This document shows, one piece after another, positions 1-64,000 of a stretch of 64,000 nt of DNA (positions are counted from its first letter, which is position 1; each line of letters begins with the position of its first letter). The DNA is from Patescibacteria group bacterium (GTDB taxonomy: Bacteria; Patescibacteriota; Minisyncoccia; Minisyncoccales; GWA2-38-27). The stretch is from assembly GCA_020148045.1 (NCBI GenBank), contig JAHCRG010000016.1:68-64067 (forward strand). The letters are read 5' to 3'. Below the pieces are notes generated by a model. That model had not been told where the DNA came from and did not search any database. It saw only the letters and a list, made by a program, of their open reading frames with translations. The position numbers were made by a program, and so were the translations under genes.

Positions 1-1
1 C

Positions 2-769
2 ACTTTAGTTATTTTACATAATGTTACTCGAGAAAAATTAGTAGATAGAATGAAAAGTGAGTTTGTTACTTTAGCTGCCCATCAGTTAAGAACTCCTCTA
101 TCAGCAGTTAAATGGAGTTTAATGATGCTTTTAGATGAAGATTTAGGAAAGTTAAACAAAGAACAAAAAAGTTTTCTTCAAGACACTTATAAAACAAACG
201 AAAAGATGATTTCCTTAGTTAATAGTCTTTTAAATGTAAGTGAGATTGAAGAGGGAAAATATCTTTCTAAAATAGTTCTCTCAAGTATTGAAGATATAAT
301 TCAATCCATAGTAGATGCCCATAAGAAAGAGATGGAAAAAAGGAAACTCAGGTTTGAATTTAAAAAACCAAGAGAACAATTGCCTAAACTTATGTTAGAT
401 GTTGAAAAAATGAAAATTGCTATTAAGAATATTTTTGACAATGCTCTAAAATATACTCTTCCCGGAGGCAAGGTTTCAATTTCTCTGAAAGGGGATGAAA
501 AGGAAATAGAAGTTCAGATTCAAGACACCGGGGTAGGAATTCTTCAATATCAACAGGGGAAAGTATTTACTAAATTCTTTCGAGGTGCTAATATAATAAA
601 AATGGAGACCGAGGGGACTGGACTTGGACTTTTTATATCCAAGAATATTATTGAAGCTCACGGAGGAAGGATTTGGTTTGAATCCGAGGAAGGGAAGGGT
701 TCAACTTTCTACTTTACTATTCCGGTAAAAGAAAGATTTGGCGAGTTTCTAACCGAGGAGTTTTATTAA
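2..769 (+). CDS. sensor histidine kinase, C-terminal part (5' end outside window)
   Basis: Frame stays open from base 2 upstream of the listed Met. H-box AAHQLRTPL, then HATPase_c boxes (DNALKYT, DTGVGI, GTGLGL). Confidence 0.85.
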   Translation, partial: TLVILHNVTREKLVDRMKSEFVTLAAHQLRTPLSAVKWSLMMLLDEDLGKLNKEQKSFLQDTYKTNEKMISLVNSLLNVSEIEEGKYLSKIVLSSIEDIIQSIVDAHKKEMEKRKLRFEFKKPREQLPKLMLDVEKMKIAIKNIFDNALKYTLPGGKVSISLKGDEKEIEVQIQDTGVGILQYQQGKVFTKFFRGANIIKMETEGTGLGLFISKNIIEAHGGRIWFESEEGKGSTFYFTIPVKERFGEFLTEEFY

Positions 770-800
770 CATTGTATTTATCTTTTAAATAGAGTAAAAT

Positions 801-864
801 AAGAAATAAGAAACAAGAAACAGGAAACAAAACTCTTGTTATCTGTTACTTGCTACTTGTTACC
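801..864. repeat. heptamer-word hairpin (AAGAAAC units vs TTGTTAC units) between the kinase and receiver genes
   Basis: Left arm (AAGAAAT)(AAGAAAC)(AAGAAAC)(AGGAAAC). Right arm (TTGTTAT)(CTGTTAC)(TTGCTAC)(TTGTTAC). About 28 paired positions with periodic A-A mismatches. Ends 6 nt before ATG 871. Confidence 0.7.
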
Positions 865-870
865 TGACGT

Positions 871-1239
871 ATGGCAAAAAAAATTTTAATAGTTGAAGAC
901 GATAAGTTTCTTCGGGAGTTAATTGCTCAGAAACTTATAAAAGAAGGTTATGATATTGTTGAAGCAGTGGATGGAGAGAAGGGAATAAAAAGCGTTAAAG
1001 AGGAAAAGCCAGATTTAATTTTGCTAGACCTTATTTTACCGGGGATAGACGGATTTGAAGTTTTAGCTAAAATAAAAGAAGACCCAGTTCTATCTCAAAT
1101 TCCAGTGATTATTTTATCAAATCTCGGACAGAAAGATGATATAGAAAGAGGGTTAAAAATTGGAGCGGTTGATTATTTGATTAAAGCCCACTTCACCCCA
1201 GGAGAAATAATCGAAAAGGTTAAGGCCGTCCTTAAATAG
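871..1239 (+). CDS. single-domain response regulator (receiver only)
   Basis: CheY-like pattern: VEDD, DLILLDLILPG, SNLG, K near the C-terminus. Paralogous to 50418..50783. Confidence 0.9.
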   Translation: MAKKILIVEDDKFLRELIAQKLIKEGYDIVEAVDGEKGIKSVKEEKPDLILLDLILPGIDGFEVLAKIKEDPVLSQIPVIILSNLGQKDDIERGLKIGAVDYLIKAHFTPGEIIEKVKAVLK

Positions 1240-1347
1240 ATATTAGATATTAGATGCTGGATATTAGATAAATTGGATTTTGGATTTTAGATAGTTTCGC
1301 CTAACACCGCCTATCGCCTCACATCTATTATCCAACACCTAATATCT
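1238..1347. repeat. heptamer-word element (AGATATT/GGATATT units) with a partner arm, upstream of mutM
   Basis: Units from 1238: AGATATT AGATATT AGATGCT GGATATT AGATAAA TTGGATT TTGGATT. 1245-1269 pairs with 1323-1347 (25 positions, 3 mismatches). Confidence 0.65.
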
Positions 1348-1359
1348 GACACCCAATTT

Positions 1360-2235
1360 GTGCCGGAGCTTCCTGAAGTAGAAACAACAGTAAGAGGTTT
1401 ACGAACAAAGGTCCTTTCGAGGACCTTTATTGATGTGTGGACGGATACTAAAAAAATAATCAAGAAACCAAAAGATTTTGAGGAATTTAGGAAACAACTC
1501 AAAGGTAAAAAGATTCAAAAAATTTGGCGGAGAGGAAAAAATATTATTTTTGGACTTTCCAAAGATTATTCTCTTTTAATCCATCAGAAATTAACCGGCC
1601 ATCTTTTAGTTGGATATTGGATATTAGATAATGGATATTGGAAACCAAAAGAAAAAGGTCTCTTAGAAGAGAAAATTAACACCTACATTCACTTATTGTT
1701 TACATTAGATAATAGAAAAATGTTGGCTCTTTCTGATTTAAGGAAATTTGCCAAAGTTGAGTTGTGGAGAACAGAAGATTTAAAAAATTCAAAAGAACTG
1801 AAAAGTTTGGGGCCAGAGCCCTTAGAAAAGAGTTTTACCTTTGAAAAATTTAAGGAAGTTTTAGAAAATAAAAAAGGAAAAGTAAAACAGGTTTTAATGA
1901 ATCAAGAAATTATTGCTGGAGTGGGAAACATTTATTCAGACGAAACATTATGGGCAGCGAAAGTTCATCCATTTAGAGATGTTTCAAAATTAAAAGAAGA
2001 GGAACTCAAAAGAATCTATCAAGCCCTCAAGAAAATTCTCAAAAAAGCAATTAAGCTTCGGGGGGAAAGCATTTCTGATTATCGGGACCCGGCTGGCCGA
2101 AAGGGAAAATTTGATAAAATAAGAAAAGTTTACCGAAGAGAAGGAGAAAGATGTTCCCGTTGTGGAACAATTATCCAAAGAAAAAAAATCGGCAGCCGCA
2201 GCTGTCACTTCTGCCCTAAATGCCAAAAATTATAA
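1360..2235 (+). CDS. mutM: formamidopyrimidine-DNA glycosylase
   Basis: N-terminal PELPEVET catalytic motif. C-terminal zinc finger CxxC...CxxC (CSRCG...CPKC). GTG start. Confidence 0.9.
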   Translation: MPELPEVETTVRGLRTKVLSRTFIDVWTDTKKIIKKPKDFEEFRKQLKGKKIQKIWRRGKNIIFGLSKDYSLLIHQKLTGHLLVGYWILDNGYWKPKEKGLLEEKINTYIHLLFTLDNRKMLALSDLRKFAKVELWRTEDLKNSKELKSLGPEPLEKSFTFEKFKEVLENKKGKVKQVLMNQEIIAGVGNIYSDETLWAAKVHPFRDVSKLKEEELKRIYQALKKILKKAIKLRGESISDYRDPAGRKGKFDKIRKVYRREGERCSRCGTIIQRKKIGSRSCHFCPKCQKL

Positions 2236-2351
2236 ATTTATCCGGGGACGGGCCTCGGGCAACTATTGACAGTGGCTTCTTCATTTGCTATTTTGTTTTA
2301 TTAGGATAGTTCTTTGTAAAAACAATAAATTCAGTTAAGAAAGGAATAACC

Positions 2352-3041
2352 ATGAAAAAAAAGACCAAAAAAACGATAGCAGGTATTCTTGGGTTTGTGG
2401 GGGTTGTGGCTTTTGTGATTTTCATATTCTCACTTGTAATAGTAATAGCGGTTATTGAAGATAGAGATACACTAGTGGAGGAACAGGAATTCTCATTTGG
2501 CGGTGCTGCCATGTTTTCGTCGGCAATCAACAATAGGGTCGAGCCCCTTATCCAGACTATCTGGGAGATGTTTGAACAGGCCAATGAGGCGGAAAAGGGC
2601 TCATATATAGGATATGCAGAGGCGCGAAGCAGTTATGAAGATGCAAAGAAGGTGCTCGAAGAGACGGTGAAAGCTGGAGACGAGGATAGTTCTCCCTTAA
2701 ACCTGCAGAGACTGATTGTTGACAAGTTTGGCAAGGCCTTCGGGGATATAAAGGTAACTATTGAGGCTGCCCCTCAGAACGTCAGGATAACCGAGAACTT
2801 CCAGAAGGTTTGCAAAAAAGTTAATGATGCATACAGCGAATTGCATTCGGAGTGCACGAAGTGGATAACTGTCTGCCAGACTTATAATACCCACCGCCGT
2901 TCTGCTTTTACAAGCGTCTGCGTTTATCTCTTCTATCCCGACAGGAAGGATTTTCCAAAGAGGATTGAATATTACCAAGGTGGCTTAACTAATATTGAAA
3001 ACTACCGAATTGATGTAGAGAAGCTTAGGTCAGATGGTTAA
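2352..3041 (+). CDS. membrane-anchored protein, possibly LemA-like
   Basis: One N-terminal TM helix. C-terminal YN..R...F motif resembles LemA only weakly. Composition is clearly more GC-rich than neighbours. Confidence 0.35.
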   Translation: MKKKTKKTIAGILGFVGVVAFVIFIFSLVIVIAVIEDRDTLVEEQEFSFGGAAMFSSAINNRVEPLIQTIWEMFEQANEAEKGSYIGYAEARSSYEDAKKVLEETVKAGDEDSSPLNLQRLIVDKFGKAFGDIKVTIEAAPQNVRITENFQKVCKKVNDAYSELHSECTKWITVCQTYNTHRRSAFTSVCVYLFYPDRKDFPKRIEYYQGGLTNIENYRIDVEKLRSDG

Positions 3042-3122
3042 AATTGTATGGGTATGTGCAAAATAAAGCATATGCCCTTTTTATTTGAAATTGTTTTTTA
3101 ATTTGGGTAATATAAAATTGCC

Positions 3123-4046
3123 ATGATTATTTTTCTTTATGGTGAAGATACATATAGGATGAGGGAGAAACTGAAAGAGATAATTGAAAGATATAAGAAA
3201 ATCCATAAAAGTGGGTTGAATTTGAAGTATTTTGATGATTTTACTAATTTGAAAGATGAAATCAGGCAAACCTCAATGTTTAAAGAGAAAAAATTAGCGG
3301 TTATAACTGATGTTTTTGCAAATCCTGATTTTAAAGAAAAGTTTTTAGAAAATAAAAAAGATTTTTTGAAAACAGAAGATATAATTTTGTTTTATCAGGA
3401 AGGAGAAATCAATAAAAATAACTCTTTATTTAAATTTCTTAAAAAAAATGCTAAGTCCCAAGAATTTAAATTCCTTGGAGGCCAAAATTTAAAAACTTGG
3501 ATTAAAAAAGAATTTGATAGATATGAAACAAAGATAGATTCAGAGGTTTTGGAAAAACTTATTGAATATATTGGCAATGACCTTTGGCAGATGAGCAATG
3601 AAATAAGAAAACTGGCGAGTTTTAAAAAAAATAAAGCAGTTCAAGCAGAGGATATTGAGCTTTTAGTAAGGTCAAAAATTGAAACTGATATTTTTAAAAC
3701 CATTGACGCTATAGCTGAAAAAAACAAAAAACAGGCCTTGAAACTGCTTCATAAACATTTAGAAAAAGGCGATTCTCCTTTATATTTACTGGCAATGATA
3801 AATTATCAATTCCGAAATCTTTTAATAGTTAAAGACCTTATCGAAAAGCACAAACCATACAATATCATTTTGAGAAAGAGCGGTCTTCATCCTTTCGTGG
3901 TTAAAAAAAGTTATTATCAATCACAGAAATTTAGTTTCCAAGAACTAAAAAAAATCTACCAGAAAATTTTTAAGGTAGACCTCGATATTAAAACTGGACG
4001 AATACAACCTGAAATAGCACTTGATTTGCTAATTACGGAAATTTAA
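3123..4046 (+). CDS. holA: DNA polymerase III delta subunit
   Basis: Typical HolA length and N-terminus (IFLYGED.Y). Helical C-terminal domain pattern. Confidence 0.75.
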   Translation: MIIFLYGEDTYRMREKLKEIIERYKKIHKSGLNLKYFDDFTNLKDEIRQTSMFKEKKLAVITDVFANPDFKEKFLENKKDFLKTEDIILFYQEGEINKNNSLFKFLKKNAKSQEFKFLGGQNLKTWIKKEFDRYETKIDSEVLEKLIEYIGNDLWQMSNEIRKLASFKKNKAVQAEDIELLVRSKIETDIFKTIDAIAEKNKKQALKLLHKHLEKGDSPLYLLAMINYQFRNLLIVKDLIEKHKPYNIILRKSGLHPFVVKKSYYQSQKFSFQELKKIYQKIFKVDLDIKTGRIQPEIALDLLITEI

Positions 4047-4051
4047 CAGGG

Positions 4052-4315
4052 TTAAACTTTTTTGTTAACTAATTTTGTTATTCTTGATTTCTTTCTATCT
4101 GCAGTATTTTTCTTGATTACATTAACTTTAGCTGCTTTATCTAATATTTTATACACCTGAGGCAAAAGTTTCTTTGCTTGTTCAATTTTTTTTTCTAAAA
4201 CTAAAGTCCTAACCTTTTTTATCAGGTCTTTCATTTTCTTTTTATAAACAAGATTTCTGGCTCTTCGTTTTACATTTTGACGAAGAGCTTTTTTAGCAGA
4301 TTTTGTTATCGGCAT
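4052..4315 (-). CDS. rpsT: 30S ribosomal protein S20
   Basis: Basic 87-aa protein starting MPITKSAKKALRQ..RR..N, as in S20. Confidence 0.9.
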   Translation of the reverse strand: MPITKSAKKALRQNVKRRARNLVYKKKMKDLIKKVRTLVLEKKIEQAKKLLPQVYKILDKAAKVNVIKKNTADRKKSRITKLVNKKV

Positions 4316-4418
4316 TGCAATTGTATATTAGCAGAAACAATAATTTTTTCAAGTTTTATTAATTGTATTTTTATAATAAATAAGTTAATATCATAGAATT
4401 AGCACTTTAACATAAAAA

Positions 4419-5918
4419 ATGAACCAAAGAATGGGAGATAATATAATGGCTGAAAAAAAACAAGATAATCAGTTTTTGCTTAGAGTGATCGTCCCAGCTT
4501 ATCCAGAGGTTAATATCTATAGCCGTATTGCGAAAAAAACAACAGCTTTAGGACCTATTATGATTGCGACATCGGCAAACGAACTATCAGGATGTAGAGT
4601 AAAAGTAACTGACGAAAACAATTTTAAAGGACCTAGGGGTAAAGACGGACTGCCTGATCATAGAGCGTTGCAAAAAGAAGATAAAGCTTCGGTAGTTGCA
4701 GTATATTGCGGACTTAGTAGCACGATAGAAAGAGCTTGGGAGACAGCTTCGTTCTATCATCGGCAAGGAGTATTTGTTATTGCTGGTGGGCTTCATGCTC
4801 ATAATTGCCCCGAGGAAACTTTAAATCATGATTTTGATATAGTTGTTCATGGTGACGGAGACGTGGTTATTCAGCAAATTCTTCTTGCTTTTGAAGAAAA
4901 AAACTTTGAAAATATTCCAGGAGTCTCTTATCTTGAAGAAGGTCAATTTAAAAGAAATGGTCCGAAAAGGAATGAAATTTTAAATTTGGACTCTCTACCT
5001 TTTCCAAATTTTGGTCTTTTGGAATACAATAATAAAATAAAGACCTATCCAATAAGTCGTATTAGAGGGTGTAATGAAGGTTGTGAATATTGCGGCGTGA
5101 GGGGAAAAGTTCGTTTTGCTAGCCCAAAACATTTATTTGATACAGTTGGTTGGTTGGTGAAAACGAGAAAAGCAAAATCTTTTTTTATTGTTGATGATAA
5201 TTCTAATGCAGACCACGAAGGAACCAAAGAATTCTTTGAGATGATTTTAACAAAGTATAAGCGACTTAAATTTGCGGTTCAAGAAAGACTGGATGATGCT
5301 GAAGATATCGGATTTTTAAAGCTTATGAAAAAAGCAGGAGTTAGAATAGTTTGCATAGGAGCTGAATCGCCTATTGACGAAGAACTAGAAGCTATGAAAA
5401 AAGGATACGATTCTTCTCAAATGCTTAAATGGCTGAAGATTTGGCGATCTCTCTTTTGGACACATGTAATGTTTATCTTTGGTTATCCTTTAAAAGAAAA
5501 AGTAACACTTATTAATGCCAGAGAAAGATTCATACTTTGGAAAAGATTTATTCGTAAGGCTTCTCCAGATAGTGTTCAAATACTACTTCCCATTCCTTTA
5601 GTAGGAACGCGTCTTAGAAAGAGAATAATGAACAGAATCTTTCCTAAAATTCAGTGGAAAAAATATGATGGAAACTTTCCTTGTTTTGAACCCAAAAACA
5701 TGACTTTAAAGGAACTTCAAGAAATGCATATCAAGCTTATGAGTAGATTTTATAACCCATGGAGTATTTTTCGGATTCCTTTGAAAATTATTACTCTTCC
5801 TCTCCATTCTTTATTTTTAGGATGGGAAGACTGGCATCGTGGATGGGATGGAATCATCACAAAATATGGAGGATATTTGACTATTAAGAAATGGAAGAAA
5901 CACAACTTGAAGAAATAA
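4419..5918 (+). CDS. B12-binding-domain radical SAM protein
   Basis: CNEGCEYC (CxxxCxxC) cluster motif preceded by a B12-binding-like Rossmann segment (VIAGGLHA..VVHGDGD). The exact start (4419 or 4446) is uncertain. Confidence 0.8.
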   Translation: MNQRMGDNIMAEKKQDNQFLLRVIVPAYPEVNIYSRIAKKTTALGPIMIATSANELSGCRVKVTDENNFKGPRGKDGLPDHRALQKEDKASVVAVYCGLSSTIERAWETASFYHRQGVFVIAGGLHAHNCPEETLNHDFDIVVHGDGDVVIQQILLAFEEKNFENIPGVSYLEEGQFKRNGPKRNEILNLDSLPFPNFGLLEYNNKIKTYPISRIRGCNEGCEYCGVRGKVRFASPKHLFDTVGWLVKTRKAKSFFIVDDNSNADHEGTKEFFEMILTKYKRLKFAVQERLDDAEDIGFLKLMKKAGVRIVCIGAESPIDEELEAMKKGYDSSQMLKWLKIWRSLFWTHVMFIFGYPLKEKVTLINARERFILWKRFIRKASPDSVQILLPIPLVGTRLRKRIMNRIFPKIQWKKYDGNFPCFEPKNMTLKELQEMHIKLMSRFYNPWSIFRIPLKIITLPLHSLFLGWEDWHRGWDGIITKYGGYLTIKKWKKHNLKK

Positions 5919-5930
5919 AACAATACAGTA

Positions 5931-5961
5931 AGTGCTGAAACTAAGTTTCAGCACTTTTTTT
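5931..5961 (+). terminator. intrinsic terminator after the radical SAM gene
   Basis: 11-bp stem AGTGCTGAAAC/GTTTCAGCACT, 3-nt loop, T6. Confidence 0.8.
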
Positions 5962-6004
5962 ATTGATTTTTAGCATAAAATTCAATATACTGAAAGTACT
6001 AAAT

Positions 6005-6577
6005 ATGATAGCTTATTTAGACGGCAAAATTATTATAAAAAAAGAAAAGTTTATTGTGTTAAATGTTAATGGAGTTGGTTATAAGGTTTTTTTATCTAAG
6101 AAGTCTTTAGCCAAACTGCCGGAGATAGAAAAACCGTTAAAGCTATTTTGTTTTTTAAACGTTAAAGAAAATATAATGGATCTTTATGGGTTTCTAAATT
6201 ATAAAGAACTTGAATTCTTTGAGATTTTAGAGAGCATCCGTGGCGTTGGTCCAAAAGCAGCTCTTGAAATTTCTTCTTTAGGGTCTTTAGAAAATATTAA
6301 AGAAAGAATTTTATCTAAAGATGAAGGGTTGTTTGATGGAATCCCGGGAATTGGCAGGAAAAAAGCAATGGCGATTATTTTAGAACTTACAGGAAAGATT
6401 AGAGATATTTCTAAGAAGTCCGCCTTCACTAAAGTTTCGGCGGACGAGGCAGAACAAGACCTTGTTGGTCTTGGTTTTTCTCGCGAAAAAGCGAGGGCTG
6501 CTTTAGCAAGGGTTCCAAAAGACATAAAAGACGCTGAACAAAAAATAAAACAAGCTTTAAAAATCTTAGGGAAATAA
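6005..6577 (+). CDS. ruvA: Holliday junction branch-migration complex subunit RuvA
   Basis: MIAYLDGKI start typical of RuvA. HhH motifs (GVGPK.A, GIGRKKA). Start moved to the internal ATG at 6005. Confidence 0.9.
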   Translation: MIAYLDGKIIIKKEKFIVLNVNGVGYKVFLSKKSLAKLPEIEKPLKLFCFLNVKENIMDLYGFLNYKELEFFEILESIRGVGPKAALEISSLGSLENIKERILSKDEGLFDGIPGIGRKKAMAIILELTGKIRDISKKSAFTKVSADEAEQDLVGLGFSREKARAALARVPKDIKDAEQKIKQALKILGK

Positions 6578-6637
6578 ATAAACAGAGTTTATTTAAAAGT
6601 TGACAAGAGTTTTTGATTTGTTAGTCTAAAAGTATAA

Positions 6638-6706
6638 ATGATGTATTCGGCGACTAAAAACATTATCAACCTTATTATTTTGGGACCTCTTATTGGAAAG
6701 GGGTAA
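6638..6706 (+). CDS. candidate 22-aa Ile/Leu-rich leader peptide (MMYSATKNIINLIILGPLIGKG)
   Basis: Short ORF hand-translated from the sequence. It overlaps alternative pairing segments upstream of the terminator at 6734..6766. No strong SD. Confidence 0.3.
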   Translation: MMYSATKNIINLIILGPLIGKG

Positions 6707-6733
6707 GTTGAATTTTGATAATTTTAACTAACT

Positions 6734-6766
6734 GGCCTCTTTCCTCAAAAAGAGGTCTTTATTTTT
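6734..6766 (+). terminator. intrinsic terminator / attenuator hairpin upstream of the LeuA-domain gene
   Basis: GGCCTCTTT (6734-6742) pairs with AAAGAGGTC (6749-6757), 9 bp including one G-U, followed by TTTATTTTT. Confidence 0.6.
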
Positions 6767-6797
6767 GGTCTTTTACAATTTAGAAAGGAGAAAGAAA

Positions 6798-7208
6798 ATG
6801 TTTGAAGTAATGAGCTTTGAAGTAAGAGTAAAGGGGAATCTAAATAGTTGTTTGGAAACAGAAGCTAAAATTAGAGTTAAAACAGAGCATGGGACAAAAT
6901 ATGAAATAGCCGAGGGTAATGGGCCGGTTAATGCTTTAGATGAGGCTTTACGTAAAGCTCTTTTGCCGTCCTGCCCATTTTTAGCAGAAGTCCAGCTTAT
7001 TGATTATAAAGTATTCATAATCAACGGAGAAAGGGGGACCGCTGCTTTGGTGAAAGTGGAGATTGTTTCTTCAGATGGTGATGGTAGATGGACTAGCCGG
7101 AGTGAATCAACCAATATCATTCAAGCCAGCTTACAAGCATTGGTAGATAGTTTTGAGCAGGCAATTTTAAGAAGTTCTGCTAAAGAAATAGCAGAACAAA
7201 CCGGCTAA
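6798..7208 (+). CDS. stand-alone LeuA-type allosteric (dimerisation/regulatory) domain protein
   Basis: GNGPVNALDEALRKAL and the following beta-alpha pattern match the C-terminal regulatory domain of isopropylmalate/citramalate synthases. AGGAG RBS at 6786-6790; start moved to ATG 6798. Confidence 0.7.
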   Translation: MFEVMSFEVRVKGNLNSCLETEAKIRVKTEHGTKYEIAEGNGPVNALDEALRKALLPSCPFLAEVQLIDYKVFIINGERGTAALVKVEIVSSDGDGRWTSRSESTNIIQASLQALVDSFEQAILRSSAKEIAEQTG

Positions 7209-7272
7209 GTAAATTAGTCGGTTTTTCTTTTTTTAATTTAAAAGTTTATGCTAATATGTTAGATTAAAAGAA

Positions 7273-8451
7273 ATGGTCAAAGAATTAATTAAAAAATTTA
7301 TTCCTGGTTTTTTGTTGGGGTTTTACCACTATTCATTAGCACTAATAGGAGCTTTTTTGTATGGGTTTCCTTCTCAGAAATTGACAGTTATTGGAGTAAC
7401 TGGGACTAGTGGGAAGTCAACAGTAGTAGAATTAGCTGCTGATATTTTTCAAGAGGCAGGATTTAAGGTTGCTTCTTTGTCTTCAATTAGATTTAAAATC
7501 AGGGATAAAGAATGGGAAAACAGATTAAAAATGACTATGCCTGGCCGTCTAAAGCTTCAGAAATTCTTGAAACAGGCAGTAAAAGCTGGTTGTAAATATG
7601 TAGTTTTGGAAGTGACTTCTGAGGGGATAGAACAATATCGTCACAAATTTATTAACTTTGGTATCGCTGCTTTAACTAATTTGAGCCCAGAACATATTGA
7701 ATCTCACGGTGGCTTTGAAAAATACCGGGCAGCAAAAGCAAAACTTTTTCAACAAACAAAAAAGACTCATATTATAAATATGGATGATGGGAATGCTAAA
7801 TATTTTTTAAAGTTCCCTGCTGAGAAAAAGATAAAATATGGAATAAATGATGCAGAAATTTCCCCCAAAAATTTAAAACTTTTAGGCAATTTTAATTTAT
7901 ACAATGCTATAACAGCGAGCAAAATCGCAATGTCTCAGGGAATTTCTTTGGAAATTTGCAAAAGAGCTTTGGAAAAAATAAAAGGAATTCCTGGGAGAAT
8001 GGAGATTGTAATTAAGGAGCCATTTACAGTAATTATTGATTATGCTCATACACCTCAAAGTCTCAAAGAAGTTTATGAAACAATAAAAAATAATAAACGC
8101 ATGGTCTGCGTGCTTGGCGCGTGCGGCGGAGGCAGAGATAAATGGAAAAGACCTGTTTTGGGGAAAATAGCTGCTGAACACTGCCAGGAAGCGATTATAA
8201 CCAATGAAGATCCTTATGATGAAGAGCCAATGGAAATAATTGAACAAGTGGCGGAGGGAGCTCAAGGAAAAGCTAGAAAGATATTGGATAGAAAGGAGGC
8301 AATTAAGAAGGCATTAGAATTAGCTAATCCAGGAGATATAGTAATAATTACTGGCAAAGGTTCAGAACCCTGGATGTGTGTTGCTAAAGGCAAAAAAATC
8401 CCTTGGGACGATAGGCAAATGGTTAAGGATTTGATTTTTTCAAAAAAATAA
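7273..8451 (+). CDS. Mur ligase family protein (MurE-like)
   Basis: P-loop GVTGTSGKST, LTNLSPEHIESHG, DYAHTP, and a GKG..P C-terminal domain. Confidence 0.75.
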   Translation: MVKELIKKFIPGFLLGFYHYSLALIGAFLYGFPSQKLTVIGVTGTSGKSTVVELAADIFQEAGFKVASLSSIRFKIRDKEWENRLKMTMPGRLKLQKFLKQAVKAGCKYVVLEVTSEGIEQYRHKFINFGIAALTNLSPEHIESHGGFEKYRAAKAKLFQQTKKTHIINMDDGNAKYFLKFPAEKKIKYGINDAEISPKNLKLLGNFNLYNAITASKIAMSQGISLEICKRALEKIKGIPGRMEIVIKEPFTVIIDYAHTPQSLKEVYETIKNNKRMVCVLGACGGGRDKWKRPVLGKIAAEHCQEAIITNEDPYDEEPMEIIEQVAEGAQGKARKILDRKEAIKKALELANPGDIVIITGKGSEPWMCVAKGKKIPWDDRQMVKDLIFSKK

Positions 8452-8458
8452 ATAAAAT

Positions 8459-9862
8459 ATGATTTCTAAAAAAGATTTTATAAAAATTAATAATTGGTTA
8501 TGGGAGATCCCTAAATCTTTTAGACAAGATATGCGGGTTCCTGCAAGGATTTATACTTCGGAAAAGATGTTAGAAGATATTTTTCAAGATGACTCAATTC
8601 AGCAATTGATTAATGGAACTACTCTGCCTGGTATAGTGAGATATGGTATAGCTATGCCTGATTGCCACGAAGGTTATTCAGTGCCTATAGGTTTTGTGGG
8701 CGCAATCAAAATTCCAGACGGAGTTATTTCACCTGGAGCCTGCGGTTTCGACATTAATTGCGGAATGAGATTGTTGAAATCAGAACATGCTGAGAAAGAA
8801 ATTAAGCCGTATTTGGAAAACTTGGCAACTGAAATTCAAAAGCAAGTTCCTTCTGGATTAGGAAGAGGAAGGGGAATAAAATTGAGTATTGAACAAATTG
8901 ATAAGATTTTACGACAAGGAACTCATGTTTTACTGAAACAAGGATACGGCGAAAAAGAGGATGTTGAAAATTGCGAGGCATCTGGGAGATTAGATTGGGC
9001 AGATGCTTCTGTTGTTTCGGACCATGCTAAAAATAGAGGGAGAGATCAGGTTGGAACTCTTGGGAGTGGGAATCATTTTTTGGAGATTCAAAAAGTAGCT
9101 GAAATCTTTGATGAGAAAATAGCTGAAACTTTTGGATTGTTTAAAGACCAAGTTGTAATAATGATTCATACTGGTTCAAGAGGTCTTGGCCATCAGGTTT
9201 GCACAGATTATTTGAAAACAATGATTCCGGCTATGAGCAAGTATAATATAAAAGTTCCGGATAAAGAATTTGCCTGTGTTCCTTTTGATTCTTCTGAAGG
9301 ACAGAGATATTTTTCAGCCATGGCTTCAGCTGCTAATTATGCTTGGGCTAACCGCTATATGATTGCTCATTATGTAAGAAAGGCGTGGAAAGAGGTAATG
9401 GGGCAGAAAGAAAAACTTGAATTATTATATGATGTGGCTCACAACATTATTAAAAAAGAAAAATACAAAATTGATGGAAAAGATACTGAAGTCATTGTTC
9501 ATCGAAAAGGAGCGACAAGGGCTTTTCCTGGACAGCCAGTCCTGCTTCCCGGGAGTATGGGAACTTCTTCATATATTTTAATAGGGACAGAAAAAGGAGA
9601 AGAGGCATTTTTTTCAACCTCTCATGGGGCAGGCAGGAGAATGTCTAGACGGGAAGCAATGAGAACTATTTCGGGAAGAGAAGTGATAGATAAATTAAAG
9701 CAAAAAGGGATAATTATAAAATGTCGTTCAATGAGGGGAATTGCCGAAGAGGCGCCTCTGGCTTACAAAGATATAGATAATGTAGTAGAAGTTGTTCATA
9801 ATGCTGGTTTGTCAAAAAAGGTAGTCAAACTCGTTCCTTTAGCAGTGATAAAAGGAGAGTAG
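8459..9862 (+). CDS. rtcB: RNA-splicing ligase RtcB
   Basis: GSGNHFLE, HTGSRGLGHQV, SHGAGR motifs over the full length. Confidence 0.9.
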   Translation: MISKKDFIKINNWLWEIPKSFRQDMRVPARIYTSEKMLEDIFQDDSIQQLINGTTLPGIVRYGIAMPDCHEGYSVPIGFVGAIKIPDGVISPGACGFDINCGMRLLKSEHAEKEIKPYLENLATEIQKQVPSGLGRGRGIKLSIEQIDKILRQGTHVLLKQGYGEKEDVENCEASGRLDWADASVVSDHAKNRGRDQVGTLGSGNHFLEIQKVAEIFDEKIAETFGLFKDQVVIMIHTGSRGLGHQVCTDYLKTMIPAMSKYNIKVPDKEFACVPFDSSEGQRYFSAMASAANYAWANRYMIAHYVRKAWKEVMGQKEKLELLYDVAHNIIKKEKYKIDGKDTEVIVHRKGATRAFPGQPVLLPGSMGTSSYILIGTEKGEEAFFSTSHGAGRRMSRREAMRTISGREVIDKLKQKGIIIKCRSMRGIAEEAPLAYKDIDNVVEVVHNAGLSKKVVKLVPLAVIKGE

Positions 9863-9889
9863 GTATTTGTTTTTACAATTTCATGATTG

Positions 9890-9898
9890 TGCTATAAT
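9890..9898 (+). promoter_or_regulatory. extended -10 element TGCTATAAT
   Basis: TGn-TATAAT 43 nt upstream of the ATG at 9941. Weak -35 TTTACA at 9872-9877. Confidence 0.45.
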
Positions 9899-9940
9899 AT
9901 GTTAAAAGGTCGCTTATTTTAATATTAATTTTCTAAGATT

Positions 9941-10282
9941 ATGAGTGAAAAAACTCCTCAAACACCAGGAGCATCAACAAAACAGGGAGACCAAAATTTA
10001 ATAGCAGTTTTGAGTTATTTAGGTATTCTTTTTTTAATTCCCTTGCTTGTAGTTAAAGATAATCGTTTTGTTCAGTTTCACGCAAAACAGGGTTTGGTTT
10101 TATTTATTGCCGAGATTGCCACTGTTGTGATTGCCTGGATTCCGATTTTGGGCTGGATTGCCGGATTTATATTATGGATTGTATGGTTTGTTTTTTCTAT
10201 TATGGGAATTGTAAATGTTCTTGGAGGCAAAAAAACTCCCCTTCCAATGATTGGAAAATTCGCTGGTAAGTTTAAGATTTAA
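9941..10282 (+). CDS. small membrane protein (DUF4870-like)
   Basis: Three hydrophobic helices and an FHAKQ motif. Confidence 0.5.
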   Translation: MSEKTPQTPGASTKQGDQNLIAVLSYLGILFLIPLLVVKDNRFVQFHAKQGLVLFIAEIATVVIAWIPILGWIAGFILWIVWFVFSIMGIVNVLGGKKTPLPMIGKFAGKFKI

Positions 10283-10441
10283 TTTGGTTTAAAAAGAATA
10301 TTAAGTCAAGGGGTGGAGCAAGCCCGCTCCTTGATTTTTATTTTATTTTATACTAAAATATAAACATTATTCTTATGTGTTTATTTTTTGTTTTATACTT
10401 GGTCTCTTTGACTTTTGTAGTTGGAGTTAATTTTTTGTATT

Positions 10442-10597
10442 ATGGGGAAGAAACGTATGCCAAAATCACTTCGCAAATTTATCAGAAAAGAGAAGGCCCG
10501 AATTCGTCGGGAAGTTTTAGATATGAAAGAACAAGAAAAATTAATTTCAGAATTATACCAGAGACTTACAAAAAAAGATAAAAAACAAAATCTATGA
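10442..10597 (+). CDS. small basic protein, 51 aa (not in ORF track)
   Basis: Hand translation: MGKKRMPKSLRKFIRKEKARIRREVLDMKEQEKLISELYQRLTKKDKKQNL. Its TGA overlaps the ATG of the next gene (ATGA). The overlapping track ORF 10375..10581 looks like hydrophobic junk. Confidence 0.4.
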   Translation: MGKKRMPKSLRKFIRKEKARIRREVLDMKEQEKLISELYQRLTKKDKKQNL

Positions 10598-11538
10598 AGA
10601 TAAAAGAAATCTACAATTTAGCTATTCAGATGGGGATTAAGGCAGATTTTCGGGGGGAAGAAGGAATTAAGAAATTTTTGGAAAACAAAAGAAAGCAATA
10701 TGAGAAAATGGATGAGAAAGAAAAAGAAGAATTTGATAAGGAGGCATTGAAAAATCCCTATTTGGATTCCAGGATTTATCATATTACTGAAGATAAAGAG
10801 ATTAAAAAAATTTTAGTTGGTATTGATATTGAGCCGGCTGAAATTTTAATGGCAAAAGAAATAGGGGATATTGACTTAATTATTGGTCATCATCCTATTG
10901 GCAAGGGATTGGCTCATTTGGCAGATGTAATGGATTTGCAGTGCGATGTTTTGAATTTTTATGGCGTGCCAATAAATATTGCCGAAGGCCTGATGAAAGA
11001 AAGGATTGAAGAAGTTGCCAGAGGGGTGAATAGATTAAATCACCAAAGAACGGTTGATACCACAAAACTTTTAAAAATGAATTTAATTAATTCTCATACT
11101 CCTTGCGATAATTTAGCAGCTAAGTTTTTAAAAGATTTAATTAAAGAGAAGAAACCAGAGAGAATCAGTGATTTAATTGATTTGCTAAAAGAAATTCCCG
11201 AATACAAAGAAGCGATGAAAATTGGAGCAGGTCCTAAAATTTTTGTTGGGGTTCCAGAAAATAGATGCGGGAAGATTGCCCTAACTGAAATCACTGGCGG
11301 AAGTGAAGGTTCTCCAAAGCTTTTTGGAAAAATGGCTAATGCTGGTATTGGCACGGTAGTTGGCATGCATATTTCAGAAGAGCATAAGAAGCAAGCTGAA
11401 GAGGCTAATCTAAATGTTGTAATTACTGGTCATATATCTTCTGATTCTTTGGGAGTGAATTTATTTTTAGATGAGTTAGAAAAACAAGGAATTGAGATTA
11501 TTCCTTGTTCAGGACTTATTAGGATTCCCCGAATATAA
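10594..11538 (+). CDS. NIF3-family (DUF34) dinuclear metal centre protein
   Basis: IGHHP, HTPCDN and TGHISSD metal-ligand motifs. Confidence 0.8.
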   Translation: MKIKEIYNLAIQMGIKADFRGEEGIKKFLENKRKQYEKMDEKEKEEFDKEALKNPYLDSRIYHITEDKEIKKILVGIDIEPAEILMAKEIGDIDLIIGHHPIGKGLAHLADVMDLQCDVLNFYGVPINIAEGLMKERIEEVARGVNRLNHQRTVDTTKLLKMNLINSHTPCDNLAAKFLKDLIKEKKPERISDLIDLLKEIPEYKEAMKIGAGPKIFVGVPENRCGKIALTEITGGSEGSPKLFGKMANAGIGTVVGMHISEEHKKQAEEANLNVVITGHISSDSLGVNLFLDELEKQGIEIIPCSGLIRIPRI

Positions 11539-11604
11539 TACTCTTCCAAATCTCATGATCGTGAATTTTAGAGGAGTAAAATTCTGGAGTAGAATTTTTG
11601 ATGT

Positions 11605-11633
11605 TGGCTGAAAAGCCAGTTTTTTGGTAGAAT
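11605..11633 (+). repeat. 29-nt GAAA-tetraloop hairpin plus TGnTAGAAT module, copy 1
   Basis: TGGCTGAAAAGCCAGTTTTTTG-G-TAGAAT. Identical to 19696-19724 except for one base. Confidence 0.8.
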
Positions 11634-11668
11634 AGTTTAGTTAGGGATTAATTTATTAAGAAAATAAT

Positions 11669-13066
11669 ATGACAAAGGGCAAGGTTTTTCTTATTGTCTT
11701 AGTTTCAACAGCTATATTTTTATTGGTTTATACTCCCCATTTCGCTTATCCCTTCCCGAGCCACATAGATGAATGGCATCACATCACCGAAGCAATAAAA
11801 CTCCAGGAAGGAGAATATTCAGGAGGCACAATGGGATATCGAGTTGGTTTCCATCTTTTACTTTTATTGTTGTCTAAAATTACAAATCCTGTTTTAATTT
11901 ACCAATTTCTCCCGGCAATCTGGGCTGTTTTTTCAGCCCTTGCTTTATTTTACGTTGTTTATAAAAAAACAAACAAGCAATTTTATATAGCACTTTTAGC
12001 AGTGATTTTTTTCGCTTCAATAAAATCAAATGTCAATATAACAGGATTATGGTTTTTTACTCCTCTCACTTTTTCCCTGCCTTTTATTTTCTTGTATGTT
12101 TACTTTTTTACCGAAGGCATTGAAAAACAGAATAAAAAATTTATTTTAGCAAGCCTGGCAATAATAGTTGTCCTGTTATTTATACATTCAATATCTGTTT
12201 TATTTGCAATTCCCTTTTTGTTGATTTACTCTTTATTTAACTTTAGATATATTAAGAAAGAATGGAAATTCTTTTCTCTATTTTTAATAATTCCCGTAAT
12301 AGGTATATTATTCTATAAATTTGTGACTAAAACGCCCTGGAATTTCTTAATAAGAAATTTAATTAAGGCATTACAATTTGAGCGCGGCTGGGGCGTCTTA
12401 GAAATAGATAATTCATTTTTTGAACTCTATAGTTTGATAGGTTATATATTAGCAATTATAGGATTAATTCTTGTTTTCAGAAACGAGAAAAATCTAAAAA
12501 AATACTTAGCTTACGGATTATGGCCAATCACAGTTTTAATATTAATAATGATTTATAAAAAAACAGGCGTTTCATATCTGTCTCCTTATCAAAGAAACTT
12601 ATATTATTTTGTTATAGGTTTACCGATATTAAGCGCATTGGGTTTAAATTACTTATTTAAGTTAACAAAAAAGAAGACACTCGTGGTTATAGTTTTTATT
12701 GTAGTAATATTTTTTACTTTTAAATCTTATTGGGAAATTCCAGAACAACTTGATTTGTACCAGGTGATTGATAGTAATGATTACCAAGCCTTTTTATTTT
12801 TGTCAGCTCTCCCGAAGTCAGTAGTTATGGCAGATCCAATGGTTTCAGTAGCGATGTATCCGATTTCCCAACAGGAACCAGTTGCTACTTTATTTTTTTA
12901 TGGAAACAGAGAAGATGCTAAAATGTTCTTTTCATTAGATGATTGTAAGGCAAAACAGCAAATCTTAAATGAATATAAGGTAAGGTATGTTTTATCAAAA
13001 TTTAAGATTGATTGCGGCTGGGATTTAATATACGATAAAGAAAATTATATTTATGAAGTAAGATGA
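11669..13066 (+). CDS. polytopic membrane protein, putative GT-C-type glycosyltransferase
   Basis: More than 10 predicted TM helices plus a soluble C-terminal domain. 4-nt overlap with the following polyprenyl-phosphate GT2 gene. Confidence 0.4.
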   Translation: MTKGKVFLIVLVSTAIFLLVYTPHFAYPFPSHIDEWHHITEAIKLQEGEYSGGTMGYRVGFHLLLLLLSKITNPVLIYQFLPAIWAVFSALALFYVVYKKTNKQFYIALLAVIFFASIKSNVNITGLWFFTPLTFSLPFIFLYVYFFTEGIEKQNKKFILASLAIIVVLLFIHSISVLFAIPFLLIYSLFNFRYIKKEWKFFSLFLIIPVIGILFYKFVTKTPWNFLIRNLIKALQFERGWGVLEIDNSFFELYSLIGYILAIIGLILVFRNEKNLKKYLAYGLWPITVLILIMIYKKTGVSYLSPYQRNLYYFVIGLPILSALGLNYLFKLTKKKTLVVIVFIVVIFFTFKSYWEIPEQLDLYQVIDSNDYQAFLFLSALPKSVVMADPMVSVAMYPISQQEPVATLFFYGNREDAKMFFSLDDCKAKQQILNEYKVRYVLSKFKIDCGWDLIYDKENYIYEVR

Positions 13067-14211
13067 AAACAAAAACAAGTAATAAAAACCCAGAAGTAAG
13101 CATAATCCTTCCTTGTTTAAATGAGGAGCAATCTTTAGGTACCTGTCTTGAGAAAATAAAAAAGGTTGTTAGGAAAAATAACCTTAATGCAGAGATAATA
13201 GTTGTAGATAATGGTTCTACAGATAATAGCTGCAAGATTGCTAAAAGAAAAAAAGTTAAAATAATTTATGAACCAAAAAGAGGTTATGGTTCAGCTTTTT
13301 TAAAAGGCTTTGAGGTGGCGAAAGGGAAATATTTTTTTTGTGCTGATTCAGACGGTAGTTATGATTTTAGAGAAATTCCAAGATTTATAGAAGAACTTAA
13401 AAAGGGCTCTGATTTTGTAATTGGAGATAGATTTAAAGGAAAAGTGAAAAAAGGAGCAATGCCTTGGTTCCACAGATACATAGGAAACCCAATGCTTTCC
13501 GGGATTTTAAGATTATTTTTCAAAACAAAAATTCAGGATGTCCATTGCGGTATGAGAACTATAACTAAAAAAGCTCTTAAAGAACTTAATTTGAGGGCAA
13601 CAGGTATGGAATTTGCTTCTGAAATGGTAATTCAGGCAGTTAAAAAAAATTTAAAAACTAAAGAAATTCCAATAGACTACCACAAAAGAAAAGGAACCTC
13701 TAAATTAAAAAGTTTTCGGGACGGATGGAAACATTTAAGGTTTATGTTGTTATACAGCCCCTTATTTTTATTTTTTATCCCGGGGGTTTTATTATTTTTA
13801 ATTGGCTTGATTTCTATGCTTTGGCTTTATTTTGGCTCTCTAAATATCTTTGGAATAGAATTTCAATATCATCCGATGTTTTTATCAGCCCTGTTAATTA
13901 TAATTGGTTATCAGTTAATCATATTTTCTTTGTTTGCCAAAACTTACGCCATAAATCATTTGGGAGAAAAGCCAATATTTAATAAACTTTATAAATATCT
14001 AACAATAGAAAAAGCAGGAATTGTCGGGATAATTATCGTTTTGCTTGGAATAATAATCTTCGCAACGATATTTTTTAAATGGCTCAATACGGGTTTTGGA
14101 GAATTAGATGAAATAAAAAATTCTATCACTGCTTTAACTTTAATTATTGTAGGAATTCAAACAATATTTTCCTCTTTTATGCTAAGTATCTTAGGGATTA
14201 AAGAAAAATGA
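13063..14211 (+). CDS. GT2 polyprenyl-phosphate glycosyltransferase (GtrB/ArnC/DPM1-like) with C-terminal TM helices
   Basis: VSIILPCLNEE, VVDNGSTD, DSDG motifs, then four hydrophobic helices. Confidence 0.8.
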   Translation: MKTKTSNKNPEVSIILPCLNEEQSLGTCLEKIKKVVRKNNLNAEIIVVDNGSTDNSCKIAKRKKVKIIYEPKRGYGSAFLKGFEVAKGKYFFCADSDGSYDFREIPRFIEELKKGSDFVIGDRFKGKVKKGAMPWFHRYIGNPMLSGILRLFFKTKIQDVHCGMRTITKKALKELNLRATGMEFASEMVIQAVKKNLKTKEIPIDYHKRKGTSKLKSFRDGWKHLRFMLLYSPLFLFFIPGVLLFLIGLISMLWLYFGSLNIFGIEFQYHPMFLSALLIIIGYQLIIFSLFAKTYAINHLGEKPIFNKLYKYLTIEKAGIVGIIIVLLGIIIFATIFFKWLNTGFGELDEIKNSITALTLIIVGIQTIFSSFMLSILGIKEK

Positions 14212-14251
14212 CTGCAAGTAACATCATTATAAGAAATATTTTAAGAAGAAA

Positions 14252-16078
14252 ATGGATATAATAGTTAATTTTATTTTAAGAATACTTGGAACTCTAATCT
14301 TTTTCCTGCCGGGCGTTCTGCTGAGCTATGTTATTTTCAAAAAAAAGAATTTGATTGAAAGAACTGCTTACTCAATCGTCTTGGCTGTCTCTGTGGCTAC
14401 TATTTTAGGCATGGCTTTGGCAAAATTAGGAATATTTACTCCTTTTTTTATTATAGTTGGAGTAAGCGTAATAAATATCATACTCTTAATTATTGTCGTT
14501 ATTCAAAGCAGGAATACAGAATTCAAAACAGGCAAGATGGATACTTCTTTCAGATTGATTTGCCTCTTCTCTTTAATTGGTCTTCTGTGGAGACTTTATT
14601 TTGTATCTAAAGTGAACCAATGGGGAGATGGCATAACGAGCCACATAGAACATCTTATTGGAAATAGCATTAGAGGGAGTGGGAGTGCATTGATTTCTAC
14701 ACCTAATCTTAATTTTTATACCGGCATGGTAAGAGATCGTGCAAATTTTATTGGAGGTATTTTGTCAAAAAATATATTAAACCAGCTGTCATTTAATCAT
14801 TCCATTATGAACATAATACTATCTGTTTTTCTTTTATGCAGTTTTACCTATGTAGTTATAAAATTATTCACAGAAAATGAGAAACTAGCTTTGTTCGGCG
14901 CTGCTGTTATGGCTATAGGGCTAGTAGAAATCTGGCAGAATACGTTTGGTTTTATTGGGGGTAATCTTTCATATGTAGCGTTAATCTCTCTTTTCATATT
15001 CTATAAGAAAGAGAATAAAGCCTATTTCTGGTTTTTACTCTTGATAGCTATAATAATGATGTTTAGCTATTATACCGGTTCTTTGGTAATGATTATCACT
15101 TCTGTTGGGTTTGCTTTTGCGCTAATTCTAAAAAATGTAAGGTTTAATGGAAGTATATTCCGGATATTTTTGAAGTCACTAATACAAAGGAAGGTGATTG
15201 CGTATTTATTTATTGCTTTGTTGTTATCTTCGTTTATTTTCTTATTTTCGAGTGAAACGGTTTCTGTCTATACTTCTGAAAACGTTCGTGCGGTTGCAAG
15301 CGAGATAAAAAGTGGTGAAGAGAGCGAAAAAATATCAATACCGGAACCTACAAGGCCATATAAATCTAAAATCAGGTTTCTTGGTCTGCCCATAATAAGC
15401 TGGCAGAATATTTTTTTCATCTTTCTGGGGTTAACATTTGCACTTTATTTTATCTTTAGAAAAACTGACAGTTATGACAAAGATATAGCCTATGCTTCTA
15501 TACCTGTTATTACGTTGGCTCTTGTTTTTTTGAGTGTAAATATGCCTGAAAGAGCTTTTTCATATCTTGCTTTTTTTGGAATTCTCGCAGCTAAAATACC
15601 TAAGAGAGTATTTAGAATTTTTGTAGTTATCTCACTGATTTTTTTAGTCTCGACAACCTTTTTAGTAGCCTCGCAAAGAATAAAATTTTTTACGAACTCA
15701 GACGGCGAAATTAAAGCGGCAAAATGGGTAAGTGAAAATCTCAATGAGATAATTCTTAGTGATGAGCGTTTTATAAGTTTGGTTATACAAAATAATTATT
15801 TTAAAGTTAATGGTTTTGAGGATAATTCTCCATATATGTATCCTACTTTTTATAGAAATGATCCTGAAGAAGTCAGGATGGTTATGCGAGAACTAAGAGC
15901 GGGTTATTTTGCAACGACCAAGAGAATGAGGGACGATTATATCTTGATGCTGAATTTTCCTCAAGTCCCGATGGAGAACGGGCAGATGTATGAAGAAAAT
16001 TTTACTAAAGTTTATGACAATGGAGATGTCAAAGTTTATAAAATAAATCAAGAACCTTGCTGCGTGCAAGAACCTTAA
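14252..16078 (+). CDS. polytopic membrane protein, putative GT-C-type glycosyltransferase
   Basis: Many TM helices followed by a soluble C-terminal domain. Call rests on glycosylation-cluster context. Confidence 0.4.
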   Translation: MDIIVNFILRILGTLIFFLPGVLLSYVIFKKKNLIERTAYSIVLAVSVATILGMALAKLGIFTPFFIIVGVSVINIILLIIVVIQSRNTEFKTGKMDTSFRLICLFSLIGLLWRLYFVSKVNQWGDGITSHIEHLIGNSIRGSGSALISTPNLNFYTGMVRDRANFIGGILSKNILNQLSFNHSIMNIILSVFLLCSFTYVVIKLFTENEKLALFGAAVMAIGLVEIWQNTFGFIGGNLSYVALISLFIFYKKENKAYFWFLLLIAIIMMFSYYTGSLVMIITSVGFAFALILKNVRFNGSIFRIFLKSLIQRKVIAYLFIALLLSSFIFLFSSETVSVYTSENVRAVASEIKSGEESEKISIPEPTRPYKSKIRFLGLPIISWQNIFFIFLGLTFALYFIFRKTDSYDKDIAYASIPVITLALVFLSVNMPERAFSYLAFFGILAAKIPKRVFRIFVVISLIFLVSTTFLVASQRIKFFTNSDGEIKAAKWVSENLNEIILSDERFISLVIQNNYFKVNGFEDNSPYMYPTFYRNDPEEVRMVMRELRAGYFATTKRMRDDYILMLNFPQVPMENGQMYEENFTKVYDNGDVKVYKINQEPCCVQEP

Positions 16079-16174
16079 TTCGCTCCTGCCCGCATTGTTA
16101 TGCAAAGCCTTGCAGGCGGGAAGGTATAAATATATATTCTTGAATTAAGGAAGCCAAATAAACTAAAAACGAAA

Positions 16175-17257
16175 ATGAAAATAGCCATCTTCCATAATTT
16201 TATGGACAATATTGGAGGAGCAGAAATAGTTGGTTTGACCTTAGCCAGAGAATTAAAGGCGGATTTCTATACTACAAATATAGATGAAGAGAAAATCCGA
16301 AAAATGGGTTTTTCTAATATAGAATTAAAATCTATTGGAAAAGTTCCAACAAATGCACCTTTTAGGCATCAGGCAGCTTTAAGAAAATTTAGAAAACTTA
16401 ATTTGGGAAACAAGTATGATTTTTATATTATTGATGGTGACTGGGCAATGTCAGGAGCAGTTAACAATAAACCAAATCTTTGGTATGTTCATTCACCAAT
16501 AAGAGAAATCTGGGATTTGTATAAACATACAAGAAAGAATAATGTCCCGTTGCCCTTAAGGCCTATTTTTGACACCTGGGTATATTATAATCGCTATTTA
16601 AACAAAAAATATGTCCAAGAAGTTGATAAAATAGTTTGTAATTCAAAAAACACTCAAAAAAGAGTTAAAAAATATCTAAATAAAGAAGCTACGGTAATTA
16701 ATCCTCCAATAGAAACATCTAAATTTCATTATAAAAAAACTGGGGATTTCTGGCTTTCTGTTAACAGATTAATTAGTCATAAAGGAATTGATTTGCAAAT
16801 AAAAGCATTTTCTAAATTACCGGATGAAAAACTAATTATTGTTGGAAGTTATGAAAAATCAAGACATTTTAAACAATATGCAAATTACATTAAATCAATA
16901 AAACCAAGAAATGTAGAAATATTAAGCTGGCTTAATTCTAATGAATTGGTTGATTTGTATACAAATTGCAAAGGTCTCATCGCAACTTCAAAAAATGAAG
17001 ATTTTGGTATGGCTTCTGTTGAAGCAATGGCCTCTGGCAAGCCGGTCATAGCTTCAAATGAAGGTGGCTACAAAGAGACAGTTCTTGATGGTGTTACCGG
17101 AAAGCTGATTGATAATATTAATGAAGATAAATTATTAGAAGCAATCAAAGAAATTGGCAAAAATCCTGAAAAATATAAAGAGGCCTGCATAGAACAGGCA
17201 AAAAAATACGATGTCAAGATTTTTATTAAAAAAATTAAAGAGCAGATTGAAAAATGA
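16175..17257 (+). CDS. glycosyltransferase family 4 (GT-B)
   Basis: C-terminal EDFGMASVEAMASGKPVIA..GG..E motif. Confidence 0.8.
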   Translation: MKIAIFHNFMDNIGGAEIVGLTLARELKADFYTTNIDEEKIRKMGFSNIELKSIGKVPTNAPFRHQAALRKFRKLNLGNKYDFYIIDGDWAMSGAVNNKPNLWYVHSPIREIWDLYKHTRKNNVPLPLRPIFDTWVYYNRYLNKKYVQEVDKIVCNSKNTQKRVKKYLNKEATVINPPIETSKFHYKKTGDFWLSVNRLISHKGIDLQIKAFSKLPDEKLIIVGSYEKSRHFKQYANYIKSIKPRNVEILSWLNSNELVDLYTNCKGLIATSKNEDFGMASVEAMASGKPVIASNEGGYKETVLDGVTGKLIDNINEDKLLEAIKEIGKNPEKYKEACIEQAKKYDVKIFIKKIKEQIEK

Positions 17258-18120
17258 AGCAATTAATTTCAATAGTTATTCCAACGTATAATGCAGAAAA
17301 AACACTAAAGCAATGTTTAAACTCTATCTTAAATCAGACTTATAAAAATTATGAGATTATTGTTGTAGATAATAATTCTACTGATAAAACTGAAAAGATA
17401 ATTAAGGAATTGCAAAGAAAGAATAAAAAAATAAAATACCTATTTGAAAAAAGAAAAGGAAGGGGTGCTGCAAGAAATACAGGAGAGAAAAAAGCAAGAG
17501 GAAAGATTATTTTAATGACAGATAGTGATTGTATTGTTCCTAAGAACTGGGTCAGCGAGATGGTTAAAGCCATTAAAGAATATGATGCAGTACAGGGTTT
17601 TGAACAAGCTGTTTCTGATAATTTTTGGAGCAGATGTTATCAGATGGATTCTAAAAAAAAATATGAAAAAGAAAGTATGAAAAACCCAATTGGAAAAATC
17701 GATACAAAAAACTTTGCAATAAAAAAAGAAGTATTAAAAAAAATAGGATTCACCTCCCGAAAATACATAAGTGGGAATGATACTGATCTTTCAATAAAAC
17801 TTGCAAAAAATAATTGTAAGGTAAGATTTATGAAAAATATAAAAGTTAAACATTCTCATGTTGATTCATTAAAAAAAATTTTTAAAAAAAGAGTCCATCA
17901 TGCAAAATGGACTTCTATAATCTCTCGCGATCATAAAAAATTTCTTAAAAATACAAGTTTTTTAGCAGATACTTGCCAAACCCCTTGGACATTTATTAAA
18001 TTTTTCCCCGGAATCTTCGGAACTTTAATAAAAAAAGGTTTTAGATATGCTTATTATGATTTTGTTGTGGGAATTTCCTGGAGAATTGGGTTAGTTTATG
18101 GCTGGATAAAACAATCTTAA
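17254..18120 (+). CDS. glycosyltransferase family 2
   Basis: ISIVIPTYNAE, VVDNNSTD, DSDC motifs. 4-nt overlap with the upstream gene. Confidence 0.8.
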   Translation: MKQLISIVIPTYNAEKTLKQCLNSILNQTYKNYEIIVVDNNSTDKTEKIIKELQRKNKKIKYLFEKRKGRGAARNTGEKKARGKIILMTDSDCIVPKNWVSEMVKAIKEYDAVQGFEQAVSDNFWSRCYQMDSKKKYEKESMKNPIGKIDTKNFAIKKEVLKKIGFTSRKYISGNDTDLSIKLAKNNCKVRFMKNIKVKHSHVDSLKKIFKKRVHHAKWTSIISRDHKKFLKNTSFLADTCQTPWTFIKFFPGIFGTLIKKGFRYAYYDFVVGISWRIGLVYGWIKQS

Positions 18121-18139
18121 ATCCGAAGGAATCAAGGTT

Positions 18140-18165
18140 CTACAAGCGCGGCTTGTAGGTTTTTA
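18140..18165 (+). terminator. intrinsic terminator after the GT2 gene
   Basis: CTACAAGC-GCG-GCTTGTAG stem-loop followed by GTTTTT. Confidence 0.7.
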
Positions 18166-18172
18166 TTATTGA

Positions 18173-18892
18173 TTATTGTTTATATCCCATAATAATCCTT
18201 CTTGGCTCCCCTTCTTTGATAATTCTGCCTTTATCAAGCAAAATAACCCTGTTGCAGTATTTTTCAATCATCCATAATTCATGACTTACCAATAAGACCG
18301 TTGCCCCTTTATTTACTAATTCTTTTATTTTGTTTGCACTTTTAATTTTAAAATCCTCGTCTCCAACTTCAAGAACCTCATCAAGCAGAAGAATGTCCGG
18401 ATTGCAATGAATTGCAATTGAAAATGCCAACCTTTGTTTCATTCCCTCTGAAAACTGATATATTTTTGTGTTGACAAAATTTTCAAGTTCTGCAAATTCA
18501 ACTATTGAATTGAATTTCTTTTTTATTTCCTTTTTGCCTAAATCAAAAAGAGAACAACACAAATAAATATTATCTCTGGTTGTTAATCTTTCTTTCGGCC
18601 CAACTTTCAAATTTATTAGAGAGATTAATTTCCCATTAATTTTGACTGTCCCATCATCTTTATCATATATTCCTGCGATAATTCTTAATAAAGTACTTTT
18701 ACCAGAGCCATTTTCACCAATAATTCCAATTATTTCTCCTGCCTTTGCTTTAAACGATACATTCTTTAAAGCCCAGATGATTTTTCTGGGCTCTTTTCCG
18801 GAAAAAAAAGAAATAAATCTGGCTAAAGCTCCTTGATTTTTTTTAAATCCTATTTTAAATTTTTTTGATATATCTTTGACAATTATTCCCAT
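18173..18892 (-). CDS. ABC transporter ATP-binding protein (Wzt/TagH-like polysaccharide exporter)
   Basis: Walker A GENGSGKST, signature FSEGMKQRL, Walker B LLLDE. Confidence 0.85.
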   Translation of the reverse strand: MGIIVKDISKKFKIGFKKNQGALARFISFFSGKEPRKIIWALKNVSFKAKAGEIIGIIGENGSGKSTLLRIIAGIYDKDDGTVKINGKLISLINLKVGPKERLTTRDNIYLCCSLFDLGKKEIKKKFNSIVEFAELENFVNTKIYQFSEGMKQRLAFSIAIHCNPDILLLDEVLEVGDEDFKIKSANKIKELVNKGATVLLVSHELWMIEKYCNRVILLDKGRIIKEGEPRRIIMGYKQ

Positions 18893-18893
18893 T

Positions 18894-19664
18894 TTAAATC
18901 ATCTCAGCGGATTTAATTTTTAATTTATTAAAAATTAACAAGCCAATTATTAAAGACAATAAGCCATAAACTATTACTCCTAAAATCATCCATATTTCAG
19001 GCATCTTATTATATATAATTAAGTCCCTTGCTGCCGTAATAAAATAATACATTGGATTAAATAGATTAATATAAAAAAGACGAGTTTGTCCCTTGATAGC
19101 GTAAAAGATAGGGGTTCCAAACCATATTAACTTAGAAGCAAAAAGCCAGATATTTTCCAGGTCTATAAAATAGATTGTTAGGATCGCTAAGATAAGAGAG
19201 GCCCCAAAAATAAAAAAACAGAAAAATACTAATATTATAGGATAGAAAATTATCCCAATTAAAGAGTTTTTAAAGATTAAAAGAAGTATAATAAATAAAA
19301 TTATTTCAAATAAATGCGAAAAAAGAGTTTTCAGAACAATTGAAGCTATAAGAGATTCTTTTGGGAAATTTATTGATTTTATAACCTCCCTATATTCCAG
19401 GGTAATAACTCTAGTGGATTCGGTTGTTGTTTGTTGAAAAAAATTAAACATAATTATACCAAGTAATAAATATAAAGGATAGTTCGGAATATCAGCTCCA
19501 AGTCGGTCTGAAAAAACTAATAAGAGCAGGATAAAGACGAGTAAAGGATTTAATAAGTACCACAAAATACCCAAATAACTGCCTTCATTTCTTAACTTAA
19601 ACCCGGCTTTTGCTAAAGATAAGCTTAATCCTAATATGCCTTTTATTTTATGATAAATTTTCAT
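18894..19664 (-). CDS. ABC-2 type transporter permease (Wzm/TagG-like)
   Basis: Six hydrophobic helices. Sits immediately upstream of the ATPase gene. Confidence 0.75.
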   Translation of the reverse strand: MKIYHKIKGILGLSLSLAKAGFKLRNEGSYLGILWYLLNPLLVFILLLLVFSDRLGADIPNYPLYLLLGIIMFNFFQQTTTESTRVITLEYREVIKSINFPKESLIASIVLKTLFSHLFEIILFIILLLIFKNSLIGIIFYPIILVFFCFFIFGASLILAILTIYFIDLENIWLFASKLIWFGTPIFYAIKGQTRLFYINLFNPMYYFITAARDLIIYNKMPEIWMILGVIVYGLLSLIIGLLIFNKLKIKSAEMI

Positions 19665-19695
19665 AGTTTCTAACTACTTTATTCTAATAAAAAAC

Positions 19696-19724
19696 TGGCT
19701 GAAAAGCCAGTTTTTTGATAGAAT
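19696..19724 (+). repeat. 29-nt GAAA-tetraloop hairpin plus TGnTAGAAT module, copy 2
   Basis: TGGCTGAAAAGCCAGTTTTTTG-A-TAGAAT, between divergent gene starts at 19664 and 19733. Confidence 0.8.
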
Positions 19725-19732
19725 TAAGGAAC

Positions 19733-20851
19733 ATGCCAAAAGTTGGTATCGCTACAATTCCACTTGATTATGGCCGGTGCCCGCGTTGGTTATTTGAAAG
19801 GATGAAGCGGCTTTCCCGAGGGATAATGTTGGCTATCCGGGAAGAGTTTGGGCCAGAAGAAATTTTGAAAAGATTATCTGACCCGGTTTGGTTTCAGAGC
19901 TTGGGGTGTGTAATTGGATTTGACTGGAATAGTTCCGGTTTAGCCACTACTACTTTAGGGGCTTTAAAAGTTGGGCTTTTTGATATTCAAGATGAATTAG
20001 GTATTTATGTTTGTGGAGGTAAGAAAGAATCAAGAAAAACACCCCAAGAAATTGAGGCCTATGGAATTTCTCGTGGCTTTCCATTTGCTCCAAATTTAAT
20101 TTATGCCTCAAAAATGGCAGCCAAAGTTGATAGCTCGGCTTTGCAGGATGGTTTTCAAATTTATGCCCACAATTTGATTTTTTCAAAATCAGGTCAGTGG
20201 ACAGTAATCCAGCAGGGAATGAATATTAATGTCCAAAAAGCTCGGCGTTATCATTGGTTGTCTTCCGGAATTAAAGATTTCGTTGAGGAGCCGCATTCAG
20301 GGATTATTTCTGATGCTCGGGGTAAGCCCTTAAATTTAACTGCTAAAGAGAGCAATAAAAATAGGGAGGTTTCAACCGGCTTGGTAGCAGAGGAGCCAAA
20401 AACATTTTTAAAAGATTTAGATTTAATTCAGACCAAAAGGTCAAAAAATCTTACCCTAATGGAACTTAGAGATATTGAGTTTTATTGGCATCCAGTTGTG
20501 CAGGAGAAATTTGATTTAAAGCGGCTTGAGAAAACTATTTTCTTCGCCAATGCTTTAAAGCCAAAAAACTTTGAACAACTCTTAGCCTTAAAAGGCATTG
20601 GTCCCAAAACAATTCGTGCTTTGAGTTTAGTTTCCGAATTAATCTACGGCGCCAGACCCTCTTACGAAGATCCTGCAAGGTATTCATTTTCAGTAGGCGG
20701 GAAAGACGGCACTCCTTTTTTCGTAGAAAGAGATGTTTATGATAAGGTATTGGATGTAATGGAAAAAGGCATTAAAAAAAGCAAAATCTCCTTACGCGAA
20801 AAAGTTGAAGCCCAAAAAAGATTGAATAGTTCATATATTCGTGGGGTATGA
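19733..20851 (+). CDS. DUF763 family protein
   Basis: IPLDYGRCPRWLFERM, DPVWFQSLGCVIGFDWNSSG. Start moved to ATG 19733 (the track used a TTG). Confidence 0.6.
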   Translation: MPKVGIATIPLDYGRCPRWLFERMKRLSRGIMLAIREEFGPEEILKRLSDPVWFQSLGCVIGFDWNSSGLATTTLGALKVGLFDIQDELGIYVCGGKKESRKTPQEIEAYGISRGFPFAPNLIYASKMAAKVDSSALQDGFQIYAHNLIFSKSGQWTVIQQGMNINVQKARRYHWLSSGIKDFVEEPHSGIISDARGKPLNLTAKESNKNREVSTGLVAEEPKTFLKDLDLIQTKRSKNLTLMELRDIEFYWHPVVQEKFDLKRLEKTIFFANALKPKNFEQLLALKGIGPKTIRALSLVSELIYGARPSYEDPARYSFSVGGKDGTPFFVERDVYDKVLDVMEKGIKKSKISLREKVEAQKRLNSSYIRGV

Positions 20852-21321
20852 AAAAATTGTCATTTTATGTTGTTTGTGATAATATACGGAGTTTAGAGAA
20901 TATTGGTTCTATTTTTAGAACTGCTGACGCTTTGAATGTTGATAAGATTTTTCTTTGCGGAATTTGCGGGAGACCACCTAGTCAGAAGATATCAAAAAGC
21001 GCGCTGGGCGCGGAAAAATGGATTGCTTGGGAGTATTGCGGCAAGACTTGGCGAGCAATAGAGAGGTTAAAAAAAGAGAATGTTTTTATTGTGGCTTTGG
21101 AGCAAGAAGAAAATAGTTTAGTTTATACTAAATTCAAGCCAAAATTCCCTTTAGCTTTAATAATAGGGAATGAAGTCAAAGGAGTTTCGCCCTCTGTTTT
21201 AAAAAGAGCAGATAAAATAATATCTTTACCAATGTTTGGCAGAAAAGAATCTCTGAACGTGGCAGTTGCTTTTGGCATAGCAGCTTACAGAATTCGCTGC
21301 CCCCATAGTTCAATTGGATAG
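20848..21321 (+). CDS. SpoU/TrmH-family RNA 2'-O-methyltransferase
   Basis: ENIGSIFRTA, IIGNEVKGVS, SLNVAVAFGI motifs. The last 23 nt of the ORF lie inside tRNA-Arg(CCG). Confidence 0.8.
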   Translation: MKKLSFYVVCDNIRSLENIGSIFRTADALNVDKIFLCGICGRPPSQKISKSALGAEKWIAWEYCGKTWRAIERLKKENVFIVALEQEENSLVYTKFKPKFPLALIIGNEVKGVSPSVLKRADKIISLPMFGRKESLNVAVAFGIAAYRIRCPHSSIG

Positions 21322-21371
21322 AACATCAGCTTCCGGAGCTGAAAATATAGGTTCGAGTCCTATTGAGGGCA
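21299..21371 (+). tRNA. tRNA-Arg(CCG)
   Basis: Cloverleaf folded by hand: acceptor GCCCCCA/TGAGGGC (one C-A mismatch), anticodon loop TTCCGGA, T-loop TTCGAGT. No CCA. Confidence 0.85.
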
Positions 21372-21381
21372 CACGGATGTT

Positions 21382-21467
21382 GGAGGGGTGCTCCGAATGG
21401 TAAGGAACCGCTCTCGAAAAGCGGCGCCCGCTCAGCGGGCTTGTGAGTTCGAATCTCACCCCCTCCG
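21382..21467 (+). tRNA. tRNA-Ser(CGA)
   Basis: Acceptor GGAGGGG/CCCCTCC, anticodon loop CTCGAAA, long variable arm, T-loop TTCGAAT. Confidence 0.85.
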
Positions 21468-21469
21468 CT

Positions 21470-21853
21470 ATGTTTAAATTTTTTCAAAAAGGCAAAGAGC
21501 CGAGGAGTTTGAAGGAGGCTTTGAAACAGTTTGAAGATTTGAAAAAAGAAGTTGAGAGAATTTCTCAAGGGCTTGAAAATTTGAAAGAAAAGGGTAAGCT
21601 TTCTATTCAGAAAGTAGGGATAGTTAGATATAATCCTTTTTCTGAAGTCGGAGGCGACCAGAGCTTTTCTGTTGCTTTGCTTGATGAGAACAATGACGGA
21701 GTAGTGGTTACCAGCTTATACTCCCGAGAAGGAAACAGGGTTTATGGGAAACCAGTGAAGAGTGGTATTTCTGAGTATTCCTTGTCTAATGAGGAGAAGA
21801 AGGCGATTGAGAAAGCCGTAAGCTCTAAAATCCCAAATCCTAATGGTCAATGA
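21470..21853 (+). CDS. DUF4446 family protein
   Basis: VRYNPFSEVGGDQSFSVALLD..GVVVTSLY motif. First ATG is 2 nt after the tRNA-Ser 3' end. Confidence 0.6.
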   Translation: MFKFFQKGKEPRSLKEALKQFEDLKKEVERISQGLENLKEKGKLSIQKVGIVRYNPFSEVGGDQSFSVALLDENNDGVVVTSLYSREGNRVYGKPVKSGISEYSLSNEEKKAIEKAVSSKIPNPNGQ

Positions 21854-21919
21854 CCAATCAAGCCCCAATTATTTAAATCCCAAACAATATATTCTGGTCA
21901 TTGGGGCTTTTAATTAATT

Positions 21920-23410
21920 ATGGTTGAAAAAAAACAACAAAACTTAATATCTCGTCCTCCAGTTGTAGTAGTTTTAGGTCATGTTGATCATGGCAAGAGC
22001 TCTATTTTGGAAAAAATTAAGGATTTGAAGATTACAGAGAAAGAATCAGGAGGGATTACCCAGCATATTGGAGCTTATGAGGTTGAACATCAAGGCAAGA
22101 AAATTACTTTTATTGATACTCCTGGTCATGAGGCGTTTTCAGCCATGCGTTCCAGAGGGGCAAAAGTAGCTGACATCGCGATTTTAGTAATAGCTGCTGA
22201 AGAAGGAATAAAGCCGCAAACTAAAGAAGCAATTTCTCATATTAAGAAAGCTGGAATTCCAATGATTGTGGCTATTAATAAAATGGATAAGCCAGGAGCT
22301 GATCCTGAAAAGGTTAAAAGAGAATTATCAGTCCAAGATATTTCAGTTGAATCAATGGGAGGCAAGATTCCTTCAGTAGAAATATCGGCAGAAACAGGCA
22401 AGGGAATTCCCGAGCTTTTAGAATTAATTTTGTTAGTGGCTGAAATGGAAGGTTTTAAAGCAGATGTTTCCAAACCAGCTGAAGGAGTGATAGTTGAATC
22501 ATATTTAGATTCTCAGCGAGGACCAACAGCTACTTTAATTTTGCAAAATGGAATCTTGAAAAGAGGCGATATATTAGGAACTTCTTCTGTTGTTGGCAAA
22601 ATTAGAATTATGGAAGATTTTCAGGGCTTATCTATTAAGCAGGCTTCTCCGTCAATGCCGGTTATTGTTTTAGGATTTGAAAATGTCCCTAGAGTTGGGG
22701 AGAGATTTAAAGTTTTTACTGATATTGAAACGGCTAAGAGAAGACTTGAAGGAATAGTTAAGCCGGGCCCTCAAGTGCTTGATATTGAGCCAGATAAGAA
22801 AGTTTTAAATTTGATTTTAAAAGTTGATGTTTTAGGGTCGCTTGAAGCAATTGAAGAGGTTTTGAAAAAGCTTCCTCAGGAGAAAGTTATTTTAAGAATT
22901 TTGAAGGGGGAAGTGGGGGAGATAAATGAGTCAGATGTGAAGTTAGCCGGAGGAGCTAAAGCTATAATAGTCGGTTTTAGAGTGAAAACAAATCCAATTG
23001 CCCAAAAATTAGCCTTGAGGGAAAAAATAAAGATAATGTGTTTTGAGGTAATCTATGAATTAGTTCAAGAAGTTAGAGGGGTTTTGGAAAAAAAGGTCAG
23101 ACCCGAAGTAGTGAGGATTGATTTGGGAAAAGTTAAAATTTTAGCAATTTTTCGAACAGAAAAAAATCGCCAGATTATTGGAGGAAAAGTAATTGAAGGT
23201 GAGGTGAAAAGAGGGGCTTCTCTGGAGGTTTTCCGAAATGAGGAAAAAGTTGGCAGAGGGAAAATTGTTAATCTTCAGCGAGATAAAAAAGAGGTTGAGG
23301 AATTAGCAAAGGGAGCAGAATGCGGAATACTTTATGAAGGAGACATTAAGATGGAAGAAGGGGACGTGCTGTGGGTATACACAGAGGAGAGAAGAAAAGG
23401 AGAATTATAA
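21920..23410 (+). CDS. infB: translation initiation factor IF-2 (short form lacking the N-terminal region)
   Basis: G-domain GHVDHGKSS, DTPGH, NKMD, followed by IF-2 domains II-IV. Confidence 0.9.
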   Translation: MVEKKQQNLISRPPVVVVLGHVDHGKSSILEKIKDLKITEKESGGITQHIGAYEVEHQGKKITFIDTPGHEAFSAMRSRGAKVADIAILVIAAEEGIKPQTKEAISHIKKAGIPMIVAINKMDKPGADPEKVKRELSVQDISVESMGGKIPSVEISAETGKGIPELLELILLVAEMEGFKADVSKPAEGVIVESYLDSQRGPTATLILQNGILKRGDILGTSSVVGKIRIMEDFQGLSIKQASPSMPVIVLGFENVPRVGERFKVFTDIETAKRRLEGIVKPGPQVLDIEPDKKVLNLILKVDVLGSLEAIEEVLKKLPQEKVILRILKGEVGEINESDVKLAGGAKAIIVGFRVKTNPIAQKLALREKIKIMCFEVIYELVQEVRGVLEKKVRPEVVRIDLGKVKILAIFRTEKNRQIIGGKVIEGEVKRGASLEVFRNEEKVGRGKIVNLQRDKKEVEELAKGAECGILYEGDIKMEEGDVLWVYTEERRKGEL

Positions 23411-23411
23411 T

Positions 23412-23759
23412 ATGAGTAATCGCATTCAACGCGTTAATGCGTTGATAAAAAATGAGTTAAGTCAGATTCTTTTAAAAGAGGTTGGTTTTCCAAAGGATAC
23501 TTTAGTAACTATTACCCGGGTGGAAAGTTCGGTGAATTTGAATCAGGCAAAAATATATATTTCAGTAATGTCTGAAGATAATATTGATGAAGTTTTCGAG
23601 ATTTTAAATAGAAGAATTTATGATATTCAGCAGACCCTAAACAGACGTTTAAAAATGAGACCAATTCCTAAAATAGAATTTAAAAAAGAAGAAAAAACTG
23701 AGGAAGCAGCAAGGGTTGAGGAGCTTTTGGAGGAGATAAAAAATGAAGAGAAGGGTTGA
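23412..23759 (+). CDS. rbfA: ribosome-binding factor A
   Basis: R.QRVN.LIKNELSQIL start. Start moved to ATG 23412. Confidence 0.85.
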   Translation: MSNRIQRVNALIKNELSQILLKEVGFPKDTLVTITRVESSVNLNQAKIYISVMSEDNIDEVFEILNRRIYDIQQTLNRRLKMRPIPKIEFKKEEKTEEAARVEELLEEIKNEEKG

Positions 23760-23775
23760 AAAAAGAGTAAGAAAA

Positions 23776-23784
23776 TGTTATAAT
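23776..23784 (+). promoter_or_regulatory. extended -10 element TGTTATAAT directly upstream of tRNA-Cys
   Basis: Only 8 nt separate the hexamer from tRNA nucleotide 1 (23793). Confidence 0.4.
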
Positions 23785-23792
23785 AAAATAGT

Positions 23793-23865
23793 GGCCTGGT
23801 AGCCAAGTAGCTAAGGCGGCAGTTTGCAAAACTGTTATACGCGAGTGCAAATCTCGCCCAGGCCT
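23793..23865 (+). tRNA. tRNA-Cys(GCA)
   Basis: Acceptor GGCCTGG/CCAGGCC, discriminator U, anticodon loop TTGCAAA. Unusual T-loop TGCAAAT and D-loop AGTAGCTA. Confidence 0.85.
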
Positions 23866-23873
23866 CAAGACAT

Positions 23874-23959
23874 GCCGGGGTGATGGAATTGCTAGACATG
23901 AAGGACTTAAAATCCTTTGGAGATAAAACTCCGTGCGGGTTGGAGTCCCGCCCCCGGCA
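23874..23959 (+). tRNA. tRNA-Leu(UAA)
   Basis: Acceptor GCCGGGG/CCCCGGC, anticodon loop CTTAAAA, long variable arm. Unusual T-loop TTGGAGT and D-loop GAATTGCTAGA. Confidence 0.85.
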
Positions 23960-23963
23960 CAAA

Positions 23964-23997
23964 TAAAAAAAGCCCCCGTCTTGGCGGGGGCTTTAAG
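23964..23997. terminator. bidirectional terminator between tRNA-Leu(UAA) and the 3D-domain gene
   Basis: AGCCCCCG/CGGGGGCT 8-bp stem flanked by an A-run and a T-run. Confidence 0.75.
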
Positions 23998-24007
23998 GTT
24001 TTATGTT

Positions 24008-24517
24008 TTAGTTTTCTAAAATTTCGGCTTCAACTATTTTTACCCCAAAGCTTTTGGCTTCTTCATAAGAATCCATCCAGATATCAAAATGATAAGATCC
24101 TTTTTTCCAATTCATTCGGTCCTCGACTACAAAAACTTTATCTCCGTAAATCTCAGGAAATCTTATCTCGGTCCCAAAGGAGTACCTATTATTAGCTACA
24201 ATTCCTTGTTCAACTGTTTTTCCTGAAGCGGTTAGAAATGGAGTATTGTCTGTCTGCCAAGTAGTACTGGAATAAGCAGTGACTACCACTTTTACTTTCT
24301 TGACTTTAACAGGAGCTTCGGGATTAGATACTGCTAAGAGAGAATTTTCTTGGATTGTAGCCAGTTCTAAAGCAGAAGCCGGCTCATCGGCTTTTGCCTG
24401 CTGCATTTTTGTTATTCCTAATCCTAAACCACTGGCAAGAATTCCAGCCGTTATTAAAATAACTAAGATTTTTTTGGCTCCCAGATAAGGATCCTCTTTT
24501 TCAATATAAATATCCAT
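24008..24517 (-). CDS. 3D-domain (RlpA/MltA-like double-psi beta-barrel) secreted protein
   Basis: N-terminal TM/signal segment. VTAYSS...TASG...GIVA...FVVEDR....FDIW pattern. Confidence 0.7.
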   Translation of the reverse strand: MDIYIEKEDPYLGAKKILVILITAGILASGLGLGITKMQQAKADEPASALELATIQENSLLAVSNPEAPVKVKKVKVVVTAYSSTTWQTDNTPFLTASGKTVEQGIVANNRYSFGTEIRFPEIYGDKVFVVEDRMNWKKGSYHFDIWMDSYEEAKSFGVKIVEAEILEN

Positions 24518-24546
24518 TCTAAAACCCCAATTTTAGGGGTTTTATC

Positions 24547-24574
24547 ATATTAACTTATCCACAGGCCTTGTCAA
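24547..24574 (-). promoter_or_regulatory. sigma70-type promoter of the 3D-domain gene
   Basis: Minus-strand reading: TTGACA (24574-24569), 16-nt spacer, TAATAT (24552-24547). Confidence 0.55.
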
Positions 24575-24598
24575 GTCTTTTTAGGTATTTTTCGAGTG

Positions 24599-24670
24599 AG
24601 CGGGTGAGCGGAATTGAACCGCCATCTCAACCTTGGCAAGGTTGCATAATAACCACTATACGACACCCGC
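24599..24670 (-). tRNA. tRNA-Gly(GCC)
   Basis: Acceptor GCGGGTG/CACCCGC, anticodon loop TTGCCAA, T-loop TTCAATT. Confidence 0.85.
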
Positions 24671-24732
24671 CTTCGTCAGCCGTAGCTGGCTTCGGCGGGC
24701 GAAGCCCGCAGAGACAGCGTAGCTGGACTTAG

Positions 24733-24806
24733 TGCCGCGAGTCAGACTTGCACTGACCACCCCAGCTTTTTCAGAGCTGTGCTCTAACTACCTGAGCTAT
24801 CGCGGC
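24733..24806 (-). tRNA. tRNA-Phe(GAA)
   Basis: Acceptor GCCGCGA/TCGCGGC, anticodon loop CTGAAAA. Unusual T-loop TGCAAGT and D-loop AGGTAGTTA. Confidence 0.85.
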
Positions 24807-24844
24807 CTAATTAAATTTTATTACATTTTTCCAAAAATTTCCAG

Positions 24845-24920
24845 TGGTGGGCGGTGAAGGATTCGGACCTACGACCTCCTCGGTGTAAACGAGGCACTCT
24901 AACCACTGAGCTAACCGCCC
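24845..24920 (-). tRNA. tRNA-Val(UAC), the only tRNA here with an encoded CCA
   Basis: Acceptor GGGCGGT/ACCGCCC, anticodon loop TTTACAC, T-loop TCCGAAT. 3' ACCA is encoded (24845-24848). Confidence 0.85.
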
Positions 24921-24923
24921 ATG

Positions 24924-25006
24924 TGCCCAGGGTGGGACTTGAACCCACACGCTCTTACGAGCCATGGCCCTCAACCATGTATGTATACCGATTCCATCAC
25001 CTGGGC
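24924..25006 (-). tRNA. tRNA-Leu(GAG)
   Basis: Acceptor GCCCAGG/CCTGGGC, anticodon loop TTGAGGG, long variable arm, T-loop TTCAAGT. Confidence 0.85.
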
Positions 25007-25428
25007 TCTTCTTTTTTCTCTTCCGTTGGTTTTTCTCTAACGATTTCTTCTTTTGGTTCTTCCTCAGCTATTGCTTCAGTAAATTCTTTCCTTTTTAGCC
25101 GGGCTTTTTTGCCTTTCGCTTTTCTTAAGTAATAAAGCTTTGCCCTCCTAACTTTTCCTCTTTTTAAAATTTCTATTTTTTCAATAGTCAGGGAGTGAAT
25201 AGGAAAAATTTTCTCTACTCCAATCCCAGAAATCACTTTTCTTACAGTTATTGTAGCAGAAATTCCTTTTCCATGCTTTTTGGCAAGAACTATACCCTCA
25301 AAGGCCTGAAGTCGCTCCTTATCTTTTTCTTTGACCTTTTGATAAACCCGAACAGTATCACCTGGACGGATGTCAGGCAGACCTTTTTTTAATTGGGTTT
25401 TGGTAAAAGTTTCAATTTTTGTAGGCAT
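24997..25428 (-). CDS. rplS: 50S ribosomal protein L19 with low-complexity C-terminal tail
   Basis: RPGDTVRV..KV.E....R.Q.FEG.V core. The reading frame only stops 10 nt inside tRNA-Leu(GAG). Confidence 0.9.
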   Translation of the reverse strand: MPTKIETFTKTQLKKGLPDIRPGDTVRVYQKVKEKDKERLQAFEGIVLAKKHGKGISATITVRKVISGIGVEKIFPIHSLTIEKIEILKRGKVRRAKLYYLRKAKGKKARLKRKEFTEAIAEEEPKEEIVREKPTEEKKEEPR

Positions 25429-26033
25429 AATTTTAAATCATCTGGCAATGCTGACTTAAATTCTTTTATTTCTCCATCTGGCAGCTTTATTTTAATGTAG
25501 CTGGCATGTAAAAATTGGCGTTTCAATCCTTCTGGGCAGGGCTGATTTTTAAAACCATACATTTTATCTCCAGCAATTGGATGGCCAAGATAAGAAAAAT
25601 GGCATCTGATTTGATGCTTTCTTCCTGTTTTGGGAGCAACTTCAACTAAAGTGTAATCTTTAAATCTTTCTATCACCTTATATTCACTAATTGCTTCTCT
25701 TTTTCCTTTGGAGCCAGGCTCAGCAGGAAGATAAACTTTTTGCTTTTTTCTGTCTTTCGGAGCTCTACCAATTAAGGCTTCAATCACCCCTTGATTATTT
25801 TTAAGATTTCCAACAACTAAAGTAATATATTTCTTTTTTACCTTTCTATTTTTAAATTGTTTTTGCAAAAAAATCAAGGCCTTATCATTTTTTGCGATTA
25901 GAAGAACTCCCGAAGTTTCTTTATCTAACCTATGAACTTTTTTCAAATCAGGATATAAATCACTCGTTACAATCCCTGCTGGTTTATCAATCACCAAGAC
26001 ATCATTATCCTCATAAATTATTTTCGTCTCCAT
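25389..26033 (-). CDS. RluA-family pseudouridine synthase
   Basis: VIDKPAG, HRLDKETSGVLL catalytic motif. ATG lies 1 nt after tRNA-Val(GAC). Confidence 0.85.
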   Translation of the reverse strand: METKIIYEDNDVLVIDKPAGIVTSDLYPDLKKVHRLDKETSGVLLIAKNDKALIFLQKQFKNRKVKKKYITLVVGNLKNNQGVIEALIGRAPKDRKKQKVYLPAEPGSKGKREAISEYKVIERFKDYTLVEVAPKTGRKHQIRCHFSYLGHPIAGDKMYGFKNQPCPEGLKRQFLHASYIKIKLPDGEIKEFKSALPDDLKLCLQKLKLLPKPN

Positions 26034-26034
26034 G

Positions 26035-26107
26035 TGGGCGCTGAGGGATTCGGACCCACGACCTTCTCGATGTCACCGAGACGCGCTAACCACTGCGCCA
26101 AGCGCCC
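26035..26107 (-). tRNA. tRNA-Val(GAC)
   Basis: Acceptor GGGCGCT/AGCGCCC, anticodon loop GTGACAT, T-loop TCCGAAT. Confidence 0.85.
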
Positions 26108-26114
26108 ATTATTG

Positions 26115-26186
26115 TGCGCACGGATGGATTCGAACCATCAACCTCGGCCTTATAAGGACCTTGCTCCGCCATTGAGCTACGTGCGC
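26115..26186 (-). tRNA. tRNA-Ile(UAU)
   Basis: Acceptor GCGCACG/CGTGCGC, anticodon stem AGGTC/GGCCG (one mismatch, one G-U), loop CTTATAA, T-loop TTCGAAT. Confidence 0.75.
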
Positions 26187-26193
26187 ATAATAA

Positions 26194-28098
26194 TTATCTT
26201 ACCTCTTTCATTTTGATTTTCAAGGAGGGGACAGGTTTTCTGCTTGGTTTTTTATTTTTTTGTGGGACGAAGGCGGGTGCCCTCTGTTTTACTAATCTCT
26301 CAAATTCTTCTTTTTCAATGGTTTCTTTGACAATTAAGGTCTGGGCAATTTTATTAAGTAATTTTTTTCTTTTAGTTAAAATTTTTGTTGCTTGTTTTTC
26401 TGCGTTTTTAACAAATTTTTCAACTTCTTTGTCAATTTGGGCAGCTACTTTTTCAGAATAATTTCTCTGTTCTGAAATTTCTTTTCCTAGAAAAACTAAT
26501 TCTTCCTTTTCTCCAAAGGAGATTGGTCCTAATTGAGACATCCCGTATTCTTTAACTAATTTTCTAGCTAAGTCAGAAGCTCTTTTTAAATCATTAGCTG
26601 CTCCAGTGGTAATTTCTCTAAATTTCAACTTTTCAGCGCAGTAACCACCAAGTAAAGTCGCTAGTTCAGCTAAAAATTCTTTTTTTGTTTTAATTTTCCT
26701 TTCCTCGGCTGGCATTTTTAAGGTGTAGCCAGCTGCCATACCTCTGGCAATAATTGAGATTTTCCTGACTGGTTCAGCTTCAGGCAGAGAGGCAGAAACT
26801 AAAGCATGGCCTGCTTCATGGAAAGCAGCAATTTCCTTTTCTTTTTTGGATAAAATATGGCTTTTTCTTTCAGGCCCTAATAAAACCTTTTCAATCGATT
26901 CTAAAAACTCTTTTTGATAAACTTGATTTTTATTTCTTCTGGCAGCTAAGATAGCTGCTTCATTAACAACATTAGCTATGTCAGCACCAGAAAATCCTGG
27001 AGTTCTTTCAGCAATTTCTCTTAAATTAACACTTGAAGCCAAGGGCTTGCCCTGACAGTGAATTTCCAAAATCTGTTTCCGGCCATTAACATCTGGCAGG
27101 TCCAAAACTACTTTTCGGTCAAACCTGCCAGGTCGCAAAAGAGCTGGATCCAAAATATCCGGGCGATTCGTCGCAGAGATAACTATGACCTGGGTTTCTC
27201 TTTCAAAACCGTCCATTTCTACTAAAATTTGATTTAAAGTTTGTTCCCTTTCATCATGTCCTCCACCAAGACCAGCTCCTCTGTGTCTGCCAATAGCATC
27301 AAGTTCATCAATAAAAATAATTGAAGGAGCTGCTTTTTTGGCGGTAGAAAAGAGATCACGTACTCTTCCTGCGCCCACTCCTACAAACATCTCTACGAAT
27401 TCTGAACCTGAAATATGAAAAAAAGGTACATTAGCCTGCCCTGCCACGGCACGGGCCAAAAGGGTTTTTCCTGTGCCGGCTGGGCCCATTAAGAGGACTC
27501 CTCTTGGAATCCTTGCCCCTATTTTTAAATATTTTTTAGGATTTTTTAGAAAATCAACAACCTCTTTCAATTCTTCTTTGGCCTCTTTTAAACCAGCCAC
27601 ATCCTTGAAAGTGATTTTTTCTTTAGGATGTCCTTCAGCGCCGAAAAGTCGAGCTCTGGCTTTGGTAAAACTAAATGCCTGGGTAGCTCCAGCTTTTGCC
27701 TGGCGGAAAATCATCCAGAAAAATAGACCAAAAAGCAAAAGAGGAAGTCCAAACATCAAGACAGGTCCTAACCAGAGCCAGGTTCCTTGCTCTTTTTTTG
27801 CCTCAATTTCTACTTTTTTTAATTTTTCTGAATCTATCCCCAGATTCATCAAAGACTCAGAAAGAGAACTTTCTGTTTCTTTTCTTGATTTTGCCGTTGT
27901 TTCATCTTGATATAAGATAGAAAGCTCTGAGCCAGAAACAGTAATTTTTTTAATTTTTTCCTGATTAATCTCCTCAACTAATTGTGTCAAAGAAATTTCT
28001 TTTTCCTTTTTAAAGGGCTGGGAAAATAAAGCAAAAACTGCTGAAATTATCAGAAAGATAAGCAGAATAAAAACAAAATTTTTAACCAGAGATTTCAT
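26194..28098 (-). CDS. ftsH: ATP-dependent zinc metalloprotease FtsH
   Basis: Two N-terminal TM helices, Walker [12 protein letters not shown] region, HEAGHA zinc site. Confidence 0.95.
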
Positions 28099-28274
28099 AA
28101 TTGTAAGTTAACTTGTCATATTACTTAATTTACCATATTTTTCAAGAGATTTCAACTATAAAGAAAAGCCCCTGCTATTTTAATGCCAGGGACTACCGGA
28201 CATGGAGATAAAAAATATTTTTTTGTCGGAATTCTTCTACGGGGTCAAGCCCATTACTACCAATTTCATTGGTG

Positions 28275-29369
28275 TCAGGGTAAAAGTTTCAGGGTCATTC
28301 GGTGTTCAGCCGGCTCAATTAATAAGATTTTAAAGTCGCATTTTTCTCCAATTTTCAGAGTTTCCTCCATTTTTTTCTGAGAACCAAATTCAGAAACATG
28401 GCACAATCCCTGAATTTGGGGAGAGATTTTAATAAAAGCGCCAAAGGGATTAAATTTTGTTACTTCCCCTTTTGCAATATCACCCTTTTTATATTTTTTT
28501 TCAATATTCTTCCAAGGGTCTTTTTTCAGGGCTTTTAGAGATAAGGAAACCTTACCATTTGAAATATCAATAATTTTTGCTTTAACTTTTTGGCCAACTT
28601 TAACTATTTCTGAAGGGTCTTCAATTAGTTGCCAATCTAATTCAGAGATGTGAATAAGGCCTTCTAAGTTTTCCGGAGTTTCCTCGGCGGGACCTCCTTT
28701 CGTTGCCGCTACGGAGGGCGAGAATTTTATAAATGCGCCGAAATTTACAACACCAGTAATTTCTCCTTCAACCGCATCTCCTATTTTGTAATTTTTTAAG
28801 ATTTCTTTTATTTTTTTGGTTTCTTTTGCCTTCTCAGATAAAATGAGTTTTTCTTCCTTTTGGTCAAAGTCAAATATTTTTACTTCCATCTCTTTTCCAA
28901 TAAATTTCTGAAGGGCTCTTAAAATTTTCTGAGTATCCCCTCCTTCTATTTTAGGATAATTAGCAAGAGAGAGCTGAGAGACCGGCAGAAAGGCAGGAAT
29001 TCCCGATACCTCTGTTAAGAGTCCTCCCTTGTTTGCTCCTGAAATTTTTACAACGATACTTTCATCTTCTCCCTTTTTCTCTGAGAGCTGCGCCCAGGCA
29101 AGTTCTTTCCCTGCTTTAGTTAAAGAAAGTTCAATGTAACCTTCTTCATTTTCAAGGTCAGTTATTTTTGTAAAGACACTATCCCCGATTTTTAAATCTT
29201 TCAATTTATCTTTTGCTTCGTAAAATTCTTTCCCATAAATTATTCCTGTTCCCAAAGTTCCCAAATCCAAAAACACCGAGGCCTTGCCTTTTCCTACAAT
29301 TTTTCCCTGAACAATCTCGCCAACCTTGGGTGGTTTTAATAAATCATTTTTTTCAATTATTTCTTTCAT
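28275..29369 (-). CDS. S1 RNA-binding domain repeat protein (ribosomal protein S1-like)
   Basis: Four repeats of the S1 pattern (G..V.G.V......GAF...). Confidence 0.8.
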   Translation of the reverse strand: MKEIIEKNDLLKPPKVGEIVQGKIVGKGKASVFLDLGTLGTGIIYGKEFYEAKDKLKDLKIGDSVFTKITDLENEEGYIELSLTKAGKELAWAQLSEKKGEDESIVVKISGANKGGLLTEVSGIPAFLPVSQLSLANYPKIEGGDTQKILRALQKFIGKEMEVKIFDFDQKEEKLILSEKAKETKKIKEILKNYKIGDAVEGEITGVVNFGAFIKFSPSVAATKGGPAEETPENLEGLIHISELDWQLIEDPSEIVKVGQKVKAKIIDISNGKVSLSLKALKKDPWKNIEKKYKKGDIAKGEVTKFNPFGAFIKISPQIQGLCHVSEFGSQKKMEETLKIGEKCDFKILLIEPAEHRMTLKLLP

Positions 29370-29499
29370 ATCAATATATATAACATAGAATTTGTATTAT
29401 GGCAACATTTATTTAACGTTTAAATCGACGATTTAAACACTTGAAGGATTGAAACTAAGTTTTATTTATGATAAAATAAAAAAATATAGTAATATAATT

Positions 29500-30156
29500 A
29501 TGAACATTACTTGGTACGGACAATCTTGTTTTCAAATTTCCTCAGCGCAGGGGAAAAACAATCACGTCTCAATTATAATTGACCCCTTTGGAGGGGATAT
29601 TGGCTTAAAGCTTCCCAGAAAGCTTGAAGCTGATGTTGTGTTGGTCAGCCACGACCATTTTGACCATAACAATATTAAGGCAGTTTCTGGTCAGCCCTTG
29701 GTTATAAAAGGACCTGGTGAATATGAAATAAAAGGAGTCTTTGTTCAAGGGATTTCTGGTTTTCATGATAACTCTCAAGGAGCAAAAAGAGGAAATGTAA
29801 CAATTTATACTATTGAGACAGAGGGAATGCGAATGTGCCATTTAGGGGACCTGGGTCAAAAAGAATTAAGTTCTGACCAACTTGATAAAATTGGTGAAGT
29901 TGACATACTAATGATTCCGGTTGGAGGAATTTATACAATTGACGCTGGCGAGGCAATAAAAGTAATGGCTCAGATTGAACCCAAAATTACAATACCAATG
30001 CATTATCAAATTCCCAAACTTAAAATCAAGCTTGAAGGAATAGGTAAATTTTTAAAAGCTCTGGGGATAAAATCCTTAGAGCCATTACCTAAGTTATCTA
30101 TTAGGAAAAAAGACATTTCTTCTGAGGAAGCAAAAATAATTGTGTTGAAACCGTAA
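29500..30156 (+). CDS. MBL-fold metal-dependent hydrolase (UPF0173-like)
   Basis: ITWYGQSCF, VLVSHDHFDH. Start moved to ATG 29500. Confidence 0.8.
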   Translation: MNITWYGQSCFQISSAQGKNNHVSIIIDPFGGDIGLKLPRKLEADVVLVSHDHFDHNNIKAVSGQPLVIKGPGEYEIKGVFVQGISGFHDNSQGAKRGNVTIYTIETEGMRMCHLGDLGQKELSSDQLDKIGEVDILMIPVGGIYTIDAGEAIKVMAQIEPKITIPMHYQIPKLKIKLEGIGKFLKALGIKSLEPLPKLSIRKKDISSEEAKIIVLKP

Positions 30157-30158
30157 TC

Positions 30159-30359
30159 GTGAATATCTTAAAAAAACTTCAGAAACAGCCAGAACATGTA
30201 AGAAAGATGATTCTTTGGTCAGTGGTCATTATAGTGGGTTTGGTTTTAGCAGTTTTATGGATTAATAGCTCGTATAAAGGAATTCAAAAGCTTGAATCAC
30301 AAAACATTATTCAAGAATTAAATGTTCCTAAAATAGAGATGCCTGCAATCAATGAATAA
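30159..30359 (+). CDS. small membrane protein
   Basis: One TM helix. GTG start. 8-nt overlap with gyrA. Confidence 0.4.
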
Positions 30360-32832
30360 AGAACAGAAAACAACAAGCAAAGTGGGGAGTATAAGGGATC
30401 GGGAGATAACCGAAGAGATGAGAGAGTCCTACATTGATTACGCAATGTCAGTTATTATTTCGCGAGCCCTTCCTGATGTTCGCGATGGCTTAAAACCTGT
30501 TCATCGCCGAATTTTGTATGCCATGCACGAGATGGGACTAGGATATACTGCTAAATTTAGAAAATCGGCTGCCGTAATTGGAGAAGTTCTTGGGAAATTC
30601 CATCCTCACGGCGACCAGGCAGTTTATGATGCTGCAATGAGAATGGCTCAAGATTTTTCATTAAGATATCCTTTGATTCAAGGACAAGGGAATGTAGGCT
30701 CTATTGACGATCCGAGCGAGTTTGCAGCTATGAGATATACCGAGATGAAGCTCTCAAAAATTGGCGAAGAAATGTTAAGAGATATTGGAAAAGATACAGT
30801 TGATTTTAGACCTAACTATGATGGTACAAGAAAAGAACCAATAGTTTCACCCTCTCCTCTGCCTCAACTTCTTTTAAATGGTTCTTTGGGAATTGCCGTT
30901 GGGATGGCTACTAATATCCCTCCTCACAATCTTTCTGAAGTTTCAGACGCTTTAATTTACTTGATTGACCATCCTAAGGTAACAATCGAGGACCTTTTTA
31001 AATTCATCAGAGGTCCGGATTTCCCAACCGGAGGGGCAATTTTTGGCAAAAAAGAAATAATTTCCGCCTATTCTCAAGGGAAAGGGCCAATTGTAGTTCG
31101 TGGGAAAGCAGAGGCAGTGGAAAAAAAGGAACGGCGTCAACAAATTATTATTACTGAGATTCCTTTCCAAGTTCAAAAGTCAAGTTTAATTGAGCAGTTT
31201 GCCAAATTGGTTCAAGACAAAAGAATTCAAGGGATAAAGGATATCAGGGATGAATCAGACAGAGAAGGGATGAGAATTGTGCTTGACCTTCAAAGAGACG
31301 CTTATCCCAAGAAGGTTTTAAACCGGCTTTACAAGTTTAGTGATTTGCAAAAAACCTTTCATCTAAATATGTTAGCCCTGGTAGATGGAATTCAGCCAAG
31401 GGTATTATCGCTTGTTGACTTTTTAAATTATTTTATCGTTCACAGGAAAGAAGTGGTTGTTAGAAGGACAAAATATGATTTAGAGCGGGCCAAAGAAAGA
31501 ACCCATATTTTAGAAGGTTTAAACAAGTGCCTGACAAAGATTGATGCGGTAATAAAAACGATTAAGGCCTCAAAAAATAGAGAGGAAGCTCAGAAGAATT
31601 TAATCAAGAAATTTAAATTAACTGAAATTCAGGCTAATGCTATTTTAGAAACAAAATTAGCTGCTTTGGCAAAGTTAGAAAGAAAGAAAATTGAGGATGA
31701 ACTTAAAGAAATGCGGGCTAAAATTAAAGAGTTTACGGCAATTCTTAAAAGCCCTCAGAAAATAAAAGAAGTTGTCAAAAAAGAATTAGAAGAACTTAAA
31801 GAGAATTTTGGGGATGAAAGGAAAACAAAAGTTTTTGCTCAAAAAGTTGGAGAGATTGCAGAAGAGGATTTAATCCCCTTAGAGGAGACAATTATTACCT
31901 TAACCCGGGGGGGTTATATTAAGAGAATAAATCCTGCCACTTATAAAATTCAAAGAAGAGGAGGAAAGGGGATTTTGGGAATGAAAACCTTACAGGATGA
32001 TGTTGTTGAGCATTTTCTTTTAGCTCAGACACACGACTCATTGCTTTTCTTTATTGATTCGGGAAAAGTTTTCAGAACTTTGGTTTATGAAATTCCTGAA
32101 GGGGCACGGGTGGCTCGGGGCAGAGGCCTTTTGAATTTCATTGAGGTTTCCCCTGAAGAAAAGGTTTTATCTTTAATGACTCTCGGTAAGGAGGACATCA
32201 ATCTGGGGATAAAAAATTTAGTAATGGTAACCCAAAATGGTATAATAAAGAAAACTGCTTTGGGGGAGTTTAAAAATGTTCGGAGGTCCGGCTTGATTGC
32301 AATAAAACTTAGAAAAAGCGACCTTTTAAAAAAAGTTGCCAAGAGCACCGGCCAAAATGAGATAATTATAGTAACAAAAAAAGGCCAATCCATCCGATTT
32401 AAAGAGCAAGATATAAGAGAAATGGGGAGACCGGCTTCGGGTGTCAAGGGAATTAGGTTAAGAAAGGGAGATAAGGTGGTGGGGATGGACATGATAGAAC
32501 AAGAAACAAGAAACAAGAAACAAGAAACAAGAAAATATTTATTAGTAGTGACAGAGAATGGGTATGGGAAGAGAACAGATTTGAGAGAATACAAATTGCA
32601 AGGAAGAGGAGGAACGGGCATTAAAACAGCTAATATTACTACCAAAACCGGAGAACTGGTTGCCTCAAGGCTTTTAACAGGCGAGGAGGAAGATTTGATT
32701 GTTATTTCTCAAAAGGGTCAGGTAATTAGGGCAAAGATTTCCTCAATTCCCAAAATCAGCCGAGCAACTCAAGGAGTAAAAATAATGAGATTAGACGAAA
32801 GAGACAAAGTTGCTTCAGCCACCTGCATTTAA
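30352..32832 (+). CDS. gyrA: DNA gyrase subunit A
   Basis: [19 protein letters not shown] (catalytic Tyr), C-terminal beta-pinwheel repeats. Contains an in-frame heptamer repeat at 32497-32535. Confidence 0.95.
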
Positions 32833-32834
32833 AC

Positions 32835-33362
32835 ATGAATCAGTCTTTTCTAAATCCAGAAGAAGTATTAGACCAACTTGAGCTGCGTCTGGATATGGTT
32901 GCAGCTGAGTTTGGTTGTGGTTCAGGCGGTTTTGCTATTCCTTTGGCAAAAAGATTGGAAGAGGGATTAGTTTATGGTTTAGATATTCAGCGAGCTCCCC
33001 TCTCTGCTTTAAAAAGCCGAGCCCTTTTGGAAAATATCACTAATATTAGAACTATCTGCTCTGATTTAGAAAAACCAAAAGGTTCAACATTAACTAGATC
33101 TTCAGTGGATTTGGTATTTATCCCCAACGTACTTTTTCAAATAAAAGATAAAAATGCTATAATATCAGAAGCAGAGAGAGTTTTGAAAAATAAAGGGAAA
33201 TTAGTAGTAATTGACTGGGCACCCAAGGCGCCCCAAGGACCTGAGGAGGGAAGGATTTCTCCAAAAGAAGTAAAAAAAATCACGGAGAAAATAGGATTTA
33301 AATTAGAAAAAGAATTTGAAGCAGGAAAATATCATTTTGGACTTATTTTTGAAAAACCCTAA
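32835..33362 (+). CDS. class I SAM-dependent methyltransferase
   Basis: AEFGCGSGGF motif I. Typical small methyltransferase length. Confidence 0.75.
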   Translation: MNQSFLNPEEVLDQLELRLDMVAAEFGCGSGGFAIPLAKRLEEGLVYGLDIQRAPLSALKSRALLENITNIRTICSDLEKPKGSTLTRSSVDLVFIPNVLFQIKDKNAIISEAERVLKNKGKLVVIDWAPKAPQGPEEGRISPKEVKKITEKIGFKLEKEFEAGKYHFGLIFEKP

Positions 33363-33365
33363 AAT

Positions 33366-33419
33366 CATTTTAACATTTTAACATATGCTTGCATGTTTAA
33401 ATGTTTATATGTTAGAATG
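33366..33419. repeat. octamer array: CAT every 8 nt, then ATG every 8 nt
   Basis: CAT at 33366, 33374, 33382. ATG at 33393, 33401, 33409, 33417. Upstream of the gene at 33428. Confidence 0.75.
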
Positions 33420-33427
33420 AATCATTA

Positions 33428-33781
33428 ATGAAACCCTATCTATCCAAATTAATATTTTTCTTGCTGTTAATTTCTTTTCTTATTCCCTTAACAGTTCAAG
33501 GAGTTACAATTGAGAATCCTTTAAAAGCTCAAAGTTTCTGGGATTTGATAGATAAACTTATTGATTTTATATTTTACCTTGCCATAGCCATAGCTCCGAT
33601 AATGTTTATTGTTGCTGGATTTTACTTTATAACAGCAGCCGGCGACCCAGAAAAAATCCAGACAGCTAAAAAAATGATTCTCTGGGTTCTAATTGGATTA
33701 CTTATTGTTTTTTTAGCTAAAGCATTGATTGTATTTTTTGTAGAAATGTTTGGTATACCAATACCGCCAACAACACCTTAA
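33428..33781 (+). CDS. TrbC/VirB2-like small pilin-type membrane protein
   Basis: Signal peptide plus two TM helices joined by AAGDPEK...AKK. Paralogous to the next gene. Confidence 0.45.
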   Translation: MKPYLSKLIFFLLLISFLIPLTVQGVTIENPLKAQSFWDLIDKLIDFIFYLAIAIAPIMFIVAGFYFITAAGDPEKIQTAKKMILWVLIGLLIVFLAKALIVFFVEMFGIPIPPTTP

Positions 33782-33840
33782 AATTATAACCGTTATAAAT
33801 TATAAAGGTCGACCTCAAACTTAATAACTTTGACAAAAAA

Positions 33841-34176
33841 ATGAAAAAAGTTTTAGTAAGCTTGATTTTAACAAGTCTTCTATCTATTCCAGTATTGGCA
33901 TTAGCACAGGCACAACCAGGTCCTATTACTGCGCCCGGCTGGTTAACTTACGATGTCGTAGATACGCTCGACAGTGTCACTAATTACCTTTTTGGATTTT
34001 TATTAGTTATAGCTGCTATCGCCATTATAATTGCTGCTTACTTTTTTGTTACAGCAGCCGGAGATCCCGATAAGACAAAAAGAGCAAGAGATTTTGTTAT
34101 GTATGCTGTGATTGGAGTGTTAGTAGCTTTCCTTGCCAAAGGATTAGTGATGCTTGTAAGTTATGTAGCAAGGTAA
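33841..34176 (+). CDS. TrbC/VirB2-like small pilin-type membrane protein
   Basis: Signal peptide, two TM helices, AAGDPDKTKRARD loop. Confidence 0.45.
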   Translation: MKKVLVSLILTSLLSIPVLALAQAQPGPITAPGWLTYDVVDTLDSVTNYLFGFLLVIAAIAIIIAAYFFVTAAGDPDKTKRARDFVMYAVIGVLVAFLAKGLVMLVSYVAR

Positions 34177-34219
34177 CATAATCTTTTTAGGTAGACTAAA
34201 AGAATAATATTTGTATTGT

Positions 34220-34290
34220 AACCCCGTTAGAGGTTCTTTCGTTTTGTGCTTTCATCTTAGCGTTGTAACCTCTAACGGGGTTGATTTTTT
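34220..34290 (+). terminator. long-stem terminator after the second mini-pilin gene
   Basis: Perfect 16-bp inverted repeat AACCCCGTTAGAGGTT (34220-34235) / AACCTCTAACGGGGTT (34267-34282), followed by GATTTTTT. Confidence 0.65.
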
Positions 34291-34315
34291 ATATAAAAAA
34301 GGTATAATAAAAAAA

Positions 34316-34397
34316 GCCCTCGTGGTGGAACTGGAATACACGCGTGGTTTAGGACCACGTCCTGAAAAGGTTGCGGGTTCGAATCCTGCCGAGGGCA
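34316..34397 (+). tRNA. tRNA-Leu(UAG)
   Basis: Acceptor GCCCTCG/CGAGGGC, anticodon loop TTTAGGA, long variable arm, T-loop TTCGAAT. Confidence 0.85.
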
Positions 34398-34398
34398 C

Positions 34399-34426
34399 AA
34401 AAAACCGCCCGATAAGGCGGCTTTTG
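34399..34426 (+). terminator. terminator after tRNA-Leu(UAG)
   Basis: CCGCC...GGCGG stem followed by CTTTTG. Confidence 0.6.
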
Positions 34427-34461
34427 TTTACTGTTTACTGTTTACTGTTTACTGTTTGCTG
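34427..34461. repeat. tandem heptamer repeat (TTTACTG x4 plus one variant)
   Basis: Read directly, in the convergent spacer between the tRNA-Leu terminator and the hsp20 stop. Confidence 0.85.
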
Positions 34462-34464
34462 TTA

Positions 34465-35061
34465 CTATTCTCTCACAGCTATCTTTCTTTTCTTTTCTCT
34501 TTCAATTTTTGGTATTCTAATAGTTAAAATTCCATTTTCTATTGTGGCTTCAGCTCTTGAGCTGTCAACTTCTGCAGGTAGAATAATCTCTCTGGAAAAC
34601 CTGCCCCAATAACATTCTTGATAAAAATAATTTTTTTTCTCTTCTGTAAATTTCCTTTCTCTATTTCCCCTTATGATGACTAAATCATTTTCAATAGTGA
34701 TATCTAAATCTTCTGGCTCTATTCCAGCAATAGCTGACTGAATAATAATTTCTTTATCTGTTTGATAAACATCAATCGTTAATTGCCCCTCTGGTTCAAA
34801 CCATTTTTTTTCCTTTCCTGTTTCAATCTTTTTCTTTTCAGTTTTTTCCTTTTTTATTTCAATCTTTTTGGCTTTCTTTACCCCGTTAGAGATTTTCTTT
34901 CTTGGTGTTTCTTCTTTACCTTTGTAATCTCTAGCGGGATTTACTGGCTTTTTTCTTTTCTCTGGTTTAGTTTTAGCAGCAGCCAAAACAACGGAAGATT
35001 CTTCTTCTGGTAATTCTTCAACATCCATTCCTTTTTTAAGTTTCTCAAAAAAATCTGTCAT
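34465..35061 (-). CDS. Hsp20/alpha-crystallin small heat-shock protein with K/E-rich N-terminal extension
   Basis: C-terminal alpha-crystallin domain (LTIDVYQTD..., F.R...LP..VD....A....GIL.I..PK). Confidence 0.85.
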   Translation of the reverse strand: MTDFFEKLKKGMDVEELPEEESSVVLAAAKTKPEKRKKPVNPARDYKGKEETPRKKISNGVKKAKKIEIKKEKTEKKKIETGKEKKWFEPEGQLTIDVYQTDKEIIIQSAIAGIEPEDLDITIENDLVIIRGNRERKFTEEKKNYFYQECYWGRFSREIILPAEVDSSRAEATIENGILTIRIPKIEREKKRKIAVRE

Positions 35062-35825
35062 TTTATCTTGCAGACACTTGCCATTTTCTTAAGTTTCCTA
35101 AAGCCGAAGGAAACAAAAAAGGCAAGACCGCTTAAAATAATAACTAAAGAGATAACTGAGGAAGTTAATAAGAGAGAATTTTGACTCGTTAGTCCTTCCT
35201 CAATTCCTATTATAGAAATATTGAAGAGACCATGCAAGAGAGTAGCAATTACTACTCCTTTGATAATTAATTTCAGCCGTTTTTTAGATTCAAAAAAAGA
35301 TAGAGCCAAAAAATAGCCCAGAGTTCCGGAACATAAAGCATGCAAAAAAGTAGCTCCGATAAAACGGAAAGAAGTAATAGCTATGGCTTCACCAAAAAGA
35401 AGAGGCCCTTTTCCGGAAAATAAAACCAGGATATTCTCCAAAGCAGCAAAACCTAAAGCTATAATAATCATATAAAGTATAGTATCTACAGGTTCATCAA
35501 ATTCTGGATTATTTATTACTTTTTCTCTAACAATTAGATATTTAGAGCACTCTTCCACCAAAGCTATTATAAGGAAGTGGTATAAAGCAAAAAATAAAAA
35601 AGGGAAAGTTTTAAACCAGTTTTCGCCAACTATAACTAAAGCTCCGGAAATTCCTATTTCTATCAGGGCAGCTATTATAGCTGCTAGCATTCCATAAAAG
35701 AAAATTTTTAAAATCATTCTGTTTGATTCAGGATGAGCATCTTTTCGCAAGTAAAAGAGAAGCCAGATAACACTGGGAGCTAAACCAAGAAAGATGTAGA
35801 GGAGATAAATCATGATTTTGGCCAT
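35058..35825 (-). CDS. PrsW-family intramembrane protease
   Basis: Polytopic protein with VEECSKYL and HALCSG / HGLFN motifs. Confidence 0.65.
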   Translation of the reverse strand: MAKIMIYLLYIFLGLAPSVIWLLFYLRKDAHPESNRMILKIFFYGMLAAIIAALIEIGISGALVIVGENWFKTFPFLFFALYHFLIIALVEECSKYLIVREKVINNPEFDEPVDTILYMIIIALGFAALENILVLFSGKGPLLFGEAIAITSFRFIGATFLHALCSGTLGYFLALSFFESKKRLKLIIKGVVIATLLHGLFNISIIGIEEGLTSQNSLLLTSSVISLVIILSGLAFFVSFGFRKLKKMASVCKIK

Positions 35826-37855
35826 TTTTCAATCATTAAGCATTTCGTTTTGTTCTTAATGGGTATTTTCTGATAAATTTCTTCTGTTATAAATGGAATA
35901 AATGGATGTAAAAGTTTTAAAGAAGATGATAGAACATAAAGTAAAATCTTTTGAGTTTTTTTATTATCTTGCTTTTTAGATGCTTCAATATATACATCAC
36001 AAAAATCATGCCAAAAGAAATTATATAAAGTATGGGTTGCCTTCCCAAACCGAAAATTCTCCAAATCATTATTAACTGACTTTGTTGTTTTGTTTAACTG
36101 TTTTAAAATCCTTTTATCCGCAGAGGTTAAATTCTTCTCCTTGGGTTTAGAAATTAGAAATTCGAAATTAGAAATTCCGATTTGTCCCAAGACAAATCGG
36201 CTTGCATTCCATATTTTATTACAAAACTTTTTCCCCATTATCATATTATCTTTTACAAATCTCATATCTTGGCCTCCCATAATTTGGTAGGCAATTCCAA
36301 AACGAGTAGCGTCAGCGCCATAGTCATTGATAAGATTTATCGGGTCTACGCCGGTGCCAAGGGACTTTGACATTCTTTTTCCCTCTCTGGTTAGGATAGT
36401 GCTATGAATATAAACATCTTTAAATGGAATTTTTTCCATAAACTCTATTCCAGAAAAAATCATCCGGGCAACCCAAAGATTTATTATATCTCGAGCAGTA
36501 CTCAAAACATCGGTAGGATAAAAAGTTTTAAGGTCTTTAACCGAAGAGGGCCAGCCGAGCGTGGCAAAAGGCCAGAGAGCAGAGCTAAACCAAGTATCTA
36601 AGACATCTTTTTCTTCTTTTAAGGGAATCTTATGGCCCCACCAGATTTGGCGGGAAATACACCAATCTTTTATATTTTTCAGCCAATCAAAATATGGTTT
36701 TTCAAAACTTTTGGGATGAAATTTTATTTTACCCTCTTTTACTGGTTTTTCTGCCATTTTAGCTAATTTGTCCATTTTCAAAAACCATTGCTTAGAAAGA
36801 ATTGGTTCCAGAACAGTATTACATCTATAACAACGGGCAATATTATGGGTATATGGTTCTGTTTTCTCCAAAATTCCAATTTTTTTCATATCTTCTACAA
36901 TCTGCTTTCTCGCTTTCATCACCGTGAGCCCAGCATATTTTTCAGCCAGTTTTGTCATTCGTCCATCCGGACCGATTACTTGTTTTTTTTCAAGTTTGTA
37001 TTTTTCGCCTATTTCAAAATCATGAAGATCATGGGCAGGTGTTACCTTCATAGCGCCGGTACCAAAACTCATATCAACTGCTCTATCTCCAATAACCTTC
37101 ATTTTATTTTTACCTAAAACGGTTTGAATAACAATGGTTTTACCAATGTATTTTTTATATCTCGGGTCTTTCGGATTCACCGCCACGGCGGTGTCACCTA
37201 ATTTTGTTTCCGGCCTAACCGTAGCAATGGTAATAGGCCCGTATTTAATGTAATACATTTCAGCTGGTTCTTCTTTATATACAACCTCAAGGTCTGACAA
37301 ACTTGTGTAACATCTTGGACACCAATTAACAGCTCTTTTTCCCCGATAAATCCACCCCTTTTTATAATAATGTAAAAAGGCCTCTTTAACTGCAAGAGAA
37401 TAATCTTTATCCATAGTGAATCTGGTTTTGGACCAATCGCAAGAGCAGCCCAATTTTTTTAACTGGTCTAAAATAATATCTCCGTATTTATCTTTCCATT
37501 TCCATATTTCCTTGATGAATTTTTCTCGGCCCAAATCAAATCTGGTTAAGCCCTCTTTTTTAAGTTTTTTCTCAACTACGTTTTGGGTAGCAATTCCGGC
37601 GTGGTCTGTTCCAGGGAGCCAAAGGGCTTTAAATCCCTGCATTCTTTTCCAACGAATTAGAGTATCTTGAATAACTGCATTCAGAGCATGGCCCATATGA
37701 AGTCCGCCAGTAACATTTGGTGGAGGGATAACAATTGTATATGGCTTTTTGTGGCGTTTGGGAAGTTTATCTGGATTGAAAAAACCACTCTTAAGCCAGA
37801 GCTTATAGATTCTGTCTTCAACGTCTTTAGGACTATAAGTTTTAGATAGTTTCAT
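35810..37855 (-). CDS. valS: valine--tRNA ligase (short form)
   Basis: PPPNVTGGLHMGH (HIGH) and KMSKSLG motifs, plus the CP1 editing region. Confidence 0.95.
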   Translation of the reverse strand: MKLSKTYSPKDVEDRIYKLWLKSGFFNPDKLPKRHKKPYTIVIPPPNVTGGLHMGHALNAVIQDTLIRWKRMQGFKALWLPGTDHAGIATQNVVEKKLKKEGLTRFDLGREKFIKEIWKWKDKYGDIILDQLKKLGCSCDWSKTRFTMDKDYSLAVKEAFLHYYKKGWIYRGKRAVNWCPRCYTSLSDLEVVYKEEPAEMYYIKYGPITIATVRPETKLGDTAVAVNPKDPRYKKYIGKTIVIQTVLGKNKMKVIGDRAVDMSFGTGAMKVTPAHDLHDFEIGEKYKLEKKQVIGPDGRMTKLAEKYAGLTVMKARKQIVEDMKKIGILEKTEPYTHNIARCYRCNTVLEPILSKQWFLKMDKLAKMAEKPVKEGKIKFHPKSFEKPYFDWLKNIKDWCISRQIWWGHKIPLKEEKDVLDTWFSSALWPFATLGWPSSVKDLKTFYPTDVLSTARDIINLWVARMIFSGIEFMEKIPFKDVYIHSTILTREGKRMSKSLGTGVDPINLINDYGADATRFGIAYQIMGGQDMRFVKDNMIMGKKFCNKIWNASRFVLGQIGISNFEFLISKPKEKNLTSADKRILKQLNKTTKSVNNDLENFRFGKATHTLYNFFWHDFCDVYIEASKKQDNKKTQKILLYVLSSSLKLLHPFIPFITEEIYQKIPIKNKTKCLMIEKWPKS

Positions 37856-37866
37856 GTAGGTTCATT

Positions 37867-38919
37867 TTAACATATTTTTAAATTAGCATCAGCTTTAATT
37901 TTCTTCCAGGGTTTGCCCTTTCCTTTGAGCCAATTGAAATATCCTGCTATTCCTATCATTACTGCATTGTCAGTACAGAACTTAAAACTTGGAACCTGAA
38001 ACCTGAAACTTAATTTTTCTTTTTGAATTCTTCGTTGGAATTGCTTACGGAGTTCTTTATTGGCTGAAACGCCGCCCCCTAAAATTATGCTTTCCGCTTT
38101 ATAATCTTTTGCTGCTTTGATGGTTTTTTTAACCAGGACATCAATAATTGCTTGTTGAGTTTCTTTACACATTTCCCGAATATATTTCTTACTTTTTCTT
38201 ATCCTTTGGGGCTGGGTTTTAAAATTATACAAAACAGCAGTTTTCAGGCCAGAGAAACTAAAATCATAATTTTTCTGCTTTATCATCGGCCTCGGCAAAC
38301 TGACAGAGGACGGGCCTCTGTTCGTTCTGCTCGCTTCAATGGCGATAGCTGGTCCTCCGGGATATTCAAGGCCTAAAATCTTAGCTACTTTGTCAAAACA
38401 TTCTCCTGCCGCGTCATCCCTTGTTTCTCCAAGAATTTTGTATTTCCCAAAATCTTTCATTAATATCAATTGCGTATGCCCCCCGCTTACCACTAAACAA
38501 ATCGCCGGAAATAACTGTTCTTTGTTCTTTGTTTTTTGTTCTTTGATGAAGTTGGCAAAGATGTGCGCTTCAATATGGTTAACTGGTACAATCGGCAAAT
38601 TCCAGAAATTCGCCAGGGCTTTGGCAAAGTTTACTCCTACCCACAAACAAGGCTCCAAGCCAGGCCCAACGGTTACTGTGATTAAATCAATTTTAGGGTT
38701 TTTTGCTTTCTTTAATGCTTTTTCCAACACAAGAGGCAGATTCTTTTGGTGTTCTCTTTTGGCTAGAGTAGGGTATACTCCTCCCCATTTTTTATGAATT
38801 TCTACTTGCGAAGAAACAATATTTGATAAAATATTAAAACGAGGACGTCTTTGTCCTTTTGCTTCTATAATTGCTACGCAAGTATCATCGCAGGATGTCT
38901 CTATTGATAAAATATTCAT
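37867..38919 (-). CDS. tsaD: tRNA N6-adenosine threonylcarbamoyltransferase TsaD
   Basis: ILSIETSCDDT, VSGGHT, GGVSAN, CTDNAVMI motifs. Two in-frame heptamer-repeat tracts. Confidence 0.9.
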   Translation of the reverse strand: MNILSIETSCDDTCVAIIEAKGQRRPRFNILSNIVSSQVEIHKKWGGVYPTLAKREHQKNLPLVLEKALKKAKNPKIDLITVTVGPGLEPCLWVGVNFAKALANFWNLPIVPVNHIEAHIFANFIKEQKTKNKEQLFPAICLVVSGGHTQLILMKDFGKYKILGETRDDAAGECFDKVAKILGLEYPGGPAIAIEASRTNRGPSSVSLPRPMIKQKNYDFSFSGLKTAVLYNFKTQPQRIRKSKKYIREMCKETQQAIIDVLVKKTIKAAKDYKAESIILGGGVSANKELRKQFQRRIQKEKLSFRFQVPSFKFCTDNAVMIGIAGYFNWLKGKGKPWKKIKADANLKIC

Positions 38920-38962
38920 ATTCCATTATCTTATCTAAAAACTTGATTTTTTTCAATTTTTA

Positions 38963-38971
38963 TGATAGAAT
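38963..38971 (+). promoter_or_regulatory. extended -10 element TGATAGAAT upstream of tRNA-Glu
   Basis: 12 nt separate the hexamer from tRNA nucleotide 1 (38984). Confidence 0.4.
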
Positions 38972-38983
38972 AAAAAATAAATT

Positions 38984-39055
38984 GGCCCCATCGTCTAGTG
39001 GTTAGGACATTTGATTTTCAATCAAAAAACCGGGTTTCGACTACCCGTGGGGCCG
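38984..39055 (+). tRNA. tRNA-Glu(UUC)
   Basis: Acceptor GGCCCCA/TGGGGCC, anticodon loop TTTTCAA, T-loop TTCGACT. Confidence 0.85.
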
Positions 39056-39091
39056 CAAAAATTAAAAATACCACAAAAAAGCCCAAAGGGC

Positions 39092-39119
39092 TTGACAAAA
39101 TATATAGGTATGCTATAAT
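39092..39119 (+). promoter_or_regulatory. near-consensus sigma70-type promoter
   Basis: TTGACA (39092-39097), 16-nt spacer ending in TGC, TATAAT (39114-39119). Upstream of the gene at 39188. Confidence 0.7.
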
Positions 39120-39187
39120 ACAGGTGTACTTTGAAAATTAAACAATGGGTGTAAATGGTAACCTTTTAAAGAAAGAGAGGTAGTAAA

Positions 39188-39721
39188 ATGAAACGCTTAA
39201 TTTTGACAATCACAATAGGATTAGTACTGATTGGCATTAACACAGATGTGGCAAATGCACAAGTTAACTGGGGATACATTGCACGGAGTGAAGTGACACG
39301 TCATACCGGATGTTTTCCACGTATAGGTGGCGGCTATAATTTGTCGCGTCTAATACGTGGTGGGTTCGGTGGCCGCCGCTATTATGGCGGATATGGCTGT
39401 GGGCGTGATCGTACGCTCAGGAGAGTAGTAGGTTATGGCGGATTAGCAATGGATGTGCTTCAAATGCTAGACCAGAATTCAGCAAACAATCGAGTATTAA
39501 ACAGTCAGATATCAGCAACCAATCGAACGCTGACTATGGCTGAAAGAGAACAGCGGTTTAGGCATCAACAAATCAGAACCCGGAACAATAGGGTCTTGGT
39601 GAGAAAAGGGTCAATAGCCCAGGGAAACGAAGAACTTCGGAAAGAAGTAGAGAAGTTAAGGCTGGAAGTGGAGAAATTAAATCTCCAGCAAGAAATCAAG
39701 AAAGAAGCGGAAAAACAATAA
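39188..39721 (+). CDS. secreted Gly/Arg-rich protein with coiled-coil tail
   Basis: Signal peptide, GGYG/RR-rich middle, heptad-like E/K tail. Driven by a near-consensus promoter. Confidence 0.4.
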   Translation: MKRLILTITIGLVLIGINTDVANAQVNWGYIARSEVTRHTGCFPRIGGGYNLSRLIRGGFGGRRYYGGYGCGRDRTLRRVVGYGGLAMDVLQMLDQNSANNRVLNSQISATNRTLTMAEREQRFRHQQIRTRNNRVLVRKGSIAQGNEELRKEVEKLRLEVEKLNLQQEIKKEAEKQ

Positions 39722-39814
39722 CACATTACACCCGCAACACAAAGTACCAGGGCGATCCCAAAATATTGGATCGCCTCTTTTTTTTCTAAAAAAAGTGCTA
39801 TTATACAGGATATA

Positions 39815-41359
39815 ATGGAACAAAAAAATTACTATCTTAAAATTGGCAGAGCTACAGATTTAAAAAATCCAAGAGAGAGGTTTCTTTTTAGATTATTTGA
39901 AATTTTTCCCGGAGCCCTATCTTGGGGAATTTTATTTTTAGCTATTTTTCTTTCTTGGAAACAGCCCTTTTGGGTTGCTGTTTTTATTATAATTTTTGTA
40001 ATATTTTGGTTTTTCCGGACGATTTATTTTTCTTTACATCTTTGGTCAGGCTATAAAAAAATGGCAGAGCACGAAAAAATTAACTGGCTTGGAAAACTTA
40101 GTAAATTACTGGCTACAAAGAATTGGAAAACCCTTTATCATTTGATTGTTATTCCAATGTATGAAGAATCTTTAGAAATTGTTCGGGATACTTTTAAAAG
40201 TTTAGAGAATACGAATTATCCGAAAGATAAAATGATTATAGTTTTAGCTTGCGAGGAAAAGGTTAGGGGCTCTATAGAAAAGACAGTTAAAGAAATTGAA
40301 AAAGAATTTAGCTCAAAATTTTTTAAATTTTTAGTCACCTGGCATCCAGCTAATTTACCGGGCGAAATCGCAGGTAAGGGTTCAAATGAAACCTGGGCAA
40401 CTAAAAAAGCAAAAGAAGAGATTATTGACTCGCTGAAAATCCCTTATGAAAATATAATTTTTTCCTCTTTTGATGTTGATACCTGTGTTTTCCCAAAATA
40501 TTTTAGTTGTCTGACTTACCACTATTTAACTTCGGAAAAACCAACTAAAACCAGTTTTCAGCCAATCCCCCTTTTTGTCAATAATATCTGGCAAGCCCCG
40601 GCGATTTCCCGAGTTTTTTCTTTTTCCTCAAGCTTCTGGCATGCTATGAATCAGGAAAGGCCGGAAAAACTGGTAACCTTTTCCTCTCATTCAATGAGTT
40701 TTAAGGCATTAGTTGATGTTGATTTTAAGCAAACAAATGTTGTTTCAGACGACTCAAGAATTTTCTGGCAATGCTTTTTGAAACATAATGGAGATTACCG
40801 AGTTCAACCCTTATACTACCCAATTTCTATGGATGCTAATGTAGCGAAAAGTTTTTTTAGAACTTTGTTTAATATTTTTCGGCAGCAAAGAAGGTGGGCT
40901 TATGGAGTGGGGGATATCGCCTATTTTCTCTTTGGCTTTTATAAAAATAAAAAAATCCCTTTTCTTAAAAAACTTTCTTTGGGACTTGAATTGATTGAAG
41001 GGCATCTTTCTTGGGCTACTACTAGTATTATAATTTTTGTATTGGGTTGGCTTCCCCTAACTTTGGGAGGACCTGAGTTTTCTCACACCTTAATTTCTTA
41101 TAATTTACCAAAGATAATCAGCCGACTTATGACTTTAGCTATGATTGGTTTATTAAGTTCTATTTATTTGAGTTTTCTTTTGCTTCCGCCCAAACCTCCA
41201 GAGTATGGTCGCTTTAAGTATTTAGTTTTTATTTTTGGCTGGCTTCTATTCCCTATAATGATGATATTTTTTACTGCCCTTCCAGCTCTGGACGCCCAAA
41301 CCCGTTGGCTGCTGGGAAAATATATGGGCTTCTGGGTTACTGAAAAAGTTAGGAAGTAG
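39815..41359 (+). CDS. membrane-embedded processive GT2 glycosyltransferase (cellulose/chitin-synthase-like)
   Basis: N- and C-terminal TM bundles. FDVDT (DxD) and RQQRRWAYG (QxxRW) motifs. Confidence 0.6.
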   Translation: MEQKNYYLKIGRATDLKNPRERFLFRLFEIFPGALSWGILFLAIFLSWKQPFWVAVFIIIFVIFWFFRTIYFSLHLWSGYKKMAEHEKINWLGKLSKLLATKNWKTLYHLIVIPMYEESLEIVRDTFKSLENTNYPKDKMIIVLACEEKVRGSIEKTVKEIEKEFSSKFFKFLVTWHPANLPGEIAGKGSNETWATKKAKEEIIDSLKIPYENIIFSSFDVDTCVFPKYFSCLTYHYLTSEKPTKTSFQPIPLFVNNIWQAPAISRVFSFSSSFWHAMNQERPEKLVTFSSHSMSFKALVDVDFKQTNVVSDDSRIFWQCFLKHNGDYRVQPLYYPISMDANVAKSFFRTLFNIFRQQRRWAYGVGDIAYFLFGFYKNKKIPFLKKLSLGLELIEGHLSWATTSIIIFVLGWLPLTLGGPEFSHTLISYNLPKIISRLMTLAMIGLLSSIYLSFLLLPPKPPEYGRFKYLVFIFGWLLFPIMMIFFTALPALDAQTRWLLGKYMGFWVTEKVRK

Positions 41360-41412
41360 GCCAGGCCTACTTTTATTCTAAGAAACCAAAAAGTAAAAAA
41401 ATATCATGGGAT

Positions 41413-41535
41413 AAAAAAAAGAAACCCTAACACATGGGCACTCATGTATTGTTAGGGTTTTAAGAAGTACCTCTCCAGTCGGTTCTCGCGGCATTCAGGC
41501 CGCGACTGGAAGACCTGAGCACCGTATTTCTTTTG
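41413..41535 (-). ncRNA. candidate orphan small RNA (about 120 nt), class unknown
   Basis: Bounded by the near-consensus promoter at 41542-41569 and a stem-loop plus U8 terminator (stem 41421-41460, A-run 41413-41420 on the plus strand). GC-rich core helix CCAGTCGCGGC...GCCGCG...CGACTGG. No plausible ORF. Confidence 0.5.
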
Positions 41536-41541
41536 TATTCC

Positions 41542-41569
41542 ATTATAGCAAACTCCCAGAATTTGTCAA
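41542..41569 (-). promoter_or_regulatory. near-consensus sigma70-type promoter of the candidate sRNA
   Basis: Minus-strand reading: CTTGACA, 16-nt spacer ending TGC, TATAAT. Same architecture as the promoter at 39092. Confidence 0.65.
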
Positions 41570-41686
41570 GGTTTTTCATCTGAACTTCTTCTCTGATTTG
41601 AAAAAAATTCTGTAAGCACTACAGAAAACATATAGTACATCAGGATTCGTATCATTGGTATATCATTCGTATATTGATATCGCTGT

Positions 41687-43810
41687 TTATTCTAAGTGGA
41701 TGCGTTGGCGGAATCTTGATAATTTATCCTGCAGAAAAGGATATTTTTTTAATTGGGGGTCTTCTAATAGAATTTGTTTTGCTGATTCTCTGGTTTTTTC
41801 AACCAAAGATATATCTTTTAGAGAATTCATCATCAAATCAGGAATTCCCCATTGTCTGGTGCCGCTAAAGTCACCAGGCCCTCTGATTTCCAAGTCCTTT
41901 TCAGCTAAAGCAAATCCATCTTCAGAAGTAATTAAAGCTTTTAGGCGCTGGTGAGTTTTTTTGGCAGGCGAGTCAGTAAATAACAAACAATATGATTGAT
42001 AACCTGCTCTACCAACTCTTCCTCTAAACTGATGAAGTTGAGCTAAGCCAAAACGTTCTGCTCCCTCAATCATCATTACCGTAGCGTTAGGGACATCAAT
42101 TCCTACTTCAATTACTGAAGTTGAAACCAAGATATCAGTTTTTTTGTTTTTGAAATCCTTCATTATATTTTCTTTTTCTTTGGTTGCCATTTTTCCATGA
42201 AGCATTTCTACTTTTAAATCGGGGAAGATTTCTTTTGAAAGTTTTTCATATTCTTCTTTTACTGCTTTTACTTCTGACCAACCTAAAACGTCTGTTTCAT
42301 TTGCTTCCTTATTACCAGCCTCGATGCGAGGACAAATTACAAAAACCTGTCTTCCTTTTTTAACTTCTTTTTCGATAAACTCATGGGTTTTTTCTCTTTC
42401 TTTTGGGTTAATTACCTTGGTAATTATTTTTTTTCTGCCTTTTGGTAATTCATTAATTAAAGAAAGGTCCAGGTCGCCATAAACAGTTAAAGCAAGAGTA
42501 CGGGGGATAGGAGTGGCAGTCATAGATAGAAGATGAGGCAAAATTTTAGCCTGTCCGTTCTGCTTGCAGAGGCGGGCTCGCTGCTCTACTCCAAAACGGT
42601 GCTGCTCGTCCAAAATAACCAGTCCCAATTTCCCGAATTTTACCTTGTCTTGGATTAAAGCGTGAGTGCCAATTAAAATATCCAGTTCGCCATTTATTGT
42701 TTTTTCTAATAATTTTTTTCGGGAAATCTCTATTACCTCGTTTTTTAATTTTTTTGAACGAAACTGGTCTTGTTTCCCGGTTAATAAACCAATATTTACT
42801 TTAAAATCTTTAAGGAGCTTAGCTACTTCCTGGAAGTGTTGCTTAGCTAAAATTTCAGTGGGAGCCATAAAAGCAGCTTGATATCCTTGCTTAATAGTAT
42901 TTAAAGCAGCCATTGCAGCAACAACAGTTTTTCCAGAACCAACGTCTCCTTCAAGAAGACGGTTCATTGGTATTGGCCTTTCCAAATCCTTTAAAATCTG
43001 CCAGGCAGATTTTTTCTGCGCGTCAGTTAGTTTAAATGACAATGACTTAACAAAATCCTGAATTGTTTCTAATTTAATTGGAAGAGAAACTGATTTTTCC
43101 TGATTAAGACGGTTTCTTTCTCTTAAAACAAAGAGCTGGATATAGAAAAGTTCTTCAAAAGAAAATCTCTCTTGGGCTTTTTGCGATAATTTTACAGAGC
43201 TCGGGAAATGAACCTCCCAAAGAGCTTTCTTAACTGGCATAAGATTATATTCTTTTATTATTTCTTTAGGCAGGGTTTCATTGATTTGATTTTCAAGATT
43301 GGTTAATAAAGGTTTTAGAATAAACCTGAGCCATCTTGAAGACAAGCCAGCTGTTTCCGGATAAACCGGAATGAGCCGGCCAGTATGAGTTAAATCAGAT
43401 GACAAATCTCCTTTTTCATAAATAGGGCTTGATAAATACACGCCGTTTTTTGATATTATTGCTTTTCCTGAAAGAAAAACATTATCTTCTTTTTTTAAAA
43501 CTCTGGTTAAATAGGGCTGGTTAAACCAGGTTACTTTTATTGCTCCGGTTTTGTCTTCTATAATTGCCTGGGTTAGAAACATTTTTCTCTTCCAGGTTTT
43601 GGCGGTTTTAATTTCCAGAATTTTTCCATAAACTGTACAAATTTCATTTATTTTTACTTTTGAAATAGGAATTAAATTAGAAAAATCCTCGTAGCGGCGA
43701 GGAAAATGAAAAAGCAAATCCTGAACTGTTTTAATGCCTAATTTCTTTAATTTCTTCTGAAAAACAGGCCCAATCCCAGAAATATTTTCAATAGGAGTAG
43801 AGAGAGTCAT
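41687..43810 (-). CDS. recG: ATP-dependent DNA helicase RecG
   Basis: Wedge domain, GDVGSGKT, DEQHRFG, TATPIPRT, QLHQFRGRVGR. Confidence 0.95.
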   Translation of the reverse strand: MTLSTPIENISGIGPVFQKKLKKLGIKTVQDLLFHFPRRYEDFSNLIPISKVKINEICTVYGKILEIKTAKTWKRKMFLTQAIIEDKTGAIKVTWFNQPYLTRVLKKEDNVFLSGKAIISKNGVYLSSPIYEKGDLSSDLTHTGRLIPVYPETAGLSSRWLRFILKPLLTNLENQINETLPKEIIKEYNLMPVKKALWEVHFPSSVKLSQKAQERFSFEELFYIQLFVLRERNRLNQEKSVSLPIKLETIQDFVKSLSFKLTDAQKKSAWQILKDLERPIPMNRLLEGDVGSGKTVVAAMAALNTIKQGYQAAFMAPTEILAKQHFQEVAKLLKDFKVNIGLLTGKQDQFRSKKLKNEVIEISRKKLLEKTINGELDILIGTHALIQDKVKFGKLGLVILDEQHRFGVEQRARLCKQNGQAKILPHLLSMTATPIPRTLALTVYGDLDLSLINELPKGRKKIITKVINPKEREKTHEFIEKEVKKGRQVFVICPRIEAGNKEANETDVLGWSEVKAVKEEYEKLSKEIFPDLKVEMLHGKMATKEKENIMKDFKNKKTDILVSTSVIEVGIDVPNATVMMIEGAERFGLAQLHQFRGRVGRAGYQSYCLLFTDSPAKKTHQRLKALITSEDGFALAEKDLEIRGPGDFSGTRQWGIPDLMMNSLKDISLVEKTRESAKQILLEDPQLKKYPFLQDKLSRFRQRIHLE

Positions 43811-43812
43811 TG

Positions 43813-43885
43813 TGCGCCTAGTAGGAATCGAACCTACGACCTCGAAGTCCGCAACTTCGCGCTCTATCCACTGAGCTACAGGCGC
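43813..43885 (-). tRNA. tRNA-Arg(GCG)
   Basis: Acceptor GCGCCTG/TAGGCGC, anticodon stem CGAAG/CTTCG, loop TTGCGGA, T-loop TTCGATT. Confidence 0.8.
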
Positions 43886-43946
43886 ATTTACTTTTTTAAT
43901 TTATCATAAAATTTCCCAAAAATCAATTGACGCCGACAGATTTATT

Positions 43947-43955
43947 TGATAAAAT
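43947..43955 (+). promoter_or_regulatory. extended -10 element TGATAAAAT upstream of tRNA-Ser(GCU)
   Basis: 8 nt separate the hexamer from tRNA nucleotide 1 (43964). Confidence 0.4.
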
Positions 43956-43963
43956 AAAGATAC

Positions 43964-44054
43964 GGAGAGGTGCCTGAGTGGTTGAAAGGGGAAGTTTGCT
44001 AAACTTCTATAGGGTGTAATAGCCTTATCGAGGGTTCGAATCCCTCCCTCTCCG
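43964..44054 (+). tRNA. tRNA-Ser(GCU)
   Basis: Acceptor GGAGAGG/CCTCTCC, anticodon loop TTGCTAA, long variable arm, T-loop TTCGAAT. Confidence 0.85.
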
Positions 44055-44059
44055 CATAA

Positions 44060-44146
44060 GGCGGGATGCTGGAGTCTGGTTTAACAGGGCTGTCTTGAAA
44101 ACAGTTGTACCGAAAGGTACCGTAGGTTCGAATCCTACTCCCGCCG
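44060..44146 (+). tRNA. tRNA-Ser(UGA)
   Basis: Acceptor GGCGGGA/TCCCGCC, anticodon loop CTTGAAA, long variable arm, T-loop TTCGAAT. Confidence 0.85.
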
Positions 44147-44222
44147 CAGATGTTGCATGTTTGCCACTTCTGAAGTTGGATAGATGCAACCCCTGATTCA
44201 TCTCTAACGAATCAAAAAATTT

Positions 44223-44639
44223 ATGAAAATATATTTTGCAGGATCAATTCGTGCTGGAAGAGAAGATCAAAATACCTATTTTAAAATAATTGAATATCTT
44301 AAAAAATACGGACAGGTTTTGACCGAACATATTGGAGAGAAAAATTTAACTGATTTAGGAGAGAAAGATATATCTGAAGAAGAAATTTATGAAAGGGATC
44401 TGTCTTGGCTTAAGGAGGCAGATGTTTTTGTTGCAGAAATTTCAACCCCTTCTCTTGGTGTTGGTTATGAGATAGCAAAAGTTGAAGAATGGGGGAAAAG
44501 AATTTTGTGTCTTTGTAGGAAACCAGAAGACGGGAAGAAAATATCTTCTATGATGAAAGGAAATAAGAACATAATATTGAAAGAGTATAATGATTTAGAT
44601 GAAGCATTTCAATGTATTAATGATTTTCTAAAACAATAG
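44223..44639 (+). CDS. nucleoside 2-deoxyribosyltransferase-like / DNPH1-like protein
   Basis: MKIYFAGSIRAG start and ...E.S.PSLGVGYE pattern of the DNPH1/Rcl family. Confidence 0.65.
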   Translation: MKIYFAGSIRAGREDQNTYFKIIEYLKKYGQVLTEHIGEKNLTDLGEKDISEEEIYERDLSWLKEADVFVAEISTPSLGVGYEIAKVEEWGKRILCLCRKPEDGKKISSMMKGNKNIILKEYNDLDEAFQCINDFLKQ

Positions 44640-44702
44640 ACCTTGTCTAGATTCGAACGTTGTCCAAGAGAGATACTGATCGGGTTTTTTTTAAAATATT
44701 TT

Positions 44703-45128
44703 ATGGCAGAGAAATATGAAAAATTTCATATAGGAATAAATGTTTTTGTTGTAAGAAACAAAAAGTTATTATTAGGAAAAAGAAAAAATGTATACGGTGC
44801 AGGGACCTGGGGTTTACCAGGTGGTCATTTGGAATACGGAGAAAGTATGAGGGGAGCTGCTGCTCGGGAGCTGGAAGAGGAGGTAGGGTTAGAAGCACGT
44901 GAATTTAAATTCGCAGGACTTATAAACGATGTACGTAAAGACGAACATTACCTCCAAGTAGGGTTCTTAGCCAAAGATATGGAAGATAAAGAACCTATAT
45001 TAAATGAGCCCGAAAGATGTTACGAATGGAAATGGTTTGATTTGGATAATCTACCAGAAAAAATTTTCCCCGGACATATTAAACAAATTCAGATTTTTAA
45101 GAAGGAAAGTTATTTTTCGGATAAATAG
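44703..45128 (+). CDS. NUDIX hydrolase
   Basis: Nudix box GLPGGHLEYGESMRGAAARELEEEVGL. Start moved to ATG 44703. Confidence 0.85.
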   Translation: MAEKYEKFHIGINVFVVRNKKLLLGKRKNVYGAGTWGLPGGHLEYGESMRGAAARELEEEVGLEAREFKFAGLINDVRKDEHYLQVGFLAKDMEDKEPILNEPERCYEWKWFDLDNLPEKIFPGHIKQIQIFKKESYFSDK

Positions 45129-45162
45129 GTTTGAACGTCGTCCACGAGGCCCCGCCAAGAAC

Positions 45163-45188
45163 AAAAAACCGGCTTCGCCGGTTTTTTT
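45163..45188. terminator. bidirectional terminator between the NUDIX gene and comF
   Basis: A6-CCGGC-TTC-GCCGG-T7. Confidence 0.75.
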
Positions 45189-45189
45189 G

Positions 45190-45903
45190 TTACCCCCTGG
45201 CGACGACTATGCCCCAGACTTCTTTGGCGCCCGCCTCCTGAAGGAGGCGGGCGCATTGTTCCATTGTTGAGCCGGTGGTGAAAATGTCATCGATTAGAAA
45301 AATTTTTTTACCCATTACTAATTCTGGTTTTTGACATAAAAATACTCCTTTGATATTTTCTTCTCTTTCTTCTTTTTTTAATTCCACTTGGGCTGGGGTC
45401 TGTTTTATTTTTATTAAGATATCATCAAAAAATGGAATCTTCAAAACCTTTGAAAGTTCTTTGGCGATTTCGCTTGCCTGGTTAAATCCCCGTTTTTTTA
45501 ATTTCTTTTTATGAAGGGGAATGGGGATGAGAATAAAATCATTAAATGTAGTTACTTTGTTTAGATTAATAAAATGAGCTATAATTGAAGAAGATAATGG
45601 TTTTGATAGTTCTTTAATATAGGGTTCATATTTGAATTGGTTTATCAGTTTTTTGACAATGAAATTATTGTAAGAAGCAGCACAGTAAAGACCATTTAAA
45701 CTTTTTGACCTCTTGCAAAAATTACAGGTTTTGCCATCAATAACAACTTTTGGCTGGGGGCAAAAAGGACAGTATTGTCTTTCTAAAATATCAATTAAAG
45801 AAAAACAATCTTGGCAGAGATAACTTCCTTCTTTACCGCAGCTGATACAAAATTTCGGAAAAAGAAGGTCAAGAATAAACTCTTTAGTTGAGGATAGATT
45901 CAT
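45190..45903 (-). CDS. comF: ComF-family phosphoribosyltransferase-domain protein
   Basis: N-terminal CxxC...CxxC zinc ribbon. C-terminal PRT motif IFLIDDIFTTGST. Confidence 0.8.
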   Translation of the reverse strand: MNLSSTKEFILDLLFPKFCISCGKEGSYLCQDCFSLIDILERQYCPFCPQPKVVIDGKTCNFCKRSKSLNGLYCAASYNNFIVKKLINQFKYEPYIKELSKPLSSSIIAHFINLNKVTTFNDFILIPIPLHKKKLKKRGFNQASEIAKELSKVLKIPFFDDILIKIKQTPAQVELKKEEREENIKGVFLCQKPELVMGKKIFLIDDIFTTGSTMEQCARLLQEAGAKEVWGIVVARG

Positions 45904-45963
45904 ATTAACATATTAACATTTTAACAAAATGTTTGGATGTTTAAATGCTAAAATGTTTAAATG
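45901..45963. repeat. octamer array: CAT every 8 nt, then ATG every 8 nt
   Basis: CAT at 45901 (the comF start codon on the minus strand), 45909, 45917. ATG at 45929, 45937, 45945, 45953, 45961. Confidence 0.8.
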
Positions 45964-46014
45964 AGCTGGTTTTTCCACATAGTCCTTTTCGTTTTAATAT
46001 GATATGATTAAGTA

Positions 46015-47109
46015 ATGTTTCAAGATATACGCGGTTTTTTTAAACTCCGACCTAAAAAATTCTTAGGGATAGATATCGGAACCTCATCAATAAAAATTGT
46101 TGAGATGGGACGCCAAGGCAAGAGTCGCAGACTTGAGAACTACGGAGAAATAAAAACTTCATCTTTTAAAAAGAGACGCTTTAGGGTTTTTCAAAAAAAC
46201 ACTCTTTCACTTTCTAATAGAGAAGTAGCCAAAGCTATTCAGGCTGTCTGTAAAGAAACGGGAATCCAGACCAAAGAAGTTAGTTTTTCCATCCCTGATT
46301 TTTGTAGTTTTTTTACTGGTTTTAAACTTCCTGTGATGGGTAAAGACGAGATTCCCCAGGCAGTTAAATACGAAGTTAGGCCGTATATTCCTCTTCCGCT
46401 TCCCGATGTCACTTTAGATTGGTCAATAACTGAAGGAGAGGTTTCTAAAACTCCTCTTAAGGTTTTGGTAGCAGCTATTCCCAATGATATTATTAATCAA
46501 TATCAGCAGATTGCCCACTTTGCGAATTTAAAATTAAGGATTTTAGAATCAGAGGTGTTTGCTTTAGTTAGAGCTTTAACTAAAAAAAATGAAAAAGAAA
46601 AAAAAGCAATAGGTTTGATAGACATTGGAGCTCGGAGTACTACCTGTAGTGTTCTTGAACAAGGAATTTTAAAAACAAGCTATAGCTTTAATGTTGCTGG
46701 GAATGAATTGACAGAGATTATAGCCAAATCTTTAAATATTGATTATAATGAAGCTGAGGAGATGAAAAGAAAGCATGGATTGCTTTTTAAGAATGGGCTT
46801 GAGGAATCCCAAAGAAATATTAGAAAAATTTTACTTCCTTTAATTGATTCAATTTTAGAAGAGATTAAGAAAGCTTTTCGGAATTTTTATCGCGATGAAG
46901 GAAAAGAAGTAGGGAAGATTATTTTGGCCGGAGGGTTAACTTCAATGCCTGGTTTAAAAGAGTACTTTTCTACAGAGTTAAAAAAAGAATTAGATATTGC
47001 CGATCCCTTTTTTAACATTGCTTGCCCAGTAGTTCTTACCAATACTCTAAAAGAAATAGGACCGAGTTATGCTATTAGTGTTGGTTTAACATTAAAGGGG
47101 CTGGAATAA
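46015..47109 (+). CDS. pilM: type IV pilus assembly protein PilM
   Basis: Actin-like ATPase fold pattern (GIDIGTSSIK..., IDIGARST). Heads the pil block. Confidence 0.85.
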   Translation: MFQDIRGFFKLRPKKFLGIDIGTSSIKIVEMGRQGKSRRLENYGEIKTSSFKKRRFRVFQKNTLSLSNREVAKAIQAVCKETGIQTKEVSFSIPDFCSFFTGFKLPVMGKDEIPQAVKYEVRPYIPLPLPDVTLDWSITEGEVSKTPLKVLVAAIPNDIINQYQQIAHFANLKLRILESEVFALVRALTKKNEKEKKAIGLIDIGARSTTCSVLEQGILKTSYSFNVAGNELTEIIAKSLNIDYNEAEEMKRKHGLLFKNGLEESQRNIRKILLPLIDSILEEIKKAFRNFYRDEGKEVGKIILAGGLTSMPGLKEYFSTELKKELDIADPFFNIACPVVLTNTLKEIGPSYAISVGLTLKGLE

Positions 47110-47113
47110 GAAC

Positions 47114-47638
47114 ATGGCTATAAAAATTGCTCCCAGAGGAAAAATTAAACTACCTCTTTGGATAATTATTCTTGGAGTTTTTACTATAATTTTGCTTATA
47201 GGTTTTTTGGGCAGCTATTTTTATTTAGAAATATCCATAAGAAAAATGTCTCAGGAGATTCAAGAAAAAGAGCCGATACTTACTCCTTTGGAAGAAGCCA
47301 TAAAGAAGAAAGAGGAAGAACTTAGTCCTGTTGGGGAAAAAATAGATGATTTTGGTGAATTGCTCCAAAAACATAAAATCCCATCAAATATTTTTAATTT
47401 TTTAGAAAAAATCTGCCTTCCTACTGTTTGGTTTTCTGATTTCAGTCTCACTTCTGAAAATGGAGAGGTAACCGTTTCCGGCCACACAGATAATTTTGTG
47501 ACCCTTGAGCAACAAATCCTCGTTTTAAAACAAGACCTCCTCGTAAAAAATTTAAATATATCTGGGGTTTCAATAAGCGAGGAAGGAAAAGTTAATTTCA
47601 CCTTCCTACTTGCTTTTGCCCCCCAAATATTTAGATAA
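47114..47638 (+). CDS. PilN-like bitopic pilus assembly protein
   Basis: One N-terminal TM helix, coiled coil, ferredoxin-like C-terminus. Position after pilM. Confidence 0.5.
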   Translation: MAIKIAPRGKIKLPLWIIILGVFTIILLIGFLGSYFYLEISIRKMSQEIQEKEPILTPLEEAIKKKEEELSPVGEKIDDFGELLQKHKIPSNIFNFLEKICLPTVWFSDFSLTSENGEVTVSGHTDNFVTLEQQILVLKQDLLVKNLNISGVSISEEGKVNFTFLLAFAPQIFR

Positions 47639-48237
47639 TGCAGCGACCTATTCCTGTTATTATTATTGTTAGCATTTTAATCCTTTTGATTGTAGGAGGA
47701 TATTTTTTGGGGTGGCCTAAATATCAGGAGTTTGGAGATAAGAAATTAGAGGTTGAAGGAAAAGATACAGAGATAAGACAAAAACAGGAATATCTTTCAA
47801 AATTAGAAGTTTTTTCTGATAGACTGTCAGAGTATAGTGATGAGCTTGCCGAAATTGATTTCGCTCTTCCCACCGAGCCCTCAATAGCTGCCCTCTTTAT
47901 TTTTTTTCAGAAGATAAGCTCGGAAAATGGTTTAATTTTAAAAGATACTGATTTAGGCGAACTTTTTTCTTCAGAGACCCCAGAAACCCCAGAGACCCCA
48001 GGGACTCCTGGGGAGAGAATTCAAAAAATGCCTTTCTCTATTTCGGTCACGGGCTCTTATCCTGCTTTAAAAAATTTCCTCTCTGTTGTTTATAGAAACA
48101 CTAGATTAATTGAAGTAAATTCTATTAGTTTTTCTTTTCCCGAAGAAGAAGAAGGCCTGTTTACTTTTAATTTGGCATTGGAAACCCATGCTTATCAACC
48201 AAAGGCGGAGAAAGAAGAAGCAGAAACCCCCGAGTAA
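47638..48237 (+). CDS. PilO-like bitopic pilus assembly protein
   Basis: One TM helix, coiled coil. ETPETPETPGTPGE linker encoded by 9-nt repeats. Start overlaps the previous stop. Confidence 0.55.
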   Translation: MQRPIPVIIIVSILILLIVGGYFLGWPKYQEFGDKKLEVEGKDTEIRQKQEYLSKLEVFSDRLSEYSDELAEIDFALPTEPSIAALFIFFQKISSENGLILKDTDLGELFSSETPETPETPGTPGERIQKMPFSISVTGSYPALKNFLSVVYRNTRLIEVNSISFSFPEEEEGLFTFNLALETHAYQPKAEKEEAETPE

Positions 48238-48249
48238 AAATAAAAAACT

Positions 48250-48522
48250 ATGGCTGTTAAATTTATTAAAGAAAGAAAAAAACAAAGGTATTTAATTATA
48301 GGTTTTGGGATAATGCTTGTAGCTATTAGTATTGTTTTGTGGTCAGGATATTTTAAAAAGGAAGAGCCTATCGCTCCTCCAGTTTCGGTCATTCCTCTTA
48401 GAGAAATAAAAATAAATTTTGAAGTTTTAGAAAATCCGTTCTTGAAAGAACTTCAACCTTTTGTAGAGATTTCTCCCTTTGTAGGTGAAAAGGGACGAGA
48501 GAATCCATTCTTACCGTATTGA
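48250..48522 (+). CDS. small bitopic membrane protein of the pilMNO operon
   Basis: One TM helix. Its stop codon forms the base of the 27-bp hairpin preceding pilB. Confidence 0.4.
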   Translation: MAVKFIKERKKQRYLIIGFGIMLVAISIVLWSGYFKKEEPIAPPVSVIPLREIKINFEVLENPFLKELQPFVEISPFVGEKGRENPFLPY

Positions 48523-48610
48523 AACTTGAAACTTGAAACTTGAAACATTATTGATTGATAAGAATGTTTTCAAAATAAAATAAGTTTTAAGTTTTAAGTT
48601 TTAAGTTTCA
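48520..48610 (+). repeat. 27-bp hairpin of heptamer words (GAAACTT)n / (GTTTTAA)n spanning from stop codon to start codon
   Basis: 48520-48546 pairs base-for-base with 48584-48610: 24 Watson-Crick pairs plus 3 G-U pairs. 37-nt loop. Confidence 0.85.
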
Positions 48611-50331
48611 TGACATTAGTTCAGCAATTAGTTAAAAAAGGGGCATTGGAAAAGTCAAAGGCTACTGCCCTGGAATACGAAATCAAGACTTCCGGACGAA
48701 GAGAAGAGGAGGTAATCTTAGAAAAAAGAATAGTTTCTGAGGATTTTCTATTTGGTTTAAAAAGCGAAAGCCTAAAAATACCTCTAAAGATAGTTTCTCC
48801 TAGAGAGGTTCTCTTGAAAGTTTTAGAAACAATCCCTGAGGAATCAGCCAAATATTACCGGATGATACCTTTAACCAAAGAAGACAGTCGTTTGGAGATA
48901 GGAATGGTTTATCCTGAGGATTTGAAAGCTCGAGAGGCCTTGGAGTTTTTAGCTCGCCAAAACAAATTTAGCTACCGGATTTTCTTAATTACCTTAACGA
49001 ATTTTAACGAACTTTTAAAGAAATACCGGACCCTAAGGAAAGAAGTAACCAGGGCTTTGGAAGAATTAGAGACCGAACTCAAAGTAGAGAAGGTTAAAAA
49101 GGTTGGAATAGCTGAGGTTGAAAGAATGGTAGAGGAAGCCCCGATTTCAAAAGTGGTGGCAGTTATATTAAGACACGCTGTTGATGGAAATGCTTCTGAT
49201 ATTCATATTGAGCCGGGCAGGGAAAAATTACGAGTCAGATTCCGATTAGACGGCGTATTACATGCCAGTATTTTTTTACCCCTTAGAATTCTTCCTGCCG
49301 TAGTAGCCAGGGTTAAAATCCTTTCTAATCTAAAAATAGATGAGACCCGAGTTCCCCAAGATGGCCGATTTTCTACTAAAATTGAGGATAGAGGTATTGA
49401 TTTTCGGGTTTCTACTTTTCCAACTACCTTGGGAGAAAAAGTAGCAATAAGAATTTTAGACCCTGGTCAAAGGAAAGTGGAATTTAAAGAACTGGGGATA
49501 ACTGGAAGAAATCTTAAAGTAATAGAAAAAGCATTGAAAAAACCTTATGGGATGATTTTAGCTACCGGCCCGACAGGTTCAGGTAAAACCACTACCCTTT
49601 ATGCTGTTTTAGGACTTTTTAATAAAGAAGAGGTAAATATAATGACTCTGGAAGACCCGGTAGAATATTTTATGGAAGGAGTTAACCAATCTCAGGTAAA
49701 ACCGGAAATTGGCTATAGTTTTGCTAACGGTCTTCGCTATACTTTAAGACAGGACCCTGATATTTTAATGGTAGGAGAGATTAGAGATGAAGAAACTGCC
49801 TCTTTAGCTATCCATGCAGCTTTAACCGGGCATATCCTGCTTTCTACCTTACATACGTCAAATACTCTTGGAGTAATCCCAAGATTGGTTGATATGGGGA
49901 TACAGGCATTTTTAATCCCCCCTACTTTGAGTTTGGCTCTTGCTCAAAGGTTAGTAAGAAAGCTTTGTCCTCATTGTAAAAGAAAGGTGAAAGCAAATGA
50001 AGAAGCAAGAAAATTACTTTTGGAAGAAATAGAAAAGTTTCCGTCAACTATTAAAAAGAGCGTTGGGCCGACCAAAACCCTTTATGTTCATGAGCCAGTG
50101 GGTTGTAAAAGGTGTAATAATGTAGGTTATTCCGGGCGAATTGGAATTTTTGAAATTTTGGAAATGACTGACCGGCTCGGAGAAGTAATTTTAAAAGAGC
50201 CCTCTGAAGCTAAAATTCAAGAAGAAGCTAAAAATCAAGGAATGATAACAATGAAACAGGATGGAATATTAAAAGTTTTGGAAGGTACTACATCTATTGA
50301 GGAAGTGCTGAGAGTGGCCGAAGAGAAGTAA
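48610..50331 (+). CDS. pilB: type IV pilus extension ATPase PilB (GspE family)
   Basis: Walker A GPTGSGKTT, Asp/His boxes, tetracysteine CPHC...CKRC, N-terminal MshEN-like domain. Confidence 0.95.
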   Translation: MTLVQQLVKKGALEKSKATALEYEIKTSGRREEEVILEKRIVSEDFLFGLKSESLKIPLKIVSPREVLLKVLETIPEESAKYYRMIPLTKEDSRLEIGMVYPEDLKAREALEFLARQNKFSYRIFLITLTNFNELLKKYRTLRKEVTRALEELETELKVEKVKKVGIAEVERMVEEAPISKVVAVILRHAVDGNASDIHIEPGREKLRVRFRLDGVLHASIFLPLRILPAVVARVKILSNLKIDETRVPQDGRFSTKIEDRGIDFRVSTFPTTLGEKVAIRILDPGQRKVEFKELGITGRNLKVIEKALKKPYGMILATGPTGSGKTTTLYAVLGLFNKEEVNIMTLEDPVEYFMEGVNQSQVKPEIGYSFANGLRYTLRQDPDILMVGEIRDEETASLAIHAALTGHILLSTLHTSNTLGVIPRLVDMGIQAFLIPPTLSLALAQRLVRKLCPHCKRKVKANEEARKLLLEEIEKFPSTIKKSVGPTKTLYVHEPVGCKRCNNVGYSGRIGIFEILEMTDRLGEVILKEPSEAKIQEEAKNQGMITMKQDGILKVLEGTTSIEEVLRVAEEK

Positions 50332-50337
50332 TGATCA

Positions 50338-50406
50338 ACGCAAGATTAAAGGCAAGATTAACACAAGATAAAATAATCTGCGTTAATCGTGTTAAAAATC
50401 TTGCGT
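50338..50406 (+). repeat. long imperfect hairpin between pilB and the receiver gene
   Basis: Perfect outer 10-bp stem ACGCAAGATT (50338-50347) / AATCTTGCGT (50397-50406). Inner CAAGATTA-type words pair partly. Confidence 0.7.
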
Positions 50407-50417
50407 AAATCAAATTT

Positions 50418-50783
50418 GTGAAACAAATTTTATTAGTTGAAGACGACCCATTCTTGGTAGAGATTTATACTACCAAACTCAAAGAGGCTGGATTTTCTGT
50501 AGAGGTAGCTACTGATGGAAACGAGTGTTTAAAAAAAATGAAAAAGAAATCTCCTGACCTCTTACTTTTAGATGTTGTTTTGCCCAGTTTTAATGGTTGG
50601 GAAATTCTTAGAGAAATTAAAAAAGATAATAAATTAAACAGTTTAAAAGTAATTATTCTTTCTAATCTTGGCGAGAAAGAAGAGATAGAAAAAGGATTAA
50701 AACTTGGAGCAGTAAGATATTTAGTAAAAGCCCACTACAGCCCAAGCGAAGTAGTGGAAGAGATTAAAAAGATACTTAAGTAA
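50418..50783 (+). CDS. single-domain response regulator embedded in the pil operon
   Basis: Receiver motifs VEDD, DLLLLDVVLP, SNLG, K. GTG start. Paralogous to 871..1239. Confidence 0.9.
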   Translation: MKQILLVEDDPFLVEIYTTKLKEAGFSVEVATDGNECLKKMKKKSPDLLLLDVVLPSFNGWEILREIKKDNKLNSLKVIILSNLGEKEEIEKGLKLGAVRYLVKAHYSPSEVVEEIKKILK

Positions 50784-50789
50784 ATTTCT

Positions 50790-51857
50790 ATGAACTACTC
50801 ATCTTTATTAAAAGAACTTCTTAGTGCGACCCTTACCCAGAAGGCGTCGGATTTACATATTTCAGTTGGTCATCCCCCGGTTTTACGAATAGGCGGCAGA
50901 TTAGTCTTTTTAGTTAGAAGGAAAAAAGTTTCCCCAGAAGATTCTAAGGGACTTGCTTTTGAATTAATGACCGAAAAACAGCAAGAAAGATTTCTTAAAA
51001 ACAAAGAGATTGATTTTTCTTACAATTTTGAAGGAAAAGCCAGATTTAGGATTAATATTTTTTATCAGAGAGGAGATATTTCTTCTGCTCTTCGTTTAAT
51101 CCCGGCTAAAATTCCCACCGTTGAAGAATTAAATCTTCCCCCGATTTTACATGAGTTTATTAGACCTTCTCAGGGGTTTGTTTTGGTTACCGGTCCTTCC
51201 AGCCAGGGAAAATCTACTACTTTAGCTGCTTTGGTTGACGAGGTAAATCATACCAGGGCTGTTCATATAATTACGGTTGAGGATCCCATTGAATATGTTT
51301 TTGAGGATGACAGGTCAATTATTGACCAGAGGGAGCTGGGCCGAGATACTTTAAGTTTTGCCAAGGCATTAAAATCTACTTTTCGTCAGGACCCGGACGT
51401 AATTATGGTAGGGGAAATGAGGGACCCTGTGACTATCTCTACTGCTATTACTGCAGCTGAGACAGGCCACTTAGTTTTAGCTACCTTGCATACTAATTCA
51501 GCTTCTCAAAGTATTCATCGAATTGTTGATACCTTTCCCGGTGCCCAACAGGGCCAAATTCGAGCTCAACTTTCAGGGTCTTTGCTTGGAGTAGTTTCTC
51601 AAAGATTAGTGCCTAGAATTAAAGGAGGATTAATACCTGCCTGTGAAATAATGATGAATACGCCGGCTATAGCCAATTTAATACGGGAAAATAAAATTCA
51701 TGAAATGCCTTTAGTTATTGAAACCTCAGCTGAAATAGGAATGGTTTCTTTAAATAGGTATTTGGCTAATTTAGTCAGGGCAAAGGAAATTGCCTTAGAT
51801 ACTGCCCAAAATTATTCCTTAAATCCAGCTGAATTGAGAGGCCTCGTTAGGAGATAA
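50790..51857 (+). CDS. pilT: type IV pilus retraction ATPase PilT
   Basis: ASDLHI, Walker A GPSSQGKST, GEMRD, ATLHTNSA. Confidence 0.95.
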   Translation: MNYSSLLKELLSATLTQKASDLHISVGHPPVLRIGGRLVFLVRRKKVSPEDSKGLAFELMTEKQQERFLKNKEIDFSYNFEGKARFRINIFYQRGDISSALRLIPAKIPTVEELNLPPILHEFIRPSQGFVLVTGPSSQGKSTTLAALVDEVNHTRAVHIITVEDPIEYVFEDDRSIIDQRELGRDTLSFAKALKSTFRQDPDVIMVGEMRDPVTISTAITAAETGHLVLATLHTNSASQSIHRIVDTFPGAQQGQIRAQLSGSLLGVVSQRLVPRIKGGLIPACEIMMNTPAIANLIRENKIHEMPLVIETSAEIGMVSLNRYLANLVRAKEIALDTAQNYSLNPAELRGLVRR

Positions 51858-51858
51858 T

Positions 51859-53064
51859 ATGAAATTTAACTATCAAGCGAGAGATGAAACAGGAGAAATT
51901 CAGTCAGGGGTTGTGGAAGCTTCTAACCGAGAGGCTGCTTTTAATGTTTTAAAAACTCACGGGCTTTACGTAACTGCTTTAGAAGAAATAACAGCTGTTC
52001 CTATTTATGCTAGAAAATTGAAAATTTTCGAGAGAGTTACCAAAAAAGACATTGTCCTTTTCTCTCGGCAAATATCAATTATGTTCAAATCCAAGGTGCC
52101 GGTAGTTGAGACCCTCCAGACCATTGCTAAGCAGACAAGAAAATCTACCCTCAGGGAGAAAATTTTAAAAATAGCCGGGAAAGTGGAAGGAGGAACACCT
52201 CTTTCTGGGGCCCTCAATATTTATCCAAAACTTTTTTCTCCTTTTTATATTAATATGGTGAAGTCCGGTGAGGCCTCTGGTAAACTGAGCGATGTTTTTA
52301 TGTATTTAGCTGATTATTTGGAAAGAGAGCATTCTTTTCACGGAAAAGTAAAAGGGGCACTGGTCTATCCTTTTTTTATTTTATTTGTTTTTTTAGCGGT
52401 GGTCACAATAATAATGGTTTATGTTATTCCTCAACTAGCCGAGGTTTTAAAAGAAACCGAGCAAGAGCTTCCTTTAGTTACCCGGGTAGTAATGGCAATT
52501 TCAGATTTCTTGAAAACGCAAGGCATAATCGCAGCTTTAATTTTTCTTGGCTTAATAGTTGCTCTTGTCCGATTTGTAAGAAGTAAAGCGGGAAAAAAGT
52601 TTTTTGATAGAAACTTACTAAAATTACCTTTATTAGGTGGTTTCTTAAAAAAACTTTATCTTGCTCGTTGCGCTTTAAATCTTTCTACTTTAATTTCTGG
52701 AGGTCTTCCTATAGCTCAGGCCTTAGAAATTACTGGCGAGGTAGTGGGTAATAACCTTTATAAAGAAGTTATTCTTAAAACCAGGGACGAAGTTAAAAGA
52801 GGAGAACCAATAAGCTCAGTTTTGGAGAGATATCCCAACCTTATCTTCCCTCTTTTTTATCAAATGGTAATGGTGGGAGAAAAAACAGGTACTTTAGATT
52901 CTTCTTTAATGAATGTGGTAGAGTTTTATCAGAGGGACGTAGACCGGGCCTTAGATGGTTTTATAAAACTTCTTGAACCAATCTTTATTATACTTTTGGG
53001 AGGAGTGGTAGCTGGTTTAATGGGAGCAGTTTTAATGCCCCTTTACTCAATTGGAGTCGTATAG
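51859..53064 (+). CDS. pilC: type IV pilus platform protein PilC
   Basis: Duplicated GspF domains and three TM helices. Confidence 0.9.
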   Translation: MKFNYQARDETGEIQSGVVEASNREAAFNVLKTHGLYVTALEEITAVPIYARKLKIFERVTKKDIVLFSRQISIMFKSKVPVVETLQTIAKQTRKSTLREKILKIAGKVEGGTPLSGALNIYPKLFSPFYINMVKSGEASGKLSDVFMYLADYLEREHSFHGKVKGALVYPFFILFVFLAVVTIIMVYVIPQLAEVLKETEQELPLVTRVVMAISDFLKTQGIIAALIFLGLIVALVRFVRSKAGKKFFDRNLLKLPLLGGFLKKLYLARCALNLSTLISGGLPIAQALEITGEVVGNNLYKEVILKTRDEVKRGEPISSVLERYPNLIFPLFYQMVMVGEKTGTLDSSLMNVVEFYQRDVDRALDGFIKLLEPIFIILLGGVVAGLMGAVLMPLYSIGVV

Positions 53065-53066
53065 AA

Positions 53067-53145
53067 TCTTGAAACTTATAACTTGAAACCTATTTCAAAT
53101 CATCGTGAAACTGTGACATAAAATTTCAGGTTATAAGTTTTAAGA
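53067..53145 (+). repeat. 22-bp hairpin of heptamer words between pilC and the 1387-aa gene
   Basis: 53067-53088 pairs with 53124-53145: 20 Watson-Crick pairs plus G71-U41 and U83-G29 wobbles. Confidence 0.8.
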
Positions 53146-53182
53146 AGTATGACTATGGAAATTACTCCCAAAGGAAAAATTC

Positions 53183-56100
53183 ATGAGGACTAAACCAATA
53201 ACAGTTATTTTGGTGAGTGTAGTAGCACTATTGATAACAGTGTCTGTGTTGGCTAATGAGGAGCTACCAGAATTAGAACCATTAATGCCAGGAAGAATAG
53301 AGGGAAGTGGTATCTATTTTAAAATTGAAGATAGCGAATACCTTAACCTTGTTCTAAAAAGCAACGAGGAAATAAAAGTAGTTTTAGAGTCAATTCCAAG
53401 AATGATAAGTCTGGAGATTGAAGCTACCTTTTCTGCTTCTTCCACTCTCTTAACTATCGAGGGGTTAGAACCAAACAAAACCTATTATAAATATCAAGAC
53501 AGCTACAAAAACGAAGCTGTTTTTATTTCGTCTGAAAATGGAAGTTATAGCTGGACCCAAGATTTAACCAAATCCCATCACATCTGGATTCAAGAAGGAA
53601 GAGGAACAATATTTATTAATACAGATACTATATTAACTTCTGATTTGAGTGAGAGCGTAGAAATAACTGCTGACAATATTAGTTTGGATTGTAATGGTCA
53701 TAGTATAACTGGTTCCAGCACAGGGTACGGAGTTTATTTGAACAATAGAAAAGGCGTTACCATTAAAAATTGTAATCTTACCAATTTCTCTTATGGCATT
53801 TTTTTATACTCCTCTTTGAATATTGAGATTGATAAAAACGATATATCAAATGCAAGGTATGGCATAAGACTTGATTATTCCCCAAATAACAAATTAACCA
53901 ATAATATTGCCAGTTCAAATATTTATAGCGGAATATGTTTGATGCGCTCAGGTGATAACATCTTAATTGACAATACGGCTAACTTAAATAAAAAACATGG
54001 AATATTCTTGTGGGAAGATTCTTCTCATGAATATACTAATGATAATACCTTAACCAATAATACCGTAAACTCCAATGATGACTATGGAATATTTTTGTAC
54101 AACTCTTGCAACAATACTCTCACAAACAATAAAGTTGCTAATAATAATCATGGATTAGTAGTAGATTCAGCTTCTTATAATAATACATTAACCGGTAACT
54201 TAGTAAGCTCAAATAATTATGGGATATGGTTGCTTAGAGGTGCACGGAACAATACCTTAACTAATAACACAGCTTCTGATAACCATTATTATGGCATCTA
54301 CTTATGGTGGCGCATTTCAAACAGTCAGATTAACAACAACATATTATCGAATAACGGAGTTGGCATCTACCTGGGTAATTCCTCGGACAACAGTATCTAT
54401 CACAATAATTTTATAAATAATTGGCACCATCAAGCTATTATTGATCATCGGGGTGTTAATAACCTTTTTGACGATGGCTACCCATCTGGAGGGAATTACT
54501 GGTCAGATTATATTGGAGTAGATTTATACTCGGGTCCAAATCAAGACGAGCCCGGAGGCGATGGAATGGGTGATAGTCTTTATACTTTCCTTGGTGGAGA
54601 AGATAGATATCCGTTTATGGAGGAGAGTGGATGGGGGGTGCCTCCGGTTCCAAGTTACAATGTTGCTGTGATTTTAGCTGAACCGAATAATATTAGTCAT
54701 GATTCTTCATCGACTTCCGCTCAACCCTGTAAACTTCTTCCTGAGAAAACTTATCCAAATGGTCGTAGTAAAGAGTATTACCAAGACTTAGTTTATTGCG
54801 TTGCCGATTATAACAAAGAAAATTCTTTTGAAACAATCGATTTAGATTTTGAGATTTTTGATGATAATGGTAATTGGTTTAAAACAGATAAAAATGAACA
54901 AGATTATTTGGGCAAAGAACATGAATTTGTTGCCGAAGCTATAGATTTAGCAACGGATAAAGGCGTTGATTTATCTGATAAGGATATAATTATTGTTATT
55001 CATTCAGGGGAAGCTGCTAGAACAAAAGAAGATATAGGCAAAAAACTGATTACCATGACTTGGGGGCTTATATCTCAACCATTAGAATATCCTCCTTATA
55101 AAATTATAGTTGCTGAAGATGATTTTGTTGGAGCTTGGGCTCACGAAATTGGACATATTATTGGAGCATTAATAACACCCCAAAACACAATAACACCCGA
55201 CCTTTATAAAATGGGAAACGTGGGGAAATGGGATGTTATGGCTATGGGCTCTCGGAATGATGATGGAAAGAACCCGCCGTATATGAGCTCTTATACAAAA
55301 GAATTTCTCCAATGGTTAAATTATGATATTCATCCCAAATCTGCTTATGGTGAATACTGGATAAATTCTTTAGAAACAAGTAAGTCCGGAGATGGTGTTT
55401 TTAGATATAATTTAAGCGATGATACAGATGATCTTTCGCCAAAATATTATATTTTAGAAGGACGAAACAGAAACTTAGAAACTTGGGACTCTTCTTTACC
55501 AGAAGAAAAAGCACTTGTTCTTTATAAAGTTGATACCAGAAATTATCCAGAATATGGCTATGCCCCAGATGGTGTAATGAATAATCAGTATCGAACGATT
55601 GATATTCCATTTTTTGATAGTATTTTAACCCCTGATGGAGATTCACATTTAGACATGAGAAATCTCGTCTACATTACCGCCCTTTCAGATGAACAAACAG
55701 CCGAGATATATAGAATCAAATCAAAAATAGAAAAAGTAGATTATGATTTCTTTGAAGATAGATTTCGTGGTGTTATTTTAGAACCATCTTCTCAATTTTA
55801 TCAAAAGATTATTCAATATCTTCCTTTTCATCATTATCCATTTAGATTCGAACTTGAATACCGAAAAGCTTTTAGGGAACATGGGGCACTAATAGAACTA
55901 CCACATCCTGATGTGGCAAGGAAACAGATAATTGAGGAAATTTCAGTAATATTGGCTTCCTTTGTTTTATTAAATCTTTTATTGATTTTATTAAAAATAA
56001 AAGTTATTCCTCGTTTGAAATCAGAATCCCGAAAAAGAATAACACAAATTCTCTTAAGAATATTCTGGATTATTTGTATAGTTGTCTTTATTATTTTGCT

Positions 56101-57346
56101 TTATCTATACTTTTTTGAGATGCGTACCCTAGCGGATATTTTTGAATATATTATAGGAACCCCTGGAATAGAAACTTCCACTATTGTAGAGGATATAAAA
56201 GCACTAGAATGGGGGGTAGTAAATTTTTCTTTCGGGTTATTAATTCTTTTTATCCCATTAAGCCTTTCATTGCTATTTATAGATAAAGTAATTATTTCAA
56301 GATGGAAATTAGAAAGAGGAAGGGGGACAATAAAAACAATTTTTAGAATAGTATGGCTAATTACTTTAGTTGTTTTTATTATATTTATTATTTGTTTTGC
56401 CCTACCAAAAATATCTTTTAGTAGAGAAATAGAGGAGTCCAATACCAATACTAATATTATAAATCCACAACCGAAAGGTCTTTCTGCTCCATTACTACAA
56501 TCTGTTTTTCCCGATCTTGACCTTCATCTTTATTGTGAGGATGGTAAGCATATTGGAATGAATTATGAGACTGGAGAATATGAAATTCAGATATCTGGGG
56601 CGATGGTATCTGGCGATAATCAGGATGCACCAGAGTGGATATTTATTCCTGAAGATATAACTGGCTGTCATTTTGTAGTTTCCTCTTATGATAATCAAAA
56701 ATTCTTAGAGGAAAACCCAGAAATTGCTCAAGAAATAGAAGATACTACTGATGGTTATGATGTTTATGCTCGCTATATTGACCCTGCTACTGATATTTAC
56801 ACCTCAACTATTATTTCAGAAAATATCCAACCCGCTACAGAACTAGAACATCCAATTAGTGGTACTCACGATGTTACTATAGAGCCAGGAATTTTACTTG
56901 CTCGTGTTGATCTTGATCCCGATACCTTAAATCTAAAGAGCAAAGGAAAATGGCTAACAGTTTATATTGAGTTGCCAGTAGATTATGATGTCAATGATAT
57001 TAATTTAGAAAGCATTAAGTTAAACGGCCAAATTCCGATTGAAACAAAGCCAACTGAGATTAGTGATTACGATGGGAATGGTATACCTGATCTAATGGTC
57101 AAATTTGATCAATCAGCTGTTCAGGCTATTCTTGAAATAGGAGAAGAAGTAGAAATAGTAATTACCGGTGAGCTGATTGACGGAAGATTGTTTCAGGGTA
57201 GCGATATTATTAAAGTGATTTCAAAAGGTAATCAAAAAGAGGCTCTGGCTGTAGTAATTTTAGCTTGTTTTGCGGTAGGAGGATTGTTAGTTTATAGACG
57301 GAGATTTAGGAAAATAAATAGAGTTCTTAATGAAAAATCAGAATAA
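53183..57346 (+). CDS. 1387-aa polytopic surface protein: NosD-like parallel beta-helix, M6/InhA-like HExxH metalloprotease, 4-TM block, C-terminal ectodomain, C-terminal TM anchor
   Basis: N-terminal signal/anchor. About 12 N-rich PbH1-type repeats ending GNYWSDY...DGMGD..Y. HEIGH at 55142-55156 followed by GKWDVMAMG. Four hydrophobic helices (about 55930-56420) that look internally duplicated. DYDGNGIPD loop. Terminal TM helix plus RRRFRK. Confidence 0.7.
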   Translation: MRTKPITVILVSVVALLITVSVLANEELPELEPLMPGRIEGSGIYFKIEDSEYLNLVLKSNEEIKVVLESIPRMISLEIEATFSASSTLLTIEGLEPNKTYYKYQDSYKNEAVFISSENGSYSWTQDLTKSHHIWIQEGRGTIFINTDTILTSDLSESVEITADNISLDCNGHSITGSSTGYGVYLNNRKGVTIKNCNLTNFSYGIFLYSSLNIEIDKNDISNARYGIRLDYSPNNKLTNNIASSNIYSGICLMRSGDNILIDNTANLNKKHGIFLWEDSSHEYTNDNTLTNNTVNSNDDYGIFLYNSCNNTLTNNKVANNNHGLVVDSASYNNTLTGNLVSSNNYGIWLLRGARNNTLTNNTASDNHYYGIYLWWRISNSQINNNILSNNGVGIYLGNSSDNSIYHNNFINNWHHQAIIDHRGVNNLFDDGYPSGGNYWSDYIGVDLYSGPNQDEPGGDGMGDSLYTFLGGEDRYPFMEESGWGVPPVPSYNVAVILAEPNNISHDSSSTSAQPCKLLPEKTYPNGRSKEYYQDLVYCVADYNKENSFETIDLDFEIFDDNGNWFKTDKNEQDYLGKEHEFVAEAIDLATDKGVDLSDKDIIIVIHSGEAARTKEDIGKKLITMTWGLISQPLEYPPYKIIVAEDDFVGAWAHEIGHIIGALITPQNTITPDLYKMGNVGKWDVMAMGSRNDDGKNPPYMSSYTKEFLQWLNYDIHPKSAYGEYWINSLETSKSGDGVFRYNLSDDTDDLSPKYYILEGRNRNLETWDSSLPEEKALVLYKVDTRNYPEYGYAPDGVMNNQYRTIDIPFFDSILTPDGDSHLDMRNLVYITALSDEQTAEIYRIKSKIEKVDYDFFEDRFRGVILEPSSQFYQKIIQYLPFHHYPFRFELEYRKAFREHGALIELPHPDVARKQIIEEISVILASFVLLNLLLILLKIKVIPRLKSESRKRITQILLRIFWIICIVVFIILLYLYFFEMRTLADIFEYIIGTPGIETSTIVEDIKALEWGVVNFSFGLLILFIPLSLSLLFIDKVIISRWKLERGRGTIKTIFRIVWLITLVVFIIFIICFALPKISFSREIEESNTNTNIINPQPKGLSAPLLQSVFPDLDLHLYCEDGKHIGMNYETGEYEIQISGAMVSGDNQDAPEWIFIPEDITGCHFVVSSYDNQKFLEENPEIAQEIEDTTDGYDVYARYIDPATDIYTSTIISENIQPATELEHPISGTHDVTIEPGILLARVDLDPDTLNLKSKGKWLTVYIELPVDYDVNDINLESIKLNGQIPIETKPTEISDYDGNGIPDLMVKFDQSAVQAILEIGEEVEIVITGELIDGRLFQGSDIIKVISKGNQKEALAVVILACFAVGGLLVYRRRFRKINRVLNEKSE

Positions 57347-57370
57347 AAATTTGGAAATTAAGTTCCATTA

Positions 57371-57422
57371 AAAACCTAAAACCTGAAACTTTTAAATAAT
57401 ATGTTTTAAGTTTTGGAGTTTT
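57371..57422 (+). repeat. imperfect heptamer-word hairpin (AAAACCT units vs GTTTTAA/GTTTTGG units)
   Basis: Roughly 19 paired positions with 2 mismatches, 2 wobbles and 1 bulge. Lies downstream of the 1387-aa gene. Confidence 0.5.
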
Positions 57423-57528
57423 CCACACCCCTGTTTGATATAGATGTGCTACAATTTAAATAACGGTAACTAAAAAACCTAAAAGGTCGAAGGTTTAATA
57501 ATTAGCAAAGTAAAAAATTAAAATTAAA

Positions 57529-57921
57529 ATGACTAAAAAATATAGAGGATTTACTCTGATTGAATTATTAGTGGTAATTGCTATTATTGGAATTCTTGCC
57601 TCAATCGTTTTGGTTTCTTTAACTACTGCTAGATCCAGGGCTTATGACGCTGAAATAAAGAGTGAATTATCTCAAGTAAGAGCTGATGCAGAAATGTATT
57701 TCATTGATAATGACACATACGTAGCCTATAGTGTGCCAGGCACTTTACTTCCTCCAGATTGCAGTAACGACAGTCTCTATCAAGTTGGCACAAGTGCTAC
57801 AGCATATGCGGCTTGGGCTGGCTTATGTTCAACCACTGCAAACGATTGGTGTGTTGATTCTGCTGGAATGTCTAAAGAAGTAACTGGTGGGGTAACTGCT
57901 GGCGCAACTGTTTGTCCGTAA
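57529..57921 (+). CDS. pilA: type IV major pilin
   Basis: Class III signal MTKKYRG|FTLIELLVVIAIIGILA. C-terminal Cys pair. Followed by a terminator. Confidence 0.85.
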   Translation: MTKKYRGFTLIELLVVIAIIGILASIVLVSLTTARSRAYDAEIKSELSQVRADAEMYFIDNDTYVAYSVPGTLLPPDCSNDSLYQVGTSATAYAAWAGLCSTTANDWCVDSAGMSKEVTGGVTAGATVCP

Positions 57922-57941
57922 AGATATAAAATTTATTTAAT

Positions 57942-57973
57942 CAAAACCCGTTGTTAGCGGGTTTTGGTTTATT
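57942..57973 (+). terminator. terminator after the major pilin gene
   Basis: CAAAACCCG/CGGGTTTTG 9-bp stem followed by GTTTATT. Confidence 0.7.
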
Positions 57974-58022
57974 CACAGCTTATATTATTGGTATCTGAAT
58001 TTATTTCTGTTACAATAAATTA

Positions 58023-58445
58023 ATGAAATCCTTCACTTTAATTGAAGTATTAGTAGTGGTTACTATCATAGCATTACTCATTAGTATTAATTTGGTTGCT
58101 ATTGGCCATTATCAAGATAAGGCTAGGGACACAGCAATTGCAGCTGGTTTGAGCCAAGTAAGAAAAGTGGCAGCAATGATTTATACTGATGAAAATTCTT
58201 ATGAATTTATCTGTGCTGCGGACAACACTCTTAATGATAGCTATCCGGCTCTGAAAATGATTGAAGATGATGTTAATAAATTCACTGGTGAAAACCCTAC
58301 TTGTTATTCTGAAAGAACTGCTTATTGTGTTCAATCATCTTTACTTTCAGCTGGTGGAGGTTATTTCTGCATAGATTCTACTGGGTTTGCCGACAAGATA
58401 GATGGAGATTATTGTACAGGTACTAGTAAAAATTGCTCTCCCTAA
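58023..58445 (+). CDS. pilin-like protein with atypical MKS|FTLIE leader
   Basis: FTLIEVLVV N-terminal helix, but Ser rather than Gly at position -1. An in-frame stop at 57996-57998 precludes a longer leader. Confidence 0.6.
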   Translation: MKSFTLIEVLVVVTIIALLISINLVAIGHYQDKARDTAIAAGLSQVRKVAAMIYTDENSYEFICAADNTLNDSYPALKMIEDDVNKFTGENPTCYSERTAYCVQSSLLSAGGGYFCIDSTGFADKIDGDYCTGTSKNCSP

Positions 58446-58453
58446 AACTTATT

Positions 58454-59245
58454 ATGGGAATTTTTTTTTATCCGATTATTTTTATTTTTGGTTTAGCTGT
58501 AGGTAGTTTTTTGAATTGCGTGATTTACCGGCTTGCCTTTCCAAGGGGCAGGTCTTTTTGTCCCTATTGCAAACACATATTATCTTGGCAAGACCTGATT
58601 CCGGTTTTAAGCTTTTTTATTTTACGAGGCAAATGCCGTTATTGCCTGAAAAAAATATCCTGGCAGTATCCATTAGTGGAGTTAGCTACAGGAATTTTGT
58701 TTATCTTGATATTGAATTATGAATTAGGAATTATGAATTATGAATTTTTTGATTTTAGAACTATTCTTAATTCTTTATTCTTAATTCTTACTTCCTGTTT
58801 TTTAATAATAATTTTTGTTTATGACCTGAAACATTTTATCATCCCCGATAAAATAATCTACCCAGCAATCGTAATTACTTTTTTATATAATTTAATTCTT
58901 AATTCGCAATTCATAATTCATAATTCAATTTTCGCTGCCTTGGGCGCAGCTCTATTTTTTTTATTTATTGTTCTTGTATCCCGGGGTCGCTGGATGGGTC
59001 TCGGCGATGTTAAGTTAGCATTTTTTATTGGTCTTTTTCTTGGCTTCCCCGATATCTTAATTGCCCTATTTTTTGCTTTTCTAATTGGTGCTATAATAGG
59101 AGTAGGACTAATTTTAGCAAAAAGGAAGACCTTAAAAAGCGAAGTGCCCTTCGGACCATTTCTGGTAACCGGCACATTTATTGCTTTATTTTGGGGTCCA
59201 ACAATTATTGATTGGTATCTTAATTTTGTAACCTATAACCTATAA
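58454..59245 (+). CDS. pilD: prepilin peptidase (A24 family)
   Basis: N-terminal CxxC...CxxC. Two Asp motifs (VYDLKHFIIPD, GLGDVKL). Start moved to ATG 58454. Confidence 0.85.
   Translation: MGIFFYPIIFIFGLAVGSFLNCVIYRLAFPRGRSFCPYCKHILSWQDLIPVLSFFILRGKCRYCLKKISWQYPLVELATGILFILILNYELGIMNYEFFDFRTILNSLFLILTSCFLIIIFVYDLKHFIIPDKIIYPAIVITFLYNLILNSQFIIHNSIFAALGAALFFLFIVLVSRGRWMGLGDVKLAFFIGLFLGFPDILIALFFAFLIGAIIGVGLILAKRKTLKSEVPFGPFLVTGTFIALFWGPTIIDWYLNFVTYNL
58714..58746. repeat. heptamer-word arm (GAATTAT units) inside pilD, left arm
   Basis: GAATTAT GAATTAG GAATTAT GAATTAT GAATT. Complementary to 58894-58926 at 29 of 33 positions, plus one wobble. Confidence 0.8.
58894..58926. repeat. heptamer-word arm inside pilD, right arm
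   Basis: AATTCTT AATTCGC AATTCAT AATTCAT AATTC. Confidence 0.8.
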
Positions 59246-59251
59246 CTCATA

Positions 59252-59869
59252 ATGACTTGTTCCACGTTTCACTTAATTGCGAAGCAATTACAAGGAGCGA
59301 AGCGACTGGTTCGTGCTTCAAGTTTCAAGAAGAAGGGGTTTTCTCTAACTGAATTTCTGATAGTAATAAGCATTATTGGTATTTTTTCAGCAATAACTTT
59401 TCCTAATTATCGCTCCACTCAGCAGCAACTTATTCTTCAACGCTCAGCAAGTAAATTAGCCCAGAATATAAGGAAAGTTCAGGAGATGGCAATATCGGCA
59501 AAAGAGTGTCCTCCCTCAATCTGTGGAGGGCCGGGGTCAATAATTCCACCAGGATATGGAATTTATCTGAAAAAAGATGATTTAGATTATTTACTATATG
59601 CTGATGTCAATCCAGCAGCTGGAAATGAAAAATACGATTCTGGCAATGATAAAGTAGTAGAAACTATTCCCCTGGAAACAGGAGTAGAAATAAAGAGTGT
59701 TTCCCCGGCCTCTATGAGCATAAATTTTAAGCCACCTGACCCTGAAGTAAAAATATCTGGAACTGATACTGATGATGCCGCCGAGGCAGTAATTACTCTC
59801 GTCGTTGAAGGTACTTCATTTGAGAAAAAAATTATAGTTAATAAAGCAGGCCTAATTTATGTGGAATAA
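59252..59869 (+). CDS. minor pilin (FimT/GspH-like) with 29-aa leader
   Basis: KKKG|FSLTEFLIVISIIGI prepilin site. No in-frame ATG closer to the site. Confidence 0.65.
   Translation: MTCSTFHLIAKQLQGAKRLVRASSFKKKGFSLTEFLIVISIIGIFSAITFPNYRSTQQQLILQRSASKLAQNIRKVQEMAISAKECPPSICGGPGSIIPPGYGIYLKKDDLDYLLYADVNPAAGNEKYDSGNDKVVETIPLETGVEIKSVSPASMSINFKPPDPEVKISGTDTDDAAEAVITLVVEGTSFEKKIIVNKAGLIYVE
59259..59331 (+). repeat. 73-nt module shared by two minor-pilin 5' ends, copy 1
   Basis: 70 of 73 nt identical to 59911-59983. Contains two GCGAAGC mini-hairpin motifs and GTTTCAAGTTTCAAG words. Confidence 0.85.
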
Positions 59870-59910
59870 TAACTTAAAACTTTATTTTTATTCAAAGTTT
59901 CAGGTTTCAG

Positions 59911-59983
59911 GTTCCATGTTTCACTTAATTGCGAAGCAATTACAAGGAGCGAAGCGACTGATTCGTGTTTCAAGTTTCAAGAA
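59911..59983 (+). repeat. 73-nt module shared by two minor-pilin 5' ends, copy 2
   Basis: See copy 1. The remainders of the two genes are dissimilar. Confidence 0.85.
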
Positions 59984-60476
59984 AAGAGGATTCACTATTC
60001 TTGAAGTTATGATTGCTATTTTCGTTGTTACAATTGGAGTATTGGCTGCTCATACTGTGACCCAACAAATAATTTCTTATACTCATCGTTCTGCTTCCCG
60101 GCTTACTGCTATTTACCTTGACAAGGAGGGGATTGAAATTGTCAGGAATATAAGGGATACAAACTGGCTGGAAGAAGAATCCTGGAATTATGGTTTAGGA
60201 GCTGGAGATCGGGAAGCTGATTATACGAATGATCAGAATTTGTATGTTTGTTCTTCTCCTTGTGATCCTGATAATAATCTTAGATTTCTTAAGCTTGGGG
60301 CGGGTGGATTTTATAACTATTCCTCTGGAGTTGATACGAAATTTAAAAGAAAAATTACAATTACACCTGTTGGCAATACCTTGGAAGTTTCTGTTGAAGT
60401 ATGGTGGGAATATAAAGGTGACACTTATGGACCGATTAAAGCTCAAGAAAATTTATATGATTGGTATCCAGAATAA
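59916..60476 (+). CDS. minor pilin (PilV-like) with 25-aa leader
   Basis: KKRG|FTILEVMIAIFVV. Start taken at ATG 59916. Confidence 0.65.
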   Translation: MFHLIAKQLQGAKRLIRVSSFKKRGFTILEVMIAIFVVTIGVLAAHTVTQQIISYTHRSASRLTAIYLDKEGIEIVRNIRDTNWLEEESWNYGLGAGDREADYTNDQNLYVCSSPCDPDNNLRFLKLGAGGFYNYSSGVDTKFKRKITITPVGNTLEVSVEVWWEYKGDTYGPIKAQENLYDWYPE

Positions 60477-60492
60477 CAATCATCTAAACATT

Positions 60493-60543
60493 ATGTTTAA
60501 ATGTTAGAATGTTAAAATGAGGAAATGTTTAAATGTTAAAATG
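60493..60543 (+). repeat. octamer array: seven ATGs exactly 8 nt apart
   Basis: ATG at 60493, 60501, 60509, 60517, 60525, 60533, 60541. The last is the MNRG|F prepilin start. Confidence 0.85.
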
Positions 60544-61059
60544 AATAGGGGTTTTACCTTAGTAGAGATGATGGTTACTGTGCTTATCTTTTCTATAGTT
60601 ATCGGAACTGTTATCGGGGTTTTTGTCTCAGCTCTTCAAATACAAAGATATAATTTAGCTTATCAACAACTTTTGGACCAGACCAGCTATGCCATGGAAT
60701 ATATGAGCCGGGCAATAAGAATGGCAGTCAAAGATGAGGGTGTAGGTTGTATAAGCTCAGGATTAAATTATCAGAGTGATGCCTCAGGAATAAAATTTGT
60801 AAATTATAAAAGCCAATGTCAAGAGTTTTTATTGGAAGGCGGTCAGCTAAAAGTAGAATTTGATTCAGGAGGTAAAATTCCTCTAACCTCAGATGATTTT
60901 AATGTAACTTCTCTTAGTTTTGGAATTTCTGGCGAATCAGACGAAGATAATCTTCAGCCAAGAGTAACAACCTTTATGGAAATACAAGGGAAGGGCTCGA
61001 AACTTCAGCCAAAAGTAACCATTCAAACTACTATTTCCCAAAGAAACCTTGATTTTTGA
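60541..61059 (+). CDS. minor pilin (PilW-like)
   Basis: MNRG|FTLVEMMVTVLI. The alternative in-frame ATG at 60517 is part of an ATG-octamer array. Confidence 0.65.
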   Translation: MNRGFTLVEMMVTVLIFSIVIGTVIGVFVSALQIQRYNLAYQQLLDQTSYAMEYMSRAIRMAVKDEGVGCISSGLNYQSDASGIKFVNYKSQCQEFLLEGGQLKVEFDSGGKIPLTSDDFNVTSLSFGISGESDEDNLQPRVTTFMEIQGKGSKLQPKVTIQTTISQRNLDF

Positions 61060-61115
61060 CATTGTGGAAAACCCCTTTATTATTATTTTTAAAAATGGTA
61101 AAGTAATGTAGTAGT

Positions 61116-61409
61116 ATGATACCTGAGAAAATAGATAAAAAATCTCTTTTATACTTTATAATTTTTGTAATAACTATCCTTGTTTTTGTTGGCTTTTTCT
61201 ATTATCTTTCTCAAATACTGGAAATGGAAGAAGGGAGGGAGCCGATTAAAGAGGAAAGAATTACCGAAGAGATTCTGAAGCAATTCGGAGCTCCTAATGT
61301 GGAAGGAAGAGAAATCCCAAAAGAAACTTTAAAACAATTCGAAGCTCCCAATGTGGAAGGAAAGGAAATTCCAGAGGAGATTTTAAGACAATTTGGAACT
61401 TCTGAATAA
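61116..61409 (+). CDS. small bitopic membrane protein with tandem 16-aa repeats
   Basis: One TM helix, then about 2.5 copies of E.LKQF.APNVEG.EIP. Confidence 0.4.
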   Translation: MIPEKIDKKSLLYFIIFVITILVFVGFFYYLSQILEMEEGREPIKEERITEEILKQFGAPNVEGREIPKETLKQFEAPNVEGKEIPEEILRQFGTSE

Positions 61410-61506
61410 ATATACCAACCTTTCAACATAAAAAAATAACTAAATTATCGAGGCGGGATCTCCATAACTAATATTATTGAGGTCCAACCTCAATAATTAT
61501 TAAAAT

Positions 61507-61950
61507 ATGAATAAAAAAATCTCTCCAAAATTAGTTGCTTTAATCTTTGCTATTTTAGTTATCTGTTTTGCGATAGGTTTTTATGTCTTTGCCTGGACAG
61601 AGCCGGAAGAAGGTCCTCCCGAAGAAAATGTCTTTGCTCCTTTGAATGTTAGCTCCAACGCCCAAGTTAAAGTTGGTGGTTTAATTCTTAATACCGGCGG
61701 ATTCTCTGTTGGTTTAGCTGTTGATCAGGGCAGCGTCGGCATCGGGACACTAACTCCGGCGGCTGGTTATAAGCTTGACGTAGAAGGAAAGATTCAGGCA
61801 ACCGCCTTTGATACAGGAGATATCACTTTCAGGAACCAGGAAACTAATCAGATACTCTGGAGAATGTTTGAAGATGAAGATGGATTATATCTAGAGAATG
61901 CAAAGACAGGGAAAGTTTACAAGTTTGTCTTAGAGGAATTATCAGAATAA
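61507..61950 (+). CDS. N-terminally anchored pilus-locus protein
   Basis: One TM helix, then WTEPEEGPPEENVFAPLNVS...QVKVGGL motif. Confidence 0.4.
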   Translation: MNKKISPKLVALIFAILVICFAIGFYVFAWTEPEEGPPEENVFAPLNVSSNAQVKVGGLILNTGGFSVGLAVDQGSVGIGTLTPAAGYKLDVEGKIQATAFDTGDITFRNQETNQILWRMFEDEDGLYLENAKTGKVYKFVLEELSE

Positions 61951-62016
61951 TTAAAAAAATAAGGTCAACTCTATTTTTTAAGGAAAAATAACAGGAACAG
62001 TTCCCGTTATATAAAT

Positions 62017-64000
62017 ATGAAAAAGAAAATTTTAGTATTTTTAGTTACAATTATTTTACTTGTTGGCTTTATTGTTCTAAAAGAAGTAAAAGCCGGGAGC
62101 TGGGATAATGTTTATGGCTGGGCTTGGTCAGAAAGGATTGGCTGGATTAGTTTTAATTGCTATAACGATTATGATGGAGACGGGAATTTAGAAAGTCACT
62201 GTACTGATGCTGGATATAATTCAGATTACGGAGTTGATATTAACCTTTCTACAGGTGTTTTTTCCGGCTATGCTTGGTCAGAAAGGATTGGCTGGATTAG
62301 TTTTAATTCTGGAGATCTTGCTGGTTGTCCAAGTGCGCCTTGTGAAGCCCGGTTTGATTCTGATGGAACAACTTGTGGTGCAGTTGGACAGGTTTGTGGT
62401 TGGGCAAGAGCATATCGAGCAATAGAGCCGGAAGGGCAAACCCTTGGCGGTTGGGACGGCTGGATAAAATTAAGAGGAATTGATCAGAACGGTGATCCCT
62501 ATGGAGTTTCTTTTGATTCTGATACTAATGAATTTGAGGGCTGGGCTTGGGCTGGCAACGATAGTTCCGAAGAGGCGGTAATCGGCTGGATTAGTTTTAA
62601 CTGTAAAGACGGAGGTTATGTAGAAGAACATTTCCCCTCCATCACAGGAGAAGCATCGGATGGATTTATTTCGGCATACTCTTCAAGCTATTCAACAGCA
62701 CACTCAACTTCTGATTCTTTTAATATAACAGGTTCTACTCTTAGAGTTGGACAAGAATATATTGAAGCTGGAGTCGGAGAATGTACTGGGACAGCATATG
62801 ATTGTGGGTTGGGTTGGGCGGATCGAATTCATTGTGAACTTACATCTGGTTGTATTTGGGTCGCTTGTGAAGGGACAGCAGCTACTTGCGATAGTTGGGA
62901 TAACAATTATGGTGGTTGTTTAGGTCACGATGGCTGTTATTGGGATGGTTGTACTGGAACAGCAACCGATTGTGAAGATTTTTGGAGTTGGGGAAGTTGT
63001 ACAGGCCAGGATGGTTGTGAATGGATAGAATCAGGGTATGGTGATTATTGTGATGGAACACCAGATTCTTGTGATAACTATGGTGGTGAATGGTCTTGTA
63101 CAGGTCAGGATGGCTGTTCTTGGGATGGTTGTAGTGGGACAGCAACCGATTGTGATAGCTATGATGACGATTGGGCATCTGGCCTTAAATGGGCTTGTGA
63201 AGCTCAATTTGGTTGTTCTTGGCCAGGTTGTTTTGGGGCACCAGATCCTTGTGATAGTTTTGGTAGTGAATCTGATTGTAATTCTCAACCTGGTTGTTCT
63301 TGGGACGAGGGTGAAGATGAAGAGTTTGGTATTAATAGAGGTTATCTTGATTTTGATACTTCAAGCATTCCTGATGGTGCTACTATTACCGATGTAAAAT
63401 TAAGTTTAAAGGCAAGTCAGGATAAATCAGATACTAATTTTGATATAGAAATATATAAATTCAATTGGGCAGAGCCGATAACTTCAGGTAATAGAGAAAC
63501 TAGTTACGATGCTGGTGGAGCTGTTTATGATGGAGATTGGAGAAATACAAGTGGAATGTCGACAGGAGTTTATTATGATTCTCCTTCTTTAGACAACTCT
63601 TGGGTAAATAAAACAGGTGATACAAAATATCAGTTGAGAAGCGGTAGGGATGTAGATGAAGATGCACCTTATGGGGATGAATATATTGAATTTTACTCTG
63701 CAAATTCAGCAGGAAATAAACCCATACTTAAAGTTACTTATACAATAGAAGCTGCTCCAGCAGGAGAACATTATAGTGTCTGTGGAGATTCAAATTACAA
63801 AGTAAAGAGTACTTTAAATCAATCACCCGATAAACCCACAAACCTGAACGAAAGCTGGGGGTGTTGCGGAGGAATGCCCCAGGTAGCTCTTCGCACCTGC
63901 CTAATTTTAAATTGGTCCTATTTTGATCCAGATGGCGATCCCCAGGCAGGATATGAGGTCTGGGTAGATGAAAGTTCTGATTTTAGTAGTCCAAAATTCA
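62017..64000 (+). CDS. large secreted Cys-rich repeat protein, 3' end outside window (absent from the ORF track)
   Basis: Frame 1 hand-translated from ATG 62017 to base 64000: 661 codons with no stop. Signal peptide MKKKILVFLVTIILLVGF. Three W(S/A)ERIGWISFN-type repeats. Six tandem 4-Cys repeats (C.GTA.DC...C...GC.W). Confidence 0.75.
   Translation, partial: MKKKILVFLVTIILLVGFIVLKEVKAGSWDNVYGWAWSERIGWISFNCYNDYDGDGNLESHCTDAGYNSDYGVDINLSTGVFSGYAWSERIGWISFNSGDLAGCPSAPCEARFDSDGTTCGAVGQVCGWARAYRAIEPEGQTLGGWDGWIKLRGIDQNGDPYGVSFDSDTNEFEGWAWAGNDSSEEAVIGWISFNCKDGGYVEEHFPSITGEASDGFISAYSSSYSTAHSTSDSFNITGSTLRVGQEYIEAGVGECTGTAYDCGLGWADRIHCELTSGCIWVACEGTAATCDSWDNNYGGCLGHDGCYWDGCTGTATDCEDFWSWGSCTGQDGCEWIESGYGDYCDGTPDSCDNYGGEWSCTGQDGCSWDGCSGTATDCDSYDDDWASGLKWACEAQFGCSWPGCFGAPDPCDSFGSESDCNSQPGCSWDEGEDEEFGINRGYLDFDTSSIPDGATITDVKLSLKASQDKSDTNFDIEIYKFNWAEPITSGNRETSYDAGGAVYDGDWRNTSGMSTGVYYDSPSLDNSWVNKTGDTKYQLRSGRDVDEDAPYGDEYIEFYSANSAGNKPILKVTYTIEAAPAGEHYSVCGDSNYKVKSTLNQSPDKPTNLNESWGCCGGMPQVALRTCLILNWSYFDPDGDPQAGYEVWVDESSDFSSPKF

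Follow-up and report, generated by a model that had tools for sequence, protein, structure and literature searches.

The window analyzed here, a 64,000-nt stretch of DNA, belongs to a Nealsonbacteria-like genome of an uncultured, ultra-small bacterium of the CPR/Patescibacteria. Within it, the essential housekeeping genes gyrA, valS and tsaD contain tandem arrays of 7-nt units in their coding sequence. A sequence-only reading of the window had proposed such tracts in gyrA, valS, fpg, pilD and at two sites in tsaD; all are real, each was found in its place by TRF, and Pfam confirmed the identities of the genes. The gyrA array lies on the plus strand at 32498..32534, as (ACAAGAA)x5.3 with 100% matches at period 7; described before as four copies plus a variant, it actually consists of five perfect copies in the ACAAGAA register. 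The encoded peptide belongs to a hypervariable loop within the C-terminal domain of GyrA, where 9 residues are additional relative to the C-terminal domain of M. tuberculosis GyrA. In valS (minus strand, 36147..36176; TRF, 4.3 copies, 91% matches), the coding strand reads (AATTTCT)x4 and specifies the peptide ISNFEFLIS within a loop at the beginning of the anticodon-binding domain, 7 residues longer than in T. thermophilus ValRS. This tract does comprise four units, as had been proposed for (TAGAAAT)x4, but just three of them are perfect, the remaining unit being a TCGAAAT variant; on the coding strand, one unit has changed from AATTTCT to AATTTCG, which abolishes an in-frame TAA (TAA to GAA).

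The first of the two tsaD tracts, in loop 1 (minus strand, 38516..38545; TRF, 4.3 copies, 91% matches), reads (CAAAGAA)x4 on the coding strand and encodes KEQKTKNKEQ, in a loop 5 residues longer than that of T. maritima TsaD. The second, in segment 2 (minus strand, 37977..38011), is an imperfect heptamer array with a TRF core at 37985-38009 (3.6 copies, 83% matches); it encodes SFRFQVPSFKF and directly precedes the CTDNA motif. In nearly all orthologues segment 2 has 114 nt, and it can be aligned gap-free with T. maritima TsaD; as its length is fixed across the orthologues examined, its tract is not an insertion. The proposal that the tracts had been inserted into loops is thus only partly right: most of these tracts do lie in length-variable loops, with additional residues in GyrA, ValRS and TsaD loop 1, but the segment beneath one tsaD tract is constant in length. 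The arrays of gyrA, valS and tsaD have 4-5 units and lie mid-gene, the conserved motifs that flank them share one reading frame in the orthologues examined, and no inverted partner was found within several hundred nucleotides of any of these tracts.

Inverted partners were limited to some of the other tracts, in fpg, in pilD and in intergenic DNA. The fpg coding tract (plus strand, 1610..1642; TRF) is (TTGGATA)x4.7 and encodes VGYWILDNGYWK; its unit family also builds the arms of an intergenic hairpin, at 1237-1270 and 1321-1357. These arms belong to heptamer arrays on the plus strand at 1237..1357 (TRF, folding), where TAGATAT/TGGATAT and TTGGATT units, with the complement at 1321-1357, form a predicted hairpin upstream of fpg. 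Three tracts were identified by TRF on the plus strand in pilD, (TGAATTA)x4.9 at 58713-58746, (ATTCTTA)x4.6 at 58763-58794 and (TAATTCA)x5 at 58893-58927. The first and third are mutually complementary, the third unit of the first carries a TGA to GGA change, and the region 58700-58940 has a predicted fold with z = -4.8. In an orthologue alignment, the peptides LNYELGIMNYE and LILNSQFIIHNS of the pilD tracts were common to some relatives; other relatives have the heptamer-type peptide FNFQFSIFNFQ instead, and still others a deletion. A search for a solved structure of PilD gave no match. A pilin-like gene contains (GTTTCAG)x3.9 and (GTTTCAA)x2.1 (plus strand, 59897..59981; TRF), within the first 43 codons of the listed ORF and upstream of the N-methylation motif.

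Three further plus-strand loci are intergenic. After tRNA-Leu, TRF placed (TGTTTAC)x5.6 at 34425..34463; between near-identical flanks, this tract has 5.9 units in the window, 4.9 in one relative (L082) and 1.9 in two others (L081/L001). The pair (TTGAAAC)x4 and (TAAGTTT)x4 at 48519..48608 (TRF, RNA folding) is predicted to form, as RNA, a stem of ~27 bp with G-U pairs that ends at the ATG at 48610; the predicted fold of 48505-48625 has -37.8 kcal/mol and z = -6.5, and its G-U pairs work only on plus-strand RNA. The gene downstream of this 48519/48581 stem is pilB-like. Between the genes for a histidine kinase and a response regulator, an (AAGAAAC-like)x4.9 tract (797..865; TRF) is predicted to pair with a downstream CTTGTTA-like heptamer run.

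Period-7 excess in the window and in related genomes

TRF reported 21 rows with period 7 in the window, several at 100% identity. Four exact period-7 tracts of at least 3 copies were present, vs none in each of 50 dinucleotide shuffles. With a cut-off of at least 4 copies and at least 80% self-match, the window has 14 period-7 tracts, one of period 9 and none of periods 6, 8 and 10-15; a 50-kb E. coli control has no period-7 tract. The excess is clade-wide. In 80 related loci (1.15 Mb), 104 tracts of period 7 were found, with 18, 4 and 3 of periods 6, 8 and 9, and in 160 loci plus the window (2.08 Mb) there were 202, with 40, 4 and 7 of these other periods. In this larger sample, 141 of the 202 period-7 tracts (70%) lie within open frames of at least 120 codons, and intergenic arrays are ~3-fold enriched per nucleotide. 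Decayed tracts give the same picture, with 1077 35-nt windows having at least 17/28 matches at lag 7 and 391-515 at other lags. Tract density declines with rising GC, from 19.3 to 3.5 tracts per 100 kb. The periodicity scan that had been called for therefore bears out, in the window and in 2.08 Mb of relatives, the earlier suggestion of a genome-wide process tolerated inside conserved proteins.

The tracts are not an assembly artefact, because they are present in dozens of independent assemblies and because independent Logan contigs of SRR10836662, the other source from which DNA of this genome derives, match the window exactly over the tsaD and pilD tracts. One such contig (L165) stops within two perfect tracts, those of gyrA and 34425, which is at most a hint of length heterogeneity within the population. 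Strain-level variants were sought with GyrA in genome and metagenome collections, where the best match was no closer than 92%, and exact-protein look-ups for such variants returned just the source scaffold and the Logan contigs of run SRR10836662. The tracts have the properties of heptanucleotide SSRs: head-to-tail 7-nt units in at least 3-4 copies (the 21 TRF rows, and the 14 tracts of at least 4 copies), a frequency of period 7 beyond chance and beyond neighbouring unit lengths, and, at the intergenic tract 34425, copy number that changes by whole units between relatives.

Arrays at orthologous loops and relatedness of their units

Arrays recur at the same loops in related species. At least 3 copies at period 7 are present in 40 of 157 GyrA orthologues, and periods 5, 6, 8 and 9 give 0-1; period-7 arrays are also found in 12 of 57 ValRS orthologues, 10 of 47 for TsaD loop 1 and 6 of 48 for TsaD segment 2. 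The in-frame periods 6 and 9 are nearly absent from the array-bearing GyrA, TsaD and ValRS loops. At TsaD loop 1, four species have in-phase arrays of different units, (CAAAGAA)4, (CAAAGTT)4, (CAAAGCT/GTT)4 and (CAAATTC)4. Some relatives have GC-rich palindromes in frame within array-bearing loops.

The comparison of tract lengths between relatives that the sequence-only reading had suggested gave a divided answer: the intergenic tract 34425 changes by whole units, but the gyrA tract keeps its length among close relatives and varies by substitutions only. In L081, for example, the gyrA tract is as long as in the window and carries an identical A-to-G change in two adjacent units. A further difficulty for insertion is that loops with and without a tract are nearly equal in length, with medians of 138 vs 132 nt for gyrA, 141 vs 141 nt for valS and 114 vs 114 nt for tsaD segment 2. 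Among orthologous loops with related units, no enrichment of 21-nt (three-unit) length differences was found (19 pairs differ by 21 nt, 20 by 18 nt and 23 by 24 nt), and the single clean 21-nt difference was that of L160 vs L124/L055. Simple insertion or deletion of three units is therefore not demonstrated as the main route. Exact runs in coding DNA have a two-peaked length distribution, sparse at 23-30 nt and rising again at 31-38 nt, which is consistent with a seed plus 21 nt. Across orthologues of tsaD segment 2, mean self-match is 0.446 at lag 7, 0.40 at lag 14 and 0.42 at lag 21, with 0.27-0.30 at lags 3-6 and 8 and lower values at lags 9 and 10; a 7-residue motif, xPNxxYL / xPDxxFC, recurs in this segment.

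The units themselves are diverse and AT-rich. We counted 85 different units among 188 tracts, with 21% GC, and the commonest canonical unit occurs in 11 of the 188. Tracts within 600 nt of each other share units in 36% of cases vs 13.5% when permuted (p<0.001), half of them direct and half inverted; beyond 600 nt, the value is 14.7% vs 13.5% (p=0.35), so that only neighbouring tracts are related. Because unit similarity shows no excess over the permutation null beyond 600 nt, a genome-specific word or a mobile family was rejected. Variants spread to adjacent units, as seen in 180 non-consensus bases common to neighbours where 65.8 are expected. In 37 of 130 coding tracts, the consensus unit would give an in-frame stop that has been mutated away, as in valS (TAA to GAA) and pilD (TGA to GGA). 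The corresponding stop-avoidance statistic, 77 vs 33.5, involves some circularity, since an open frame is by definition free of stops; we use it solely as a sign that consensus units take no account of coding constraints.

Heptamer repeats in other prokaryotes

Heptanucleotide microsatellites are a class known since 1990/2007. The sequence-only reading knew of no description of heptamer-periodic elements of this kind; both a prokaryotic heptanucleotide excess and heptamer tracts within genes are in fact already published (PMC4679880, PMC4692102, PMC2700814, PMC13001214). According to the summaries in PMC4679880 and PMC4692102, Mrazek, Guo and Shah (2007) reported that heptanucleotide repeats are over-represented in prokaryotes, with a lineage-specific distribution, proposed polymerase slippage as the cause and considered units that are a multiple of three the likeliest in coding regions; their polymerase-footprint idea for the 7-nt unit is a hypothesis only. 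Like those LSSRs, to the extent that the summaries describe them, the arrays found here are lineage-specific and have 7-nt units far more often than units of neighbouring lengths. Unlike what is summarised from that survey, which predates CPR genomes, 70% of the heptamer tracts in our sample fall in coding sequence, and orthologous loops of essential genes have them repeatedly.

Several families built on one or a few heptamers also bear comparison. The Calothrix/Nostoc STRR, GGGGA(C/T)T of Nostoc PCC7120 and GGGAATC of Xanthomonas are heptanucleotide repeats (PMC4692102) that resemble the present tracts in their many short arrays, typically of ~4 units, in copy number that varies between species and in some inverted pairs; they consist, however, of one or a few G-rich words and are mainly intergenic, whereas we find 85 AT-rich units with none dominant. 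Geobacter metallireducens has four tandem heptanucleotides of consensus GGACCGG in 49 copies within and between genes (PMC2700814). These arrays of about four heptamers are likewise placed inside and between genes, but they form a single GC-rich, BLAST-detectable family that has been read as regulatory RNA (PMC2700814), and the tracts here have no consensus. The TAACTGA direct repeats of marine Beggiatoaceae (2-6 copies, many just upstream of start codons; PMC4679880) are again short heptamer arrays whose placement is restricted by stop codons in some frames; in contrast to the many units seen here, they consist of a single word, are almost wholly intergenic and were possibly spread horizontally (PMC4679880). 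With the top unit in 11 of 188 tracts, assignment to a single-word family such as STRR, GGGAATC, GGACCGG or TAACTGA was rejected.

A coding precedent is NeuO of the E. coli K1 prophage CUS-3, where (AAGACTC)n lies within the coding sequence; seven residues correspond to three units, and only unit numbers divisible by three keep the gene in frame (PMC13001214). NeuO is non-essential and phase-variable, with 3-53 units near the 5′ end, and is out of frame in many strains (PMC13001214); unlike it, gyrA, valS and tsaD are essential and have short mid-gene arrays, in frame in the orthologues examined. A NeuO-type contingency locus was accordingly rejected for these three genes (4-5 units, single frame). 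The tracts of the pilin-like gene at 59897-59981 are a possible phase-variable contingency locus of this type. A literature search on heptamer repeats in CPR/Patescibacteria found nothing relevant, and both the occurrence in CPR bacteria and the repeated presence in loops of essential genes appear to be new.

Origin of the arrays

We consider it probable that the tracts are slippage- or conversion-prone heptanucleotide microsatellites filtered by reading-frame selection; taken together, they are a lineage-wide mutational quirk and not a new mobile element. In the model we propose, a DNA-level process in this AT-rich CPR lineage, likely to be replication slippage or intra-array conversion, would preferentially make, homogenise, lengthen and shorten tandem arrays in a 7-nt register and would be active everywhere in the genome. 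In intergenic DNA, copy number would drift freely by whole units and inverted copies would give rise to hairpins. In genes, selection would retain only frame-preserving, stop-free outcomes in structurally permissive segments, which would be why surviving coding arrays are short (~4-5 units). These arrays would be read as 7-residue pseudo-repeats within surface loops that are hypervariable although the essential proteins around them are conserved, any unit that would put a stop in frame bearing a substitution. The loops would be long-lived array sites: related species have arrays there too, built from another unit and often sharing the phase. We infer slippage or conversion as the molecular cause, and likewise that slippage occurs within the coding tracts themselves. 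Running against this explanation are the near-equal lengths of loops with and without a recognisable tract, the lack of enrichment of 21-nt length differences, and the periodicity of tsaD segment 2 despite its fixed length.

The same observations suggest, as a possibility to which we give a minority weight, a refinement rather than an exclusion of the slippage and conversion model. Here, a templated, lineage-specific process in a 7-nt register would overwrite existing sequence by copying the adjacent stretch, with the length unchanged, by transient misalignment and realignment or by mismatch correction inside a slipped heteroduplex, and would continually rewrite loops of essential proteins, even fixed-length structural segments. 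The lag-7 signal of tsaD segment 2 (0.446), at a constant 114 nt and gap-free against T. maritima, means that either in-place conversion or exactly compensated indels are needed; in-place rewriting is further favoured by the near-equal loop lengths, by the TsaD loop 1 arrays of equal length and phase with differing units, by the repeated change at unaltered length in the L081 gyrA tract, by the lack of enrichment of 21-nt multiples among length differences and by the 37 of 130 coding arrays that tend to a unit which, repeated without error, would be lethal. However, indels that compensate one another could look alike if selection on length is strong, whole-unit changes do happen where they are allowed (the 34425 tract), and one clean 21-nt difference exists (L160 vs L124/L055). 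To our knowledge, no mechanism with a 7-nt offset has been documented. That such an in-place process turns arrays over faster than species diverge, and so amounts to a new mode of protein sequence evolution, is a tentative proposal. If true, it would be a major source of essential-protein loop sequences in these reduced genomes, with about one recognisable or decayed array per 3-4 kb and a reach extending to the fixed-length segment beside the TsaD CTDNA motif, and would reflect something unusual in how DNA is replicated or repaired there.

It is unlikely that the arrays are functional cis-elements, either targets of a protein that recognises heptamers in single-stranded form or parts of regulatory or terminator hairpins, with the coding copies selected or a spill-over from that function. 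The ~3-fold intergenic enrichment per nucleotide, the long predicted stems at 48505-48625 (z = -6.5, ending at a start codon) and 58700-58940 (z = -4.8) and the regulatory role proposed for TAACTGA repeats upstream of start codons in Beggiatoaceae (PMC4679880) are in line with this idea. Against it, there is no preferred word among the 85 units and distant tracts are unrelated, the gyrA, valS and tsaD tracts are solitary, units at one loop vary between species, and copy number varies between near-identical relatives.

The sequence-only reading had also raised a mobile palindromic element family, that is, small MITE- or RPE-like elements inserting in frame into genes, which we regard as very improbable and largely refuted. 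Rickettsia palindromic elements are a precedent for in-frame insertion into essential genes, some tracts do occur as inverted pairs, and GC-rich in-frame palindromes are present at the same loops in relatives. The tracts, however, have no common sequence, terminal repeats or target duplications: neither a sequence conserved across dispersed copies nor a palindrome or terminal inverted repeats at each copy was found, the units are diverse (85 in 188 tracts), distant tracts are similar only at the permutation level, those of gyrA, valS and tsaD are direct tandem arrays without an inverted partner, and variation is in whole 7-nt units. Least probable of all is protein-level selection for 7-residue repeats or Lys/Gln-rich linkers, with DNA periodicity as a by-product, which the hydrophilic, low-complexity loops and the recurrent 7-residue motif of tsaD segment 2 might suggest, but which is already contradicted by lag-7 and lag-14 signals as strong as that at lag 21 (unexpected from protein repeats), by arrays that cover just ~1.6 heptads, by identical arrays in intergenic DNA and by the near absence of in-frame periods 6 and 9 from those loops.

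Essential coding sequence is generally expected to be free of non-triplet microsatellites; in this lineage, heptamer arrays are a recurrent, clade-wide part of it. In practical terms, they break short-read assemblies, their low-complexity peptides confuse marker-gene alignments such as those of GyrA, and they provide markers with which uncultured Patescibacteria can be strain-typed. The arrays offer a natural experiment on how protein loops are shaped when a repeat process at the DNA level meets selection on the reading frame, and a testable handle on why prokaryotes favour 7 nt as a long repeat unit.

Heptamer tracts in the window and the excess of period 7

The gyrA sequence at 32497-32535, GAACAAGAAACAAGAAACAAGAAACAAGAAACAAGAAAA, was resolved by Tandem Repeats Finder (TRF) as a period-7 repeat of 5.3 copies with 100% matches (32498-32534) and is translated within an 826-residue product with Pfam DNA_topoisoIV and DNA_gyraseA_C matches. 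TRF and translation also placed heptamer tracts in valS (36147-36176), in tsaD at loop 1 (38516-38545) and in segment 2 (37985-38009), in fpg (1610-1642) and three times in pilD (58713-58927). The observation made by the sequence-only reading is confirmed in all five genes, with the peptides as given there. Period 7 accounts for 21 of the 80 TRF rows in the window.

That reading had ascribed the tracts to a genome-wide process, either slippage-prone heptamer microsatellites or a mobile palindromic element family, and had proposed a periodicity scan as a check. Exact arrays of at least three copies numbered four at period 7 in the window and zero in each of 50 dinucleotide-preserving shuffles. 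Requiring at least four copies and at least 80% self-match, we found 14 arrays at period 7, one at period 9 and none at periods 6, 8 or 10-15; under the same at-least-four-copy settings, a 50-kb stretch of E. coli K-12 surrounding gyrA yielded no period-7 array. Because such arrays are absent from the shuffles and from this E. coli region and nearly absent at other periods, the excess in the window is not due to chance.

The GyrA relatives in genome and metagenome collections were all Patescibacteria (CPR), labelled Nealsonbacteria, Parcubacteria or Paceibacteria, the nearest at 92% identity. Across 160 related loci and the window (2.08 Mb), 202 arrays had period 7, versus 40, 4 and 7 at periods 6, 8 and 9, supporting a genome-wide microsatellite process that is therefore clade-wide rather than private to this genome. 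A looser scan (35-nt windows, at least 17 of 28 lag-7 matches) gave 1077 windows at lag 7 versus 391-515 at other lags, which translates into about 600 arrays, whether recognisable or decayed, at a spacing of one every 3-4 kb. Where GC was below 34%, arrays numbered 19.3 per 100 kb; at 42% GC or above the density was down to 3.5, and it is about 22 in the window. Of the 202 arrays, 141 (70%) fell wholly inside open frames of 120 codons or more, versus 87% of random segments; per nucleotide, arrays are therefore about 3-fold commoner in intergenic DNA, although the majority of them are still coding.

Other features were noted in the window. The neighbouring genes at 59252-59869 and 59859-60476 are paralogues for 205-residue pilin-like proteins with common stretches such as GTTTCACTTAATTGCGAAGCAATTACAAGG, and a Logan contig ends at this repeat. 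The gap between ORFs 60517-61059 and 61507-61950 holds a 54-nt tandem repeat (61281-61393; 2.1 copies, 83% matches); another repeat, of 29 nt, occupies 61435-61496. Immediately after gyrA and a methyltransferase gene come two small genes (33428-34176) whose Pfam matches are of the T4SS_pilin/TrbC type. ARAGORN predicted an uncommon tRNA-Ile with anticodon UAU (26114-26186, minus strand); bacteria usually decode AUA with a lysidine-modified CAU tRNA.

Recurrence and change of arrays in protein loops

In alignments to solved structures, the gyrA tract falls within 9 inserted residues that the GyrA C-terminal domain of M. tuberculosis lacks, the valS tract within 7 that T. thermophilus ValRS lacks and the tsaD loop 1 tract within 5 that T. 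maritima TsaD lacks; the fpg tract lies within a loop longer than that of Lactococcus Fpg. The expectation of loop insertions thus holds for these tracts but not for tsaD 37977-38011, which aligns residue for residue and gap-free with T. maritima TsaD immediately before the CTDNA motif.

The same loops carry arrays in relatives. At the GyrA loop, whose length varies from about 2 to 40 residues among 80 orthologues, 40 of 157 orthologues have period-7 arrays (at least three copies, at least 85% self-match); periods 5, 8 and 9 occur once each and in-frame period 6 never. The units differ among the related loci: (AAATTCA)4 in L007, (AAGGTCA)5 in L021, (GAAAGTC)5 in L032, (CAAGCTA)4 in L050, (AAATGCA)4 in L071, (AAAGCTC)5 in L155 and (AAAACTC)5 in L110. 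Period-7 arrays also occupy TsaD loop 1 in 10 of 47 orthologues, TsaD segment 2 in 6 of 48 and the ValRS loop in 12 of 57, with other periods essentially absent. Orthologous loops therefore hold heptamer arrays with differing units in many species. In four species the TsaD loop 1 arrays are of equal length and in phase, reading (CAAAGAA)4, (CAAAGTT)4, (CAAAGCT/GTT)4 and (CAAATTC)4; in a fifth species the array is deleted, and in a sixth a GC-rich palindrome takes its place. Independent point mutations cannot explain a unit change common to all copies of an array. Homogenisation is required, which could proceed by conversion or by contraction followed by re-expansion.

In-frame GC-rich palindromes (e.g. 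CCCGCC...GGCGGG) were also seen in the GyrA loop of L064, L091, L141, L135, L024, L153 and L154 and in tsaD loop 1 of L081 (ACGCGGCCGGGTCGCGT), some of them interrupting a heptamer array. These palindromes are reminiscent of terminator-like hairpins placed inside coding sequence; they could represent a second type of loop filler.

Between near-identical flanks, the intergenic tract that follows tRNA-Leu runs to 5.9 units in the window, against 4.9 in L082 and 1.9 in L081 and L001, so whole units were gained or lost between close relatives, whereas the gyrA tract in those relatives is constant in length and differs by substitutions only, including an identical A-to-G change in two neighbouring units in L081. 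Taken over all arrays, there were 180 instances, versus 65.8 expected, of a non-consensus base recurring in phase in the adjacent unit, so variants pass from one unit to the next. Window 32504-34454 is matched without a difference by L165, an independent Logan contig (run SRR10836662) that both starts and ends inside perfect heptamer tracts. Arrays therefore fragment short-read assemblies; the ends suggest assembly-graph branching and are compatible with, rather than proof of, read heterogeneity, and the tracts may be heterogeneous in the population.

A uniform insertion model is not borne out. TsaD segment 2 is 114 nt long in almost all orthologues, yet its mean self-match in 26 orthologous sequences is 0.446 at lag 7 versus 0.27-0.30 at lags 3-6 and 8, and lower at lags 9 and 10. 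Loop length is almost unchanged by the presence or absence of a recognisable array, and among orthologous loops there is no surplus of 21-nt length differences; L160 versus L124 and L055 is the one clean three-unit case. This would fit either the building and homogenising of arrays in place or a close balance of insertions and deletions.

Coding constraint, unit diversity and inverted pairs

For 37 of 130 coding arrays, perfect repetition of the consensus unit would create an in-frame stop in every third unit, and the real sequence is mutated there. In the window, AATTTCT becomes AATTTCG in valS (TAA to GAA) and TGAATTA becomes GGAATTA in pilD (TGA to GGA). The seven-base pattern is thus set in the DNA itself, blind to coding, and selection vetoes those positions that would be lethal. 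It is unlikely to stem from selection for repeats in the protein, since lags 7 and 14 match lag 21 in strength and the same loops hold almost no arrays of the in-frame periods 6 and 9.

A mobile element or specific word is argued against by unit diversity (85 distinct canonical units among 188 non-redundant arrays) and by same-locus pairs more than 600 nt apart, which share units (at most one mismatch, any rotation, either strand) at the permuted level (14.7% versus 13.5%, p=0.35); nor was an inverted partner found within several hundred nt of the gyrA, valS or tsaD tracts. Units average 21% GC, versus about 36% for the genomes, and typically combine an A-run with 2-4 other bases. Within 600 nt, 36% of array pairs share a unit versus 13.5% expected (p<0.001), half direct and half inverted. 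Inverted pairs do exist elsewhere and, as the sequence-only reading had noted in other findings, form long stems: 1237-1270 with 1321-1357, 48519 with 48581, 58713 with 58893, and 797-830 with CTTGTTA-like heptamers that follow downstream. The pairs look like arrays copied locally in inverted orientation, not like a dispersed family.

At 48505-48625, (TTGAAAC)4 and (TAAGTTT)4 make a predicted stem of about 27 bp (-37.8 kcal/mol, z = -6.5), better as plus-strand RNA than as DNA because of its G-U pairs. It ends at ATG 48610 of a 573-residue gene heading the pilus cluster, where the predicted stem could block translation initiation.

Relation to known heptamer repeats

The sequence-only reading knew of no earlier description, but the kind of repeat is already known. 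As cited in PMC4679880 and PMC4692102, Mrazek et al. (2007) found heptanucleotide repeats to be the most abundant of 5-11 nt repeats in prokaryotes and offered polymerase slippage as the explanation. Specific families occur in Calothrix, Nostoc and Xanthomonas (PMC4692102) and in Beggiatoaceae (PMC4679880), four-heptamer elements lie inside and between genes of Geobacter metallireducens (PMC2700814), and coding arrays in NeuO keep frame only if the unit number is divisible by three (PMC13001214). Our literature search found nothing on heptamer repeats in CPR.

The peptide types ISNFEFLIS, FNFQFSIFNFQ and NFEFLISKQF recur in unrelated proteins of different species (PilD orthologues P0026, P0044 and P0051; valS of the window) because the AATTTCN unit class is common, making heptamer-derived peptides a potential cause of spurious local similarity in protein searches. 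Overall, the earlier interpretation is partly supported. The CPR setting, the diverse AT-rich units, the mostly coding sites and the recurrence at the same essential-gene loops across species appear to be undescribed. We suggest, tentatively and as a doubtful rather than favoured possibility, that an in-place conversion process with a 7-nt register may shape protein loops in these genomes.

Follow-up and report, generated by a model that had tools for sequence, protein, structure and literature searches.

We found that the stop codon of a 90-residue gene (hereafter gene x) and the start codon of pilB, in the 64-kb stretch of Patescibacteria DNA analyzed here (hereafter the window), are joined by a real 27-bp hairpin, both arms of which are perfect heptanucleotide arrays, and that this element belongs to a class of period-7 palindromes filling operon-internal spacers in Patescibacteria. 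The element at the x-pilB junction is not conserved and, judged from its distribution among relatives, appears to be young and lineage-specific. We tentatively lean towards a reading, put at a shade below an even chance, in which a palindrome born by slippage would be tolerated because the terminating ribosome melts the helix, keeping the translation of pilB coupled to that of gene x.

Structure of the x-pilB hairpin

The first-pass annotation of this DNA had described an uninterrupted 27-bp helix, and inspection of the sequence together with an explicit stem finder bore out both the pairing and its coordinates. Thus, positions 48520-48546 of the plus strand (T, three GAAACTT units, and GAAAC) pair without a break with positions 48584-48610 (three GTTTTAA units, GTTTC, and A), forming 24 Watson-Crick and three G-U pairs (48528/48602, 48535/48595, and 48542/48588). 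The helix also has exactly the span that had been proposed, the T of the TGA stop codon of gene x (48520-48522) being its first paired base and the A of the pilB ATG its last. No longer stem exists on either strand of the window according to the stem finder, which was substituted for a sliding 120-nt minimum free energy (MFE) scan in which tRNAs and GC-rich regions predominated, making it poor for ranking.

The RNAfold calculation that the annotation had suggested came out in its favor: the plus-strand RNA of the segment 48500-48630 folds at -37.8 kcal/mol (z -7.0; none of 200 shuffles folds as well) versus -22.6 kcal/mol (z -2.6) for the minus-strand RNA, and the plus strand as single-stranded DNA reaches -19.8 kcal/mol (z -5.5). 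The strand asymmetry of folding is real for this single instance. The arms enclose a loop of 37 nt (48547-48583) that is rich in A/U and contains a weak inner stem; in the MFE fold, the helix is lengthened by 5 bp (TTATT/AATAA), and a small stem forms further inside. The AACATT/AATGTT stem formerly placed in the loop had to be given up, its AAC (48544-48546) being already engaged in the main helix and the stem being absent from the MFE fold. A candidate promoter in the loop (TTGATA...TAAAAT) was likewise rejected; its spacing is only 15 nt, the scan called no sigma-70-type promoter in the loop, and promoter-like hits in the window number 17 versus 17.5 in shuffles.

Each arm is a tandem array of period 7 with 4.0 copies and 100% matches according to TRF, namely (TTGAAAC)4 at 48519-48546, whose first unit contains the TGA stop codon, and (TAAGTTT)4 at 48581-48608. 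The arms qualify as heptanucleotide long simple-sequence repeats (LSSR), that is, head-to-tail repeats of a 5-11-nt unit with a length beyond chance; exact-run counts for periods 5, 6, 7, and 8 are 3, 1, 7, and 0, respectively. The 3'-arm unit is one transition apart from the complement of the 5'-arm unit, which is the source of the three G-U pairs, and because these occupy the same position of three identical repeat units, they represent one unit variant copied three times. The perfect heptamer arrays had been overlooked in the first-pass annotation, as had the lack of conservation and the class membership described below.

A contig of an independent Logan assembly (SRR10836662) is identical base for base across 5.3 kb, and an assembly artefact is therefore unlikely, though this contig possibly derives from the same sample as the window. 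Exact-protein look-ups with the small ORF and PilB returned no contig other than this one. In an Rfam scan of the window, tRNAs alone reached gathering scores, and a search at a permissive E-value gave only generic plant miRNA-precursor hairpins with 19.8-25.5 bits against gathering scores of about 90.

Operon context and predicted sequestration of the pilB start

Gene x (48250-48522, plus strand, from the ORF list) is fourth in order after pilM, pilN, and pilO and matched no Pfam or NCBIfam family, and pilB (48610-50331, plus strand) encodes the type IV pilus assembly ATPase (Pfam T2SSE, 5e-128, and MshEN; TIGR02538, 7e-163). The C-terminus of gene x (...GRENPFLPY) and its gene position are conserved in L001-L012 and L083-L108 (relatives are designated by L numbers), and the N-terminus of PilB (M-x-L-V-Q-Q-L) is conserved among relatives together with its start codon, so that the assignments of stop and start are sound. 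All genes of the order pilM-N-O-x-pilB lie on the plus strand with other spacers of -1 to 12 nt; the sole promoter-like site is upstream of pilM, and a terminator scan called none within pilM-N-O-x-pilB.

Shine-Dalgarno (SD)-like motifs precede only 7 of the 63 genes in the window, and SD sequences are hardly used in this genome. The proposal that the helix buries the region of an SD sequence is consequently not supported in this form: the initiation region of pilB is indeed occluded, with a mean unpaired probability of 0.09 from -20 to +5, the lowest of 62 window genes (median, 0.47), and of 0.00 from -20 to -1, but an SD sequence would rarely be there to be hidden. The side-by-side placement of stop and start that had been pointed out holds as well, and this geometry fits termination-coupled initiation, in which the outer ~15 bp have to be opened by a ribosome parked at the TGA. 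In a fold prediction, a ribosome-footprint constraint imposed on the TGA removes the outer 15 bp of the helix, releasing the last 15 nt before the pilB AUG, and the arm thus freed has a predicted accessibility of 0.20, which is only modest. As modeled, the junction combines two features expected of coupling, co-oriented ORFs on one transcript and a sequestered start; the start of the 5' arm at the stop codon suggests, on geometric grounds, that upstream ribosomes would also cover or unwind the sequestering strand.

The junction in related genomes

The closest relative, the metagenomic L083, has flanks of 93.8% and 94.9% nucleotide identity and a spacer of 2 nt (TAA-AT-ATG). Spacers of 1-3 nt are found in L083, L002, L003, L090, L094, and L096, those in most of about 60 homologous junctions range from -4 to 20 nt, and the native junction in relatives reads TAT TAA AAT ATG. 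Alignment with L083, L090, and L002 revealed a clean insertion of about 85 nt between conserved flanks, and a homologous hairpin was present at the x-pilB junction in no relative examined. Homologous spacers lacking complementary arms, which the first-pass annotation had named as the observation that would speak against it, are thus what L083 and most relatives possess, and its suggestion of a conserved switch for the pilus motor is not tenable, given the 2-nt spacer of L083 and the -4 to 20 nt of most relatives.

The same junction carries other elements in other lineages. L001, L084, and L085 have a 128-nt spacer of unrelated sequence; unrelated hairpins filling the full spacer occur in the L001 type, L010, L012, L042, L098, and L102; and L092 contains a direct AACTTAA/AACTTGA array of the same heptamer family. 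In L086 and L087, members of the L001 lineage, 16 nt of the 3' arm have been lost without visible compensating change, so the L001-type helix is dispensable in these two. An indel of 14 nt (two heptamers) between L085 and L086 had been considered and was rejected, since in the alignment it proved to be the loss of 16 nt between direct repeats of ATGTTGAT.

A class of period-7 palindromes in Patescibacteria

In a survey of about 1 Mb of Patescibacteria DNA (995 kb), period 7 accounted for 50 of the 80 tandem arrays, compared with 5 for period 6 and 7 for period 8, and for 12 of the 15 arrays within the window, showing a lineage-wide excess over the neighboring periods. Period 7 likewise makes up 25 of the 30 hairpins with periodic arms. 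An inverted partner within 160 nt was found for 23 of the 50 heptamer arrays versus 0.5% of control 21-mers, and this pairing concerned 21 of the 33 intergenic arrays versus 2 of the 17 coding ones. The expansion also affects coding regions of essential genes (gyrA, leuS, tsaD, fpg, and pilD). The period-7 hairpins that could be classified, 23 in number, are without exception flanked by co-oriented genes (p = 0.009 when computed by gene pairs and 0.0006 by spacer length); the median distance to the preceding stop is 6 nt and that to the following start 18 nt, and none of the 23 (1 of 46 in a wider survey) is at convergent gene ends. At least 10 different heptamer units occur in the window, and units differ between sites as well as between genomes; dimers of GAAACYTGAAAC are found there 12 times versus 1.6 expected and also in L008, L017, L092, and L112.

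Sibling hairpins, all on the plus strand, accompany the x-pilB element in the window. The one between pilB and a response-regulator gene (50332-50412; arm period, ~11 nt) fills the spacer, beginning 1 nt past the pilB stop and finishing 5 nt short of the GTG, and is replaced in L001 by a 16-nt spacer. Another (53067-53145), 3 nt past the pilC stop, consists of GAAACTT-type heptamers as at x-pilB (TCTTGAAACTTATAACTTGAAACCT / AAATTTCAGGTTATAAGTTTTAAGA), and the corresponding position in L001 is taken by a hairpin of unrelated sequence. A degenerate one (57371-57422) follows a gene for a 1387-residue beta-helix protein, with two AAAACCT units and GAAAC facing GTTTTAA, GTTTTGG, and AGTTTT, and a heptamer hairpin with A-C mismatches on the sense strand (59871-59915) separates two minor-pilin genes (stop, 59867-59869; in-frame ATG, 59916). 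A heptamer hairpin of the TAGATAT family (1237-1355) begins at the TAG stop that closes a response-regulator gene and leaves 5 nt to the fpg GTG, and a weak one of the AAACAAG / CTTGTTA family (805-861) lies between histidine-kinase and response-regulator genes. Genes preceded by siblings include housekeeping ones, fpg for instance, and those of response regulators.

The folding of these siblings bears on the earlier claim that the helix is sense-strand-specific and optimised for the mRNA. The former part stands insofar as the x-pilB helix is much stronger on the mRNA strand, but the latter does not, the three wobbles being one amplified substitution. Across the class, sense-strand G-U and A-C oppositions number 28:36 (37:47 in the wider survey; p = 0.33), and the antisense strand is the stronger one in the hairpins at 1237-1355 (-42.6 versus -28.6 for the sense strand) and 50332-50412 (-33.2 versus -29.8). 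Because there is no G-U excess and several siblings fold better in the antisense direction, we detected no base-pair-level selection for an mRNA helix.

Proposed origin and consequence of the insertion

Heptanucleotide units are the commonest class of long SSR in many bacteria, which is attributed to polymerase slippage (Mrazek 2007, as cited in PMC4679880). In the reading that we tentatively favor, a 2-nt stop-start junction between gene x and pilB would have been replaced by two inverted heptamer arrays: replication slippage would have multiplied a heptamer that the native junction itself supplied, and an intrastrand fold-back or a template switch would then have added the inverted copy. On the polycistronic mRNA promoted at pilM, the 27-bp helix would sequester in full the 20 nt upstream of the pilB AUG, and independent initiation at pilB should be blocked, because the helix hides the start and initiation proceeds almost without SD sequences. 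As the 5' arm begins at the stop codon, every ribosome finishing gene x would have to melt the outer ~15 bp, thereby freeing the AUG-proximal arm beside itself. Coupling of pilB may thus be kept through RNA unfolding, possibly with re-initiation across the base of the helix, as with the former 2-nt gap, and the insertion would survive through its self-complementarity, not having evolved as a regulator. A review of the RNA-unfolding model of coupling (PMC12548453) covers rpmI-rplT, at +52 nt, as well as genes VII/IX of f1.

Several observations run counter to coupling. In a screen cited in PMC12548453, coupling was negatively correlated with structure that immediately follows a stop codon, and the tight fit to stop and start may merely reflect insertion into a 2-nt spacer. 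The class has no G-U excess (37:47), siblings are stronger in the antisense direction, the arm is lost in L086 and L087, and the freed arm has the accessibility of 0.20 given above.

The same helix could act at the level of mRNA processing, with RNase III cutting the 27-bp dsRNA and parting the pilMNO-x mRNA from that of pilB; removal of the 5' arm would unmask the pilB start, and slippage in the arrays would alter the helix length and tune PilB, possibly in a phase-variable manner according to the logic of hmw1A. A classical RNase III substrate measures ~22 bp, which the helix with its 5-bp extension exceeds, the operon encodes a surface structure as is typical of contingency loci, and relatives with the L001-type spacer are distinguished by an indel of 16 nt, mediated by repeats, in one of its arms. 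Heptamer SSRs also make up a hairpin in Haemophilus influenzae hmw1A, where RNase III cleavage of the hairpin goes with higher expression and where the repeat number cannot change without both the hairpin and RNase III (PMC12721329). We nevertheless consider this reading to be unlikely: four units per arm are few for a contingency locus, the sole second contig is identical and offers no copy-number polymorphism, siblings precede fpg and response-regulator genes, and a six-frame translation search confined to the 64-kb window found no rnc gene or signature motif. The absence of sense-strand polarity across the class weakens any RNA-level function. It agrees instead with a neutral or slightly deleterious by-product at the DNA level, generated by slippage and template switching under heptamer-expansion pressure, with no role in expression and not yet purged. 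This would also account for the absence of the element in a 94-95% identical relative and the fast turnover of junction sequences between lineages, for the expansion striking coding regions from gyrA to pilD, and for the 3' arm lost in L086 and L087. A fully occluded start of an essential pilus ATPase in an SD-poor genome is, however, not neutral unless the helix is opened, and the by-product reading, which we regard as rather improbable, leaves aside that pairing is far commoner in intergenic (21/33) than in coding arrays (2/17), that the hairpins are restricted to co-oriented spacers, and that the two arms have equal copy numbers though each was homogenised separately. The pairing bias, the co-oriented confinement, the occluded start, and the matched copy numbers suggest filtering by selection on the helix.

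The remaining readings fare worse. Tandem heptads might serve as an operator or iteron for a regulator, or the palindrome might be recognized as a cruciform; heptad arrays are known as regulator sites, as with the TTTTGAT heptads bound by ToxR at ctxAB (10.1101/2021.05.14.444153), the GAAACYTGAAAC dimers are enriched in the window and recur in four relatives as described above, and two response-regulator genes adjoin hairpins. Such a DNA-level protein site seems very unlikely, in that the units vary between sites and genomes, relatives manage without the element, which lies inside an operon with no promoter called in or near it, and the adjoining response regulators are receiver-only, no DNA-binding domain having been detected in them. 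A terminator or attenuator reducing pilB transcription relative to pilMNO is suggested by a strong hairpin right after a stop codon with a U-rich 3' arm, but the terminator scan does not call it, only 5 of its 27 pairs are G-C, and the stem is followed by ATGACATTAG and not by a U-tract. Moreover, canonical terminators with a GC-rich stem and a U-tract exist elsewhere in the window (3039-3125, 5916-5965, 39719-39817, and 57919-58025), so that the x-pilB hairpin is another kind of object, and period-7 hairpins are essentially missing at convergent ends, where terminators concentrate (0/23; 1/46); we give termination hardly any credence. Least probable of all, to a degree bordering on negligible, is the arrival at the junction of a small mobile element of the MITE, REP, or attC kind. 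The palindromic ends, the clean insertion relative to relatives, and the related heptamer arms at further sites would be in keeping with it, but the loop is unique, with no second copy in the window or 110 related loci (blastn-short), no match was obtained in phage records or Rfam families, no target-site duplication is compatible with the conserved ATG, the arms resemble the native junction sequence (TTAAAAT in relatives), and the flanks are syntenic pilus genes, not cassettes. An integron attC site was rejected on inspection of the sequence, which has no GTTRRRY core and lies among syntenic genes.

Beyond the tolerated, ribosome-melted palindrome that we favor for this junction, one may speculate that Patescibacteria without SD sequences punctuate their operons with heptamer palindromes, the first genes being leaderless and the internal ones coupled, that helix feet at stop and start would permit re-initiation across the stem base in a bacterial analogue of shunting, and that, in line with the hmw1A work, expansion of the heptamers would be driven by the very hairpin that is transcribed from them. 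We hold this to be a long shot; if true, it would define a previously undescribed class of self-propagating, function-compatible intergenic elements. Collectively, the relative with 95% identical flanks and no element removes the idea of a conserved pilus-motor riboswitch. Heptamer arrays of Patescibacteria that, when intergenic, mostly form inverted pairs and make long helices between co-oriented genes near stop and start codons, in genomes poor in ribosome-binding sites, are apparently undocumented in the literature searched. They offer natural replicates for two questions, namely, why heptamers are favored as bacterial long SSRs and how SD-less operon-internal genes initiate.

Comparison with known systems

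In the leader shunting of CaMV 35S RNA and the bypassing of T4 gene 60, as at x-pilB, an ORF stops at one foot of a stem and decoding restarts at the other. These cases are eukaryotic or phage-specific and depend on defined cis signals, we know of nothing comparable demonstrated for cellular bacterial operons, and the likeness is purely geometric. The intercistronic RNase III sites of T7 early mRNA and the REP/BIME sequences are, like the x-pilB element, hairpins between co-transcribed genes, and they punctuate or stabilise polycistronic mRNA. The T7 sites, however, have a conserved irregular structure, and REPs are scattered copies of a single consensus that owe their mobility to RAYT transposases, whereas the x-pilB element is neither conserved nor multi-copy in the manner of the T7 sites and the enterobacterial REP/BIME.

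A further parallel is offered by the systems coupled by RNA unfolding (E. coli rpmI-rplT, f1 VII/IX, and MS2 coat-lysis; PMC12548453), which share with x-pilB co-oriented ORFs and a downstream start locked in a structure whose other strand can be reached by ribosomes of the upstream ORF. Their structures are conserved, irregular, and partly coding, in contrast to a perfect repeat helix that fills the spacer, is absent from near relatives, and occurs in an almost SD-less host. Another is offered by the long heptamer SSRs (Mrazek 2007 via PMC4679880), the cyanobacterial STRR, and the TAACTGA repeats of Beggiatoaceae, which share the preference for period 7 and the intergenic position just upstream of starts, with occasional in-frame occurrence within genes; the TAACTGA case also shares spacers without canonical ribosome-binding sites. 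In all of these, a single conserved unit is repeated directly throughout a genome or family, whereas here the units vary by site and intergenic arrays are mostly inverted pairs.

The 5'-UTR of H. influenzae hmw1A (PMC12721329) likewise has transcribed heptanucleotide repeats upstream of a gene for a surface structure, which form an arm of a long mRNA hairpin with dsRNA long enough for RNase III; this hairpin controls expression in hmw1A, and at x-pilB the helix is a predicted one only. The hmw repeats pair with a G-rich region, whereas both arms at x-pilB are heptamer arrays, and the hmw repeats number at least 10 units as compared with four per arm at x-pilB. The hmw1A hairpin is situated in a promoter-proximal 5'-UTR, that of x-pilB between two ORFs of an operon, flush with stop and start. 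The Patescibacteria arrays are thereby linked to the recent Haemophilus work, in which the dynamics of heptamer repeats depended on an RNA hairpin and on RNase III.

Structure and setting of the pilB hairpin

In the type IV pilus operon, which runs pilM, pilN, pilO, a 90-aa gene, pilB, a receiver-domain gene, pilT, pilC, the gene for a 1387-aa beta-helix protein, pilins, and pilD, a hairpin composed of TGAAACTTGAAACTTGAAACTTGAAAC, a 37-nt loop, and GTTTTAAGTTTTAAGTTTTAAGTTTCATG joins the stop codon of the 90-aa gene to the pilB ATG (48520–48612). The helix 48520–48546/48610–48584 is uninterrupted, with 27/27 positions paired by 24 Watson–Crick and three G-U pairs, the latter exactly where the first-pass annotation had placed them, and an explicit stem search showed it to be the longest stem on either strand of the whole 64-kb window. 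In RNAfold the plus strand reaches −37.8 kcal/mol (z −7.0; none of 200 shuffles was as low), the minus strand −22.6 kcal/mol (z −2.6). A smaller AACATT/AATGTT stem, also proposed earlier, takes three bases from the main helix and is absent from the MFE fold. What had been overlooked is the make-up of the arms, both of them perfect heptamer arrays of four copies (TRF), (TTGAAAC)4 at 48519–48546 in the 5' arm and (TAAGTTT)4 at 48581–48608 in the 3' arm. The structure is genuine and stands out statistically; it has no Rfam family and no match in phage records.

The stop and start codons are securely assigned by the conserved upstream C-terminus (the 90-aa ORF ends in GRENPFLPY, a motif kept across relatives) and the conserved PilB N-terminus. 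PilB matches T2SSE (5e-128), and its closest relatives are 92% and 84% identical. The sole promoter-like site near the hairpin lies directly upstream of pilM (promoter scan). The window belongs to a Patescibacteria (CPR) bacterium close to Nealsonbacteria/Minisyncoccales and has 35% GC. An SD-like motif is found in only 7 of 63 genes, and an extended −10-like TGnTAnAAT stands 6–15 nt before the ATG of several first genes, e.g., at 33410, 60502, 58008, 7249, and 39796 (plus strand) and 45918, 37872, and 4333 (minus strand). These features suggest that first genes are leaderless or have very short leaders, and that internal genes are coupled. Tandem copies of the same motif form arrays of the 8-mer ATGTTAAA at 60493–60543 and 33366–33413. 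The window also holds a dense set of 15 tRNA genes (21299–44147), including a tRNA-Ile with anticodon UAU, listed with 26114–26186.

Related hairpins and arrays in the window

TRF detected period-7 arrays at about 20 places, clustered in 797–1642, 32498–38545, and 48519–59981, with none from about 2 kb to 32 kb. Sibling hairpins lie between histidine-kinase and response-regulator genes (805–861), between the TAG stop of a response-regulator gene and the GTG of fpg (1237–1355), downstream of pilC, in GAAACTT units shared with the pilB hairpin (53067–53145), in an operon spacer (57371–57422), and between two minor-pilin genes (59871–59915). Another, with arms of about 11-nt periodicity (50332–50412), fills the whole spacer between pilB and the receiver-domain (response-regulator) gene, beginning 1 nt past the stop and ending 5 nt short of the GTG, where the related locus L001 has a plain 16-nt spacer instead.

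The 1387-aa beta-helix (NosD-like) gene (53183–57346) is bracketed by the hairpins at 53067–53145 and 57371–57422, made of related GAAACTT/AAAACCT heptamers; it is missing between pilC and the pilin gene in L001 and lies elsewhere in another relative, L002. Dimers of GAAACYTGAAAC, mostly in the pilus region, number 12 against 1.6 expected. A second palindrome family, AACCCCGTTAGAGGTT...AACCTCTAACGGGGTT (34220–34282 and 34879–34941), has 4 matches against 0.48 expected, with one terminator-like copy before tRNA-Leu and another within a minus-strand ORF; resembling it is a ACCCCGTAGAG... hairpin that follows pilC in L001 (10388–10447).

In-frame heptamer arrays occur within gyrA (32498–32534), leuS (36147–36176), tsaD (37985–38009 and 38516–38545), fpg (1610–1642), and pilD (58713–58746, 58763–58794, and 58893–58927), presumably products of the same heptamer-expansion pressure. 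These arrays, in essential or conserved genes, encode short repeated peptides, e.g., in GyrA and, as IKEQKTKNKEQ, in TsaD; in PilD they fall where indels set it apart from L001 and further relatives.

Turnover of the junction and properties of the class

The metagenomic locus L083 is 93.8% identical over 273 nt upstream and 94.9% over 806 nt downstream, and despite these near-identical flanks its junction is ...TAC TAA AT ATG TCT..., a 2-nt spacer. Spacers are likewise short (−4 to 20 nt) in L002, L003, L004, L090, L094, L096, and most of the approximately 60 informative relatives; thus, by parsimony, the 87-nt element is best regarded as a recent gain. The first-pass annotation had expected complementary arms in homologous spacers and considered a switch of the pilus motor; such arms are absent in the nearest relatives, contradicting that expectation and leaving a dedicated pilus switch unsupported. 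Other relatives differ again: L001, L084, and L085 carry an unrelated 128-nt spacer whose hairpin ends at the ATG, and in L086 and L087 its 3' arm has lost 16 nt. Heptamer arms are CATAACA/TGTTCCA in L010 and of CTACAAA type in L012; L042 has a hairpin spanning stop to start (z −8.3), L098 and L102 have hairpins lacking periodicity, and L092 and L095 have direct arrays, of AACTTAA-AACTTGA-AATTTGA and of 9-mers, respectively. Between pilO and the small ORF, where the window has just 12 nt, L001 contains an insertion of about 140 nt (5445–5587) in which GC-rich hairpins accompany repeated 'AACCTTGATTC' motifs, a further case of lineage-specific spacer filling.

Across the window and 80 related loci (995 kb), tandem arrays of at least 2.8 copies numbered 50 at period 7 versus 5 at period 6, 7 at period 8, and 5 at period 9, and 25 of the 30 long hairpins whose arms are periodic had period 7. 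Of the 50 heptamer arrays, 23 had a reverse-complement partner no more than 160 nt away, versus 0.5% of control 21-mers, and inverted partners accompanied 21/33 intergenic but 2/17 coding arrays. Each of the 23 period-7 hairpins that could be classified is flanked by co-oriented genes (p = 0.009 by gene pairs, 0.0006 by spacer length), with median distances of 6 nt past the stop and 18 nt ahead of the next start. This class-level pattern in Patescibacteria, for which no description appears in the literature searched, is the more interesting outcome.

Optimisation of the helix for the sense strand, claimed earlier from the three G-U pairs, does not hold: each falls at the same site of one of three identical units, in an array of 100% homogeneity, so that together they reflect a single substitution spread as the array expanded. 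In period-7 hairpins between co-oriented genes, transition mismatches comprise 28 G-U versus 36 A-C in the sense orientation, and a relaxed survey including metagenome loci gave no sense-strand G-U excess (37:47, p = 0.33). The hairpins at 1237–1355 (−42.6 versus −28.6 kcal/mol) and 50332–50412 (−33.2 versus −29.8) are more stable in antisense than in sense.

Probable origin and possible consequence of the pilB hairpin

The junction of relatives reads TAT TAA AAT ATG, and one or two transitions separate TTAAAAT from the TTGAAAC unit and from TTAAAAC, which is complementary to the other arm; the direct array of L092 belongs to the same heptamer family at the same junction. This resemblance speaks for seeding on the spot by slippage, which has been put forward to explain why heptamers are generally in excess among the long SSRs of bacteria (Mrazek 2007, as summarised in PMC4679880). 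Slippage would have expanded a heptamer seeded at the native junction, and fold-back or template switching would then have made the inverted arm.

In the predicted free mRNA, all 20 nt preceding the pilB AUG are paired (unpaired probability 0.00), and over −20 to +5 the pilB start is the least accessible of 62 genes (0.09 versus a median of 0.47). Independent initiation on pilB would be silenced in an SD-poor organism relying on open start regions, yet PilB is an essential component of the pilus machinery. Since the stop codon is where the 5' arm starts, a ribosome that terminates there has to open about 15 bp, the exact partners of the 15 nt before the AUG. The ribosome ending the upstream ORF would thereby melt the outer helix and free the AUG-proximal arm, and the palindrome may be tolerated because it keeps the stop–start proximity that relatives obtain from a 2-nt spacer. 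Coupling, one of the roles suggested in the first-pass annotation, is the most plausible consequence, and the combined reading, an origin by slippage with an effect compatible with coupling, has nearly an even chance of being correct.

The strongest rival, itself rather improbable, is an RNase III site, possibly phase-variable, as in the H. influenzae hmw1A leader, where a heptamer-SSR hairpin is an RNase III target, raises expression, and is needed for repeat-number changes (PMC12721329). We would also give only a small chance to a neutral by-product, with which the junction turnover, the lack of sense-strand polarity in the class, and the 3' arm loss in L086 and L087 agree, whereas the occluded pilB start, the commoner inverted pairing of intergenic than coding arrays, and the equal repeat counts of two arms that were homogenised independently argue against it. 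A terminator is unlikely, since none was called at the hairpin and canonical GC-rich terminators with U-tracts stand elsewhere in the window, which marks the heptamer hairpins as a separate kind of object. Also unlikely are a MITE, no second copy of the loop having been found, and an operator site.

Collectively, the pilB hairpin combines known kinds, namely a heptanucleotide SSR, an mRNA hairpin with arms made of SSRs, and, putatively, translational coupling through unfolding, in a variant that is itself new. Coupling of this kind, here predicted from structure, is of the RNA-unfolding type, for which a review (PMC12548453) covers rpmI-rplT (+52 nt) and f1 genes VII/IX.

Follow-up and report, generated by a model that had tools for sequence, protein, structure and literature searches.

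A dispersed 40-nt repeat in the leader-coding DNA of two pilin-like genes of a Patescibacteria genome

The module pair at the pilin locus

The window analysed here is a stretch of 64,000 nt (64 kb) from a Patescibacteria group bacterium, and all coordinates refer to it. The locus of interest contains a prepilin peptidase gene and three pilin-like genes, two of which carry a closely similar 73-nt module within their leader-coding DNA. The features of the locus are as follows.

58433..59245, + strand: prepilin peptidase gene (A24_N_bact and Peptidase_A24; Pfam), the product of which is expected to remove the leaders
59229-59246: TAACCTA array, 2.6 copies, before module copy 1 (repeat scan)
59252..59869, + strand: pilin-like gene A; its 29-codon leader (59252-59338) holds copy 1 in frame (ORF, Pfam, orthologues)
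59259..59331, + strand: module copy 1, core plus flanks (alignment, genome search)
59272..59311, + strand: repeat core copy 1, 40 nt; a hairpin (3-nt loop) followed by the near-invariant 22-nt tail, which includes the second GCGAAGC (boundaries from the collapse of similarity among 75 instances and from the loose ends of X4 contigs)
59859..60476, + strand: pilin-like gene B; leader of 44 or 25 codons with copy 2 in frame (ORF, Pfam, orthologues)
59897..59923, + strand: GTTTCAG array, 3.9 copies, abutting copy 2 (repeat scan)
59911..59983, + strand: module copy 2 (alignment, genome search)
59924..59963, + strand: repeat core copy 2 (match to covariance model R1, 79.1 bits)
59967-59981: GTTTCAA array, 2.1 copies (repeat scan)
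60517..61059, + strand: third pilin-like gene, which has no module; its 5' end is overlapped by an octamer array at 60493-60543 (ORF, Pfam)

Genes A and B adjoin the A24 prepilin peptidase gene on its downstream side, and both match PF07963 (N_methyl) above the cut-off, with E-values of 4.2e-06 and 1.9e-06, respectively. Both have a class III signal, namely a Gly-Phe cleavage site, a hydrophobic helix and Glu at position +5. The ATG of gene A at 59252 lies 6 nt past the stop codon of the peptidase gene, as in the orthologues. The ATG of gene B at 59859 overlaps the stop codon of gene A, and the orthologues are arranged likewise. Both of these ancestral-type ATGs are in frame with the mature pilin parts. 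Gene B has a second in-frame ATG at 59916, within the module, and contains extra heptamer repeats, besides the module, between ATG 59859 and the basic residues that precede the cleavage site.

An earlier note on this DNA had given the two leaders as 29 and 25 residues. The first value holds for gene A, while the leader of gene B may have 44 residues, via the in-frame ATG 59859. The same note put the leaders of the other pilins at 4-7 residues; we find 7 residues for the gene at 57529, 3 residues without a Gly for the gene at 58023, and either 4 or 12 residues for the gene at 60517. Its statement that there is no closer in-frame start codon holds: from the module to the Gly-Phe site, both genes are free of ATG, GTG and TTG.

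The two module copies (59259-59331 and 59911-59983) align without gaps and are identical at 70 of 73 positions (96%), which confirms the near-identity described in the earlier note. The three mismatches (copy 1/copy 2) are C/T at 59265, G/A at 59309 and C/T at 59316, and all three change an amino acid. An exact 43-nt word occurs twice in the window, with 0 occurrences expected from 100 shuffles. Blastn and model searches of the whole assembly (824,760 bases in 23 contigs) find the two copies only; the search for the module elsewhere in this 825-kb assembly, which the earlier note had proposed, thus returns no further copy. Likeness between proteins A and B is confined to the module-encoded part and the N-terminal helix, and past that helix they are not alignable, in agreement with the claim that the rest of the two genes is unrelated. 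The two GCGAAGC words, the hairpin and the GTTTCAG heptamers (59897-59923) that had been pointed out are all present.

Orthologues of gene A are found in 35 of 39 family genomes and orthologues of gene B in 32 of 39, adjacent to each other and downstream of the peptidase gene. Their leaders are mostly short: the majority start a few codons ahead of the Gly/Ala-Phe site. The first three residues of gene B are identical in three genomes, the window included. Judged from these sequence comparisons, the long leaders of genes A and B are derived states produced by the repeat.

Contigs from another study bear on the same point. One X2 contig, from a relative, joins 59869 to 60001, with 14 letters in place of the 131 nt that include copy 2; by our reading across the joint, its Phe comes five codons after an ATG. 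Positions 59220-59334 are missing from a second X2 contig. A third, 94% identical, crosses gene A into copy 2, so this junction is not peculiar to one assembly. Other insertions occur at the same leader site in gene B of three relatives (G008, G031 and G029) and in gene A of a fourth (G001), with a G-F-T motif found twice, which suggests that the leader-coding region is either repeatedly hit or tolerant of insertions. By eye, at least the leader insertion of G008 is a long palindrome.

Distribution and anatomy of the core

When the other 38 family genomes are searched by blastn, the module has significant partial matches in four of them, which belong to four other genera. The match in G016 is 92% identical over 60 nt, and G037, G001 and G018 have one to three matches each. 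The matched DNA in these genomes has stop codons in nearby frames, and its neighbours are a dnaA-like ORF, nusB and rnc, the 3' end of a valyl-tRNA synthetase gene, and a tRNA. The inner parts of the module flanks are also present in the G016 copy, while the outermost bases are common to the two copies of the window only.

A covariance model, R1, built from nine copies, gives strong matches in 5 of the 39 family genomes, representing five genera, with one to three copies each: two in the present genome (G000, the reference for orthologue and junction comparisons), one each in G001 and G016, and three each in G018 and G037. Three further family genomes have weak matches, and 31 of 39 have no match at E up to 0.01. 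Among 150 sampled genomes of the rest of the class, a single one has a match; it belongs to the same order and another family. Wider collections were searched with a degenerate 26-nt pattern of the tail. Genome contigs yielded 13 stretches, from MAGs labelled Candidatus Nealsonbacteria, Parcubacteria, Patescibacteria and, in some cases, Saccharibacteria; metagenome contigs yielded 87 stretches, of which 80 were used; viral contigs yielded 0 stretches with this pattern. After removal of duplicates, at least 75 unique instances remain. Taken together, these searches indicate that the module is not pilin-specific and that its core is a dispersed repeat of a Nealsonbacteria-like lineage of Patescibacteria.

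The edges of the core are defined in two ways. Similarity among the 75 instances starts at the C before TTAATT and stops at GGTT, corresponding to 59272-59311, and X4 contigs of other organisms diverge from the window at 59272 and 59311. Specifically, the core consists of a hairpin, with a constant base and an apex that varies in both sequence and length, followed by the 22-nt tail. Most tail positions are identical in at least 79 of 85 distinct rows, a near-invariance that is partly inflated because 75 of the 85 distinct instances were collected with the exact tail pattern; matches found by the model alone are more variable. A TGTAAT-like word often comes next after the tail, and one contig contains three tandem 42-nt units.

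The hairpin is constrained as a pairing structure. Across 109 aligned matches (85 distinct rows), 96% of the pair cells hold standard pairs, a constancy that is inflated because the alignment was fitted to the structure of the model; pairing registers slid along the same alignment are only 13-64% paired. Cells changed on both sides number 31, compared with a shuffled mean of 6.7, and this number is reached by 0 of 500 shuffles. The apex pair exchanges among GC, CG and AU, with both sides changed, in 25 of the 85 distinct rows. RNAalifold, applied to nine copies, recovers the first hairpin alone. A single-sequence fold of 59240-59345 has no extra stability compared with shuffles (z = 0.00), and a scan of 57000-61500 against Rfam, at E up to 10, finds no family over the module. 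The one nearby Rfam row is a plant miRNA model at 59860-59917, which reaches 22.7 bits where the gathering score is 90.8.

The earlier note had proposed to compare synonymous and non-synonymous conservation of the module. The variable columns turn out to be whole codons of the covarying hairpin apex rather than codon third positions, and it is the nucleotide sequence that is conserved.

The flanks of the core are AT-rich and often consist of heptamer arrays, around many copies elsewhere as well as in the window. The flanking heptamers are inverted in L051, L057, L061 and L067 and direct in L134 and L007. The bases before copy 1 were also considered as a parS-like site, a reading that we rejected, because the heptamers of its second half repeat in direct rather than inverted orientation. 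The module had further been proposed to pair with a hairpin of the pilB region (48521-48546). No hairpin is found there; instead, 48519-48546 is a tandem array, (TTGAAAC)x4, followed by a (TAAGTTT)x4 array. TTGAAAC is among the commonest units of the genome, making up 5 of the 59 period-7 arrays of at least three copies. The proposed pairing rests on this generic heptamer unit, the commonness of which means that the complementarity is not specific.

Copies between and inside genes

Most copies are intergenic: in 56 of the 75 unique instances, no ORF of at least 80 codons runs across the core. Orientation was counted at the 38 loci with an ORF on both sides. The core is antisense to two co-directional genes at 18 loci, sense to two co-directional genes at 15, between divergent genes at 4 and between convergent genes at 1. 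A general role in 5'-UTRs or promoters is rejected, because the orientation to the neighbours is about even.

The intergenic copies lie between intact genes. At each of the 24 loci with G000 matches on both sides, the ORFs next to the core are two distinct genes, complete and with near-full coverage, and at 19 of these 24 loci the two neighbours are adjacent in G000. Four such junctions were inspected in G000 (nusB–rnc, S19–L22 and two others); each has a short spacer and no core. Copies are found within operons such as S19–L22, L10–L12 and nusB–rnc with the genes unsplit, and the L10–L12 spacer contains copies in opposite orientations. Eight close pairs of flanking ORFs were noted; among the close pairs and the 24 loci, which are not an exhaustive set, no host gene split around the core was seen. 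Pfam matches of the 103 ORFs that neighbour the core fall into 128 families, and no transposase or pilin family is among the 25 commonest.

Within 250 nt of the core in the 75 instances, pilin-type cleavage motifs are those of the two in-frame copies of the window, plus two downstream of the intergenic L055 copy, and a copy inside a pilin leader is found in the window only. The L055 copy lies upstream of a pilin gene, and the L049 copy lies beside the 3' end of another.

An ORF runs across the core in 19 of the 75 instances, six of which are short and doubtful. The real host genes encode, besides the two pilins of the window, TsaD (two loci), an MnmA-type tRNA enzyme, KsgA/RrnaAD, SecA, class II fructose-bisphosphate aldolase, archease, GvpL/GvpF (two loci, of which L119 was scanned against Pfam and L128 was assigned by eye) and a DUF3048 protein. 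Nine of ten host proteins match Pfam, and one has no match. Between them, the host genes read the core in three frames, two of them sense and one antisense. In all six hosts that have an orthologue in G000, the orthologue has a gap of 14-38 residues exactly at the element; the G000 protein is gapped exactly at the element in the alignment with KsgA of G018, too. In ksgA, an antisense copy (G018) and a sense copy (L127) are located at the same point of the protein.

The earlier note had held that its reading of the module would be refuted if copies stood beside unrelated genes and in non-coding context only. This is largely what we find, with the addition of copies inside unrelated ORFs. As far as these comparisons go, the repeat is lineage-restricted, has a constrained hairpin, is present or absent at otherwise conserved sites, and enters unrelated genes in frame.

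Explanations for the long leaders

The structure, distribution and host sites of the core are best explained by an RPE-like selfish repeat that inserted in frame into leader-coding DNA and is tolerated since the peptidase removes the leader, an explanation to which we assign a probability of about 0.7. The dispersed repeat, with its 40-nt core and AT-rich, often heptameric flanks, would behave as selfish DNA and could also remain within a coding gene wherever insertion puts it in an open frame. In both pilin genes, it sits in frame after the ancestral start codon and ahead of the basic residues that lead up to the Gly-Phe site. Translation would begin at the ancestral ATGs and continue through the repeat, and the prepilin peptidase encoded upstream would cut off the lengthened leader. 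Because the leader is cut off, the mature pilins would be unchanged and the insertion nearly neutral. Among the options raised in the earlier note, that of a conserved RNA element which happens to be translated comes closest, and the note's interpretation is supported in part: conservation at the nucleotide level and the unrelated-gene contexts speak for it.

The second copy could go back to local copying or gene conversion, or the same sub-family could have inserted twice. That the two copies share extended flanks and both lie in pilin leaders is not readily predicted by chance, and may reflect local copying. A trans-acting enzyme presumably recognises the hairpin and the invariant tail. PF01797 (Y1_Tnp) has matches in 25 of the 39 family genomes, including 4 of the 4 others with the element and 21 of the 34 without it, and has no match in G000, though the element is present there; this pattern speaks neither for nor against a RAYT-like partner. 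Neither a transposase nor terminal inverted repeats nor a target-site duplication is definable for the repeat in the copies compared, which include no closely related filled and empty sites and whose flanks are variable heptamer arrays.

Alternatively, the core could be a nucleic-acid signal that serves the host, either in RNA (stabilising it as REPs do, marking a processing site or modulating translation) or in DNA (as a protein-binding or priming site), in which case it would tune minor-pilin expression and its translation would be incidental. The covarying apex and the near-invariant 22-nt tail across many genomes would fit such a signal, as would the copies within operons with unsplit genes and the TGTAAT-like word that often follows the tail. 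However, the core is strong in five family genomes and without a match in 31 of 39, is found in only 1 of 150 genomes in the rest of the class, stands in either orientation to its neighbours, which are a miscellany, and is read inside ORFs in three frames; moreover, the Rfam scan is blank and the folding energy of the region is ordinary. We therefore consider a host-serving signal unlikely.

A more speculative possibility is that the core, with its conserved centre, is what an undescribed mobile or processing system of Nealsonbacteria-like Patescibacteria recognises. Such a system would target or generate the heptamer arms, colonise the spacers and, in frame, the essential ORFs of sub-megabase genomes, and come back to the same sites in opposite orientations, as in ksgA and the L10–L12 spacer; the element could be excised at the DNA or RNA level instead of being merely tolerated. 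The two direct copies of the window could then reversibly delete pilin A. We regard this as an improbable scenario.

A non-canonical start is doubtful to a high degree. In this explanation, translation would initiate at the in-frame CTG at 59305 or 59957 (in copy 2, ATT comes next), with AAGGAG as ribosome-binding site, giving an 11-residue leader and low expression of the minor pilins. AAGGAG at 59291-59296 does lie 8 nt ahead of the in-frame CTG, and ATG 59252 has no clear Shine-Dalgarno motif. In a minority of the genes of this genome, AGGAG/AAGGA peaks about 10-13 nt before ATGs (16%, vs 10% in a control window, with crude start calls), but Shine-Dalgarno motifs are weakly used overall. 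AAGGAG is, however, part of the invariant core everywhere, antisense and intragenic copies included, and its presence here is no evidence of a start signal. Furthermore, both ancestral ATGs are retained in frame, with the same placement relative to the upstream stop codon as in orthologues, so non-canonical initiation is not required.

That the long basic leader has a function of its own, for instance as a type IVb-like or secretion-timing signal kept alike by gene conversion, is very improbable. The 70/73 match between otherwise unrelated genes, the basic character of the encoded peptide and a length of 25-44 residues before a Gly cleavage site, within or above the type IVb range, would agree with it. 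The long leader is not a conserved trait of the family, however, in which orthologue leaders are mostly short, and all three differences between the copies alter the amino acid. Elsewhere the repeat is mostly non-coding, and other proteins that contain it use different frames of it. Cleavage of the two pilins is followed by Phe, with Glu at +5, and these residues together with a mature size of about 160-175 residues fit short-leader minor pilins.

The selfish-repeat explanation can be compared with known elements. In-frame entry of repeats into genes is best known from Rickettsia. REPs are about 35-40 nt long and form an imperfect hairpin with compensatory changes, adjoined by a conserved single-stranded word; they occur in either orientation, are extragenic and usually number hundreds per genome. 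The present element resembles the REP/RAYT systems in its size, in the combination of hairpin and conserved word and in the use of both orientations, and Y1_Tnp-like ORFs are common in the family. It differs in that it is also found in ORFs and is rare per genome, and G000 is without Y1_Tnp.

RPEs are palindromic repeats located between genes and in frame in unrelated housekeeping genes, to which they add a peptide segment, with a unit of about 150 bp (PMC10969869). The same review describes MITEs (ERIC, BOX, Correia and others) as non-autonomous elements that can create translational fusions (PMC10969869). The likeness to RPEs, which is one of functional kind and not of sequence family, lies in a short palindromic dispersed repeat of a reduced-genome lineage, with both intergenic and in-frame copies. 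Unlike the RPE unit so described, the conserved unit here is about 40 nt. In addition, the centre of the core is conserved and its arms are variable heptamer arrays, there are 0-3 copies per genome, copies inside genes use three reading frames instead of encoding a single conserved peptide, and the element belongs to another phylum. With MITEs the element shares in-frame fusion with host ORFs, but no terminal inverted repeats or target-site duplications are definable here, and a conserved centre with variable arms is the reverse of a typical MITE.

Short palindromic repeats with additional in-frame insertions in genes are a known kind of element. What is distinct here is the 40-nt conserved centre, the variable heptamer arms, the low copy number and the occurrence in sub-megabase Patescibacteria genomes. 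A search of the literature on the candidate phyla radiation and Patescibacteria gave nothing relevant to such an element among the best-ranked matches.

The finding of the long leaders is itself ordinary in consequence, while the underlying element is of moderate interest. The long basic leader would owe its existence to the inserted repeat and would not represent a new type of secretion signal, and type IVb biology should not be inferred from it. The repeat is a likely cause of assembly breaks, because Logan contigs end inside the core. It would also serve as a handle for finding the enzyme that moves it, and as a natural marker of tolerated insertion sites in conserved proteins. A repeat that enters the essential genes secA, tsaD, ksgA and mnmA in frame is present in streamlined 0.5-0.8 Mb genomes of ultra-small episymbionts.

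Tandem and inverted copies of the core

Besides single copies, the core, a 40-nt hairpin-bearing dispersed repeat, is found in tandem. In database stretch L120 (positions 3472-3581), it is present as three 42-nt units arranged head-to-tail. DNA contigs of sequencing run X1 join position 59311 of the window, the end of the gene A copy (59272-59311), back to 59273 with a few letters between, which indicates tandem core copies in other organisms.

The core also occupies identical sites in opposite orientations in different organisms. Specifically, L127 and L007 carry it in opposite orientations at the same site at ksgA, and L110 and L122 do so at the same site in a spacer, which separates two adjacent genes mapping to about 56.3-57.4 kb of C23 in G000, the genome holding the window. 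Opposite orientations at one site imply either recurrent insertion at a hot spot or inversion.

Other inserted segments and Y1_Tnp-like matches

The cleavage-site codons of four pilin orthologues, gene B in G008 (L150), G031 (L154) and G029 (L160) and gene A in G001 (L157), contain other insertions. Because these insertions lie exactly at the cleavage-site codons, the G-F-T motif occurs twice in each orthologue. Judged by eye, the one in G008 forms a long, perfect palindrome. The four insertions are repeat families different from the core, at the same tolerant site. In L055 (region 2028-2110), a mini-ORF of 15 codons, which begins like a pilin and ends in a stop, lies between the core and a genuine pilin gene. 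A palindromic word overlapping the codons of this mini-ORF is found again after the core in L062 and L080.

The TsaD gene of L052 (3-1193) contains not only the core but also inserted peptide segments of a different kind. These are Arg/Gly-rich, about 14-20 residues long and two in number, one close to each terminus (N and C), and both are missing from the G000 orthologue. The TsaD sequence thus suggests that a further family of in-frame repeats exists.

Of the 39 family genomes scanned, 25 have Y1_Tnp (PF01797)-like matches, up to seven per genome, with none in G000. Many of the matches lie in open frames of about 215-290 codons and cover the C-terminal two-thirds of the profile only.

Tandem arrays in the window and in the genome

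Tandem arrays of the window
58713-58746: period-7 array, inside the prepilin peptidase ORF (+), translated in frame
58763-58806: period-7 array, same ORF, translated in frame
58893-58927: period-7 array, same ORF, translated in frame
60493-60543: octamer array, unit ATGTTAAA, 6.4 copies, overlapping the 5' end of the third pilin ORF (+)
61281-61393: 54-nt tandem repeat, 2.1 copies, inside ORF 61116-61409

The octamer array has one additional 8-nt unit in X2 and X4 contigs, so unit number differs between strains, and a similar array lies upstream of both pilin orthologues in G009. The array may be a promoter or start region that is prone to slippage. The 54-nt repeat codes for a repeated 18-residue segment.

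Some contigs of other organisms have only the peptidase-ORF arrays in common with the window, with loose ends at 58713 and 58745. Tandem Repeats Finder (TRF) detected 121 period-7 tandem arrays in the whole G000 genome, 59 of them with at least three copies, built from many different units. Period-7 arrays are a feature of the whole genome.
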